DNA from: Chiloscyllium plagiosum
Lineage: Eukaryota
Direction: 5' to 3'
DNA: 64,000 nt
Assembly: GCF_004010195.1 (NCBI RefSeq)
Contig: NC_057745.1
Coordinates: 1,384,640 to 1,448,639 of the forward strand
In this document: positions 1 to 64,000 of the stretch, one piece after another
How the letters are laid out: each line of letters opens with the position of its first letter
Numbering within the stretch: the stretch's first letter is position 1
Notes under the pieces: model-generated
Seen by the model: the letters and a program-made list of their open reading frames with translations, nothing else
Told to the model about the DNA's origin: nothing
Database searches by the model: none
Program-made: the position numbers and the translations under genes

Positions 1-1210
1 TCAGTAGAAGTTTCGACGAAGGTAATATCATTAAACATAAAGGGATGGTAGTTAGAATTTCTGTTATTGGAGATGTTCACAGCCTGGAACTTGTGTGGAC
101 CAAATGTATCCTTAATTAATGGTGCTTAACATTATGCAATCAGAAGTGAGCATCTCCACCTATGGTTTTATGACGGAAGAAAGGTCACTAATGAAAGAGC
201 TATTGTACCTAAGACACTACCCTGAGGAACTAGGGCTGTTTTGACTCAGTGGTGGTGTCCCTTTGAGCTAGGAGATCTAGGTTCAAATCCCACCTGCTCC
301 AAGGGTGTGTCATAACATTTCTGAACATCTTTATTAGGAAAATACCTACCCTGAGGAACTCCTGCAGAATTGCCCTGGAGCTGAGATGACTGACATCAAA
401 CAACCACAGCCATCTTTCTTGGTGCAACTCCAACGAGTGAAGAGTTTTCTCCTGATTCCCATTGCTTGGTCTCTTTAATGCCATGTTCAGACAAATGTCT
501 CAATGTTAAGGGTAGTCACTTTTGTCTCACCGCTGGAGTTTAGTTCTTTTGTCTATGTTGTAATACAAGGCTGTAATGAAGTCAGGAACTGAGTGGTTCT
601 GGCCGGAACCCAAACAGAACACCTCTGAGCAGATTATGGCTAAGCAAGTGTTACTTGATAATATTGATGACTTTATTGGAGGATCATAGTAAACTGATGA
701 TACAATAATTGACTGAGTTTGATTTGTTTTGCTTTCTGTGGACAGGACATACATGGCAATTTTCCTCATTGCCTGGCAGGTGTCAGTATCGTAGCTGTAC
801 TGGAACAGATTGGCTAGGAAATTGGCGAGCTTTGCATCACAAGTCGTCTTCATTATTGTCAGAACCTAAAGACTTTGTGGATCTAGTGCCTTCAGCTGTT
901 TCTTGATGTTATGGAATGAATTGAATTGGCTGAAGACAGGCATCTGTAATATGGGGACTTACTGAGGAGGCAGAAATGCATAATCCATTCACTATTTCTG
1001 GCTGAAGATTATTACAAGTGCTGCCTTTTGTACAAATGTCCTGGGCTCCATCGTCAATGAGGATTGGAATGCTTGTGGAGCCACCTCTTTCAGTGGGTTG
1101 TTGAATTGTCCATTGCCATTCATGACCGGATATGCCAAGTCTGCAGAGCTTAGAGCTAATCCATTGGTTGTGGAATCGCTAGCTGTGTCTTATCACTTGC
1201 TGGTCATTCT
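1..1210 (-). mobile_element. Decayed CR1-group (L2/Crack-like) LINE RT fragment ('family B'); further pieces at ~1870-1960, ~3180-3520, ~4820-4960
   Basis: Reverse complement of the RT motif [10 protein letters not shown] (CTACCCTGAGGAACTCCTGCAG at 346-367); colinear with the + strand copy at 6190-9912. Confidence 0.7.
232..345 (+). mobile_element. Short tRNA-derived SINE inserted into the LINE, 15-bp TSD
   Basis: A-box-like TGACTCAGTGGTGG, B-box GGTTCAAATCC; flanked by CTACCCTGAGGAACT at 217-231 and 346-360. A related copy lies on the - strand at ~50415-50525. Confidence 0.8.
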
Positions 1211-1868
1211 GTATGTAAATTAGCTCACTGAGCTGGAAGGTTTGTTTTTAGACGTTTCGTCACCATACTGGGTAACATTATGAATGAGAGTTTCTGGTGA
1301 AGCGCTAGTGGTATGTCCCACCTCTCTATTTGGTTTCTTAGGGTGGGTGGGTGATTTCGGTTCTTTTCTTCAAGGGAAAGTAGATAGGATCTAAATCGAT
1401 TAAATTGTCATTAACAAGATACCATGCAAGAACTGTAAAAAAAAAAAGCCAAATTGGACATGCTAGCAGGAAACTTGCCACCAGGATATATGAACACGAA
1501 TTCGCCACCAAAGGACATGACCCACGATCATTAGTTTATATACACACAGACAGAGAAGCTCACCACTTTGATTGGGACAACGCACACATCCTAGGACAGG
1601 TGAAACAAAGGCACGCAAGAGAATTCTTAGAGACATGGCATTCTAACCAGAACCCCATCAATAAACACATCGATTTAGATTCTATCTACCTTCCCTTGAA
1701 AAAAAGAACTGGAAGTGACGTAACCACTTTAAGAAATAAGACCTATAAATAAGAAGAGGTGGGAATAACACCAGCCGATCACCAGAGACTCTCACTGATG
1801 ATGTTACCTAGAATGGTGATGAAACGTCTGAAAACAAATTTTCAAGCTCAGTGAGCTAACTTACATAC
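1211..1868 (+). mobile_element. Penelope-like element, 5'-truncated, GIY-YIG 3' end with inverted terminal segment
   Basis: ORF 1405-1752 (IGHASRKLATRIYEH...HHFDWDNAHILGQ...REFLETWHS...INKHIDL) resembles a PLE GIY-YIG C-terminus; 1211-~1400 is the reverse complement of ~1670-1868. Confidence 0.85.
1792..1831 (+). ncRNA. Minimal type I hammerhead ribozyme motif (PLE pLTR)
   Basis: tca-CTGATGA-tgttacc-tagaat-ggtgat-GAAA-cGTC-tga: core boxes, stem I tca/tga, stem II, palindromic ACGT stem III, GUC site. Confidence 0.65.
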
Positions 1869-1965
1869 TTGTTGACACCATTTTTTGGTCTGCCTAATGT
1901 TGCTCCTAGCATGCCATCTTGCACTTTTCATCAGACCAGGGTTGATCCTCTTCGTTTAATAATTG

Positions 1966-3163
1966 TCATAGAGATGTGCAGCACAGAAGCAGACCCTTCA
2001 ATCCATGCCGACCAGATATTAGATTAGATTCCCTACAGTGTGGAAACAGGCCCTTCGGCCCAACAAGTCCACACCGATCCTCCGAAGAGTAACCCATCCA
2101 GACCTGTTTCCCTCTGACTGATGCACCTAACACTATGGATATTTTATCACAGCCAATTCACCTAACCTGCACATCTTTGGATTGTGGGAGGAAACCCACA
2201 CAGACACGGAGAGAATGTGCAAACTCCACACAGACCGTCACCCAAGGCTGGAATCGAACCTGCGACCCTGGTGCTGTGAGGCAGCAGTGCTAACTGCTGT
2301 GCCACTCCAACCTAATCTCGTCCCACCTGCCAGCACCCAACCCATATCCCCCCAAACCCTTCCTATTCATATACCCATCCAGATGCCTTTTAAATGTTGC
2401 AATTGTACTAGCATCCACCACTTCCTCTGGCAGCTCATTCCATACACGTACCACCCTCTGCATGAAAATGTTGCCCCTTAGGTCTCTTTTATATCTTTCC
2501 CTTCTCACGCTAAACCTAGGCCCTCTAGTTCTGGACTCCCTGACCCCAAGGAAAAGATTTTGTCTATTTATCCTATCCATGCCCCTCATGATTTTAAAAA
2601 ACTCTATAAAGTCACCCCTCAGCCTCCGACGCTGCAGGGAAAACAGCCCTAGCCTATTCAATCTCTCCCTATAGCATAAATCGTCCAACCCTGGCAACAT
2701 CCTTGTAAATTTTTTCTGAACCATTTCAAGTTTCACAACATCCTTCCAAAAGGAAGGAGACCAGAATTGCACACAATATTGCAAAAGTGGCCGAACCAAT
2801 GTCCTGTACAGCCACAAATGACCTCTCAATTCTGGTACTCAATACTCTGACCAATAAAGGAAAGCATACCAAACACCACCTTCACTATCCTATCTACCTG
2901 TGACTCCACTTTCAAGGAGCTATGAACCTGCACTCCAAGGTCTCTTTGTTCAGCAACATTCCCTAGGACCTTACCATTAAGTATATAAGTCCTGCTAAGA
3001 TTTGCTTTCCCAAAATGCAGCACCTTACATTTGTCTGAATTAAGCTCCATTTGCTGCCAATCAGCCCATTGGCCCATCTGATCAAGATCCTGTTGTAATT
3101 TGAGGTAACTTTCTTTGCTGTCAACTACACCTCCAATTTTGGTGTCATCTGCAAACTTACTAT
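1966..3163 (-). mobile_element. HER1/CR1 LINE 3' fragment
   Basis: ORFs 2290-2829 and 2826-3077 (LYRTLVRPLLQYCVQFWSP...RRRLRGDFIEFFKIMRG...RVVRVWNELPEEVV) match a CR1 ORF2 C-terminus; ends in the CR1-type tail. Confidence 0.9.
2018..2305 (-). mobile_element. HE1-type SINE nested in the HER1 3' end
   Basis: tRNA-like head, central CTGTGTGGAGTTTGCACATTCTC domain, (TAATC)n tail, all on the reverse strand. Confidence 0.85.
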
Positions 3164-3758
3164 AGAGTGGGGAATATGGACAGGCAACATTGCATGTTGT
3201 GATAGCGTACGGTTCTGCTCTTGGTGATGGTCCACAGCCCTTACTTGTGTTGCTGGATCTCTTTGAAATCTACCCCATTTAGGGGAGCGATAGTGGCGTT
3301 TAACACAATGGAAGGAATCCTCAGTGTGAAAACAGGACTTTGTCTGCTAAAGGACTGTGGGGTGGTCAGTTCCACTGATACTGTCTAGGACAGGCGCATC
3401 TGTGGCAGGCAGATTGGTGAAGATGAGGTCAAGTATGTTTGTCCTTTGTGTTGTATCATTTACCACCTGTTACAGACTCTGTCTGGGTTATTTACGTTTA
3501 AGACCTGACTAGATAAATCAGTATCTGGATTAGTGGTGCTGGAAGAGCACAGCAGTTCAGGCAGCATCCAAGGAGCAGCGAAATCAACGTTTCGGGCAAA
3601 AGCCCTTCATCAGGAATAAAGGCAGTGAGCCTGAAGCGTGGAGAGATAAGCTAGAGGAGGGTGGGGATGGGGAGAAAGTAGCATAGAGTACAATGGGTGA
3701 ATGGGGGAGGGATGAAGGTGATAGGTCAGGGAGGAGAGGGTGGAGTGGATAGGTGGAA

Positions 3759-4649
3759 NNNNNNNNNNNNNNNNNNNNNNNNNNNNNNNNNNNNNNNNNN
3801 NNNNNNNNNNNNNNNNNNNNNNNNNNNNNNNNNNNNNNNNNNNNNNNNNNNNNNNNNNNNNNNNNNNNNNNNNNNNNNNNNNNNNNNNNNNNNNNNNNNN
3901 NNNNNNNNNNNNNNNNNNNNNNNNNNNNNNNNNNNNNNNNNNNNNNNNNNNNNNNNNNNNNNNNNNNNNNNNNNNNNNNNNNNNNNNNNNNNNNNNNNNN
4001 NNNNNNNNNNNNNNNNNNNNNNNNNNNNNNNNNNNNNNNNNNNNNNNNNNNNNNNNNNNNNNNNNNNNNNNNNNNNNNNNNNNNNNNNNNNNNNNNNNNN
4101 NNNNNNNNNNNNNNNNNNNNNNNNNNNNNNNNNNNNNNNNNNNNNNNNNNNNNNNNNNNNNNNNNNNNNNNNNNNNNNNNNNNNNNNNNNNNNNNNNNNN
4201 NNNNNNNNNNNNNNNNNNNNNNNNNNNNNNNNNNNNNNNNNNNNNNNNNNNNNNNNNNNNNNNNNNNNNNNNNNNNNNNNNNNNNNNNNNNNNNNNNNNN
4301 NNNNNNNNNNNNNNNNNNNNNNNNNNNNNNNNNNNNNNNNNNNNNNNNNNNNNNNNNNNNNNNNNNNNNNNNNNNNNNNNNNNNNNNNNNNNNNNNNNNN
4401 NNNNNNNNNNNNNNNNNNNNNNNNNNNNNNNNNNNNNNNNNNNNNNNNNNNNNNNNNNNNNNNNNNNNNNNNNNNNNNNNNNNNNNNNNNNNNNNNNNNN
4501 NNNNNNNNNNNNNNNNNNNNNNNNNNNNNNNNNNNNNNNNNNNNNNNNNNNNNNNNNNNNNNNNNNNNNNNNNNNNNNNNNNNNNNNNNNNNNNNNNNNN
4601 NNNNNNNNNNNNNNNNNNNNNNNNNNNNNNNNNNNNNNNNNNNNNNNNN
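3759..4649. other. Assembly gap (891 N)
   Basis: Run of N. Confidence 1.
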
Positions 4650-4670
4650 TGCTTCAGGCTCTCTGCCTTT

Positions 4671-4706
4671 ATTCCTGATGAAGGGCTTTTGCCCGAAACG
4701 TTGATT
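4671..4706 (+). ncRNA. Minimal hammerhead ribozyme motif (mirror copy on - strand at 3582-3617)
   Basis: CTGATGA-a-GGGC-tttt-GCCC-GAAA-cGTT; perfect stem II, weak stem I. Confidence 0.55.
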
Positions 4707-6189
4707 TTGCTGCTCCTTGGATGCTGCCTGAATTGCTGTGCTCTTCTAGCACCACTGATCCAGAATCTGGTTTCCAGCATCTGCAGTCATTGTTTTTACC
4801 TCGTAGATAAATCAGTAGTGGTATTCTTCATAATGGGCTTTGAAGTCCCCCGTAGTTGGGCTGTTGCTTGACTAGTCTGTAAGACCACTCTGCCAATTTT
4901 GGTATTAGCCCCCATTTGTTTGTATGAAAGACCCTGCAGGGTTAATAAGGCTGAGTTTTCTGTTGTTATTTCTGATTCCGATCTCAATAGTTTTGTTCCT
5001 TGAGACTTTTTTGTAGCAATTTGCTAGTCTATTTGAGAGGGCAGTTAAGAGTCAACACTTGGTGTGTGCCTGGAGTCATGGGGGCCAGGCTAGTTAAGGA
5101 TGGTGCTTCCCTAATGGGTATTAGTAAACCAGATGGGTTTTTGCAACAATTGGTAATAGCTTCTTTTTTTTTGAATTATGATTTTTGGTTCTCAAATTCT
5201 AAAACTTCAGTTCTAACCTTAACCCAAGCCATCTGCTTTTGTAGATTGGATCCTTTGCCCTCAGAATATTACCTAGGTCTCTGGATGACTAGTCCAGTGA
5301 CATTTCCCTCTCCAGTAGTCATGCAATGTTCTTTGTTTGTTTAATTCTCTTTTAGAAAAAGCAATTCAATTCACCCCCACGACTATCACAGGTTGTGTCT
5401 TCCAGATTCTAACCACCAGTTGTGTAAAAAGGTTTTTGATTGTATTACTATGCTATGTTTCTAGTCACATTAGTGTCCTCTAATTCTCAGCCCTTTTTCC
5501 AATAGGAAACATTTCTCCCTGCTTGTGTTTTCTCATGATTTTAAACACCTCGTTTCTCATCTCTAAGAAACGTTGTCCAGCTTCTCCAATCTATATCCTT
5601 ATATTCCTTTTTAATCACTTTTTCTCAAAGTGCCCTGCCACCTTTAATGATTTGTACATCTGTATTCCTACATAGCCATGTGTAAATATATGGTATTTAT
5701 ATCAAAACAATTTATGCTTTAATTGTGCTGCTTTGCCCAGGACAACAAATCACTTTCTGGAAATAAGTTATAAGGTTCTGTCTGAATGTCACTACTTTTG
5801 AATATTGATATTGATATTCATTTAAGCAATAAGCAGGACTTGGAATGAGTTGCTAGGGTTTACCCACACTAAGATTTTAAAGAAGGTTTGGACGTGTCCT
5901 GCTTAATTATCATCCTGTAACAGAGCCTCAAGAATGCAAGAGTTGACTCCTCTCTTTATTTTTATTTGTTAAATAGAATGAAGGAGTTGACAAAACTGCA
6001 GATTGGTTATTTTGTGGGAAATTTGGGTATTTTTCTTTTGTCTATCCACTCCTTGCCCTTTATTTTCCTTCAAAAATGCTGAATTTGATTATTTCCTCCC
6101 TTCTTTTCATTGAACATTCTTGCATTATTTGAATTGCAAGTTTTGAAACCGGGAGGACCACCCAGGTTCAACTTAGACACGTGGAATTG

Positions 6190-9100
6190 ACAATGGCAGA
6201 AATAGCCCTGTCAACCCTCAAAAATCCTCCTTACTAACATCTGGGGGCTAGTGCCAAAGTTGGGAGAGCTATCTCACAGGCTAGTTAACCAATAGCCTTC
6301 CTTGTAGTCATACTCACAGAATCATACCTGGCAGGTAATGTCCCAAATGCCACCATCACCATCCTTGAATATGACCCTTCCCACTGACAGGGCAGACCCA
6401 GCGGAGGTGGCAGCACAGCATTATACATTTGGGAGGGAGTTACCCTCTGAGTCCTTAATATTGACCCCAGACCCCGTGAGGTCTCGTGACTTCAGGTTAA
6501 ACACGGGCAAGAAAATCTCCTACTGATTACCATGTACTGTTCCCCCTCAACAAGGGCAGGACTTATGCAATTAAGTGTTGTTGAACTGAGACACCTGGGG
6601 GTTCAGGTATATAGTTCCTTGAAAATGGCATCATAGGTAGACAGGGTAGTAAAGAAGGTGTTTGGCGCATGCCTTCATTGACCATTGAGTATAGAAGTTG
6701 GGGCGTCATGTTGCAGTTGTACAGGATGCTGGTGAGGCCACCTTTGGAGTTTTGTGTAAACTTCTGGTTGCCCTGCTATAGGAAGGATGTTGTTCAATTG
6801 GAGAGAATGCAGAAAAGATTTACAAGGATGTTACTGGGACAGAATGGTTATGCATTATGTCTGGAAATACTGGGAGTTTTTTCACTGGAACATAGGGTGT
6901 TGAGGGGTGATGTCATAGAGGTCTATAACTTCATGAGGGGCATAGATAAGGTGAATAGCAAAGGTCTCTTCCCTAGGTAAGGGAGTTCAATGCTAGAAGG
7001 CATATTTTTAATGTAAGAGGAGAAAGATTTCAAAGGGACCAGAGGGGGGCAACTTTTTCCACAGAGGATGGTTTGCATCGGGATGAACTGCCAGAGGAAG
7101 TGGAGATACAGGTACAGTTACAACATTTCAAAGAGATTTGGAAGGGTACATGAATAGGAAGGGTTTAGAGGGATTTGGGCCAAATGCGGATGAATGGGAC
7201 TAGTTTAGTCTGGGAAACTCGGTCAACATGGACAAGTCGGACTGAAGAGTCTATTTCCGTGCCATATGACTCGGCTGATGAATCAGTACTCCCCCATGTT
7301 GAACAACACTCGGAGGAAGCAGTGGGTGGGTGATCTCAATGTCCATTACCAAGAGTGGCTTAACAGCAGTATTTACAGAACTGGGTAGACATAGCTGCTA
7401 GACAGAGTCTGTGGCAGATGATGGGGAACCAAGAATAAGGAAATCCATACTCAACCTCGTCTTTACCAATCTACCAGCTGTAGATACATTTATCTGTGAC
7501 AGTATTGGTAAGAGTGACCATTTCACAGTCCTTTAAAAACAAAGTCCTGCCTTCACGTTGTGAATACCTTCCATTGTGTTGTGTGACACTATCACCTTGC
7601 TAAATGGGGCAAACTTCGAACAGATCTAGCATCTCAAGAATAGGCATCCCTGAGACGCTGTGGGCCACCAACTGCAGAATTGTATCCCAACACAATCTGC
7701 AACCTCATGCCCTGGAATATCCCCCACTCAATCATTATTATCAAACTAGGGGGTCGACCCAGGGTCATTGGAGAGTGCAGGAGGGCATGCCAGGAGCAGC
7801 ACAAGGCATACTAAAAACGAGGGATCCATCTGGTGAAACTATCAAGCAGGATTTAATGCATTCCAAGTAGCATAAGCAGCAAGTGATGGATAGAGCTAAG
7901 CGATTCCACAGCCAGTGGATCAGCTCAAAGCTTGGCAGTCCTGCCACATTCAGTAGTGGACAATTAAGCAACTCAGTGGAGGAGGAGCCACTGCAAATAT
8001 CCCTATCATCAATGATGTAAGAGTTCAACACATGTACAAAAGATAAGGCTGAAGCATTCGCAGCAATCATTAGCCAGAAGTGCCAAGTGGATGATCCATC
8101 TTGACCTCCTTCAGTGGTCCCCAGCAGTCAGAGACTTTAGCCGATATAAGTCACTCCATGTAATATCTATCTACAGTTGGACACGCTAGATTTGTTTGTT
8201 TATTCGTTTGTGGGATGTTGGCTGGTCAGTATTTATTACCCATCGCTATAAAGAAAATTGAAAGGATATGGGTCCCAACAACATTCTGGCAGTAGTACCA
8301 AAGACTTGTGCTCCTTTTACCAAGCTGTTCTACTACAGTTGCAGTAGTAGCATTTACCTCACAATGCAGAAAATTGCCCAAGTATGTCCTGGACATGAAA
8401 ATCAGGGCAAATCCAACTCAACCAATTACTGTCCCATCAATCTACTCTTAATCATCAGTAAAGTGATGGAGATGTCATCAACAGTGCTGTCAAATAGCAT
8501 GTGCTCAGTAGTAACCTGTTCGATAATGCCCAGTTAGGGTTCTGTCAGGGCCACTCTGCTTCTGACCTCATTACAGCCTTGGATAAAACACGGAGAAAGG
8601 AACTGAATTCCAGAGGTGTGGTGAGAGTGACAGCACTTGACATCAAGCCTGGTTTGATCAAATATGGCATTATGGAGTCCTGGTAGAACTGGAATCAATG
8701 GGTATCGCGAGCAAACTCTCCCACGAGTTTGGAGTCATATCTGACACATAGGAAAATGATTGTGGTTGTTGGAGATTAGTCATCTTAGTTCCATAACATC
8801 TCTGCACGAGTTCCTCAGGGTAGTGTCCTCGGCCCACCCATCTTCAGCTGCTTCATCAGTGCACTTCCCGCCATCATCAAGCTCAGAAATAGGGATGTTT
8901 ACCAATGATTACACAATGTTCAGCACCATCGCCACACCTCAGATATTGAAACAGTCCATGATCAAATGCAATAAGATTTGGACAGTATCCAGGCTTGGGC
9001 TAACATGGTAAGTAACATTTGTGCCACACACATGCCAGGAAATGATCATCTTCAATAAGAGACAATCTAATCACTGCCCCTTGACAAACCCTTACTGAAC

Positions 9101-9912
9101 CCCCACTATTAACATCTTGATGGTTATCATTGACCAGAAAGTTTACTTGATTCGTGGAACAGGACATATCCAGGAATGATTATGTTGGTGTCTGGGACAT
9201 GGTCACACTCACAAAATCAAATTTTACCGACATTATCAGCCTGTTGCTTGACTAGTCTGTGAGATAGCTCTTCCATTTTGACACCCACGCCCCCCCCCCC
9301 CCCCCAGATTTTAGTGAGGAGGACTTTGCATTTTCAGTAGGGCTGTTTTTGCCATTATCTTTTCCGGTGGTGAGTAACTCGCTTCCTGACTCCCCAAAGT
9401 CTGTCCATCATCTTCAAGATAAGTCAACAATGTGAAGGAATATTTCCAACTTCCCTGGATGTGTGCAGCTCCAACCACACAAGAAGCATGGCACCATCCA
9501 GGACAAAGCAGCCTGCTTGATTGGAAACACATCACATGCATCCAGTGTTGTTCAGTAGCAGCCATGTGTACTATCTACAAGATGCATTGCAAAAATTCAC
9601 CAAAGATCCTTGGATAGCATCTTCCAAACCTACAGCCTCTTCTATTTAGATGGACAAAGGCAGCAAATAGATGGTGCCACCACCACAAGCTCCCCTCAAA
9701 GCCACTCACCATCCTCTATGGGAAATATATTTCTTTTCCTTCACTGTCATTGGGTTATAATCCTGAATTTCTTCCCTAAGGGCATTGTGGGTCAACCTGC
9801 AGCAAATGGACTGCAGATGGCAGCTCACCTTCTGAAAGGCAACTAGGTAGGGATGGGCAATAAATGCTGGCCAGCCAGCGATACACACAGTTCATTAGTG
9901 AATAAAAAATAA
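6190..9912 (+). mobile_element. Near full-length decayed CR1-group (L2/Crack-like) LINE ORF2, family B
   Basis: Frameshifted remnants of APE endonuclease (NIWGLVPKLGELSHRLV) and RT ([44 protein letters not shown]); A-rich end near 9900. Confidence 0.75.
6550..7272 (+). mobile_element. HER1/CR1 LINE 3' fragment nested in the family B LINE
   Basis: ORF 6669-6980 (LYRMLVRPPLEFCVNFWLP...RGDVIEVYNFMRG); host LINE resumes at ~7273. Confidence 0.85.
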
Positions 9913-10243
9913 AATTTGGTTTAATTTGCGAACACATTCAATCCTGTTTTCCTTGAGTGTCCAGAGGTCAATGAGATACCAATATGGTATGGAAAATGTT
10001 TTTGAAAAATTTTAAAACTTTTCTTGTTACCGGCTGCAGTTTGACCAGCACATAATCCATATATGTAATCAGTTCACTGTCATTGAACTTGCCAGAGGGG
10101 AGACATGCTGAGATGATTACTTTTGTGTCTTTAAAACCTGTGAATTTAGACATGTTTTTTTCTTTGAATGTATCACCCTCCTAATCTTCGCTCTAGTTTA
10201 AATTCGTTATTACCCTTAATGTTCAATATATTTTGTCACCTAG

Positions 10244-10370
10244 GCACAGGCTGTTCCGTGAGCATTGTGTGTGTGTGCAGGGAAACTACATAAAGGATTT
10301 GAATATTCTTGGAAGAGACCTTTCAAAAACAATCATTATTGACAACTCTCCACAAGCTTTTGCATACCAG
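10244..10370 (+). CDS. CTDSPL2: CTD small phosphatase-like protein 2 (SCP4), third-last coding exon
   Basis: tag|G...CAG|gtcagt; encodes (R)[42 protein letters not shown], the FCP1/SCP phosphatase motif, matching vertebrate CTDSPL2 as recalled; phase 2/0. Confidence 0.96.
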
Positions 10371-11871
10371 GTCAGTCCAAGAATTATTGAACATTGACGA
10401 GATTCGTACGCCTAGAGTGCACACTCTTTTGTTCTGGATATTTTGTTGCTTGCTTCATTGGAATAGTATCAATGTGATTTAGTGTCAGGATGAGTAACTT
10501 ATGTGCCTATCTGAGACTCTTGTCTCTCAGGTGATAGTCCTGTTTCTCCTCTATAACATTTGCAGGTTTTTATCTGACAACTTAAGTTTCTTAGTGGCAC
10601 AGGTTTCTGATTCCAGCCAGGCTTCTGTGAGGAGAATAGGCTTTCCAAATGAGGTACATTCAAGAAGTTACACTAAACTGCTGTTACACAGCTGACAGCT
10701 AGCTAAAGTTGGATCTGATCTGCAAGTAATTATATTCGTCAATCTTTTGGATGCAAAAGGCATTTAACTAAGGGGAGCATAAGGAAAAGGAAAAATCATC
10801 CTTTGCACAGTTTGTTTTTTACCCTGAATATGTGAACTCAAAATGTAACCTTTGCAACATTTATTTGGGGATTGCATAATATGTTTCATTTTATTTTAGT
10901 ATTTCAAAAATATTTTTGGGCATTTTTCCCTTCTATTAATTTATATTGTTCTAATTTCACCAGTTTAGATGAGTGTGTGGATTATTTGAAGTGTGTCATG
11001 CAAAGTAAAATGTGCTGCTTTAACAAACCACAAATATGAAAAAAAACTTTATCACAGACTACCAATGCTGCAGAAAGGCATACAGTCTTATGGCTAACAG
11101 TATCAGTATTAAGAAGACTGAGTGGTGACTTGATGGATCTCTGTAACATTTTGAAGTGATTTGGTGGGATAGATGTAGAACAGATGTCATCACTTGCAAA
11201 TGAGACTGGAACTAGTGGCCATAAATATAAGATGGCCACTGGTCGGTAAAACACAGAAACCAGAAAGAAACCTGTTTACCCAGAGAGTGGATAAAATGTG
11301 GAACACACCTGCACCAGAATTAGGCATAATGACCAGCATATTAAGGGGAGGATTGATTTAAAAACTTGAGGAGAAAAGAAACCAAGGATATTCTGATGGG
11401 ATTACCTGGGCAGGGGGTGCGAGGAGGCATTTGTGAAACATAAACAATGGTGTGCTCATGTTGAAGCTAATAGTCTGATTATATTCTCCAAGTATTTTAT
11501 GAAAACAATTTTCTTTTGAGGAGCTGTGTGGGAGTAAGGGGAGAATCTTCTCTTTAGCATCAACATGCACATGGCTGTATTCCACATTGCAAATGGTAAT
11601 GTCTCGACAAAAAAAATTGAAAAAAGCCTTAAATTGAGGTATTCGGAGAGTATGAACTGGGTTCGTGTATGTGAAAGTGTTGTTATGATTTTTTTACTTG
11701 TCCATTTTTAAAGTTGACCTCATTATGAGTGAAGAGTTTGGCTGATCTCGTTGGAGGTATAATTGATGTAAAAATTGGGAGCTGTTGTATTGCAGTTTCT
11801 GCTGTAGTCAGTGAAATATAATGAACCTATTAGAGCCATAGTAAAATGTTCTTTCATTCCTTTGCTCCCAG

Positions 11872-11967
11872 CTGTCCAATGGAATTCCAATTGAGAGCTG
11901 GTTCATGGATAAGAATGACACAGAGCTTTTGAAATTGATCCCCTTTTTAGAGAAACTTGTAGAACTG
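11872..11967 (+). CDS. CTDSPL2: CTDSPL2 penultimate coding exon
   Basis: cag|CTG...CTG|gtaagt; [32 protein letters not shown]; phase 0/0. Confidence 0.96.
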
Positions 11968-12213
11968 GTAAGTTATGAAGATTGCTATTATGTCAGTTTG
12001 TTTTAAATTCAACCCTCCCTATCAGAGCAATATCCACTATTTGATGATTAGTGTTTGTGAGTTGGCTGATATAAACTACATAATAACTGAGTGCTACTGT
12101 TGGTCCTAATGCCTTCAAAAGTTAGGAAAATTGCCTAACATCAGAGGGTTGGTGTGGACTTAATGGGCTGAATACCCTGCCTCCACAGTGTAGGGATTCT
12201 ATGAATGTTTGGT

Positions 12214-12531
12214 GGGCGGCACAGCAGCACAATGGTTAGCACTGCTGCCTCAGCGCCAGAGAACCAGGTTCATTTCCTGCCTCAGGCACCTGACTGTGTG
12301 GAGTTTGCACATTCTTCCCGTGTCTGCTTGGGTTTTCTCCGGGTGCTCCGGTTCCCTCCCATAGTCCAAAAATGTGCAGGTTAGGTGAATTGGCCATGCT
12401 AAATTGCCCATAGTGTTAGGGTCAGGGGTAAATGTAGGGGATTGGGTCTGGGTGGGTCGCACTTCGGCGGGTCAGTGTGGACTTGTTGGGCCGAAGGGCC
12501 TGTTTCCACACTGTAAGTAATCTAATCTAAT
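12214..12531 (+). mobile_element. HE1-type SINE, full length
   Basis: tRNA-like head (TGGTTAGCACTGCTGCCTCA...GGTTCATTTCC), central domain, (TAATC)n tail. Confidence 0.9.
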
Positions 12532-13013
12532 ATCTGGTCCCAGTTTCTGTCTGGTGACCCCTACAGGAAATGCAAATGGAATGTCTGATGTCAGGTATGG
12601 ACTTATTCTGTTCTCATTGGCCAAATAGTTCTGCTGGGACCTCAGAATTCAAACACAGATCAAACAAAAACCAGCAGAAATAAGTACTCTTCACATACTC
12701 TGTTGTTTGCCATTTGACATTTGCTCAGGTCATGAGTACCTATATAAGCTATGTAGCATGAACAGGAAGTTTTTAACCATTGGACGTCTCGAGTTCTGTG
12801 GATATTGCTAAATTATGCTCCATTTGCTGCCCAAACCAAGAGCAACAGTGCCTCCAAGGTACTTCAAGGAAAATTTCTTTGACCTCATCGCCACCACACC
12901 ACAACTAGGTTTAATTACTTGATCAATTCCACTCCTTGGCAGTGAAGCAGGTGTATTGTGATCAGGACCAAATTTCAGATTGACCTATTTTTCCTTTAAT
13001 TTACTGTTCTCAG

Positions 13014-13079
13014 AATGAAGATGTTCGACCTCATATCAGAGAGAAATTTCGTCTGCACGATTTACTCCCTCCAGATTAA
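13014..13079 (+). CDS. CTDSPL2: CTDSPL2 last coding exon
   Basis: cag|AAT...; [24 protein letters not shown], the CTDSPL2 C-terminus. Confidence 0.96.
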
Positions 13080-15345
13080 GAACATATTGTCAACATCATC
13101 AATGAAGGGGGCTAAGAAGACAAAAGCAGGACCCTTTGAACTACAAGACATTGCCATTGCTGTTGAAATTTGCATTTTTGTACCTCGTCTTGCTTTTCTT
13201 GTCTTGGGCGCCCACAATTAACTAAGGGGTTGCAGAGAGTGAACTCAGTCTTGAAGTTTTAGGTGGGTCTGAACAGGAGAGGATAATGCAGGGTTTTTTA
13301 AAAACAAAAAAGGAAACTGTATATGCAGTCAAAAATCCAAAACGCAGATTTAGATAGCACATATATAGTATGCAGTAGCTGTTCACTTGTCCCAGTTGGT
13401 GTGCTCCTGAAGACTGCTGGATAACAAGTATGAAATGCTGTGGTCTGTTGCAATACATGTTAATGAGACTTTCTGACTGTATCAGCTATAAATGGTTGGC
13501 GCTTTTCTTTGTGACACAAAAATCAACACTTTGTAAAAGTACTTCTGTTTCTGCCACCAGCATTTTGTTTAACCTGTATTGTCACAGGTTTACATAAGAG
13601 GAGAAAGTTGACTCTATTTTCCCTCTGTGTGGTGCTTTTTAAAGTAGGTCTGCACCTGCTTTTTAAAATGTAGATCTCATTTCAACAGGGATGGCCAGTA
13701 TATTAAATACAAAAACAAATTTATGGTTCAGGTTTTAAGCTTTTATGTTTTTCCTAGTATATAAAATAAATCTGAGTCATAAAAGCATTCCTTTTAACAA
13801 TAATGTATTGCAGATCCTTTATCACCGCCCTCTAAAACAAAAGAGAGAATCTTTTCTAAATTGATCCATCACCTTCCTACTTTGTCTGCCTGTGAAGTAA
13901 TGTATATTTGTTAAAATAAAGAATCTATAGATTAGTCAAAATTAAATTGGAGGCATAACATACAAGTTTATTTATATTGAAGAACAGGAGCATTCACCAA
14001 CAGCAGCTATAACCTTTTAAGGTGTGGGCACAAAGAACAGGAGAGACTGATACTGAAGTACTAAGTATAGAAATCAAATTTTAGTCTCTTTGAAATTCAT
14101 AAACTGCACAATCTCTGCCTGACTGTAACTTATCCTTCAGTTTTTTGTGGAGCTGTTAGTGGAATTAGGGGGTGAGAGGATCTAAATGGGGAAGAAATTA
14201 CAACTAAATCAAATAGGCTCAGGATCCTCTCAATCTCTGGTCTACTGTCACAATTCAACATCTGAACCACTTTTCAAAATGCTTCAAAGAAGCATGTTGG
14301 TAGCAAGATCAGTGGTGGCAGGCACATCGGGAGCATAACAATGTGTTAACCAAACATGTGGGTCTGTTGTGGCTGTTGTTCCTTCTCCCTGTTTCTCCAA
14401 ATCCCCCCTCCCCAACTTTGTCCAACAACGTACAATCCAAAAAAGAGGGTACTGGTTGTGGGTCGTAGGTGTCTGGCCCCTGTAAAAATGTTTTGCCCTA
14501 TTTGCTGGTCCATTTGCTGGCTTACTTTTTCCACAGAATCGTTTTCTCGCAGGAACATAGCATGAATTGCCTCTAGACTGCATCGATATGCCACAAGCAT
14601 CACCATGGATGATTCATTTCCTTACAGGAGTTGGAGAAAGCGGCACTTTTTTGTGGAGAGAAGCTAGATGCATTTTCTTTGGTTTAAAATTCTAGAAGAT
14701 TGTTCAGGACGAGGTATGTGGTCGCAAAGAAAAGGTGAGCAGCACATGAATGAGGAGGATGCCAGTTAAATCTTTTTATGTATATTACCAGTTTACCTGT
14801 ACAAAACCTTCTTGTACAAAACTACATGCAGCTTCATTTAAAAATATCCTTAAAATAAGGAAAAATCTTTTTAAAGAAAGCGGTTTAATTTTTGTATTTT
14901 TGATTTTACAAAAGGCATGAGTTATGTCTACTTTTTCAGTGTATTAATGAAGATTTTAACTTTTCATCAGGTTGAGCGTTTTTCTTACTATTATCTATTG
15001 TGTATGTAGTTAGCACATTGTGACACTGAAATGTTAAAATCTAGCATGTAGAACTAAGCCTGTTTTTGTCGGGAGGAAGAAAACCCTTTTATCCTTCATT
15101 AAAATATTTTAATCATGGCAGGTTTTTCTGCAGAAAATAATTTGAAAAGCGTTTGCATTTCAGAGAAATACTGATTTTGTATTTAAAGAAAGGTATTTTG
15201 CTTGCAGGAATCTATTTACTACAGATTCACTTTAATGATAACCTTTGAGATGTATTTAAATACCTTTAGGGCATCTGGGCATCTTTCTTTATGCTGTTTG
15301 TCATTTTGTCTTTATTGAAATAAAAATGTACAGAACATTACTTTT
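13080..15345 (+). other. CTDSPL2: Putative long CTDSPL2 3'UTR with candidate poly(A) signals
   Basis: About 2.2 kb, AT-rich, no repeats I recognise; AATAAA at ~13765, ~13915 and 15319-15324. The end point is inferred. Confidence 0.55.
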
Positions 15346-17679
15346 ACAAATGTTACAAACGTTTTGAAGTTTTACAAACTTGCACCAGAGTAACCCAAAC
15401 ATGATTCCATGACCTCTGCTCGGTCCTTTTATCCCTGTCTCTTGCTCTTGCTCTGCTTTAAATAATCTAATGTTACTTCAAAAGCTGCAATGGTTTCTGC
15501 CTCAACTACTCCTTATGACAAAACATTTCACGCTCTAATTTTGTGTTTTGCCTTGAATGCATTATGCAGGCAGCAAATAGATGAAATTTAATTTGGATTT
15601 TCTTCTTTAGAGTTAGGGCAAAAAGTCAACATGAGTTAATAACTTACCTCTTTTTTTGGGCGGGGGATGGTATTGGAGAGAAACAATAGGAAATTTATAT
15701 CCTCTTTACTCCCCTCACTTTGCCTTATAGGAAATTCTGCTATTTAGTTGTGTGGTGGTCATTCTGAATGCATCTGGACTCCATTATAAAGACTGCTTCT
15801 TTTGTGGTGAAGCATGCTTTACATAAGTGTAAGAAATAGCAGTAGTAGGCCATTTGGCCTCCTGAGCCTGCTCTGCCCTTCAGTAAGATCACGGCTGATC
15901 TGATTGTGGCCTTATCTCCACTTACCTGCCTGCCCCCACAACTCTCTTGTTGATCATAAATCTTTATTCAATGTGTAGCTGAACTAGATAGATTGGGACT
16001 TAGAGAGATTAAACTATTGGATTTCTATTTTACATCATTTTAGCTGATCTTAGCTGTGGTGATGCTGCACGTGGCCTCAGTTTTGTTTTATCATCCAGTC
16101 ATCAAGGGAGCGGTCATAATCACTCAAAATTCTCTATTATGCATAACATAGACTGGAATTGAATGTGTGAATATTTGGGTGCCCTAGTTTGTTCAACTAT
16201 TGCCAAGGCTCCACCAGGAAAAAAGAGGCATCAGACAGAAGTTGAACTTGTGTTCATCCTTGTGTTGGATGTTTGTTAGAATATTTCTAAAACCTGACCT
16301 TTACTTGGTTTATATTTGAGTTGGTTTATGTTTAAGTCATTGAGGATTTAGTGCAGGCTTCATGTAAAAGCACCATGACCATCATTTTCATGCTTGGAGC
16401 TGGTTAAAGGAAGTGTGTTTGCTGCTTTGTTAGTTTTTGAATACTGATCACAGGCCAGTGTACAAAGTGAAACACTTTATCATAGAAATTTGACTTAGTC
16501 TGTTGAAGTTGAAGACTAATTATGTCTGGAATTGAATTATCAGGGATGACCAATGTATTTATTCTTCTACCAAACTCATCTAAAATAAAATATTTATGTT
16601 TCTTCAACTAAATCCATGCTATGGATGGTTAATACAAATTTCCAAGGATTTCCCCTGCTCTTCAGAAACTCTTCAATTGTTGTTGCATTCTCTTCCAAGC
16701 TGTTAGAAAGTTTGTACACTTAAGAGGGAATGACCTAATTCCTCAGAGATTTTGGTGATTAGTCAGTGATCAGAATATTTACCCAGAATAAGCAGTCATT
16801 TATTCAGCTAGCAGCGGAGTGGGGTGCCTTGAATTAGAAAGAGGAAAATTGTTTTGGCTTTCAGCTCTAATAGCAAGTAATACTTGTCTGGTGACAGTAA
16901 GATAGGCTTTGGTGGTTCTGGCCATAGCTGGATGACCTGCAGGCTCTCCTTAATATTTAATGAGGCAGTGTCCTATTGAATGTAGTTCATCAGAGTTAAC
17001 ATCTTGAGGGATGGTGAGAAAAATGTCAGTGAGGCTAAAAGAAGTTCCCTCGTCAAAACCTTCAGATTATGCTTTCTATCTTTGTCACTCTAGGATTAGT
17101 GAGAATGTTTAAGAATCTTTACCTTTTATTTGCTTATTCTGATGCTTTGCTTTAGCTACTTTTAAGAATTATTTACTGCTCCATTTCTTCAATCCATCTT
17201 TATAATTTAGCATCTAATTAATTTTAAAACCCTTTAGCTTTCCACACCATTTACGTCTTGCTAGGATCTCCAGACTTCTTTTGTGCCATTAGTATACTTT
17301 ATGCTGGTTATTCCTAGTGGAATATTTGGCAGTAATTTGAGAATGTAAAACTGACGAGGTTGAATATAAAATCTGGATTTAAGAAAAATAACTCAATTTC
17401 ATCCTTTCAAGAAATTGTACTTTGCATCGATGTGGATTCTGCAATTTTACCCAACAAGGGGTGAATAACCATAGGCAAACCTGAGCTTTACGAACAATGC
17501 TGTCTCCAAGGAGTAATGGATAAAGTCCATGATAAACAATGTTTGCTTTTGTTACTATTGGAAAGTATATACAATCAATAAATTTTTTTTTTATGAAATA
17601 CTCCTTTTTCTCTCACTGTGCCTTTATTCTCGTTGCCTTCCCCATTTTGGTATTTTGTTAACCTCTGATTTGAAGAGCC

Positions 17680-18055
17680 TTTGCTCAGTGGGTAGTTAAA
17701 TCACCTCTAAGTCAGAAGTTTCTGTGTTCAAGTCCCAGTGAAGAATTTTGAGCACTATATCTAGGCTAACACTTGCAATGAAAATACAGGGAAGCATTAC
17801 TCCCGTGTTAGAGTGCTGCTGTCTTTTGGATGGGATCTTAAACCACAGCTTATCCCATCAACTCAAATGAGTTCATGATTCTTCAGCAAAAGCACTAAAC
17901 AGATAACTTCATTATCAAGTCATTGCAATTTGTGTGTGTCCTTGCAGTGCACAAGTTAACTCTTGTACAGTATTTCCTGGATAACAACAGTGACTACATT
18001 TGCAGAAAAAAGTGACATCCTGATATTGTTAAATACTCTCTAAAAATGCAAGTTT
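17680..18055 (+). mobile_element. Old tRNA-derived SINE, DeuSINE/SacSINE1-like; related relics at ~20458-20875(+), ~24370-24570(-), ~25230-25490(-), ~29355-29690(+), ~50720-50960(+), ~54720-54930(-), ~58520-58700(-)
   Basis: GCTCAGTGGGTAG...GTTCAAGTCCCA head, then CTAGGCTAACACT...GTCTTTTGGATG...TTAAACC and a CAACAGTGACTACA tail shared among copies. Confidence 0.55.
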
Positions 18056-18129
18056 TTTTTTACTTTCAGTTCATGATATTTAGAGGAGCTAGGAAGATTA
18101 AGTACAATTAAAAGCTTCGAATAAGTAAT

Positions 18130-18945
18130 ATTTTTAATCACTCGGAATCTGAGCATCAATGGTTGGGCCAGCATTTATTGCCCATCCCTAATTGCCTCTA
18201 AAAGGTGATGGTAAGTTGCTGTCTTGACCTGATGCAGTCCATATGCCATAGATAGAGCCTCAATCCCTTAAGGGAAGGGGTTCTAAGAATTTGACCCTGC
18301 AACAGTACCTGAGGAGCTCTGGTGGACTTTTGCAATGCATCTTGTAGATGGTCTACACAACTGCTGCTGAGTGTCAATGGTGAAGGGAGTGGATGTGCTG
18401 CCAATCAAGTGGGCTGTTTTGTCCTGGATGGTGTCAAGCTGCTTGAGTATTGTTGGAACTGCACTCATCCAGGCAATGGAGATTATTCCATCACACTCCT
18501 GACCTGTGTCTTGTAGATGGTGGACAGGCTCTGAGAAGTCAGGAGGTGAGTTGCTTGCATTATTCATAACTTCTGCTGTTATAGCCACTGTATTGTTATG
18601 GCTCATCCAGTTCAGTGTCTGGTCAATAGTAACCTCCTTGATGCTAATATCAGGCGAATCAGTGATGTAATGCAGTTGAAGGTCAAGGGGCTATGGATAG
18701 ATTTGTTTGCTATTGGAGATTATCATTACCTGGCACATGTCTGCCGTGAATGTTATTTGACACTTGTCAGTTCAAGCCTGGATGTTGTTCAGTCTTTCTG
18801 CATTTGGCCATTCACTACTTCAGTCCTGAGGAGTCACAAGGGATGCTGAACATTATGCAATCATTATAGAATATTCCTACTTCTGACCCTGCAATGGAGG
18901 GTTAGTTATTGAAGCAGCTGAAAATGTTTGGACCAAGCACACTAT
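18130..18945 (-). mobile_element. Family B LINE 3' fragment (another at ~25505-26290, - strand)
   Basis: Reverse complement of the 3' end seen at ~8800-9900 (GCCAGCATTTATTGCCCATCCCTAATTG). Confidence 0.7.
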
Positions 18946-21900
18946 AGTGTGGAACTCAAATCTTATGTGGTTTGCTATTGGGATTTTGGTAACTCTGTTT
19001 TTCTGTTCACTTGTGTTCCTTCATCCAAAGATGTGCAGGTTAGGTGGAATGATCTTAGTTAGTTGTCCGTACTGTCCAAGGATGTGCAGGCTAGGTGAGT
19101 TAGCCATGGGAAATGAGGGGTCATGGGGATAATGTCGGTGGTTGGGTTTGAGTCTGCATGAGATGCTCTTCAGAGGGTTGATGCGGACTTGATGGGCCAA
19201 ATGGTTTCTGTCCGCACTGTAGGGAATCTCTGAAGATGTTGCACCATGATTTGTCCATGTCACAAATACTATAGTTGTATTGTCACAAGAAAAGCCGTTG
19301 TAATGTAAAAGTCCATGAGATCTACCAAACCTGTCTGAAAGTATTATTGGTGATGATGTTACTTTTCTTGTTGTCCAGCATTTGAGAGATGTACTGTTAG
19401 ATCTGCAAAGGCAGCTTGTAAACACGTTCTCAGCTCTTCACAAAAGTTATCACAGTGAAGAATACTGACTCCTATGTGTCGCGCAAAATCTTAATTCTTT
19501 GTTAATGCTTTACTTTTTCTCAATGTATCCTAAAGGTTAATGTTAAGGAATACAGCTGGTCAAATAAAATCTTGTTAATGGGAACATCCTGGCTGTGATC
19601 CCATTCTCAGCTGTTTTCTATGGAAATGCGAGTATGAGTTTTGTTTTCAATTGTTTTTTTTGTCTCTTTCCTCTCTCCCTTGGTATCTAACTGCTATCCA
19701 TCTGAGATCAAGTCACTGAGCAGAAAACTTCAATCAAACCTGGGATCTTGATTACCTCCACTGATTACTGCCTCTATTTCCTGAACTTTTATCCTCAATG
19801 ACTGCTGTATAGAAATGTTTTAAATCTCAAAAGCAACGCATTATATGAGAGGTGTGATTGCATTGGAAACGGTGTGAGGGAGATTTATCAAAATGTTGCC
19901 TTGACTGGAGAGTTTGTTATGAAGAATGTTTGGATAGACTGTGGTTGTTTTCTTTGGAGCATTGGAGGTTGAAGGGGAACATGACTGAGCAGTATCAAAT
20001 TATGAGTGACATGATAGGATTCCTTCCTGTCTACCCTTTCTGTTGGTGATGAAAACAAAAAAAATGTTGGAAATCACAGAAGGTCAGGCAGCATCTGTGG
20101 AGAGACAGCAAGCTAACATTTCAAGACTAGATGACTCTTCATCAAAGCTCTAATTAAGAGTCATCCAGACTCATAACATTAGCTTACTCTGCCTCCACAG
20201 GTGCTGCCTGACTTGCTGTGATGTCCAGTTTTCTTTGTTTTCAGCACAGATACCAGCATCTGTAGTAATTTGCTCCTTTCTGGTGGTGGTGGTGGGATCA
20301 GTGACAAGGGAGCATAGATTTAAGGTAAGGGGTAGCATAACCATCCTCTGAAGCTTGTGCATGGAGTCCAGGGAGCAATATTAGAATCCAGCATACTGCA
20401 CCTCCAACTTTCTCTCATTCAATAAATCTTGCGTGTACAGTTCCATATACATGGTCAGCCATAGCTCGGTTAGTAGCTCCCTGACCTCTAAAGTTTGTGA
20501 TTCAAATTCCATTCTGGAAATTTGAGGAAGCCTAGGATAACCATCCCAACAGATCATTGAAGGATCGCTACATGGTTAGAGGTGCAGTTATTTACATGAA
20601 ATATTAAATTGAGATTTCTTCTGCCTTCTCAGGCAGCCACACACATTAAAGCCCTGTTAGAAGAGGAGTAAGGGAAGCCCCTGTGGTCACCTCGCCAAAG
20701 TGTTTACCTCAATCAACGTCACTAAGAACTATTATCTGATTATTAATAGGAATTTTTTGGGTGCACATCTACTGCCCTATTTTCTATCTTTCAAACAGTG
20801 ACTACAAAAGTATTTCATTTGTTGTAAGGTGCTTTTGTCCTGGCCCTAGTGAAAGGTGCTGGAAATAATGGCCATTCATTTTCATGTCCTCGTTGACAAA
20901 TCAGTTCACATCTGCTCACTTAACAATTTTCACCTTCTGTCAGAGGATTCCATTTGGTCAGAAAATTCCTGGACAAGCAGGAGCATCACCAGTTAGCAGT
21001 CTGGAATAAAAGTCCTGGTTAAGTCTCCTCCAGTACAGTTGCTGCAGTGTTAGGTTTGTGTCATGCCCTCAGCCAGGCCTGGGGGTTTGTTACCTCTGAG
21101 AGGCTTGTTCCAGGTTGTGACTGCCCTACTTGAGACACCTAACAGCTCACTGATAGGGTATGGAAAGTTACAACAAAAATTCTTTTTTTTCCCAAAAGCA
21201 TCACTTTAATAACCCAATTTCTCAACTCTCCTTCCAGCTCATTGAATTACGCGTCAAATATAAGAAATCATTGTTTAATGTTTTAAGCAGTGCCTCTGTC
21301 TCTTCTGTCTTGTCGTCTGACAGCTTGCTTTCAGAGAGCTCTGGGCAATTAAGATAAATGAAGGTCTGGGTCATTCAAATTTTTAATCATTTTGTCATAA
21401 TTCACAGAATGTTAAGATACTAGAAGATACAAATGACAACTCAGTGGATGAACATATTTCTCTTGAATTTTTGTTGCTTAAACTTACTTAGATCATGGCA
21501 ATTTTAGATGCTCGGAGAAAAATGATTTCTCTTCTAAAGAAAATAATTTGTGCAATTTTTATGGGAAAGTTTATTCAGTACCAGCTGGTGAAGGTCATAG
21601 CAGGTCAGTGTTAACACTTAAAATTGTAATTTGCATCAGAAATGTTTTTACAGTGATTATCAATGTACACTATAAGCAAGATTTGTAGTAATTTATACTA
21701 TTGAGTCAGTTTAATTTCCAAAGTTATTTACAGTAAAATGCTTATCTTGTGAAACAGATAGAAATACAGAATTGAAGTAGGCTATTGTGTCCTTTCCTCC
21801 CCATTAAATGTGGAGGTGGAAAGGCACAGCATATTAGGCAGCATTGGAGACACAGGACGGTCAACGTTTTGGGTCAGGACCCTTCACCCTTTCTGAGTGA

Positions 21901-22773
21901 CTGAAGTATCTATTCGAAATATTGCGTTTCTCTTTTTCCTAGTTCCTGTACATTTTCTCCTTTTTTAAATAATTATATAACTCTTTTTGAATGTTACTAT
22001 TAAAGCTGCTTCCTCCAGCCTTTTGGGTATTGCATTTCAGATCACAACTCAATGGGTTAAAAAAGGGTTCTTGGTGTCACCTCTATTTCTTTTGCTAAAC
22101 ACACAAAAATCTCTGTCCTTTGGTCCTTCTAATTGAAACAGATTTTCCTTAACTTTATCAAAACCATTCATTATTTTTAAAACCTCTGAAATATCCTCTT
22201 AATCATCTTGATCTAAGGAGAACAATGTCAACTGCTCCTGTATCTCGCATAACTGAAGCCCCTCACCCATAATATGACAGTAAATCTCTGCTCCCTCTTG
22301 AAGACTTGGACGTACTTCTTAAAATGCCTCCAGCTTAGCTTAACCTGTTTATTTTAAACAAAGGTTCAGTGCAATGCCCTTGCTTTAATACTCTATTCCT
22401 TTATTAATAAACCCATGGAAATACAACGTCCCAATTTGGACCTTGTTCTAATGAAACTTTGTTCTCACCCCGTGTCTCCACATCTCAAAGGAAAGTGTGC
22501 ATTCATCATAATACTCTAGATGTGATTCAGCCAGTGCTCAATGGAAAGAGCTTGACCTGTTATGTCCAGTGACATTCCTGTAAATGTTTGTTACTTCCCT
22601 CTGCCACCCCAGACCATTTCCCTCCAGCATTTTCACTTGTTGCCCACAGCCTAATGGTGCTTAAGAAAGCCAGTAGAATACATAAGCGATATAAAATACA
22701 GCCATCTATGCATTTATACTTAAGTTCACACAGACAATGAATGACATTTAAATGAGAATTAAGTAGAGCCTTT

Positions 22774-23757
22774 GAATGGGAGATAGCAGATTCGGGACAT
22801 CTGCAGAGTATTTATTAAGATATTATGTCTTAATCATCCCTCAAAACACTATAGGTAATTATTGCATGCTTCATGTTGCTTCTCATTTAGACTGCACTGC
22901 ACCTTTTAATACAAGAGTGGGACATTTTGGCTCGTACATGATGTTTGGCTCCTTTTATGTTTTAATCATCTTGCAAACTGACTGGGTTACAGATTAATGT
23001 GATATCCTTCCCATTAGCCTGGAAGAGAGACTATTGAGAATGGGGTCAGAAGCAAGTCCATGTATTATTCACATGTCGCGTTTTGTAACTGCCTTGCCCA
23101 TTCAAAGCATCTTTACAGCTCAGTCCTGGGTTTAATTAGCGAAGGTTAGAATTACACCATGTCTAAAATTACTTTGATGTCAAGTCATTAATTGTTTCTT
23201 TTTCCAATTTCCACTTTACATCTATGTTAAATGGGGTGAGCTTGTTTTTCCACCTTCTGGAGGACTTGATCCTTAATCTTGGATCACATGTTGACAGAAA
23301 TAATTTTTGGACAATGGTGCCGTGCCCAATGAATGGGTTTGAGATTGTGAATGGAAATAGATGGTGGAAGCAAAAGGGGACAGTCTGTACCAGACTAGCT
23401 CAGCATCCACATGGTAATCTGGACCAAATCCAGAGTAACTTTAATCTGAACCATCTTCTGTGGAATATTCGTCAGTTTCGCTCTGAATTTCTGAAGCACA
23501 CTGAACTATTGGGTGAGTTTTGCTTTAAGCTGACCAAATTAAAAGGTTTTAAGGAAGAAATAAACATAGTAGTTCTTGTAGTTCTTCCTGGGTAATTAGA
23601 GTAATAAAGTACAATTTTGAATTGTTTGAGCTAATTTTCCCACGTCTTTTATTCATATAAAAATCTCAGAATGGGAGATAACAGATTCGGGACATCTGCA
23701 AAGAGTATTTATTAGGATATTATGTCTTAATCATCCTTCAAAACACTACAGGTAATT
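22774..23757 (+). repeat. Local direct repeat, ~88 bp x2 (22774-22860 and 23669-23757)
   Basis: GAATGGGAGATA.CAGATTCGGGACATCTGCA...TCAAAACACTA.AGGTAATT; 4 substitutions plus a 2-nt indel between copies. Confidence 0.9.
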
Positions 23758-25184
23758 TGAAGGAGGTAGTTTTTCCAGTAGTCTGAATCTCCTCAGTCCT
23801 GATCTGCCCAGATTCACCAGAATGGCATTATATCTTAAAAGGTTTATATTATGAGGGCAGGTTATGTAGATTAGATTTGTATATCATTGAGTTTGGAATG
23901 TCTAATCCGATCTAATTGAAATGTCTTAAAGTGATAAAGGAATATGATAGTTTTAAATGCAGCACAAAAACCAAAAGGTGAGGTGTTTGCAAACAAAGTT
24001 TTGCAGGTGAAAGGATAGGCTAATACAGCGGTTAGTGAATAATGTGAGATCTTGGACTGAGGAACAAAAGCATAAACTGAAAAGTTAGGAAATTGTGCTA
24101 AACCTTTATTAGAGTAAGTCAGCTGCAGCTAGAATAGTGTATGCAATTCTGGGTGCTGCTCTGTGGGATGGACTTGAGAGAGGAAACAAAAGAGATTTAA
24201 TCTAGCCCAGAACATTGTCATTTCTGCCACTCTGCAAAAGTTATGTTAATGCATGTATGAAGTTTGTGTATTTATGCACTGATCACTTATCAGGAATGTG
24301 TCACCACTTATCCTGCGCATGTTCTTGATGAATTATCATGCCTTGCAACATCATTGTGAGTTGTGACTGTCCCCTACAAATGACAGCAAGAAATAAGATT
24401 TTCATTTATCACCCTGGGGCTTATCAAAATGCTTTACAGTCAGTGAAGTCCTTTTGACATGCAGTCTCTATTATAATGTAGGAAATATAGAGATATTGTG
24501 AATATGGCACCAAAGAGACCTCTCCTGCTATGCTTCGAAATATTGCCATTTGCAGCTTGCATCCACCTGGCGGGGGTCCATGTGGTACAGCAGGTTTTTG
24601 TTTTGAACTAGCAAAACAGGTATGCAGTTGATTTATAAAGGAATAGAAATGTAGTTTTTCAATTTTCTCATCTGAAGCTATGACTTGGACTGAGATTTTT
24701 ATCTCTGAACCCGTTCTTTGTGTTTGTCTGGACTGAAAGTGGCTGTTCGCCTCTGTAGTCCATCATGACTGAATCTGATCCACTTACCATTCAGACACTG
24801 GGTACCATACTCTGCTGGGAGTCACTGTACAGTGATGAAAAGTGGGGATGTTGCCCTTATTAACTCCCTGCAAGGTTGAAGTTATCACTGTGGCTGATTA
24901 CCACTTCTTTGCATAACTTTGCATAGAATAGGGATCAAACTGCAGCCTCCTGTCCTGTGTAGCTCAATTCTGTTAAATACAGAGATTTATGAAAATGTCA
25001 TCCAAATGATGGCTGTAGATTTAGGTGCGCTTTGTGGCTGTTTATTAATAAATTTGAAAGCATACCGAATGATTGTATCTTGTCTTATCAACCTCATAAA
25101 TGTATTCATTAAATCACCTTTCTACAGCTGCAGCAACAGGCGACCCAAGTTACAAGTTGAAGAGCTATGGGAGTAATTAATAAA

Positions 25185-25224
25185 ATGATGAAGGCAATCA
25201 TTCTTGCTCTCCTCATATTAACAG
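25185..25224 (+). CDS. STRC: Stereocilin-family gene exon 1 (signal peptide)
   Basis: ATG...ACAG|gtaatg; MMKAIILALLILT+G, phase 1; splices in frame to 27647 giving the signal peptide MMKAIILALLILTVSSG. Confidence 0.75.
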
Positions 25225-25717
25225 GTAATGAAAGATAGACTTGCATTACAACCTCAGGACATCCCAAATAACTTTACAACCAATCAAGTGTTTTTGAAAT
25301 ATAGCCACTGTTGTAATGTAAGAAATTCACCAATTGATTTAAGCACAGCAAGCTCCTGCAAAACAACATGAAAATGATCAGGTCTATTTAATGTTGATTG
25401 AAGATTAAATGTTGACCCAGAATGCTCCTCTTCAAAATAGTGTCACAGAATATTTTATATCCATCTGAGAGAGCAGATTGGCATCACTTTAACATTTTTC
25501 ATCTGTTCATGGTATTTAGTTGTCACTCACTAGGCCAGTATTTATTACCTATCCCTAATTGTTGTGGGAAGGTGGTGCTGAGCTGCTTTCTTGAACTGCT
25601 ATCGTCCTTTGAGTGTTAAGGAGACACAATGATGGTCAGAAGGGAGTTCCAGAATTTTGACCCAGTGACAATGAAAGAAAGACAATATAATTCAAAGTCA
25701 AAAGAGTGTGTGACAGG

Positions 25718-25927
25718 ATTGAAGTGGTGCTGGAAAAGGCAGCATTCGATGAGCAGGAAAATCAACGTTTTAGGCAGGAGCCTTTCATCCGCCCTTCCTG
25801 ATGAAGGGCTCCTGCCTGAAATGTAGATTTTTCCTGCTCCTCAGATGCTGCCTGACTTGCTGTGCTTTTCCAGCACCACTAATCTTGACTCTAATCTCCA
25901 GCATCTGCAGTCCTCACTTTTGCCTAT
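25718..25927. mobile_element. Palindromic Penelope pLTR relic, 13-bp TSD
   Basis: Inverted arms around CCTGATGAAGGGCTCCTGCCTGAAA; TSD AGTGTGTGACAGG at 25705-25717 and 25928-25940. Confidence 0.75.
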
Positions 25928-26848
25928 AGTGTGTGACAGGTCTTGCTGTTCCCATGTATCTGCTACCCCTTACTTTCTAAGTGATAGATGATGTGGCCTT
26001 GGAAAGTACTATATGTGGCCAGTCAAGTCCAGTTTCTGCTAAATGATAACCCCTAGGTTATTGATAGTGACAGACTCAATTATGGTAATATCTTTAAATG
26101 TCTTGGGCTGATGGTTAGATCCTTTTTTGTTGGGGATGGTCACTACCTGGCACTGTCGCTTGCCACTTATCAGCCCAAACCTGAATATTGTCCCGGCCTT
26201 GCTGCATTTGGTTGGTGTTGAACATAGTGCAGTTGTCAGCAAATATCCCAACTTCTTGATGGAAGAAAGTCATTGATGAAGTAGCTTTAGGTGGTGACCC
26301 TTGAACGTCTTAGCTAAAAGACAATACTCCTGACGATATCGTGCTGTCTCAATACTGGAGTGGGAATGTCAGTCTAGGTTTTATGCACAAGTCTCTTATA
26401 ATCTTTGCATTTCATTTGTCACCACTGGTGACTTTCAAGTTTTATATGTGATAACTGAAACTTTTCATAAGATGCTGAGCCACGTGGAGCAGCTTTAAGT
26501 CCTGACTTGTAACGTTACCTGGACTTGGTTCCACCTCAGTGCTTTGAACCAGAGGGGAGGACATTAGCTAGGGCTCCTTACTGGGATTATTAATTGAAGG
26601 AGGTCACTGAATAGGCTATTCATTTAATGCGCATGGGGCTGGAATGACACACCTCTTCCCAATCTTTGACACTCTGCAGGGACCTGCTATTGAGACTTCT
26701 ACATGGGAATCAAGCACTTTAGCAAGATATCTGAAAGATGCCATCCACCTTCACCAGAGGAGGGGAGGAAATTCCAAAGTTAATGACAAAACATTTATTC
26801 GAACGGAAAAGCCATTGTTACACTGCGACAGAAGTTAATAGGAAGATA

Positions 26849-27150
26849 GGAACACGGTGGCTCAGTGGTTAGCACTGCTGTCTCAAAGCACCAGGGTCCC
26901 AGGTTCAATCCCCAGCCTCTGGCAACTGTCTGTGCGGAATTTGCACATTCTCCCCGTGTCTGCGTAGGTTTCCTCCGAGTGCTCCGGTTTCTTCCCACAG
27001 TCCAAAGATGTGCAGGTTAGATGAATTGACCGTGCTAAATTGCCCATAGTGCTCGGTGCATTGGTCAGAGGAGAATGGGTCTGGGTGGGTTACTCTTCGG
27101 AGGGTCATTCTGGACTGGTTGGGCTGAAGGGCCTGTTTCTGCACTGTAGG
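26849..27150 (+). mobile_element. HE1-type SINE
   Basis: GGTGGCTCAGTGGTTAGCACTGCTG...GGTTCAATCCC head, central domain, GAAGGGCCTGTTTC tail. Confidence 0.88.
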
Positions 27151-27646
27151 TTTAAAGATGAGGCTATTGATTCCTTATATTATTGAATTAGATCATACTT
27201 TATCAGTACATTAACTCAGAGCGTACATTCATCACCCTTAGCCTTGCCTAACAAAAATATATCAATCTGAATTTTTTTAATTTTCAGTTATCTGGCAGCC
27301 ATAACAGCTTTGTGCAGTAGAATTCACATTTTCAAGTACGCCGCGTGTGAAGTGCTTCCTGACTTCACCCCTGAGTAACCTAGTTTTGAATTTAAGGTTA
27401 AACCTCCTTGTTTTGGATTTCCTCCGTATTGGTTTCTCTCTAACTAATATACTGAATAATTTAACTATCTTAAAACACCTTGGATGACCCTGAAAATCTT
27501 CTGTACTGAAAGATAGGGAACATGACAACTATTGAATATAGATTCTTTAATCTCTGTAGAGAGAGATATTAGCAGTCTAATTGAAATCATTAATTTGGAT
27601 TTTCAGAAACTAATATGACTTTTACAATGTGTTATTTTTCCTTCAG

Positions 27647-28465
27647 TGTCTTCAGGTAGTAGGCAGCCTCAAAATCCTGAAACCAAGTGGCAATCTGTGA
27701 ATTCAATATTCAGGAAACATAACAACACAAAAATGTCAACTAAAGAGGTAAAACTAGACATAGAAAAAAGGATTTCAGACAACATAACTCGCTCCAGTTA
27801 CCATAACTTAAGGACATTTCTGTGGAGCTTTTTGGATCCTGCCCATCATGTTGGAGCTTCCTCAATGGATTCTGCTGTACTGGAGGCCATTCAATTGGCA
27901 ATGACTAGTGCAACTCAAGCAAACAAATGGGAATTTTATTACATGATCTGGCAAGTTCTGTTCAGCAGTCAGGTTGGAGCTACAAGTTCAGAGCTGGACA
28001 AACGACTGCCCCAGATGCTTTTCTATCTCTTTCAGGACTCTACATCTTTCTTTGCATTTGTTGAAAAATTGTTGAAGCCATTGGGAGTCGACTGGAAAGT
28101 TGCCCTGAGGTCCATACAGAGTGAAGTCTGTTACATTACTTCAACCATGAGCAGAAGATCCTTCAGTGAACACATCAGAGTGTTTCTTGCACCCAGTGTG
28201 AAGTCAAATAGGTCAAGAATGGGGACTGATGCCTTCAATATTCAAAATATACTGTTGAATTTCATTAAGAAGCTGCATCAAGTCTTTTTCAATGAGTTAA
28301 AGCCCATTTGGTATTTCTTTGGTCAGAATGTGTTCCCGTTGTTTGAATCTTATATTGGTCGCAGTACAAAGCAAATCCTTTTGAAGCTAACAGACTTTAT
28401 CTTGGAACAAATGCTATTGTCGACCAGCACAATTAAACTGGATGTTAAAGGACAGTGTTCCCAAG
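27647..28465 (+). CDS. STRC: Stereocilin-family gene exon 2
   Basis: ttttccttcag|TG...CAAG|gtaaga; 819 nt open; ends KLDVKGQCSQ(G), matching human STRC EPDTNGQCQG as recalled; phase 1/1. Confidence 0.88.
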
Positions 28466-30004
28466 GTAAGAAGTCGTATTATTTCGCATTTTTTCCATAA
28501 ATTCTTTCCTATTGAAGATGTGAGCTTCTAGCAATTTTTTTTATTTGAGGCGAGAGCAGTAAAAGATTCAGTTATTTCAAAATGAGTGCCAATCAAACTC
28601 CGCCCAGTATCAACTCTCAATATTATCATACCCTTACTTATTCTTATCTGCAGTCACTTGCTTTCTCCATATCCTGCCCTCTCTGAATCTCGCCCGGCAC
28701 CTGAGTCTAACCTACTTTGCTACTGTGCCTCTCCTCCACTCCCTCTTGCTGTCCCTACTGGCAAACACTTGAAAGCAACTAACTCTGCTCCCAGACTAGA
28801 GACAGTTGGATTGATATTCTTAAATTAAAAAGTGTGCTATAAATCTTAGAAGCATCTGTGGAGAAAGAAGCAGTTAATGCAGTTAATGTTTCATATTGAG
28901 TGGATACTACTTAAGAAAACATCTTTGACCTTGAAATATTAACTATTTTTCTCTCTTTACAGATACTGTCAGACCAGTATTTCCAGCATGTACACTTTTT
29001 ATTTCAGACTTCCAGCACCTGCTGTATTTGTTTTTAGTTTGGATGATGTCCTTCCCTTTCTGTTGGCTTCACAGACCCTATTTATATTAAGGTTGTGTGG
29101 TCACACCTGGCCTGTAGAGAATCTGATTCCACAATTGAAAGTATTACACAATATCAAGTGTACAAGCTTCGCTTGTCATAAAACACTCTAGTTTTTGATA
29201 ACCTGGATGTGATCTAAAAAGGAAAATTCCACAGGAAGGATACTTGCCAAAAGAGGATCCTAATCATTTTGTTTGCCCAGTGAATCAAGGGTCAAAATTT
29301 CCTCTAGATCAGGAAATTGTATGTCCTAGTTTCAGTGCAGTACCTTGAATATACAACTTAGACTGGCACTCCCACTGCAGTAGTGAGGGAATTTTGCACT
29401 GTCCGAGATGCCATCTTTGGATTGACACATCTGCCCATCAGAGGAATGTAAAAGATCCCATGCTGTCTATTCAAAGTGAAGCAGAGAAGTTTTCATCAAT
29501 GTGCTGGGCCAATATTTATTTCACAATCCACATCACTAAAATCTCACATTATCTAGTCATTAGCACAATGGTTTCCTGCGTGCAAATTGACTGCTGTATT
29601 TTCTACACTAAAGGAGAAATTGCATTTCAAAAGTATTTATTATTGTAAATTGCTACATTTTTTAAAAAGTTGCTATAGAAATGCTGCAGGACTTTTTTAA
29701 ACCTACATTTACCCCTGAACTGTACCTAGCAGCAGCATCAGGATAATCTGTCCACTGTTAGATCTCTTTGTTTTGCATCATTATAACACTATATCTGTTA
29801 CTGCACTGTCCGCTGTCCACTTTCACATTCCTATGGTCGCTTCTCAATCAATCCCTTCTTCCTGTGCCTAAATCTTCTGTTTTCTGTCTTCATCTTTGTT
29901 CAAATGTTACTGTGTCTGTGTGGAAGTCCCATTACAATTTGATGCCTAATGCTTACCTTTCATATCCTTTGTTTTTTTATACTGTTGATGTATTGTTTTT
30001 ACAG

Positions 30005-30029
30005 GGAATCTGAACCAGCTCCTCATTTG
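30005..30029 (+). CDS. STRC: Stereocilin-family gene exon 3 (25-nt micro-exon)
   Basis: ttttacag|GG...TG|gtgagt; (G)NLNQLLI(W) versus human STRC GNLQQLLLW; phase 1/2. Confidence 0.9.
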
Positions 30030-30566
30030 GTGAGTTACCAAGCAGTCTGCATTAATTAATTGATTTGGTAGTATGAGTTTCCAATTCATCTCTCATTGCC
30101 TGTTTATAAGTATAAGCAAATATAAATATTGTCTTGTCTGCTCTTTCCCTTATGATATTAAATGGCCCTATATCTAATCTGAAGTATATAAAGACTTTTC
30201 ATTTATACCAAAACCCTTCTTTTAACTGTTTCTGTGCTTGAGTGTAGGTCACAGTGAATGCTGGTCCACACAGTGAATGCTGGTCCACACAGTGGAGGCA
30301 TTCCCCAGTACTACACCATTCCTGCCACATGTGCCCTCTGCTTGAGAACCCAGGGTTGTTACAGCCAATTGTTTAAGGCTGTCTGATGGCTCAGTTTGAT
30401 TAAGTAAGATGAACCTTGGACCTGATGAGATGGTGGGTGAGGTGAGAGTTCTGTGATAGGCAGTCAGCATCATCGAGAGGTGAGGAGTCAGAGAACGCAG
30501 TCAACATCACTGAGATCCTTGTAGGGAAGTAACCAGACTGGCAGGCGCCTAAAGTAAGACTTGGGA

Positions 30567-30604
30567 TCTCTTCAGATCGTATGAATCTTTCGCCTTTTAC
30601 TAAA
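30567..30604 (+). pseudogene. U5 snRNA fragment (5' part including loop 1)
   Basis: TCTCTTCAGATCGtATgAATCTTTCGCCTTTTACTAAA versus recalled vertebrate U5 TCTCTTCAGATCGCATAAATCTTTCGCCTTTTACTAAA (2 mismatches in 38); invariant loop-1 GCCTTTTAC at 30592-30600. Confidence 0.88.
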
Positions 30605-30608
30605 TACG

Positions 30609-30639
30609 TCTCGGCCTTTTGGCTCGGAATATGTGTAGT
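30609..30639 (+). pseudogene. U2 snRNA-like fragment (U2 nt ~7-37)
   Basis: TCTCGGCCTTTTGGCT-(8 nt)-GTGTAGT has the same blocks and spacing as U2 TCTCGGCCTTTTGGCT-AAGATCAA-GTGTAGT; the 8-nt spacer is diverged. Confidence 0.75.
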
Positions 30640-30875
30640 TCCTGAGGACCAGAGGAAGAGATTCTGCTCGAGTGCTGTCGGTTCAACGCAGCGGACGTGT
30701 GCTGGCGGGGGAGAAACCACGGGGATCGTGTTGTGAGTCGTCGGAGCTGCTGGAGACCATCGCTGGATCGTGATTGGACATTGGAGGATCGTTTGGTTGT
30801 GCTGACCTGCACTTGGTGGATCTTTATGCTGGCTTCGGCCTAATGCCAATTCAGGTACCAGCCAACCTCAGAGCT

Positions 30876-32863
30876 ATGGCCTCAGCAGCTGCTCGCAGCC
30901 CTGGCCAGGGCATTCGCAACACAGTCAGGGTGACTGTGAAGAAGGTGGAGGAGCACACACCGGTCGATCGGACAGTGTTCGTGAAGAAGATTTTGCTGGA
31001 GTGACGCGGGTTTGAAGCAGCGGACGTGTACTTGGTCAAGGTGGCGCTGAATGCAACGAATCCGTCTCAGCTGCTGCCTCTCGAGTTGGTGGACAAATGC
31101 ATTGGCTCGCGGATTCATATTGTTATGAAAAATGATAAGGAGATTGTCGGAACACTGCTTGGTTTTGATGATTTTGTCAACATGGTGCTTGAAGATGTTA
31201 CTGAATTTGAGATCACACCAGAAGGCAGAAGAATCACAAAACTGGACCAAATCCTATTGAATGGAAATAACATAACGATGCTTATTCCTGGTGGTGAAGG
31301 TCCTGAAGTATGAATGGAACCCTCTTTCAACTAAGTGAATTTTTGATTCATGTACTTCTGTTTTATGTTCACTTCTGTTTATGACAGTTTTTTTAAGAGT
31401 TTATTTTTTATGACTCCTTGCAAAAACTTGCATTTATTTTGTAGCTGGAACAAATGTATTGTCTCAGAAATGAGAGGTGAATCATGTTTGAGTGTATGCA
31501 AAACTTGATTTATTTTTAAAGAGAAAATAAAGGGTTTTCTTTTTCACTTAAAAAAAAAAGGACGTGTACTGCCTGCAGGATTTCCCTGTGGCAGGCTATT
31601 TCGATGTGACCTTCAGGAGCGTGAAGAATTGCGAGCAGCTCCTGAAGGTCTTCAAGGAGAAGGAAGGGGAACCTCTGTTCTCCATCTTGTCGACGGTCCC
31701 GTTGTGTGTGCTTCCTGCACAGAGGAGTCGGGTTGTAACAATCCAAATGTACAACCCTCACATCCCAGCAGCAGATGTCCTGACCTTCTTGAGGAGATAC
31801 GTCCAGGTCGAGGGAGAGAGTACCGATGTGGTCGATCCTTTCGGGATCTGGATCAGCAAACGACAGGTCAGGGTAACCCTGAGGGTCGATGCCAGTGGGA
31901 ACATCCTCCACCCACCCTCCAGCTTTGCCATCGGAGGAAGCAGAGGTTACCTGACATACACAGGGCAGCCAAAAGTGTGCCGAACCTGCAGGAGGTCAGA
32001 CCACATGGTGGCGGATTGTAAGGTGACCGTCTGCCGAAACTGCAAGCAGGAAGGCCACCCGATCAAGGAATGTAAGGAGGCCAAGAACTGTAATCTGTGC
32101 GGAGAGGCGGGCCACATGTACAAGGCCTGCCCAAGACGAGGGGCCGCCACCTATGCACAGATGGCCGGAGGTGGCAACATGAGCCGTGGACCGCCTAAGA
32201 CCAGCAAGGTACCACAAAACAGCACGGGAACGGTGTCTGGAGGCAGCCTGAAGGAAGGGCAGGCTGTAGCGGAGCAGACGGCAGACATCGGGGAGATGCA
32301 GCAGCCGATCCAAACTCCTTCAAGACAGACGGAGGAAATGGAAGAGGAGGGAACAAAGGAGGCAGAGGATTGGATTACTGTCAAAAGCAGGAAGAGGAAA
32401 CCTCCTAAAGCCACCCAGCGAAGGGGGAAGTGACACCTACACGACGAAGATACAGGCAGCTCTTCCGACGGTGAGGACGGGCGCAAGGAGGGTCGTCACC
32501 AGAGGAAGAGACAGCGCTGCGGGGAAAAAGGGCAGCACCGCCCAAGCAGGAAAGGACGATCCCTCTGAGGGGATGGGTAAAGCCCTCCCCCCACCCGGTG
32601 AGAACCAAGAGGTACCCACCGGCCCACAGCTCCAGGTAACTGGGAGCAGCGGTCCTGTGACAGCCCCGCTGTCAGATGGAAAACTGGACTATGCGGACCC
32701 TGGGCCCGACCCGAAGACACCAGAGCGGGGAAATGGCTTCAGCGTGGAGCCGGACACCTACCTCAGCCCTGGGAGGTCCAGCAGTTTGCCGTCACCATGG
32801 GGATGCACACAGCTACCCCAGAGGGGCAAGACCAGCAGCAAATGGACAGTGTCAACCTTGTAA
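30876..32863 (+). pseudogene. Tx1 ORF1 (gag-like, ZCCHC3-like), disrupted
   Basis: MASAAARSPGQGIRNTVRV...; TGA at 31002-31004; LSM5 insert at 31033-31559; resumes DVYCLQDFP...YFDVTF; knuckles CRTCRRSDHMVADC, CRNCKQEGHPIKEC, CNLCGEAGHMYKAC; stop at 32431-32433; true 3' end uncertain. Confidence 0.85.
31033..31559 (+). pseudogene. LSM5: LSM5 processed pseudogene (retrocopy); coding part 31041-31313
   Basis: Intronless (V)[29 protein letters not shown]...[19 protein letters not shown], near-identical to LSm5; start codon reads GTG in CAAGGTGGCG; 3'UTR, AATAAA 31526-31531, A10 at 31550-31559; TSD GGACGTGTACT at 31022-31032 and 31560-31570. Confidence 0.95.
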
Positions 32864-32872
32864 GCTGTTAAA

Positions 32873-35800
32873 ATGGGGTTAAAAATTGCCAGCATCAATG
32901 TGCGTAGCATCAAATCGGCTACGCGATGTGTTTCTACGATGGCCTTCCTGGCCAACGTTAAAGCCGACGTCCTGTTTCTGCAGAAGTGTGGGATACCGCA
33001 CCTCAGCAGCTACAGGAGATGGTCGAGCTTGTGGGCCCATGGGCCGTCAGTTTGATCGGGGGGCAACGATAGCCGCGCCTCCGGCCTGGGTATCCTGTTG
33101 CGAGGAGGCAACTTCACCATCTCCGAGGTTAAGGAGGTGGTGGGCGGGCGCCTCCTCGTCGCCGACGTCACGTACAGGAATGCTCCCCTGAGACTGATTA
33201 ATGTGTATGCCCCAGTGGGTAAGAGTGAACGGTTGGCTGTCCTGCAGCAGCTTCCACTGTTGCTGGCTACGTCCAGGCCGGTCATTCTGGCCGGAGACTT
33301 CAACTGTATCATTGATGCAGATGGACGATCCGGCGGGGGGAACAGTAAACTGAACACCACGTCCATAGCCCTGATGGACACGGTAAAAGATGCCAAGCTG
33401 CACGACGTCTTCAGCACCCCTGCAGATGGAGCGCGGCATAGATACACCTGGTCACGGGCAGACGGGTCTATCCGCTCAAGGATAGATTATCTATTTGTGT
33501 CCCGAACGTTCTTGGTCAGATCCACCGACATCAAGCCGGTGTTCTTCTCTGACCACTGCCTCCTGCAGGCCGACTGTCACCTACAGGACGAGCAGCGGGC
33601 TGGTAAGGGAACGTGGAAGCTGAACACAAAGCTGTTGACCCTGGGAAACGTTGAGGAGCTCAAGAGGGACTATGCAGGTTGGAGAACAGTGAAGCCCCTC
33701 TTTGAGTCCCCAGCAGACTGGTGGGAAACAGTAAAAGGGAACATCAAGAGGTTCTTCATCCTCAAAGGTGTTCAGGAGGCGAGAGAGAGGCGGGGAAAAC
33801 TGTCCCAGCTCCAGGAAAGTATGCAGAACCTGCTCCTGCTGCAGACGATGGGGGTGGATGTCACGGAGGACCTCAACAGCCTGAAGGAAGAAGATGGCTA
33901 GATAACGTCATCTCAGGCTGACGTCATGAGGATCAGTAAATCCTTCTATGCCAGTCTGTATGACGCGAAGCCGACCGACAGCGCGGCCTCCCAGTCGTTC
34001 CTGTCCTCTATCATGGAGGTCTTAGACGACAGAACACGCGAGAGGCTGGACCAGCCGCTATCTCTGGACGAGCTGACCAAGGCCGTCGAGTCCTTCGAAA
34101 AGAATAAAACTCCCGGATGCGACGGCTTACCGGTCGAGATCTATTCTGCTCTGTGGGACTTGATTGGCCAGGACATGCTGGAGGTGTATGTCAGTATGCT
34201 TCGAGCAGGTACCATGAGTGAATCCATGAGGAAAGGCATCATCACCCTCATCTACAAGCGGAGGGGGGAGAAGGAGGAACTCAAAAATTGGAGACCAATC
34301 TCACTATTGAATGCAGATTACAAAATTCTGTCAAAGGTAATCGCCAACCGGGTCAGGTCTGCTCTAGGGTCTGTGATTCACCCTGACCAAACCTGTGTTG
34401 TGCCGGGCAGGAAGATCGCTGAGAGTCTCTCACTCCTCAGGGATACGATCGCCTATGTGTAGGTCAGAGGGTTGGACACCTGCCTGATCAGCCTGGACCA
34501 GGAGAAAGCCTTTGACAGGATATCACACAGGTATATGAGAGATGTTCTCTCCAAAATGGGCGTTGGGGAGGGAATCTGCAATTTTATCAGACTGCTCTAC
34601 ACCAACATTGTCAGTGCAGTTTCAATCAATGGGTGGGAATCAGATAGCTTCCCAGTCAGATCTGGAGTCAGGCAGGGCTGCCCTCTCTCTCCTGCCTTGT
34701 TTGTGTGCTGCATAGAGCCATTTGCCGAGTCCATCAGGAAGGATGTGAGCCTGAGAGGGGTGACTATTCCCGGCAGCGGGGGCCTGCAAGTTAAGGCCTC
34801 CCTGTACATGGATGACGCCGCCGTTTTCTGCTTGGATCCGCTGTCCGTGCGCAGACTCATGTGCATATGTGACCAGTTCGAACGGGCCTCGGGGGCCAAG
34901 GTAAACTGAGGCAAGAGCGAGGCCATGCTCTTTGGGAACTGGGCCGACCAATCCTCGATCCCCTTCACCGTCAGGACCGACCACCTGAAGGTGCTGGGTA
35001 TTTGGTTCGGGGGAGCTGGGTTGTGCACCAAGTCTTGGGAGGAGCGTATCAGCAAAGTGAGGCAGAAACTGGGCAGATGGAAGCTTCAGTCGCTCTCCAT
35101 CACGTGGAAAAAACCTGGTCATCAGGTGTGAGGCACTGTCATTGCTATTATACGTGGCACAGGTCTGACCTATTCCCAGAACCTGTGCCGCTGCAGTCAC
35201 CCGGGCTATCTTCCAGTTTATATGGAGGTCAAAGATGGACCGGGTCCAAAGGGACTCGCTGTACAAAGATCTGGGCAACGGGGGAAAAAAATACACCCAA
35301 TGCCACCCTCACCCTGATGGCCACCTTTGTGTGTGGCTGCATCAAGCTGAGCATGGATCTCCGGTACGCAAACACCAAGTGTCACTACGTACTGAGGTTC
35401 TACCTGTCCCCGGTGTTGCGAAGGATGGGCCTGGCCTCGCTGCCGCGGAAAGCTCCGAGTAGTTGGACCGTTCCGTATCACCTGTCCTTCGTGGAGAAGT
35501 TTATGAAGAAAAACACCTTTGACCACAAGTCCATCAGGAAGTGGTCAGCACGTAGTGTCCTTGAGACCCTTCGGGAAAAGGAGAGGGCGGATCCTATCGA
35601 GCGGTTCCCTGAGCAGACTGTCAAAGCCATTTGGCAGAATGCCTCATTGCCAGAACTTTCCAACAAGCACCAAGACATGGCTTGGCTGGTGGTGAGAAGG
35701 GCTCTGCCTGTGAGATCCTTTATGCACGCCCGGACTCTCAGCCGCACCGCACGCTGCCCTCGAAGTGGCTGCGGGGGGGGAAGGAGACTGTCACACACCT

Positions 35801-36145
35801 CCTTCTGGAATGTGCCAACGCAGAAGAAGTCTGGCGAGGAATGCAGTGGTGTTTGTCGAGGTTCGTCCTGAGCAGCGCCGTGACGTGGGACTCCGTGCTC
35901 TACGGCCTGTTCCCCGGGACGCACACCCAGACAAACATCAACTGTGTCTGGAGGATCATCAACTCGGTGAAGGACGCTCTCTGGGCGGTCCGAAACCTGT
36001 TGATCTTCCAGCTAAAGGAGTTGACCCCGACTGAGTGTTGCAGACTGGCACATTCCAAGATCCAGGGCTACGTGTTGAGGGACACGCTGAAGCTTGGGGC
36101 AGCTGCTGCCAAGGCGCGGTGGGAAAAGACATCTGCCTGCCTAAG
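32873..36145 (+). pseudogene. Tx1 ORF2 (APE endonuclease + reverse transcriptase + C-terminal CCHC), several stops and frameshifts
   Basis: KIASINVRSI, VLFLQ, AGDFN, RIDY, SDH; KTPGCDGLP, NWRPISLLNADYKI, LDQEKAFD, GVRQGCPLSP, YMDD; CPRSGC..ETVTHLLLEC. Stops at 33053, 33899, 34460, 34907. Confidence 0.92.
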
Positions 36146-36799
36146 AAGAACAGGGGGCCCACGTAGTCATTTGGGATTTGCCGACGCCTCCGCTGAAAAT
36201 GTAATCGTACAGACCTGTAAATAGGAATGGTTACTCTGTTTTCGGTATGCAAACAAATGGAATGTTTACATATGTATGGCATGTCCAGTTGTACAGATCA
36301 TCAAAGTATTTTATGAATAAAGTATATTTTTGAAATAAAAAAAGACTTGGGACAAAACAAGAATAGGATTTTTCAAGTCTACATTTAAATAGGCACAAGG
36401 ATGAAGCAAACACAAAGGCTCTATATTCTAACAAAATATTGTAGATGCTGGAAATCTAAAACACAAACATAAACTGCTGGAGCAACATAGCAAGTCTGGC
36501 AGCATCTGTGAAGAAAAACAGCATTAATGTTTCAAGTCCAATAGAACTCACTTCAGAACGGAAAGAGGTTGGAAAGTGGTGGTTTTAATTCTGTAAATAA
36601 AGATAGAGGAGAAGCAAGAGGAGCGGATGTTGTGGATGCTCAGAGCTAAAAACAATGGGGTGGTAATTGTGGTGAAAGAGAAGTAGAGCTTTAACTGAAT
36701 GTGTGAATGGTGTGAAAATAGGTCTTCTGAGAGCAAACAAATCATGGCTCATGATTTAACAAAAAGGGCAGAGGTCATGCTCTGAAGTTGTGGAATTCA

Positions 36800-39700
36800 A
36801 TATTGAGTCCTGGAGACTGTAAATCCCAAAGGAAATGTTATAAAAATATATTTGAAGAGAAAGACGGTAATTAGGGAAAGGATAGAGCCCCTTAGGGATC
36901 TAAGAGGTAGTCTGTGTGGAACAAGAAAAAGTTGGTACAGTCCACTGATGAATACTTGGCGTAGTTTTTCACAATGGAAATGGTGATGCAGGTGTTGACA
37001 TCAGGGTGGAGGAGTGTGAAATATTAGAAGAAATTAACATAGAGAGGATGAGGTCCTAGTGAGTTAGCAGTCTTAAACAGTGGATAAGTCTTAAGATGTA
37101 TCCCAGGAGAGAGGAAAGGACGGATATATCTAAGGCTCTGGCAGTAATTTTCAAATAATCTTTGGCCACAGGTGAAGTGTCGGGGGCTGCTAACATTTCC
37201 CTATTCAAAAACGATTTAAGGAAGGGACCAGGAAATTACAGGCCAGTCAGTTTGCTAGTTAGAAAGAAATAATTCTGAAGGATAGGCATTATATGCACTT
37301 GGAGAGATACTGACTAATCAGGGGTAGAACATAGAAGAGTACAGGCCCTTTGGCCCTCAATGTTGTGCCAACCTTTTATCCTACTCTAAGATCAAACTAA
37401 CCTACGTGCCCTTCATTTTACTATCATCCATGTGCCTATCCAAGTCCCTTAAATGTCCCTAATGTATATGACTCTACTACCACTGCTGGCAGTGCATGCG
37501 ATGCGCCCACCACTCTCTGTGTAAAGAACCTATCTCTGACATCTCCCCTAAACCTTCCTCCAAACACCTTACAATTATGCCTCCTTGTGATAGCCATTTC
37601 TGCCCTGTGAAAAGTCTCTGGCTATCCACTCCCATCTATACCTCTCATCACCTTGTACACCTCTATAAAGTCACCTGTCACCCTTCTTCATTCTAATGAA
37701 AAAATCCCTAGCTCCCTCAACATTTCTTTATAAGACATGCCCTCCAGTCCAGGCAGAATCTTGGTAAATCTCCTCTGCACCCTCTCTAAAGCTTCCAATT
37801 TTTTCCTATAATGAGGCAGCTAGAACGAACACAATATTTCAAGTTTGGGCTAACCAGGACTTTATGGAGCTGCACCACCACCTTGCGGCTCTTAATCTCA
37901 AACCTCCTGCTAATGAAAGCCAAAACACCATCTGCCTTCTTGACAACCCTATCAACTTGGGTGGCAACTTTGAGGAATCTATGGACATGGACCCCAGGAT
38001 CCCTCTGCTACTCTACACTGCCAAGAATTCTGCCTTTAACCCTGTAAACTGCATTCAAATTTGACCTTCAAAAATGAATCACTTCACACTTTTCCAGGTT
38101 GAACTCCATGTGCCACTTCTCAGCTCACCTCTGCATCCTGTCAATGTCCTGTTGCACCTACTATAGCCCTCCACACTATCCACGACTCCACCAAACCAAG
38201 TCATCAGAAAACTTACTAACCTACCCTACCACTTCCTTGTACAAGTCATTTATAAAACTCACAAAGAGCAGAGGATCCAGAATCGATCCCTGCGGATCAC
38301 CACTAGTCACTGAGCTCCAGGCTGAATACTTCCTATCTACTACACCCTCTGTCTTCTCTGAGCCAACCAATTCTATATCCAGACAGCCAAATTTCCCTGT
38401 ATCCCATACTTCCTTACTTTCTGAATGAGCCTACCATGGGGAACCTTATCAAATGCCTTGCAAAAGTCCATCTGTACCACATACACTGCTCAACCTTCAT
38501 TAATGTGTTTTGTCACATTCTCAAAGAATTCAGTAAGTTGTGAGGCATGACCTGCCCCTCACAAAGCCATGCTGACTATCTCTAATCAAGCTATGCTTAT
38601 CCAAATAGTCATAAATCCAATCTCTCAGAATCCTCTCCAATAATTTGCCCACCACCGACGTAAGACTGACTGGTCTATAAATCCCAGGGTTATCCCTATT
38701 CCAACTGAATAACATTTACCACCCTCCAATCATCTGGTACTACTCCAGTGGACAGTGAGGATGCAAAGATCATCACCAAAGGTACAGCAATCTCTTCCGT
38801 CACTTCCCATTGTAACTTTAGGTATGTCCCATCTGGCCCAGGGCCCTTATTTATCCTCATGTTTTTCAAAATTTCCGGTACATCCTCCTTCATAACATCA
38901 ACCTATTTCACGCTGTCCACACAAATGACATGGTCCCTCTCACTAGTGAACACTTTAGCAAAGTTTTTATCCAAGGACCTCCCCTACCTCCTCTGACTCC
39001 AGGCACAAGTTCCCTCCGCTATCCCTGATTGGCCCAACCAACACTCTGGGCCATCCTCTTGTTCCACACACAAATTTAGAAACTTTGGGAATTTTCTTAA
39101 TTGTACCCGCCAAGGCTTTTTCATGCCCCCTTCTAGTTCTCCGAAGTCCATTCTTCAGGTCCTTCCTGGTTCCCTTGTAACCTTCTAAAGCCCTGACTGA
39201 TCGTTGCTTCCCCAACCTTAAGTAAGCTTCCTTCTTCTACTTGACTAGATGTTCCACATCTCTTGTCATCCAAGGTTCCTTCATCCGACCATCCTTTCCT
39301 TGCCTCAGTGGGACAAATCCATCCAGCACTCGCAAGTGCTCCCTAAACAACCTCCATATTTCTGTCATGTATTTCTCTTGAGAATATCTGCTCCCAATTT
39401 ATGCTCCACAGTTCCTGCCAGTAGCATTATAATTCCCCCTCCCCCAATTAAATACTTTCCTGTACCGTCTGCTCCTATCCTTTTCCATGACAATAGTAAA
39501 GGTCAGGGAGTTGTAATCATTATCACCGAAATGCTCTCCCAACGAGAGATCTGACACCTGACCTGGTTCGTTGCCAAGCACCAAATCCAATATGCCCTCC
39601 CCTCAATTTGGCCTATTTGCGTAGGCAAACAGATCAAGTCAGAGTGAATTTGTTAATGGAGACTTATGTTTGACAAATTTGATCAAATTTTTTGATAAAG

Positions 39701-40640
39701 TAACCAGGTAGGCTAATGCATTTGATGTCGTCCACAATGGCTTTTGATAAGGTCACTCATGGCAGATTGGTCAAAAAAAAGGAGTTAATGGGATCCAGGA
39801 TAAGGTGACACATTGGATCCAAAATTGGCTGCGAGTCAGGAAACAGCGAATGATGGTCGGGAGGTATTCTCTATACAGTGGAGCTCTGCAGGGTTCAGTC
39901 GGTGGCCCTTGCTGTTTATAGTATATGTTAATGTTTTGAGCTTAAGTATTGGGGGAATGATGAAGAACTTTGCAGATGTCATGAAAACTGATAGAAAGGT
40001 AAATAATGAGGAGTATAGTTGTAAACTGCAGGAGGATATTAAAGGACTGGTTAGGCAGGCACAGCCGTGAATTCACTCTCGAAGAATATGCGGTGATGAA
40101 CTTGGAGAGGACTAATGAAGTACAGGGGCTAAGCATAGAATACAAAAGCAAAGCAGTGATGTTGGATATGTATAAAATGGTGTTGAGGCCTCAACTGGAA
40201 TACTTGTGCAATTCTGGCAATCACAAAGGAAGAATGTGATTGCATTAGAAAGAGTACAGAAAAGATTTACCAGGATGTGAGCTATGGGGCAAGACTGGAT
40301 AGGCTGGGATTGCTTTCCTTGGAGCAGTGAAGGTTGAGAGAGGCAAAATCAGAAATTGCTGGAAAAATTCAGTAGCTCTGGCAGCATCTGTGCAGAGAAA
40401 ACAGAGTAAATGTTTTGGTCCAGTGATCCTTCTTTAGAATTGTCTGTTTCTGATTTCCAGGATCCGCAGTTCTTTGGTTTTCCATTGTTTAAGGTTGAGA
40501 TGGGGCTCATTGTGGTTTATGACATTATGAGAGGCATAGATAAAAATGGACAGGACAGCACTTTTATCCATTAGTAAAGGGGTCAGTAACTGGATGATAA
40601 AATTAAGTTGTGGTAGAAGGAGAAGAGGAGAATTGAGGAA
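36800..40640 (+). mobile_element. Old CR1 LINE (+; ~36800-37325 and ~39620-40640) split by a younger antisense CR1
   Basis: RT remnants on both sides (GNYRPVS-like before; FDKVTHGRL, WIQNWL, RPQLEY after). Confidence 0.6.
37327..39615 (-). mobile_element. CR1 LINE, 5'-truncated
   Basis: Minus-strand ORFs LDLVLGNEPGQV...LGEHFGDND, KGPGPDG, YRPVSLTSVVGKLLE, SQHGFVRGRSCLT; tail near 37327. Confidence 0.88.
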
Positions 40641-40674
40641 GATGGTAAAAGTCAAAAGCTAGAAAATGGGATTA

Positions 40675-40975
40675 GAATTATAGAATCCCTACAGTGTGGA
40701 AACAGGCCATTAGACCAAACAAGTCCCCACAGACCCTCCGAAGAGTAACCCACCCAGACCCAATACCCTAGGCTATAACTTTATATTTACCCCTGACTAA
40801 TGCACCTAATGTACATATCCCTGAACACTATGGGCAACTTAACATGGTCAATTCACCTAACTTGCATATCTTTGGATTGTGGGAGGAAACCGGAGCACAC
40901 AGACAGTTGCATAAGGCTGGAATCGAACCCGGGTCCCTGGCAGCAGTGCTAACCACTGGGCCACCATGCCGCCCA
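40675..40975 (-). mobile_element. HE1-type SINE with internal deletion
   Basis: Reverse complement of the HE1 head (GGGCGGCATGGTGG) and tail. Confidence 0.8.
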
Positions 40976-41833
40976 TTAGTGCAGTCAGACTTTTGCTGAC
41001 TGGTGTAAACATAATGGCTGAATGGGCCCTATGCTGTAAATGTCTGAGTCTTCTGTAGTGTGCAGCTTAGTGCTGCAGCAGGCAATGTCTTTGTGTCTCA
41101 GGCATGAGACTGTCTTTTGCAACCCCGTGTTATTTCAAAACTGTAATTAGATCATAAGAAGTGGGAACAAAAGAAGATTATTTTGTCCCTTGAGTCTGTT
41201 CTTAAATAAAATCAACTGATCTGATTGTGGCCTCAATTCAGTTTTCTTGTCTGTCTCCTGTACTCCCTTGTTGAATCATAATCTCTTCAATTCTGCTTTG
41301 AACGTATGCAATGACTCACCTTCATTGCTGCCTGGGCAAGAGAACTGGGAAGGTAATTAAAGCCTCTGAGAAATGCATTTCCTTCTTAAATGGGAAACCT
41401 GTTTTGAAAGTGTCTCCCCTTCGTCTTGTTTCTCGTTGTACAGCCTGTAAAGCCCCCTTTCCCATTTTAATAAGGTCCTTTTGTTGTACTCAACTCCAAT
41501 GAGTAAAAGGCCTATCTCCTCAACTCTTCCATATAAGACAACCCCTCCATCTCAAGAAAGAGCCTTGGGAAACTTCTCTAACTGATTCCAGTGCAAGTCT
41601 TTACTCTCATTTGCAATGACCCAAATTGCATGCAGTATGCAAATGTGGTGTCATCAATGTCAGGAAGAGTTTTGTAACAAGACATCCCTACTTTTCTGAT
41701 CCACATCCCTTGCAATTAACGGCCAATATTCCATTTACCTTCCTAATTACTTGCTGTACTTGGATTCTGACTTTTTATGTTTCATTTATTTTAACACCCA
41801 GATCCTCCTCAACAAAAAAAATGAAATAACTGT

Positions 41834-43548
41834 ACACTTGCTTGCTGAATTGGCAGATTTGTTCTCAGACATTTCGTCACCATGTTAGATAACATCATCA
41901 GTGAGCCTCCGGTGAAGCGCTGGTGTTCTGTCCCGCTTTCTATCTGTCTGTCTTGGCCTGTTGTGGTGGGTGAAATCACTGGTTCTTTTTCTGAGAGGTT
42001 GGTACATGGGGTCCAAATCGATATGTTTGTTACTGGAGTTCCAATTTAATGCCAGGCCTCTAGGAATTCCCGTGCGTGTCTTTGTTTAGCCTGTTCCAGG
42101 ATGGATATATTGTCCCAGTTGAACTGGTGTCCCTCTTCGTCTGTGTGTATGAATCCTAGTGATAATTGGTCATGTTTTTGGTAGCTAGTTGGTGCTCATG
42201 TATCCTGGTAGCTGGTTTCCTGCCCCTCTCTCCAATGTAATGTTTGTTGCAGTCCTTGCAGGGTATTTTGTATATTGTTGGGACAGTGTCCTTTAAATTC
42301 AGCAGTAGCTGTTTCAGTGTGGTGGTATGTTTGTGGGGTACCATGAAGCCTGGTCGTCATCTCCGAGATATCTTTCATGTATGGCAGGGTGGCTAGAGTC
42401 TCTGGGCGTGTTGTGTTGTCTTGTTTAGGTTTGTTATGTAGAAATCGGCAGACTGGTCAGTGTGTGTGGCTTTCCTGTGAACTGGGTCCGCTATGTGGAT
42501 GAAACCTTTGTCATCACAAAATGCAACAAATTAGAAGAAATCCACAAATATATAAACACCATCCTTAACAGTATAATGCTCACCAAAGAGGAAGAGAACA
42601 ACAACAGACTCCCCTTCCTAGACGTTATGGTAGAATACAAAGCCAATGGAGAGCTACAGACCGGCATTTACAGGAAAGCCACACACACTGACCAGATATT
42701 CAATTACAGGAGCAATCGTCCCACAAACTGAACTGCATCAGGACATTATTGAACTGAGCCACAACACACAGCAGCACCCAGGAATTACGAGAAGCTGAGG
42801 AAAAAGATGTATACAACGTATTCAGGAACAACGGGTACCTGATAAGCGTAGTCCACCGATTCCTACATGACAGACCTAAACAAGAAGGCACAACATGCCC
42901 AGAGACTGTAGCCACCCTGCCATATATTAAAGACATCTCGAAGATGATGACCAGACTACTCCTAGGCATCATTGTAGCCCACAAATTTACCACCACACTA
43001 AAACAGCCCCTGATTAATTTAAAGGATCCCACACCAACAACCAGCAGAATGAATGCAATATACAAAATACCCTGTAAGGACTGCAACAAACAATACATTG
43101 GACAGACGGACAGGAAACTAGCCACCAGGATACATGAGCACCAACTAGCCATCAAAAGACATGACCAGTTATCACTGGTATCCGTTTACACAGATGAAGA
43201 GGGATACCAGTTCAACTGTGACAATACATCCATCCCGGGACAGGCTAAACAAAGACACCCATGGGAATTCCTAGAGGCCTGGCATTCAAACTGGAACCCC
43301 ATTAACAAACATTTTGATTTGAACCCCATTAACCAACTTCTCAAAATGAATCGGAAGTGATTTCACCTACCACAACAGGCCAAGACACATAAATAACCAA
43401 GCAGGACAGAACACCAGCGCTTCATCAGAGGCTTGCTGATGATGTTACCTAGCATGGTGATGAAACGTCTGAGAACAAATCTACCAGCTCAGCGAGCAAA
43501 CTTCCAACCTGAACCACAACCTGAGCTATAAACTTTCTCAAAAATCGT
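41834..43548 (+). mobile_element. Penelope-like element (RT C-terminus + GIY-YIG) with ~620-bp inverted 5' arm, 13-bp TSD
   Basis: WVRYVDETFVI, LPFLDVMV, IYRKATHTD, AIYKIPCKDCNKQYIGQTDRKLATRIHEH; ~41838-42455 is antisense to ~42850-43500; TSD ATGAAATAACTGT at 41821-41833 and 43549-43561. Confidence 0.9.
43432..43473 (+). ncRNA. Minimal hammerhead ribozyme motif (mirror copy on - strand at ~41864-41905)
   Basis: CTGATGA-tgttacc-tagcat-ggtgat-GAAA-cGTC-tgag; the mirror copy keeps stem I ctca/tgag. Confidence 0.6.
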
Positions 43549-44313
43549 ATGAAATAACTGTGTTTGGATGCAACATGAATAGGAAGGGTTTGGATGGATA
43601 AGGGCCAAAAACAGGTAAGTGGGATTAGTTTTGTTCAGAAAACTTGGTTGGCATAGATGAGTTGGACCAAAGGGTCTGTTTCCATGCTTTATGACTCTAT
43701 AACTGTGGATGCTGGAAATCAGAAACAGAAATTGCTGGAAAAACTTAGCATGTCTGACAGCATCTGTGGAGAAAAAGTAGAATGAACATTTTGGATCCAG
43801 TGATGTTTCAGAATAGTCTGAAAATGGGTCACTGGACCTGAAACATTAATTCTGCTTTCTCTCCAGAGATGCTGCTGGACCTACTGAGACTTCCCAGTAT
43901 TTCTTCTTCTTGTGACCCAGATCCTCCTGGACTACACCATTCTGCAGTGTCTCTTTTTAAACAATATTCTGCTGTTCTGTTCTTCCTGCTGATTAAAACA
44001 ATTGCTAAGAGAGGAGTGGAGGTACTTGGGCAGTAGTGAAAGGCTCCTTTCTTCAATTTGAGTTAAACCTGATAGTGTAAACTATTTGTATATTATTTAA
44101 GAATACTGGAGTGTGAGATTGAAGCTATAACTGTAATGATCAGCAACTGTTTGAGTTTCACTCTTCTAGCTTGTGACATTAATCAAAGCAGTTGGTCAAA
44201 TTCCAGTTTTGAAGCTCCATCCCATATTCTATGGGCCATTATGTGAATTGGTTGAATTATTGAAGATGATGTGGCATGATTGGATTAAACAGAAAAATAA
44301 ATGAAAAGGATCT

Positions 44314-44623
44314 GCACGGTGGCACAGTGGTTAGCACTGCTGCCTCACAGCGCCAGAGACCTGGGTTCAATTCCCGCCTCAGGCGACTGACTGTGTGGAG
44401 TTTGCACATTCTCCCCGTGTCTGCGTGGGTTTCCTCCGGGTGCTCCGGTTTCCTCCCACAGTCCAAAGATGTGCAGGTCAGGTGAATTGGCCATGCTAAA
44501 TTGCCCGTAGTGTTAGGTAAGGGGTAAATGTAGGGGTATGGGTGGGTTACGCTTCGGCGGGTCGGTGTGGACTTGTTGGGCCGAAGGGCCTGTTTCCACA
44601 CTGTAATGTAATCTAATCTAATC
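44314..44623 (+). mobile_element. HE1-type SINE, young-looking
   Basis: Intact A/B boxes, CpGs retained, (TAATC)n tail. Confidence 0.92.
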
Positions 44624-45077
44624 ATGATCTGTGAGGTTGTAAACAGAATGGGTATTCTAGAATTCTACTGTGCTTGAATAAGGATCCAGGTATTGAATGA
44701 CAGACTGCTCAATTTTGATTTGCACTCATTCAACACTTGATCACAATTCAGAGCAGTTGACATTGCGAAGTTACTGTTACAATGAGTAAACACAACAGCA
44801 ACTTTAATCACAGTCAGAGTCCTCCATCAGCATTGAGCTGAAAGAAGAGTTTGATTGATTGATGTTTGCTGATCATGCTGGAGTGGAGGAATGTTGGCAA
44901 GAAATGCAGTTCTGTTTCTCAGGGTTATCTATGTAGTATGCAGTAGCCCTGAGGGAGACCGTCCAGCCTATCCTATCTGTGCCACCTTTTTAAAAGAGCT
45001 ATCCAATTAATCCCATCCCCTACTGTTTGCCATAGCCCTTCAGATTTCCACCTTCAAGAATTTATTCAATCTGTTCA

Positions 45078-47532
45078 GTCATAGAGTCATACAGCATAGA
45101 AACAGACCCTTCGGTCCATCTGGTCCATGCAGACCAAGTTTCCTAAACTGAACGAGTCCCATCTGGGCGTGCTCGGGCACTTATCCCTCAAAACCCTTTC
45201 TATTCATTTATCTGTCTGAATGTCTTTTAAATGTTGTAAATTGTACCAACCTCCTCCACTTTCTCTGGCAGTTCATCCCAAATATGCACCACCTTCACTG
45301 TGAAAGAGTTGCACCTCAAGTCCCTTTTAAATCTTTTCCCCTCTCACCTTAAACCTATCCCTTCTGGCTTTGGAATCCCCTATCCTGAGGAAAAGACCTT
45401 GGCTATTCACCTTATTTGTGCTTCACATTATTTTATAAACCTCTATAAGGTCCTCCCTGAGCTTCCAATGCTCCAGTGAAGGAAGCTCTAGCCTCTCCTT
45501 ATAACTCAACCCCTTCAGTCTTGGTAACATCCTTGTAAGTCATTTTTGCATCCTTTCTAGTTAAATAACACCCTACAGAAGGACAACCAGAATTCTACGC
45601 ACTGTTCCAAAAATGACCTCACCAATGTCTTGTACCACCACAACAAGACATTCTAATTTCTGTACTCAGTGCTCTGATCAATGAAAGCAAGCATGCCAAA
45701 CACCATCTTTATCACCCTGTATAACTGTGATGCCACTTTCAAGGAACTATGTACCTTTATCCCTAAGTCTCTCTGTTTGATAACACTCCACTGGGCCCTA
45801 CCATTAATTGTGTAAGTCCTGCCCTGGTTTGTCCTTCCAAAATGCTTTACCTCTCATTTATCTAAACTAAACTCCATCTGCCACTCCTCGGCCCTTTGGC
45901 CTATCTGGTCAAGATCTTGTTGTACTCTTACTTAACCTTCGCTGTCCACTATATCACCAATTTTGGTGTCATCTGCAAAGTTACTAAACATGCCTCCTAT
46001 ATTCTCATCCAAATCATTGATGTAAATGACAAACAACAGTGGACCTTGCACTGATCCTAGTGGCAAACCACTGGCCACAAGCCTCCAGTCCAAACAACAA
46101 CCCTTTATCACCACCCTCTGTCTCCTATCAACAAGCCAATTTTGTGTCCAATTTGTTAGCTCTCCCTGGATCCCAAGTGCTTGAACCTTATTAACCAGTG
46201 AAACCTTGTCAAAGGCCTTGCTAAAGTCCATGTAGACAACCTCTACTGCTCTGCTTTCATCTGTGGTCGCCTCTTCAAAAGGCTCAATGAAGTTTGTGAG
46301 ACATGATTTCCCGTGCATAAAACCATGCTGACTGTCTCCAATCAATCTTTGCCTTTCCAATTGTATGTAAATTCTGTCTGTCAGAATCCCCTCCAACAAC
46401 TTACCCACCACTGACATCAGGCTCACTGGTCTATAGTTCCTGGCTTTTCCTTACCACGTTTCTTAAATATACCACAACATTAGCCATTCTTCAGTCTGTG
46501 GCACCTCACCTGTGGCTTTTGATGCTACAAATATGGCATCAAGGGACCCAACAATCTCTTCCCTACCTTCCCACAATGTTCTGGGATACACCTGATCAGG
46601 TCCTGGGGATTTATCTATCTCTTTCTGTTTTAAGACCTCCCACACCTTCTCTTCTGTATTATGGACACTTTCAAGACATTATATTTATTGACTCAAGTTT
46701 CTTCATTTTAGTGTCTTTCTCCACATTGAATATTGATGCAAGATATTTGTTTAGTATCTCACCCATCTCCTGTGATCTCACATGTTATCACTCTTTGACC
46801 TTTAAGGGACCTATTTTCTCCCTAGTTGTTCTTTTGCCCTTAATGTAGTTATGGAATCATGTTGGATTCTCCTTAACCTTATCTGCCAAAGCTATTTTGA
46901 GTGTCCTTTTTGCTCTCCTGTTTTCTCTCTCAAGCGTACTCCTATTCCCCAATACTCTTGAAGAGATTCACTTGATCCAAGCGGTCTATACCTGACACAG
47001 GCCTCCTTTCTCTTGACCAGAGCCTTAATATTTCTAGTCATTTAGTGTTCCCTTCTTCTACCAGCCTTGTCCTTCACTCTACCAGGAACATACCATCACT
47101 GAACTCTCATTATCTCACTTTTAAAAGCCTCCCACTTGCTAGTCATCCCCTTACCTGCGAATACCCTCCCAATCAACTTCTGAAAGTTTCTGTCTAATGC
47201 TGTCAAAATTGGCCTTGCTCCAGTTTAGACCTTTAACTTTTAGACAAAGCCTATCTTTTACCATGACTATTTTAAAGCTCATAAAATTATGGTCATTGGT
47301 CCTAAAATGCTCTCTCACTAACACCCCAGTCACTTGTCCCGCCTCATTTCCCAAGAGGAGTTTTGCTCTTTGTATGTTAGGAAAGAAAATCTTGAACATG
47401 CTTAAGAAATTGCTCCCCATCCAAGCCCTTAACACGATGGCAGTCCCAGTTTATGTTTGGAAAGTTAAAATCCCCTACCATTGCCACCCTATTGTTCTTA
47501 CGGATATTTCCCTGGATATTTTCTGCTTACTT
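45078..47532 (-). mobile_element. HER1/CR1 LINE running into the gap
   Basis: Minus-strand ORFs KSPGPDQVYPR, SLMSVVGKLLEG...SQHGFMHGKSCLTN...MDFSKAFDKV...GSVQGPLLF...FADDTK. Confidence 0.9.
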
Positions 47533-48032
47533 NNNNNNNNNNNNNNNNNNNNNNNNNNNNNNNNNNNNNNNNNNNNNNNNNNNNNNNNNNNNNNNNNNNN
47601 NNNNNNNNNNNNNNNNNNNNNNNNNNNNNNNNNNNNNNNNNNNNNNNNNNNNNNNNNNNNNNNNNNNNNNNNNNNNNNNNNNNNNNNNNNNNNNNNNNNN
47701 NNNNNNNNNNNNNNNNNNNNNNNNNNNNNNNNNNNNNNNNNNNNNNNNNNNNNNNNNNNNNNNNNNNNNNNNNNNNNNNNNNNNNNNNNNNNNNNNNNNN
47801 NNNNNNNNNNNNNNNNNNNNNNNNNNNNNNNNNNNNNNNNNNNNNNNNNNNNNNNNNNNNNNNNNNNNNNNNNNNNNNNNNNNNNNNNNNNNNNNNNNNN
47901 NNNNNNNNNNNNNNNNNNNNNNNNNNNNNNNNNNNNNNNNNNNNNNNNNNNNNNNNNNNNNNNNNNNNNNNNNNNNNNNNNNNNNNNNNNNNNNNNNNNN
48001 NNNNNNNNNNNNNNNNNNNNNNNNNNNNNNNN
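47533..48032. other. Assembly gap (500 N) hiding the 5' end of STRC exon 4
   Basis: Run of N; the reading frame is already open at 48033. Confidence 0.95.
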
Positions 48033-50319
48033 CAAGTCAGGCCCACTGGTCAATAAAATTTGCACTAAAGTGAATTTTATGTATACGTATCTCACCAAGG
48101 GATTAAACTTCTATGCTGATTACTGTGAGAAAAGAAGTCTCAATGTGGGGCCTTTTTCTTCTACAAGTGACACCAGACAAATTGAAGATCTGACTTGTAA
48201 TTATGATTCTTGGGTTGCTGGAGATTTGTTCAACTCTACAGATTTTGGTTATTGTGCTGTTGTAGATGAAGTTGGATTCAGAAAAACTGTCTGCCCTAAT
48301 ACGTCACTGTTGGAAAGCATCATGAAAAACCCAGCTCACTTTTGGCTGAAAGACTTCTGTGATAGCAGTTCAAATACTATGCTTGTCCCTATGCTTATGA
48401 CTGAGGTGGTCAGTGACAGTGCCTATATTGGCTTCACTAGCAGTCCAGCCACCATTGTCCCTCCTGTAAAAGAAGTGGACATCCACTGTCGTTATGATGA
48501 GTGGACAGACTTCTCCATGGTAGATGATAAAGTGATCACATTTTGTGCCAGTCATGATGGTGACCAATTCACCAATGTGGTTTGCAGTGATCTATCAGCA
48601 CTTCAGGAGCTCATAAAGAACAATTTCTGGCTGGCTGACTTTTGCAATAATTACTCCATTTTGAGTGGTAACAGTGAATTCTGCATGTATGACAAGTGGG
48701 AAGAGAAACCTATAGATCCATCAATAATTTCGTTATGTTGGAGGAGTGACCAAACAAACTTTAATAAATCAGTTTGCAATGATGCAATTCTCCTAAATAA
48801 ACTGGTGCAGGATCCTGGCAATACTTGGCTCATGTCTGCCTGCAGTGCTGAGAACAGTTGTGACTATGAAGCATGGCTGAATGATCTTTCCGTGGCCTCT
48901 GCTGTTGTGGCACTCTGCAAGGAGACAGATCAAGCTGCTTTTAATCACATGGTTTGCACCAGTCCATCACTGTTGGAAATTCTGCTGAATAATTCTGAAA
49001 ACTCCTGGCTGAACAACTACTGTGCCAGCAATACACATTCCACAGTGGTCTCCAGTGTAATTCCAGAGGAAGGCAGTGATACGGTGCTGCCCCATGCCAC
49101 TGCCTACCCAACCACACAAGATCTTACGAATGCTGTGGAAAATCTTTGCCGCTATGAAAATTGGATGTACTCAGCTGTAGTAGATAGCACTGTGGTAGCA
49201 GTGTGTTTCAATACCGATAGGGAGCAGTTCAACATCTATGTGTGCAAAAACCCAGTAATTCTTCAGGAGTTATTGAAGAATGAGTTCAATCTTTGGCTGA
49301 CTGACTTTTGTAATGATTCGTCCATTTTGGCAAGTAGTGATACAGATGTGGCCACCTACTGTCACTACAGTCAGTGGACACATGAAAACGTTGATCCTTA
49401 CCTGGTAGATTTTTGTTGGAGGAATGACAAAGCAAATTTCACTCGATTTGTTTGTCACAGTAAGGCATTGCTAAGTGAGTTGTTGTTGTATCCTGAAAAT
49501 GCCTGGTTAAAATCCCACTGCAACATCCAAATCAATCCACATACAAGTGATGAGAATGAATCCTGCAGATATGAAGAGTGGATAGATGTCTCTTCTATAG
49601 ATCTTGCTGCTGTTGAATTCTGTAGTCAATATGACCTCGACAATTTTGTACAAGCTGCTTGTCACAATTCAACACGATTGTGGGGTTTGCTCATCAATAT
49701 GAGCAGCACCTGGCTCCCTAGCTACTGCTCATATGTTGAAGCAGATGGAATAAATCCTGCTGCCATGTGTATTTATTCTTTCTGGACGGAACAACAGGTG
49801 GACCCAACTACTGTGGCACTCTGCTTTGACTATGATCAGAGTAATTTCAATAAATATGTATGCCAAGATCCCAATGTGCTTCACGCATTGACCAGTGATC
49901 CAGAGAACACTTGGGTTGAGGCGGACTGCATGGAAATCAATAACTCTACCAATTCTATGGAGATCAAGATCTGCCCAATGGAAGATCTCATCTCACAACT
50001 CCAATGGACATGCACTCTGAATGCATCACAGCTATGCACATATGAACAGTTCCGATTGGGAGATATTCCGCCTCTGATTATGTGTGGTTTGGAAAACATT
50101 GGTCTGATGCTACATAACACACTTAGTGAGGACCTGACAGTAAGTCTTATGAATGCAATAAATAAGATCATCATGGTCTTAATGGCTCTGGAAGATGATC
50201 GAATTATATTCCTTCAAGTTGTTCAGAATGCTAAAAGAAGTGTCCTGCATACTGTTCTAAACTACCTGCAGAATGAGAACAACTACAGAATCAAGAAAGA
50301 ATTGCTCCACTGTTTTGGG
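48033..50319 (+). CDS. STRC: Stereocilin-family gene exon 4 (5' end in gap), at least 8 tandem four-Cys repeats
   Basis: About 2.29 kb stop-free; ends AKRSVLHTVLNYLQ...KKELLHCFG|gtaagg versus human RRSVLRTIGEYLEQ...KMELLACFS; phase 0. Confidence 0.9.
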
Positions 50320-51320
50320 GTAAGGCATAAAAAATATTAATTGTATTCATGGGAACTAAATTATATTCCTTCACTTTGATTTCCTATTATATATTCTTTG
50401 ATTCCTCCCTTTTTAGTTATTTGACTTGTTCAGATATGTTATGCTACACCTCTGGAGCAGGTGAGATTTGAGACTAGCTCTTCTGACCCAGAGGAAGTAA
50501 CACTACCACTGTGCCACAAGAGCCCAACACCTACCGTTTTATAATATCTAGTGGTAAAATGCGATCATGTGCTATGAAGCTGGGATCATCTACTATTATT
50601 ACAAGAATCTCAATATCGTTCAAGTAGTAACTATTTGTCGATCTGTCAAACTAGAACCTCTTAAAACAATAATATAAGAAATTTAGAGAGTGACACAATG
50701 GGTTAAGCTGTTATGTTTGAGTTAGAAGGTTGCATGTGAAGGTCTCACTCCAAAGATTGAGCACAAATCTAGCTTGACCTTCCCAGCCTGCAGGAAATGG
50801 GAGTGCTGCAATTTTGAAGACACTGTCTTTCAGAGGAGAAAAACCAAAGCCCTCTGCTGTTTGCCACCACAATTGGATGTAAATGATCCTAGGGCACCAT
50901 ACAAGGAAGAGAAGAAGTGTTCTCAGCAATCCTTGGACCACTGTTTCTCGCTAATATACTGATTGCTATTCCTGGTCAAATATGGGGTGAACTTGTAATT
51001 TTATATTAATGTCACCAGAAAACTTCACTGCTATTATGTGACTACAATTGATGTTACGCACCATTTATATTTCATAATGATCCTCCATTGACTGGATTTT
51101 GCTGGAAATTGTATACTGCAATTTTGGCCATTGGTTCTATTGCTATAATTTGTGGAGATACATTCTAAATAGATTTTGTAAACTGTAATGTGCTATTAGG
51201 AGGAGGTTACTGTTGTAAAATAGACCCTGTTGTGAGTCCTGACATAAGTTCCATCTGATCTGTTTGATAGGCATTGTGGTGTTAATAGGCACTCTTATAT
51301 TAACACTGTTTTTTTTTTAG

Positions 51321-51380
51321 TCTGTCCTATTGAACTTGGTGCAGAAGGAAGGAGGATCATCAGGCATGGACTTAGTAAGG
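51321..51380 (+). CDS. STRC: Stereocilin-family gene exon 5
   Basis: tttttag|...AGG|gtaatg; SVLLNLVQKEGGSSGMDLVR versus human [21 protein letters not shown]; phase 0/0. Confidence 0.85.
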
Positions 51381-51522
51381 GTAATGTATCAGTTATGACA
51401 AACATAATACAACTCATATCATGGGAATAACACAATGATCCACATTAAAGAGGGAAGCTTGCATTTGGAAGCTGATAAATGTTTATGAAGAAACTAGATA
51501 AATATGCCAGAGAGAAGTGAAA

Positions 51523-52282
51523 AGTCATGGAGATGTACAGCATGGGAACAGACCCTTCAGTCTAACTCGTCCATGCCAACTAGATATCCTAACCTAATCA
51601 AGTCCCATTTGCCAAGACTTGGCCCATATTCCTCTAAACTCTTCCTATTCATATACCCATCCAGATGTCTTTTAAATGCTGTAATTGTACCAGCCTCCTC
51701 CACTTCCTGTGGCAGCTCATTCCATACACGCACCACCCTCTGTGTGAAATTGTTGCCCCTTAGGTCCCTTTTATATCTTTCCCCTCCCACCTTAAATCTC
51801 TGCCCTCTAGTTCTGGACTCCTCCACCCCCAGGAGAAGACCTTGTCTATTTATCCTATCCATGCCCCTCATACTTTTATAAACCTCTATAAGGTCACCCC
51901 TCAGTCTCCAACGCTCCAGGGAAAACAGCCCCCGCCTATTCAGCCTCTCTGTATATCTCAAATCCTCCAACCCTGGCAACATTCTTGTAAATGTTTTCTG
52001 AACCATTTCAAGTTTCATATCATCCTTCCATTAGGAAGGAAACCAGAATTGCATGCAATATTCCAAAAGTGGCCTAACCAATGTTACAACATGACCTCCC
52101 AACTTCTATATTCAATGCTCTGACCAATAAAGGAAGGCATACCAAACATTTTCTTCACTGTCCAGTCTACCTGCACCTCTACTTTCATGGAACAATGAAC
52201 CTGCACTCCAAGGTCTCTTTGTTCAGCAAAACTCCCTGGGACTTTACCATTAAGTGCATAAGTCCTGCTCTGATTTGCTTTG
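51523..52282 (-). mobile_element. HER1/CR1 LINE 3' fragment
   Basis: ORF 51557-52018 (FTRMLPGLE...LRGDLIEVYK...WNELPQEV). Confidence 0.9.
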
Positions 52283-52489
52283 GATTTGATGAGGCGAAGT
52301 ACTTTGAGAGCAGGTTTAGTGCAGAGCAGACACACCAGCTCGGGTCAGTAGGTTGGAATAGCCTGTTTCTATCCTCCATGTCCCATACTGAGCTGTACGT
52401 TTATTTACTAAGACATTGGGCCAACTAGAACTTGTGTGAGAGGGCAGAAGAGATATAAGGAACAGTATAGATGCAAATGTGTGATGCGT

Positions 52490-53635
52490 TACATAAGAAC
52501 TAGGTGCAGAAGTAGGCCATCTTCACATTCATTAAGATCATGGCTAATCTTTTTGCCAATTCAGCTCCACTTACCCGCGCTCTCACCGTATCCCTTAATT
52601 CCTTTATTGTCCAAAAAAAAACTTAGCTTTAAAAGCGTTAACTGAAATAGTGTCAACTATTTCACTGGGCAAGGAATTTCCTAGATTTACAACCCTCTGG
52701 GTGAAGAAGTTTTTAAATTCAGTCCTAAATCTGCTCCCCTTAATTTTGAGGCTATGCCCCCTTGTCCTAGTTTCACCTGCCAGTGGAAACATCCTCTCTA
52801 CTTTTATCTTATCTATCCCTTTTGTTAATTTTTATATTTCTATAAGATGCCCCCTCATTCTTCTAAATTCCAATGAATATAATCCCAGTCTACTCAGTCT
52901 CTCCTCATAAGCCATACCCCTCAGCTCCGAAATCAACCTAGTTGAACCTCTGCTGCTTCTCCTCTAGTGCCAGTCCATCCTTTCTCAAGTAGAGAGATCA
53001 AACCTGCACTCAGCGGCCTCATCAGTGCCCTGTACAGCTGCACCATAACCTCCCTGCTTTTAAACTCAATCCCTTTAGCAATGAAGGACAAAATTCCATT
53101 TGCCTTCCTAATTACTTGTACCTGGAGACCAACCCTCTGTGATTCATACACACAGACACCCAAGTCCTTCTGCATAGCAGCATGCTGCAACTTTTTGCCA
53201 AACAAGTAGTAATCCTTTTTACTATTACTCTTACCTTTAAAGGACTAGCTTTTACTTTAGCCACTCTTTTTCGTTTGATATATTTATAGAAACATTTGCT
53301 ATCTGACTTTATATTCTGTTCTAGTTTTTTCTCATGTTCTATCTTACTTTTCGATGTAATTATTTTTGTGGCTTTCTGTTGACCTTTAAAGTTTTCCCAA
53401 TCTTCTAGTTTCCTGCTATTCCTGGCCACTTTGTATGCCTTCTTTTTCAATTTGATAGCCTCCCTCATTTCCTTAGACACCCCTTTTTCTTACAGTCCTT
53501 CTTTTTCACTGGGATATACTTTGGCTGAGCATTTTGAAAAATTGCTTTGAAAGTCCTCCACTGCTCATCAACTGTCCCACCATAAAATCTTTGTTTCCAG
53601 TCTACTTTAGCCAAGTCCTCCCTCATTCTGTTGTT
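52490..53635 (-). mobile_element. CR1 LINE fragments (second subfamily) with internal deletion
   Basis: ORFs KDLGVCV...IRKANGILSFIAKGIEFKSREVM, TRGHSLKIKG, and KKKAYKVAR...KCFYKYIKRKR. Confidence 0.8.
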
Positions 53636-54245
53636 CAGTTTCCTCTCGCACCCTGTACATGGTAATTATTTGTGTATCCTGAAATGAAATGGTAGATTCT
53701 GAAGTCAGAGGCCCATCCTATAGTCATAGCGGACCAAGCCAATTCCAGGGGCTATATCCTGAAGCCAGGCAGTTTCATCTTCCAGTGGTGAGCATTGTGT
53801 TTTGAGCTTCCAGTATATGTGGTCAGTCATAAATATCTTCTGAACTGCAAGTCTGCAATTAGATAAGTTATTCCTGGTCCTTACAAGGGATATCATGAGA
53901 TCTGTAATAATCCCTCTTGTATTTCTTTTTCATGTCTTTGTCTTGTTGGAATTTGTGCGCCTTAAGAATCGAATGGGCCGTTGTCTCAATGGTGGGCAAA
54001 TTCTAAATCAGAAATTAATATCTCTGTCTCTATGTCAGCAACTTGCCATCTATGGAAGTTTAGTTATGCTGCTTTTGATTTAAACATTATACATAGCTCG
54101 CAATGCTCCATATTACATACCCATACAGCACAGTGGAACTAAATCAGTGCCAATACAATTGTATGTTTTTATCCAGGTAGTAGCCCTATAGAAATTACTG
54201 TTGTTGTGTTTCTCACTGATTTTTTTTCTTGCCCTCCAAAAACAG

Positions 54246-54356
54246 GAGTATCTGAAACTTTCTGCGGTCGATCTTGAAGGGGTGCTTTTTGCACTCGACA
54301 TTCAAGCTGCAAAGCAGCTCCTACAGCTTTTAAACACAAACTGGAATGGTTTGCAG
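54246..54356 (+). CDS. STRC: Stereocilin-family gene exon 6
   Basis: aacag|GAG...CAG|gtgtgt; EYLKLSAVDLEGVLFALDIQAAKQLLQLLNTNWNGLQ versus human [26 protein letters not shown]; phase 0/0. Confidence 0.85.
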
Positions 54357-55679
54357 GTGTGTTATTTGATGCCATTTATTATTAACCTCTTGACATGCAC
54401 AGCATTAAGTTAACCAGAAAACACTTTTTTGCAATATCACTACTAAAGAGAATCAAAGCATATGTGAGTTTTTTTAATCCATTTTAAGTATTTAGTTAGT
54501 GGTCTCCTACTCTAGGCCCCATTGTGTCTAGCTGAAAAGAAGATACAATCTGAAAATGGAGAGATTTGCAATTCTTGCTGCTCTTTTCACAATTTCGTGA
54601 TGTCCTTGTGTGCGAAGTAGCCAATGAAATTTTGAAGTATAGGAATTGTAACATAAATGTAGCACGTAATTTGTAACCAACTTCTGGAACCAACAATGCA
54701 GTAATGGCCTTACCTGTTATAATAATGTTAGCAGAGGGATGGATATTGGCCATGCATCTGGGATAGCTCCCCTGCTCCTCTTCCTAGTAATGTCATAGGA
54801 TCTACTTGAGCTTGAAGATGGGACTTTGGTTTAACATATCATTTGAAAGATACCAACTCTGACAATCCTGCATTCTCTCAGTGCTGTACTGAGAGTGACA
54901 AGTCTCTGGCTGTCTGATACAGAGGTGGGTGTGATACCCAAGGTATCACCAGCTTTGATACTTGAATGAATTTGTGGTGACTCACCTATTGACTTATCTC
55001 CTTTCCCTGGCTTGTGATCCCTTGTGAGAGATCCTTTTACAAAGGTTCAGTTAAGGGCCACTATTCGTTATGAGGCAATTAAATGCTTCCTACTTAATTG
55101 GATATAAATTGCACATATTAATATGGAAAGGTAATATCAAACCAGTTGATAAAAAAAGATCAAGAATGAACATTAAGTGAGTAGAACTGCTGAAGTGTCA
55201 TGTGCAACTGCAGAATCCTAACACTTCCTCTGACTAACAATATATCCCCCTGGGTGGGCTCACCTCACCAACCATGTAGACTTACTTCCATTAAAGGTGA
55301 CCTACATGATTTATATATAATTACTTAATACTGAATGTTCGAAATGTGGTACTTGTGATATAGTAGCAATTAAGGATCTGTGTTTTATCTATATATGGCA
55401 ACTTCATTGCTCCTTATACTGCCCAGATCTCTTGTGGATTGTCTGACATTGATTGAGAAAAGATGTGATGTTATTCAGCAAAGCAAGATAGAGAAGTGTT
55501 ATTTAAAAGCAGAGTGATCCCCAGTGAGTGAAAGACATCTATTAAGATCATGCAATGGAATCTTTAAACTTCAAAATTTTATACATTATATAAATATTGA
55601 TTTTCAATTTGAAGTATGTTTAATTTTTCTGATTCTGAAATAGTGATTTTTACTTTAAGAGTTCTGGTTTTAATTTCAG

Positions 55680-55834
55680 ATTCAGGATGATTTGAAGCGA
55701 GTCATGGCGGCTATTTACTTCAACAGAATCCTGCTTGTCGATCCAAATATCTTTCCAGAGTTTGATAATTTCCTACCACTTCTGTCAGCATCTGAGATCC
55801 AAGCTCTTCCAGCAATCTTGGACAAAGAGCAAGT
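55680..55834 (+). CDS. STRC: Stereocilin-family gene exon 7
   Basis: tttcag|ATT (or in-frame 55686)...GT|gtgcgt; IQDDLKRVMAAIYFNRILLVDPNIFPEFDNFLPLLSASEIQALPAILDKEQ(V) versus human [22 protein letters not shown]; phase 0/2. Confidence 0.82.
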
Positions 55835-56133
55835 GTGCGTTGCACATCCTGTCAACGGCTTAAGATCTGTGTTTGATTATTTGTGTCATTTCTTTATTGT
55901 TTGTTATCTTCCTCTTTGTGTTACAATGGTGTTATGTGTTCACAAAGATTATCATTGACTGATAATAGTTAAAAATCATAAATATAATTGTGATACTATA
56001 TCACTATATTTGTACAATTAAATTTGGGGATTTGCAAGAGGTCACAATTAGAGGAGCACATAAATCTGAGGGTTATGTAGCTCAACGAGGTTAGAGATTG
56101 AGAGAGAGTATGGGGCCATGGAATGATTTGAAA

Positions 56134-57475
56134 TAGAGTCATAGAGATGTACAGCATGGAAACAGACCCTTCGGTCCAACTCGTCCATGCCGACCAGATA
56201 TTCCAACCCAATCTAGTCCTACCTGCCAGCACCCAGCCCATATCCCTAAAACCCTTCCTATTCATATACCCATCCGACTGCCTCTTAAATGTTGCAATTG
56301 TACCAGCCTCCACCACTTCCTCTGGCAGCTCATTCCATACACATACCATCCTCTGTGTGAAAACGTTGCCCCATAGGTCTCTTTTATATCTTTCCCCTCT
56401 CACCCTAAACCTATGCCCTCTAGTTCTGGACCCCCCGACCCCAGAGAAAAGACTTTACCTATTTACCCTATTCATGCCCCTCATAATTTTGTAAACCTCT
56501 ATAAGGTCACCCCTCAGCCTCTGATGCTCCAGGGAAAACAGCCCCAGTCTGTTCAGGAACTCCCGTAGCTCAAATCTTCCAACCCTGGCAACATCCTTGT
56601 AAATCTTTTCCGAACCCTTTCAAGTTTCACAGCATCTTTCCGATAGGAAGGAGACCAGAATTCCACGCAATATTCCAACACTGGCGTAACTAATGTCCTG
56701 TACAGCCGCAACATGACCTCCCAACTCCTGTACTCATTATTCTGACCAATAAAGGAAAGCATACCAGACACCACCTTCACTATCCTATCTACCTGCGACT
56801 CTACTTTCACAGAGCTATGAACCTGCACTCTAAGGTCTCTATGTTCAGCAACACTCCCTAGGACCTTACCATAAGTCCTGCTCAGATTTGCTTTACCAAA
56901 ATGCAGCACCTCACATTTATCTGAACTAAACTCCATCTGCCACTTCTCAGCCCATTAGCCCATCTAGTCAAGATCCTGCTGTAATCTGAGGTAACCCTCT
57001 TCACTGTCCACTACACCTCCAGTTTTGGTGTCCTCTGCAAACTTACTAACTGTACCTCTTATGCTCGCATCCAAATCATTTATGTAAATGACAAAAAGTA
57101 GAGGACCCAGCACCGATCCTTGTGGCACTCCACTGGTCACAGGCCTCCAGTCTGAAAAACAACCCTCCAGCACCACCCTCTGTCTTCTACCTTTGAGCCA
57201 GTTCTGTATCCAAATGGCTAGTTCTCCCTGTATTCAATGAGATCTAACCTTGCTAATCAGTCTCCCATGGAGAACCTTGTCAAACACCTTACTGAAGTCC
57301 ATATTGATCACATTTACCGCTCTGTCCTCATCAATCCTCTTTGTTACTTCCTCAAAAATCTCAATCAAGTTTGTGAGACATGATTTCCCACGCACAAAGC
57401 CATGTTGACTATCCCTAATCAGTGTTTACCTTTCCAAATACATGTACATCCTGTACCTCAGGATTCCCTGAAGGA
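56134..57475 (-). mobile_element. HER1/CR1 LINE 3' fragment, young-looking
   Basis: [22 protein letters not shown]...SKFAEDTK; DKCEVLHFG; CR1 tail at ~56134. Confidence 0.92.
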
Positions 57476-57619
57476 TATGATTTTAAAACTTGAGGCATTC
57501 TGGCCTCTGAGTCATTGTAGGTCAGCAAACACAGGGACTTGGAAACAGACTCAGATACACACATGAATTCTGATGAGTTCCAGTTTACAGAGAAAATAAG
57601 ACTCATGTATATCGCAGGC

Positions 57620-57839
57620 TAGGAGAAAGTGAGGACTGCAGATGCTGGAGATCAGAGCTGAAAATGTGTTGCTGGAAAAGCGCAGCAGGTCAGGCAGCAT
57701 CCAAGGAGCAGGAGAATCGACGTTTCGGGCATGATCCCTTCAGGAATCCTGAAGAAGGGCTCATGATCGAAACGTCGATTCTCCTGCTCCTTGGATGCTG
57801 CCTGAGCTGCTGTGCTTTTCCAGCAACACATTTTCAGCA
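57620..57839. mobile_element. Palindromic Penelope pLTR relic, 11-bp TSD, with hammerhead motif 57745-57780
   Basis: 57657-57838 near-perfect inverted repeat; TSD ATATCGCAGGC at 57609-57619 and 57840-57850; aatc-CTGAAGA...GAAA-cGTC-gatt (stem II mutated). Confidence 0.8.
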
Positions 57840-58143
57840 ATATCGCAGGCGAACCCTGTTATCAGGTTCACGGAGATAGGATTGTTTATCTTTGTATCAG
57901 CGCAGCGAGTGAACATGCCTAATGAATATGCCTCACATAGAACGTCCAACAAATGCAATTTTTATGACTTTTGTGTTAGATGGCCATATCAATGTCAATT
58001 TAAAAGGTATGTACTCTCAATTTAAGCCAAATGCAGTCACTTGTTTTGATAAAATCCACGCATGGTCAACTGTTGTCGAGTTTGCTGTTTGGTAAAGGGT
58101 ATTATAGCAGGCTCTGCCCTTACAGTTTCTTTTATGTTTCCAG

Positions 58144-58330
58144 ATTGTACATGGTTAATCAAAGCTTTGGAAAACTGTCCAGTGACCAGAGACGAGCCTT
58201 TGCCCAATGGGCAGTGGATTCTGGGCAGTATAGCAATATCACCACATGGTCTTTGAAATTCCTGCATCAAGTCAGTAGCCTGCTGGTATACCTACCGTTT
58301 GAAAAATTTCAGCTTCTGACCCGACTACAG
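58144..58330 (+). CDS. STRC: Stereocilin-family gene exon 8
   Basis: tttccag|A...CAG|gtacta; LYMVNQSFGKLSSDQRRAFAQW...ITTWSLKFLHQVSSLLVYLPFEKFQLLTRLQ versus human [31 protein letters not shown]; phase 2/0. Confidence 0.9.
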
Positions 58331-58932
58331 GTACTACAACACAGGAATAAAAAGAGAATTTCTGTGGCAGTGTTTACATTAGGGCATCCTCTGACACTCT
58401 ATGATAGCAGTACAGAGGTATGTTTGAAGCACACAAGACCCTCTCAGACATGTTTGTTCATGAGCATATCATTTTTTAATGTTTCAGGAACATGCATTGA
58501 TCATTTGACTGTGACAAATTACCTTACACTTTTTCAGAACAATAATACAGGATCCTTTGCCTCCATCTGAGAGGATTGATTAAACCTAAGTTTATGATCT
58601 TATCCAAAATTTAGTGTTTTGAGAGTGCAGCACGTCATCATTACTGCATTGTAGCATCTGTCTAGATCTTGTGTTCAAGTGTCCGGAATGGGATGTTACC
58701 ATGCAAATGCTCCCACCTTCCTGCAAATCCCTTCCCTTTCCCATCTTTGTGTCAGGAAATGATTTGCTGTCAAGTTCCTAACAGTAATTTACTCTCTTGT
58801 TTGCATAGTCTATGAGACTGCTAACTGATGGAGTTTGTTATGTGGACTGTTTGTGCTAGTTACAATTCTCTGATATGGAACTACTGAGTGAGCTGACTGC
58901 TTTCCTTAATCTTTTTTTTATTGTATTCCCAG

Positions 58933-59048
58933 ATACTCAACTCATTGAATGTGCTGTTGATGAATAATTTAACTACAGTCCAGGAAAGGTTTGTCATTCA
59001 TAGCATCTTAAAAGAGGGAAGTGCAATGACAGCTGCTGAGTTTGAGTC
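58933..59048 (+). CDS. STRC: Stereocilin-family gene exon 9
   Basis: cccag|ATA...TC|gtaagt; ILNSLNVLLMNNLTTVQERFVIHSILKEGSAMTAAEFE(S); phase 0/2 fits both neighbours. Confidence 0.85.
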
Positions 59049-59694
59049 GTAAGTAATGCAGTCACTTGAGAGACTTACTGATGACTTACTGATTTTCGGC
59101 TGGAAATTAGGTGCTAGTTGGATGTGTGAGCTTTGGCAATGTTGTAGAGAAGATCAATAAGTAAGGTTCTAAGGAATGTGCGAGGAGACAAGGTTAGGCT
59201 ATCAGGCTCAAGATGATCCAGTTGAGGGACCTTGTTGAACGCAGAAAACAATGAGTGGCTTAGTTAAGATACACTGAGTCCTCACCATCCACTTCCCATG
59301 AATACTGAAAAAAATTTAGATACTGTTAATCCCCTCTCCCATATGCCGCCACCTAATATACACCCAATGAAATCAAAACATGCTTTATTCTCTTGGAAAA
59401 GCATGAAAGCGTTTTAATAAACACATTTAAATTAATTTTAACTAATCACTTCTGTTACTCTAGACATTGTACTGTAATGTTGCCGAGCATAAAGATCTTG
59501 TATAATCTGCCATCCCAAAACCATGTCTGTTCTTCATGAAGCATGTCTGCTTCTGCTTTCAATCTGTTGATGATCTATCCAGATACTGACAGCGCTGTTG
59601 TAACCTTTGAGTTGTTGCAGTCACTGAGATTCCCATTTGCAGATTGACAACTACGTTTCACCTCAAAATGACCTTCGTTGTCCAGATCTGAAAC

Positions 59695-60042
59695 ATAGGA
59701 TCCCTGCAGTGTGGGAAGAGGCCATTCAGTTGATTAGGTCTGCACTGACCCTCCGAACAGCATTCCACACAAACCAAGCCTCAGCCTCCTACCCTATCCC
59801 CGTGACTCCGCTTCTACCCTGCTAATTCACCTAGCCTGCACACAATGGACAATTTAGCATAGCCAATCCATGTAATCTGCACATCTTTGGACTGTGGAAT
59901 GAAACTTGAGTATTTGGCAGAAGCCCATGCAGAAATAGGGAAAATGTGCAAACTTCACACACAGTCGCTCAAAGCTGGAATCGACTCCAGGTCCCTGGCG
60001 CTGTGAGGCAGCAGTGCTAACCACTGAACCATCATGCTGCCC
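59695..60042 (-). mobile_element. HE1-type SINE, diverged
   Basis: Reverse complement of the HE1 head and body. Confidence 0.8.
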
Positions 60043-60883
60043 CTATCTTGTTGATCTTCTGAACTCTGATAGTGTTCTTACCATGTGTATACTGCTTTGT
60101 TGCTATCCTGTCGATTCCAGGTGCCAGGTTTGCCTTCAGTTTTTTTCTTGGCTCTTTGAATCCCTGATCTGATTGCTTCCCAGTGGACATCCCATGCTGC
60201 AGTGCTGTCACTGAACGCAAATAAGGAACTGGGGTCATGTTGAGGATCTCCTAAAAGAGTTCCACTCTTTTTATGTCCTTTTTGATTGTCCAGCAGCTGA
60301 GCATCCTTACCTTTGATTGAAAAATGTGTTGCTGGAAAAGCGCAGCAGGTCAGGCAGCATCCAAGGAGCAGGAGAATCGACGTTTCGGGCATAAGCCCTT
60401 CTTCAGAACCTTTGGTTCACTAGTGTTGCTCTTGACGTGGTCAGCCCCAGTACCGCATCTTGGAGTCATTCTGATGCATACTTCTGTGGTGCCCTGTCTT
60501 TTAACTCTTGTTTTTATTTCCTGCAACTCTTCTTTGCTATTCCCAGTCTTTTGTACTGAATAATATAACTAGAGGTTAGTAAAAATTAAAAAATTAAAAC
60601 TTTTAAAAAGTTACATATAGTGCTTGAAGAAACTCCTGGCTAAATGCATGTTCTTGATCAGTTTGGATTGGTATGGATTCATAACCTTGAAGTACAAGGC
60701 ACAGCAGCTTCAGTAGACTATGTGATCTTTCCTAGCCCTTGAATTTTCTTTAATTTCTTCCTATTCAAGTATTCTCCCTTTTAAAGGAATGGGTAAATAA
60801 ATGTTGCAGACAATTGAAAAATAGATGCATCCCTTCTTAATTTAACAGGTATCTCTCACTGGTATTTTTTTTCCCATTTTTAG

Positions 60884-61016
60884 ACTGGGCAGATTGATGT
60901 GTTCTGCAACTACTCAGGACCTAAGATTCTACAAACAGAATCTGCAAGTGTTTGATATCATCAAGAAACAGATACTGAAATGCATTGGGGATCAAATCTT
61001 TGTTCCTAATGAATTG
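60884..61016 (+). CDS. STRC: Stereocilin-family gene exon 10 (gene continues beyond window)
   Basis: ttttag|A...TTG|gtgagt; LGRLMCSATTQDLRFY...IIKKQILKCIGDQIFVPNEL versus human LGPLACFLSPEELQ...VERGLLECAANG; phase 2/0. Confidence 0.87.
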
Positions 61017-61054
61017 GTGAGTTAACCTCTATCATTGAGATCCTGTCCAGACCC

Positions 61055-62395
61055 TAATCCAATTGTTGGAGATAATCCTGAGGGACAAAGTTTGCGTATA
61101 TATGGAAAGAGAAGGACTGATTAGGGATAGTCAACATGACATTGTGCATGGGATATCATGTCTCACTAATTTGAGTTTTTTGAAGAAGTAACAAAGACGA
61201 TTGATGAGGGCAGGCGGTGAACATGATCTCTTAGGACTTCAGTAAGGTGTTCGACAAGGTTCCTCGTGGTAGACTGGTTAGTGAGGTTAGATCACATGGA
61301 ATACAGGGAGAACTAGCAATTTGGATATAGAAGTGGCTCGAAGGTAGAAGACAAAGGGTGGTGGTGGAGGGTTGTTTTTAAAACTGAAGGCCTGTGACCA
61401 ACGGCATGCACAAGGATCAGTGCTGGGTCCACTGCTTTTCATCATTTATATAAATGATTTTGATGTGAACATAGGAGGTATGCTTAGTAAGTTTATAGAT
61501 GACATCAGAATTGGAAATGTAGTGGACAGCGAAGATGGTTACCTCAGAGTACAATGGGATCTTGATCAGATGGGCCAATGGACTGAGGAGTGTCATGTTG
61601 AGTTTAATTTAAATAAATGTGAGGTGCTGCATTTTTGAAAGGCAAATCAGGGCAGGGCTTAGACATTTAATGGTAAGGTTCTGGGGAGTGTTACTGAGCA
61701 AAGAGACTTTGCAGTGCAGGTTCATAGTTCCTTAAAAGTGTATTGGCAGGTAGATCGGATAGTAAGAAGGCGTTTGATGTGCTTATCTTTATTGGTCTGT
61801 GCATTGAGTCTGGGGTTTAAGAGGTCATATTGCGGCTGTACAGGACATTGGTTATGCCACTTTTGGAATATTGCATGGCAATTCTGGTCTCCTTCCTTTC
61901 GGAAGGATGTTATGAAACTTGAAAGAGTTCAGAAGAGGTTTACAAGGATGTTGCCAGGGTTGGAGGATTTGAGATAAAGGGAGAGGCTGAATCGGCTGGG
62001 TCTTTTTTCCCTGGAGTGTCTGAGGCTGATGGGTGACCTTACATAGACTTATAAAATCATGAGGGGTGATTAGACAAGGTCTTTTCCCTGGGATGGGGGA
62101 GTCCAAAACTAGACGGCATAGATTTAAGATGAGAGGTGAAGGATTTAAAAGGGAGCTAAGGGGCAATATTTTCACCCAGAGGGTGGTGTGTGTATGGAAT
62201 GGGCTGCTAGAGGAAGTGGTAGAGGCTGGTACAATTACAACATTTAAAAGGCCTCTGGATAGGTATATGAATAACAAGGGTTTAGCAGGATATGGGCCAA
62301 GTACTGGTAAATGAGACTAGATTAATGTAGGATATCTGGTCGGCATGGACGAGTTGGAAAGGGTCTGTTTCCATGCTGGACACCTCTATGACTCT
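61055..62395 (+). mobile_element. HER1/CR1 LINE 3' fragment
   Basis: [18 protein letters not shown]...KCEVLHF...WSPSFRKD...WNGLLEEVV; CTCTATGACTCT tail. Confidence 0.9.
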
Positions 62396-62804
62396 GGGTA
62401 ATATTCTTGCTAGAAGTGTGAGCTGATAATTATACCACGAGAGCAACAGGACATTGGGGACCTTTGTGAATGATGGAGCCATCAATCTTACTCCTTGAGA
62501 AATAACAGTCACAAAACAGAAAGAAATCAGGTGAATTAGTCATATCAGAACAACAGAGAGGGCGAGATTGGTATCAAAGAAAGAAAGAACCAGAAATGCA
62601 ATAGAAGAAAAAATAGATTTTGCTTGTTAAAAATCTCTAGCAGTTCCTGAGCCAGTGAGATTTAGTAGTGGCATTGCCTTAACACTTGTCATGTCATCAA
62701 ATCATACAGCACAGCCCAACTCCTCATTCCGACCAGGTTTCCTAAACTGAATTATTCCCACTTGCCTGTATTTGGCTCATATCCATCTCAGCCTTTCCTA
62801 TCCA

Positions 62805-63264
62805 AGGTTACAAATCACACAACACCAAGTGAAACTATCACTGTATTCTAACAGATGAAAGGCTTAACAGACAATCAGTTTTTCAATGTATAATTTCAGT
62901 TACATCACACTGTAAATTGTTGCTATAAATTCTGTGTGTTAGGATTGAGCCCTCCACTATCACCTGATGAAGGAGCATCGCTCTGAAAGCTAGTGTGCTT
63001 CCAATTAAACCTGTTGGACTATAACCTGGTGTTGTGTGATTTTTAACTTTGTACACCCCAGTCCAACATCAGCATCTCCAAATCAGGTAATAGTCCAACA
63101 GGTTTAATTGGAAGCACTAGCTTTTGGAGCGCCGTAACCACCTGATGAAGGAGCGGCGCTCCGAAAGCTAGTGTGCTTCCAATTAAACCTGTTGGACTAT
63201 AACCTGATATTGTGTGATTTGTAACTTGTGTACACCCCAGTCCAACACCAGCATCTCCAAATCA
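62805..63264 (+). mobile_element. Tandem/inverted Penelope-type pLTR insertion with two hammerhead motifs, nested in a HER1 3' end, 11-bp TSD
   Basis: Direct repeats ~62961-63084 and ~63139-63264 with short inverted pieces; TSD TTTCCTATCCA at 62794-62804 and 63265-63275. Confidence 0.78.
63139..63173 (+). ncRNA. Minimal hammerhead ribozyme motif (second copy at 62961-62995)
   Basis: cac-CTGATGA-a-GGAGC-ggc-GCTCC-GAAA-gCTA-gtg: stem I cac/gtg, 5-bp stem II, palindromic AGCT stem III. Confidence 0.65.
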
Positions 63265-64000
63265 TTTCCTATCCATGTCTTTAAAATGTTGTAATTGTTC
63301 CTGCTTCTACCACTTCCTCTGGCAGTTCTACAAGCGCACCACCCACTGTGTGAAAATGTTGCCCCTCAGATTCCTTTCAAATCTTTCCCTTCTCCCCTTA
63401 AAGTTATGCCCTCTAGTTCTGGACTTCTATATTCTGGGGAAAAGACCTTGCCTATTCACCTTACCAATGCCCCTCATGACTGTATAAACCTCTAAGGTTT
63501 ATACCTCAGTGTTAAGAGTGCTTATTGCTGTTAATTATGAGCCCCAACTTTCTGCAGTAAACTTTTAAATGCCCGATTAGTGTGTAAATCTTCAAAAATG
63601 GTGAGATGTCCAATTGTCAACCAGCAAATTCTATCCATTCACAATTTAATCATGTTGTAACAAGGGATTGGTTAGTTCAGTTGGCTGGATGCCTGGTCTG
63701 CAATGCAGGGTGAAGCAGCAGTGTGGGTTCAATTTCTACATCTACTGAGGTTACCATGAAGGTCTTGCCTTTTCCATGTCTCACCTTGCAGCCTGATCAC
63801 CCTCAGATTAAATTCACCACCAGTCATCAGTAATGAGCAAAGAGCCTGATGGTCCTCTGGAACTAAGGCGGCTTTACCTTAGTGTATGTGAACGCCGTGT
63901 GTTGATTTATATATTAATAATCCTATGTATCATTACCTAACAAAAACCTTTATTATTTACCACCATCATATTGAAGAGGCTTTTATTTTTGTTAACTTTC

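Follow-up and report, generated by a model that had tools for sequence, protein, structure and literature searches.

Which gene encodes the long row of cysteine-rich repeats found in the bamboo shark Chiloscyllium plagiosum, how does the length of that row compare with the same region in other vertebrates, and what might the row do? The locus lies in a stretch of 64,000 nt (contig NC_057745.1, positions 1,384,640–1,448,639), here called the window, from whose first letter all coordinates are counted. It had been read, in an earlier note made from the letters alone, as one giant exon of stereocilin with a repeat expanded in sharks, which would lengthen the protein like a molecular ruler. The stereocilin gene STRC is a major recessive deafness gene, and its N-terminal half is without a Pfam domain.

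Eight Cysteine Units in a Large Exon

The visible part of the large exon (48034..50319, plus strand) comprises 762 codons and encodes a half unit, the array, a post-array cysteine segment and the start of the stereocilin domain PF21058. An open frame runs from the edge of an assembly gap at 48034 as far as a GT donor at 50320, with an in-frame junction to the next exon at 51321. The gap (500 N, 47533..48032) hides the 5′ end and the acceptor, so that the description as a single giant exon holds for the visible 2,286 bases. About 85 codons of Stegostoma strc1 (aa ~305–389) have no counterpart in the window and presumably sit within this gap.

Eight complete four-cysteine units of 53–55 aa lie on the plus strand of the exon, and the units and unit starts listed earlier were recovered at exactly 48196..49929. 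Unit 1 (48196..48360, 55 aa) is followed by a Ser/Thr/Pro-rich linker of ~41 aa, unit 2 (48487..48645, 53 aa) and unit 3 (48682..48843, 54 aa) come next, and unit 4 (48859..49023, 55 aa) is again followed by a Ser/Thr/Pro-rich linker, of ~40 aa. The row is completed by unit 5 (49147..49311, 55 aa), unit 6 (49360..49521, 54 aa), unit 7 (49564..49728, 55 aa) and unit 8 (49768..49929, 54 aa), all on the plus strand; unit 3 belongs to the even or “B” type described below, as do units 6 and 8. The partial unit noticed beside the gap is present and proves, more precisely, to be a two-cysteine half unit (C-x20-C; 48061..48126, plus strand), its cysteines at residues 10 and 31 of the visible exon translation. 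A comparable half unit lies 5′ of the array in other strc1 proteins and in STRC.

The residues C, Y, W, C, D, F, C, L, W and C are kept in all eight units, and none of 10,000 residue shuffles yielded even one full unit. Pairwise identity among the units is 23–45% (median 34%) and Tandem Repeats Finder reported no DNA-level tandem array over the exon, which speaks for an ancient array and against duplication during assembly; an assembly artefact is ruled out by these two observations together with the eight units of four other elasmobranchs. The composition is acidic (D+E 14%, K+R 4.5%), and the N-x-S/T sequons, of which several had been noticed, number 13 in the 762 aa of visible exon, 10 of them inside the array.

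The array is under purifying selection. Identity to three rays is 53–56% in the units against 17–29% in the linkers, and pN/pS is ~0.26 over 1.4 kb when compared with low-depth related-species contigs (14 nonsynonymous and 14 synonymous differences). That the large exon is dead or skipped, and so outside the working transcript, is scarcely credible. Such a reading could draw on the hidden acceptor and on the finding that four sequencing runs showed no splice joint over 48034–51450. Among these, contigs of the same-species run X1 cover parts of the exon with zero differences and cross both exon–intron borders unspliced, and hence look like DNA; run X10 (2% read) gave reads almost solely on an intronic repeat and run X11 (6% read) gave zero reads. 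Against it stand the 762 open codons with a canonical donor and an in-frame join, the conservation of eight colinear units between sharks and rays, the low pN/pS and the occurrence of the array in annotated protein models of dozens of species.

Gene Structure in the Window

Coding exon 1 (25185..25224, plus strand, GT donor at 25225) encodes a signal-peptide-like N-terminus, hydrophobic as judged by eye, in which 10 of 13 residues match Stegostoma aa 1–13. The N-terminal region continues in exon 2 (27647..28465, plus strand; 68% to Stegostoma aa 13–296 by tblastn) and in micro-exon 3 (30005..30029, plus strand), which has an AG acceptor and a GT donor. Downstream of the large exon, six later exons of the stereocilin helical body were located between 51321 and 61022 on the plus strand by tblastn to the relatives P0002, P0003 and P0004, at about 51321–51385, 54246–54356, 55680–55832, 58145–58330, 58933–59047 and 60885–61017 (ends approximate). 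The gene extends beyond the 3′ end of the window. A C-terminal hydrophobic tail, possibly of the GPI type, is present in P0002, which is 96% identical, and in P0004; the position of the tail in the shark gene falls outside the window.

Several mobile elements share the locus. Intron 3 contains a non-LTR retrotransposon (31552–36221, plus strand), which we take to be Tx1/L1-like; it is broken by stops and frame changes, its ORF1 carrying ZCCHC3-type RNA-binding domains and zinc knuckles and its ORF2 an endonuclease and a reverse transcriptase. Decayed pieces of GIY-YIG-type retroelements, presumably Penelope-like, occur at 42758–43357 and 1384–1749, with a weak Pfam match for the former only. 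One LINE family has left 3′-end copies, 70–85% identical, at 2309–3008, 6574–7262, 45077–45831, 51523–52281, 56137–56894 and 61639–62393. A short interspersed repeat lies at 50427–50525 and a further assembly gap (891 N) at 3759–4649.

Gene Identity

The assignment to the stereocilins holds at the level of the family: PF21058 starts just 3′ of the array, scoring 29.3 bits at the exon end (cut-off 26.6), and 52.9 bits in a later exon (58004–58567); the Stegostoma protein, 82% identical, reaches 337 bits. The nearest proteins are those of Chiloscyllium punctatum (P0002, 96%), Stegostoma (P0003, 82%) and Heterodontus (71%), followed by three rays. Searching with the C-terminal body yielded 105 stereocilins, with no mammal among them. 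Midpoint-rooted trees of the non-repeat, post-array body were built from 36 and 28 chosen rows, the window gene being represented by P0002 and P0003. The trees resolve two fully supported clades with sharks in both (FastTree 0.999; SH-aLRT 100). The first, STRC proper, holds frog, turtle and bird proteins together with a second shark gene and a second teleost gene; the other unites the window’s relatives with coelacanth, bichir, paddlefish and those teleost proteins that NCBI labels strc1.

The place of the STRC orthologue is taken in the tree by the other shark gene (P0062, P0068, P0059, P0069 and P0078), and P0068 shows that a separate STRC exists within the genus of the window’s shark. Orthology of the window gene to tetrapod STRC is ruled out, as it does not group with the STRC of frog, turtle and bird. 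Two 3′ exons of CTDSPL2 (10242–10376 and 11869–11967, plus strand; 94–98% identical by tblastn to CTDSPL2 as it occurs in the fused models of Latimeria and Polypterus) lie upstream of the window gene, as CTDSPL2 does in the fused Latimeria, Polypterus and Channa models; EIF3J, the neighbor on the far side of strc1, falls outside the window. Tree grouping and CTDSPL2 synteny therefore indicate that the gene is strc1, an old paralogue of STRC, and not STRC itself as the earlier note had implied. Since each clade includes sharks, the sequences point to a duplication older than the split between sharks and bony vertebrates.

The zebrafish protein named “stereocilin” (P0248) was recovered with a turtle STRC query and shows the three-unit cysteine pattern of STRC. 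Zebrafish Strc1 itself is absent from the sequences compared, its link to the second clade running through the NCBI strc1 labels and elimination. Database models merge strc1 with its neighbors CTDSPL2 and EIF3J (P0008, P0011, P0056 and P0010), and amphibian strc1 is mostly labeled “uncharacterized”; for both reasons the gene is missed by name searches.

Copy Number of the Unit in strc1 and STRC

Unit counts in strc1 are based on 60 named matches with at least four strong units, 47 of which also show an upstream anchor motif. Six units are present in 38 of the 47 anchored proteins (coelacanth and teleosts) and eight in four, namely those of Stegostoma, Heterodontus, Mobula and Narcine, all complete-looking elasmobranchs, to which the window adds its own eight. 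The remaining anchored proteins have seven (Polypterus), nine (Dallia) and twelve units (Umbra and Alosa), except for one gene model with four, the sole anchored case below six. Among proteins without the anchor motif, paddlefish has six units and Esox nine.

When the eight units of the window were made into a profile and compared with 1.84 billion cluster representatives, 31 of its 32 matches belonged to the stereocilin family; the other, P0133, was rejected as spurious (an 18-position match in a protein with no BLAST match to any stereocilin). The four-cysteine unit appears on this sequence evidence to be confined to stereocilins. The 29 matches that were new, each of which was identified by look-up, contributed Erpetoichthys (8 units), Pyxicephalus (9, with a short N-terminus), Pelobates cultripes (13), Rhinoderma (14) and the newt Pleurodeles (15). 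Three of the frog proteins fall with strc1, on a long branch flagged by the tree tool, and the short post-array part of the newt protein is closest to strc1 proteins. Counts range from 7 to 8 in bichirs, from 9 to 12 in esociforms and from 9 to 14 in frogs, amphibians being otherwise given as 13–15. In Rhinoderma darwinii, the P0110 cluster consists of eight models under at least seven LOC numbers, in one 90% cluster and on a contig of one length, which is possibly a tandem amplification of strc1 or else an artefact of assembly or annotation. Among amniotes, the unit profile reached turtle STRC alone, through two weak matches, and no amniote strc1 was found in the protein collections, whose coverage is of reptiles and birds, with no mammal in any output. 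It appears from these sequences that amniotes have lost strc1 or been reduced to one stereocilin.

STRC proper could be anchored in 81 of 119 proteins. Exactly 12 cysteines, corresponding to three units, were counted in 59 of the 81, the same pattern plus one cysteine (13) in 8, and an irregular arrangement in 6; the three-unit spacing is also found in turtle and lizard. All eight anchored cartilaginous-fish STRC proteins have 22–24 cysteines, or 5.5 units (P0059, P0062, P0063, P0069, P0135, P0199, P0204 and P0207, chimaera included). When aligned with the strc1 unit by hhalign, STRC units 1, 2 and 3 reach 70%, 71% and 98.4%. The earlier figure of about three degenerate cysteine blocks in the canonical gene agrees with the STRC of frog, turtle, lizard, bird and teleosts, each with three units, and is plausible for human, no mammal being among the 105 rows or among the 120 of 259 matches listed.

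A shark-specific expansion from three to eight, as first proposed, compares paralogues. Like for like, the sequences indicate a modest change from six to eight, and the count of eight is hardly special to sharks, given the 13–15 units of amphibians. Similar copy number across non-mammalian stereocilins, which made up half of what the earlier note had said would speak against its idea, was found. Nor does unit number follow the electric sense. Elasmobranchs, bichirs and the newt, which have 7–15 units, are electroreceptive groups, as an adaptation of the array to the ampullae of Lorenzini of sharks and rays would have it; yet the electroreceptive paddlefish, sturgeon, coelacanth, mormyrid and gymnotiform have six, and the pike relatives and frogs, which are not electroreceptive, have 9–12 and 9–14. 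We regard such an adaptation as very improbable.

History of the Array

Six-unit strc1 proteins contain two unit types in alternation. Typed by length and similarity, the units of the shark give the order A-A-B-A-A-B-A-B, and the array stays colinear between bamboo shark and rays (a crude one-residue typing disagrees at shark unit 5). Near-identical units mark gains in Erpetoichthys (95–98%), Umbra (96–100%) and Alosa (93–100%), older gains are seen in Esox and Dallia, and those of esociforms are block duplications; on these sequences, the later gains came independently across lineages. The doubling in the Alosa 12-unit model may be an assembly error, as may in part that in Umbra. Across 88 proteins, 557 of 598 units retain all four cysteines, and the other 41 show gaps or truncation and zero substitutions, so that paired cysteine loss is uninformative on disulfide pairing.

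These data bear on whether the array is a passive spacer, its units holding a binding site off the membrane and their number drifting by unequal crossing-over within one exon, free of fine selection. The repeated independent gains in Erpetoichthys, Umbra, Alosa, Esox and Dallia are what such drift would produce, every unit lies within one exon, and length is also added by other means: strc1 of Pygocentrus and Brachyhypopomus (P0157 and P0057) has a mucin-like Ser/Thr stretch of ~240–255 aa between units 3 and 4. Drift sits poorly, however, with counts that have long been stable (six in 38 of 47 proteins, eight in all four elasmobranchs and the window), with units that keep their position-specific sequence and with the near absence of anchored arrays shorter than six. 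The spacer is in our judgment unlikely, though it keeps an appreciable share of the probability.

Predicted Fold of the Unit

Folded alone, unit 8 is predicted with a pLDDT of 89.8 and a pTM of 0.74 as a short helix plus four helices, and a three-unit model reaches a pLDDT of 81.6 and a pTM of 0.40, with linkers below 50. Each unit of ~55 aa is thus predicted to be an independent bundle of four main helices, and the array to resemble beads on a string with no fixed packing between units, although the low pTM may be a limit of the predictor. The conserved Asp and Asn precede helices in the model, for which helix capping would account. Four conserved cysteines in an extracellular protein suggest two disulfides per unit, probably C1–C2 and C3–C4, a pairing to which the lone C3–C4 half units of both paralogues point. 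The earlier idea of a disulfide-bonded helical module is consistent with these models as regards the helices and with the conserved cysteines as regards the disulfides.

The module is also unnamed in Pfam, as had been suspected: neither in the window nor in eight full-length relatives does any Pfam model above cut-off cover the array. Sequence searches of the PDB with the exon, the unit profile and P0002 gave nothing significant (one designed protein at E 0.0014), and Foldseek found no match at E ≤ 0.001 with either the three-unit or the one-unit model. The best VIA-align Z-scores were 4.8 for three units and 5.2 for one unit (an unrelated ARM chain), values that establish neither a known nor a new fold, and the ESM Atlas returned no usable match, which is not evidence of novelty.

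In a molecular ruler, rigid units would stack as a rod and copy number would fix the length of the hair-bundle link. The fairly constant period (68–75 aa per unit in 11 proteins measured), the lineage-stable count and the greater length of both paralogues in cartilaginous fishes (strc1 8 versus 6; STRC 5.5 versus 3) would suit it. The models are at odds with it in predicting independent beads on disordered linkers; the linkers in the window vary from 4 to 41 aa and are the poorly conserved part in the comparison with rays, and mucin-like insertions of ~240–255 aa are tolerated in some teleosts. We found no measured link lengths for comparison. The ruler, put forward when the repeat was first noticed, is doubtful and we rate it as improbable.

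Expression

Zebrafish data support the guess that lateral-line cells are involved. By in situ hybridization in larvae, the ear is the main site of strc, and the strc-like CR293520.1 is confined to neuromasts (PMC4619078). The identifier has since been retired (PMC10299642), and we infer that it denotes strc1, because strc1 is named a lateral-line marker with reference to that in situ work (PMC9851615). Among mature hair cells of the lateral line, the tables of PMC12361438 record strc1 in 70% and strc in 0.4%; in prdm1a mutants, which become ear-like, strc rises to 73%. In ear-only data, strc1 and strc are grouped into one gene module (Moran’s I 0.10 versus 0.60; PMC9851615, supplementary file 5), from which it follows that strc1 is lateral-line-enriched, not exclusive, in zebrafish.

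Outside zebrafish, neither “strc” nor “stereocilin” occurs in the paddlefish lateral-line-enriched list (PMC5429088, one supplementary file), in which annotation gaps could hide the gene. The main text of a paper on catshark sensory organs (PMC11979771) makes no mention of it; the supplement, with its ampulla expression tables, may bear on expression in sharks. The data give no link to electroreceptors.

Proposed Role

Mouse STRC is located in top connectors and tectorial-membrane attachment crowns, according to PMC12789471, and a lectin-like tether has been proposed for the stereocilin family (PMC2628672). By analogy, the reading toward which we lean, with some reserve, is that the strc1 array may act as a compliant, multivalent tether linking neuromast bundles to the cupula. 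Strc1 would be a secreted, probably lipid-anchored surface protein with its helical mesothelin-type body near the membrane. The array, as the membrane-distal part of the ectodomain, would project as a glycosylated, acidic, disulfide-stabilized string of units on flexible linkers and tie the tip of the hair bundle or the kinocilium to the glycoprotein cupula. STRC would do the matching job with three units at the overlying membranes of the ear. Copy number would set reach and avidity loosely, not as a precise ruler, and Strc1 would be used mainly by hair cells of the lateral line. Within the open literature, no localization or knockout data for Strc1 were found.

A bolder version of the cupular tether is speculative and, taken as a whole, unlikely. 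Jawed vertebrates would have an ear/lateral-line pair of stereocilins, in which strc1 is the missing cupula-attachment protein, gripping through 6–15 uncatalogued disulfide-stapled modules that derive from the mucin-binding mesothelin domain A; the number of units would tune coupling strength, and strc1 would have been lost in amniotes with the lateral line. If so, the three units of STRC would be its binding site for the tectorial and otoconial membranes and a definable domain for DFNB16 missense variants.

The gene strc1 and its zebrafish expression were already known, and the repeat module is apparently uncatalogued. In the accessible text of the open-licence literature, no paper was found that describes the repeat, how far its copy number varies, when the duplication arose or the gap in amniotes. 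Zebrafish strc1 figures in that text as an expression marker only, its domains, repeat, age and function being undescribed; PMC11524865, as far as its available part goes, adds nothing on the repeat. The count of eight in sharks has little significance alone. The well-kept strc1 array defines a module of which STRC retains three worn copies, and so offers domain boundaries for structure work and for the reading of variants. The ear/lateral-line pair would predate the split between sharks and bony fishes, with apparently one member left in amniotes, and strc1 is a testable zebrafish candidate for how neuromast hair cells hold the cupula.

Comparison with Known Systems

Mesothelin domain A (residues 296–359; PDB 4F3F and 7U9J), considered here alongside the superhelix of mesothelin, otoancorin and stereocilin, is, like the unit, a disulfide-bearing helical subdomain of ~60 residues. 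When the unit was compared with 48,161 chains, two domain-A chains came within the best 27 (Z 3.7, rmsd 2.7, 54–55 aligned positions); numerous unrelated ARM/HEAT chains score equally high. The match is 9% identical in sequence, and domain A has one disulfide against the two proposed for the unit. Mesothelin repeats share a continuous core, according to PMC10035497, whereas strc1 units are predicted as separate beads; hhalign between the unit and the stereocilin helical body gave a probability of 0.2%, and so no sequence support for kinship. Domain A carries the CA-125/MUC16 site (PMC10035497), and the match of the models may offer a weak lead toward a binding role.

STRC, the DFNB16 gene, resembles strc1 in its signal-peptide-like start, in the PF21058 body directly after the cysteine region and in three homologous units with the spacing C-x(16–19)-C-x12-C-x19-C. 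It differs in that these units are divergent in bony vertebrates, where the CxYxxW start is kept in the last unit only. The closest counterpart is zebrafish strc1 (stereocilin 1; ZDB-GENE-110411-215, ENSDARG00000079336), to which proteins labeled strc1 by NCBI and UniRef connect the shark gene through clade, CTDSPL2 neighbor and repeat type; in teleosts, the majority of strc1 proteins carry six units of alternating type, whereas the shark has eight.
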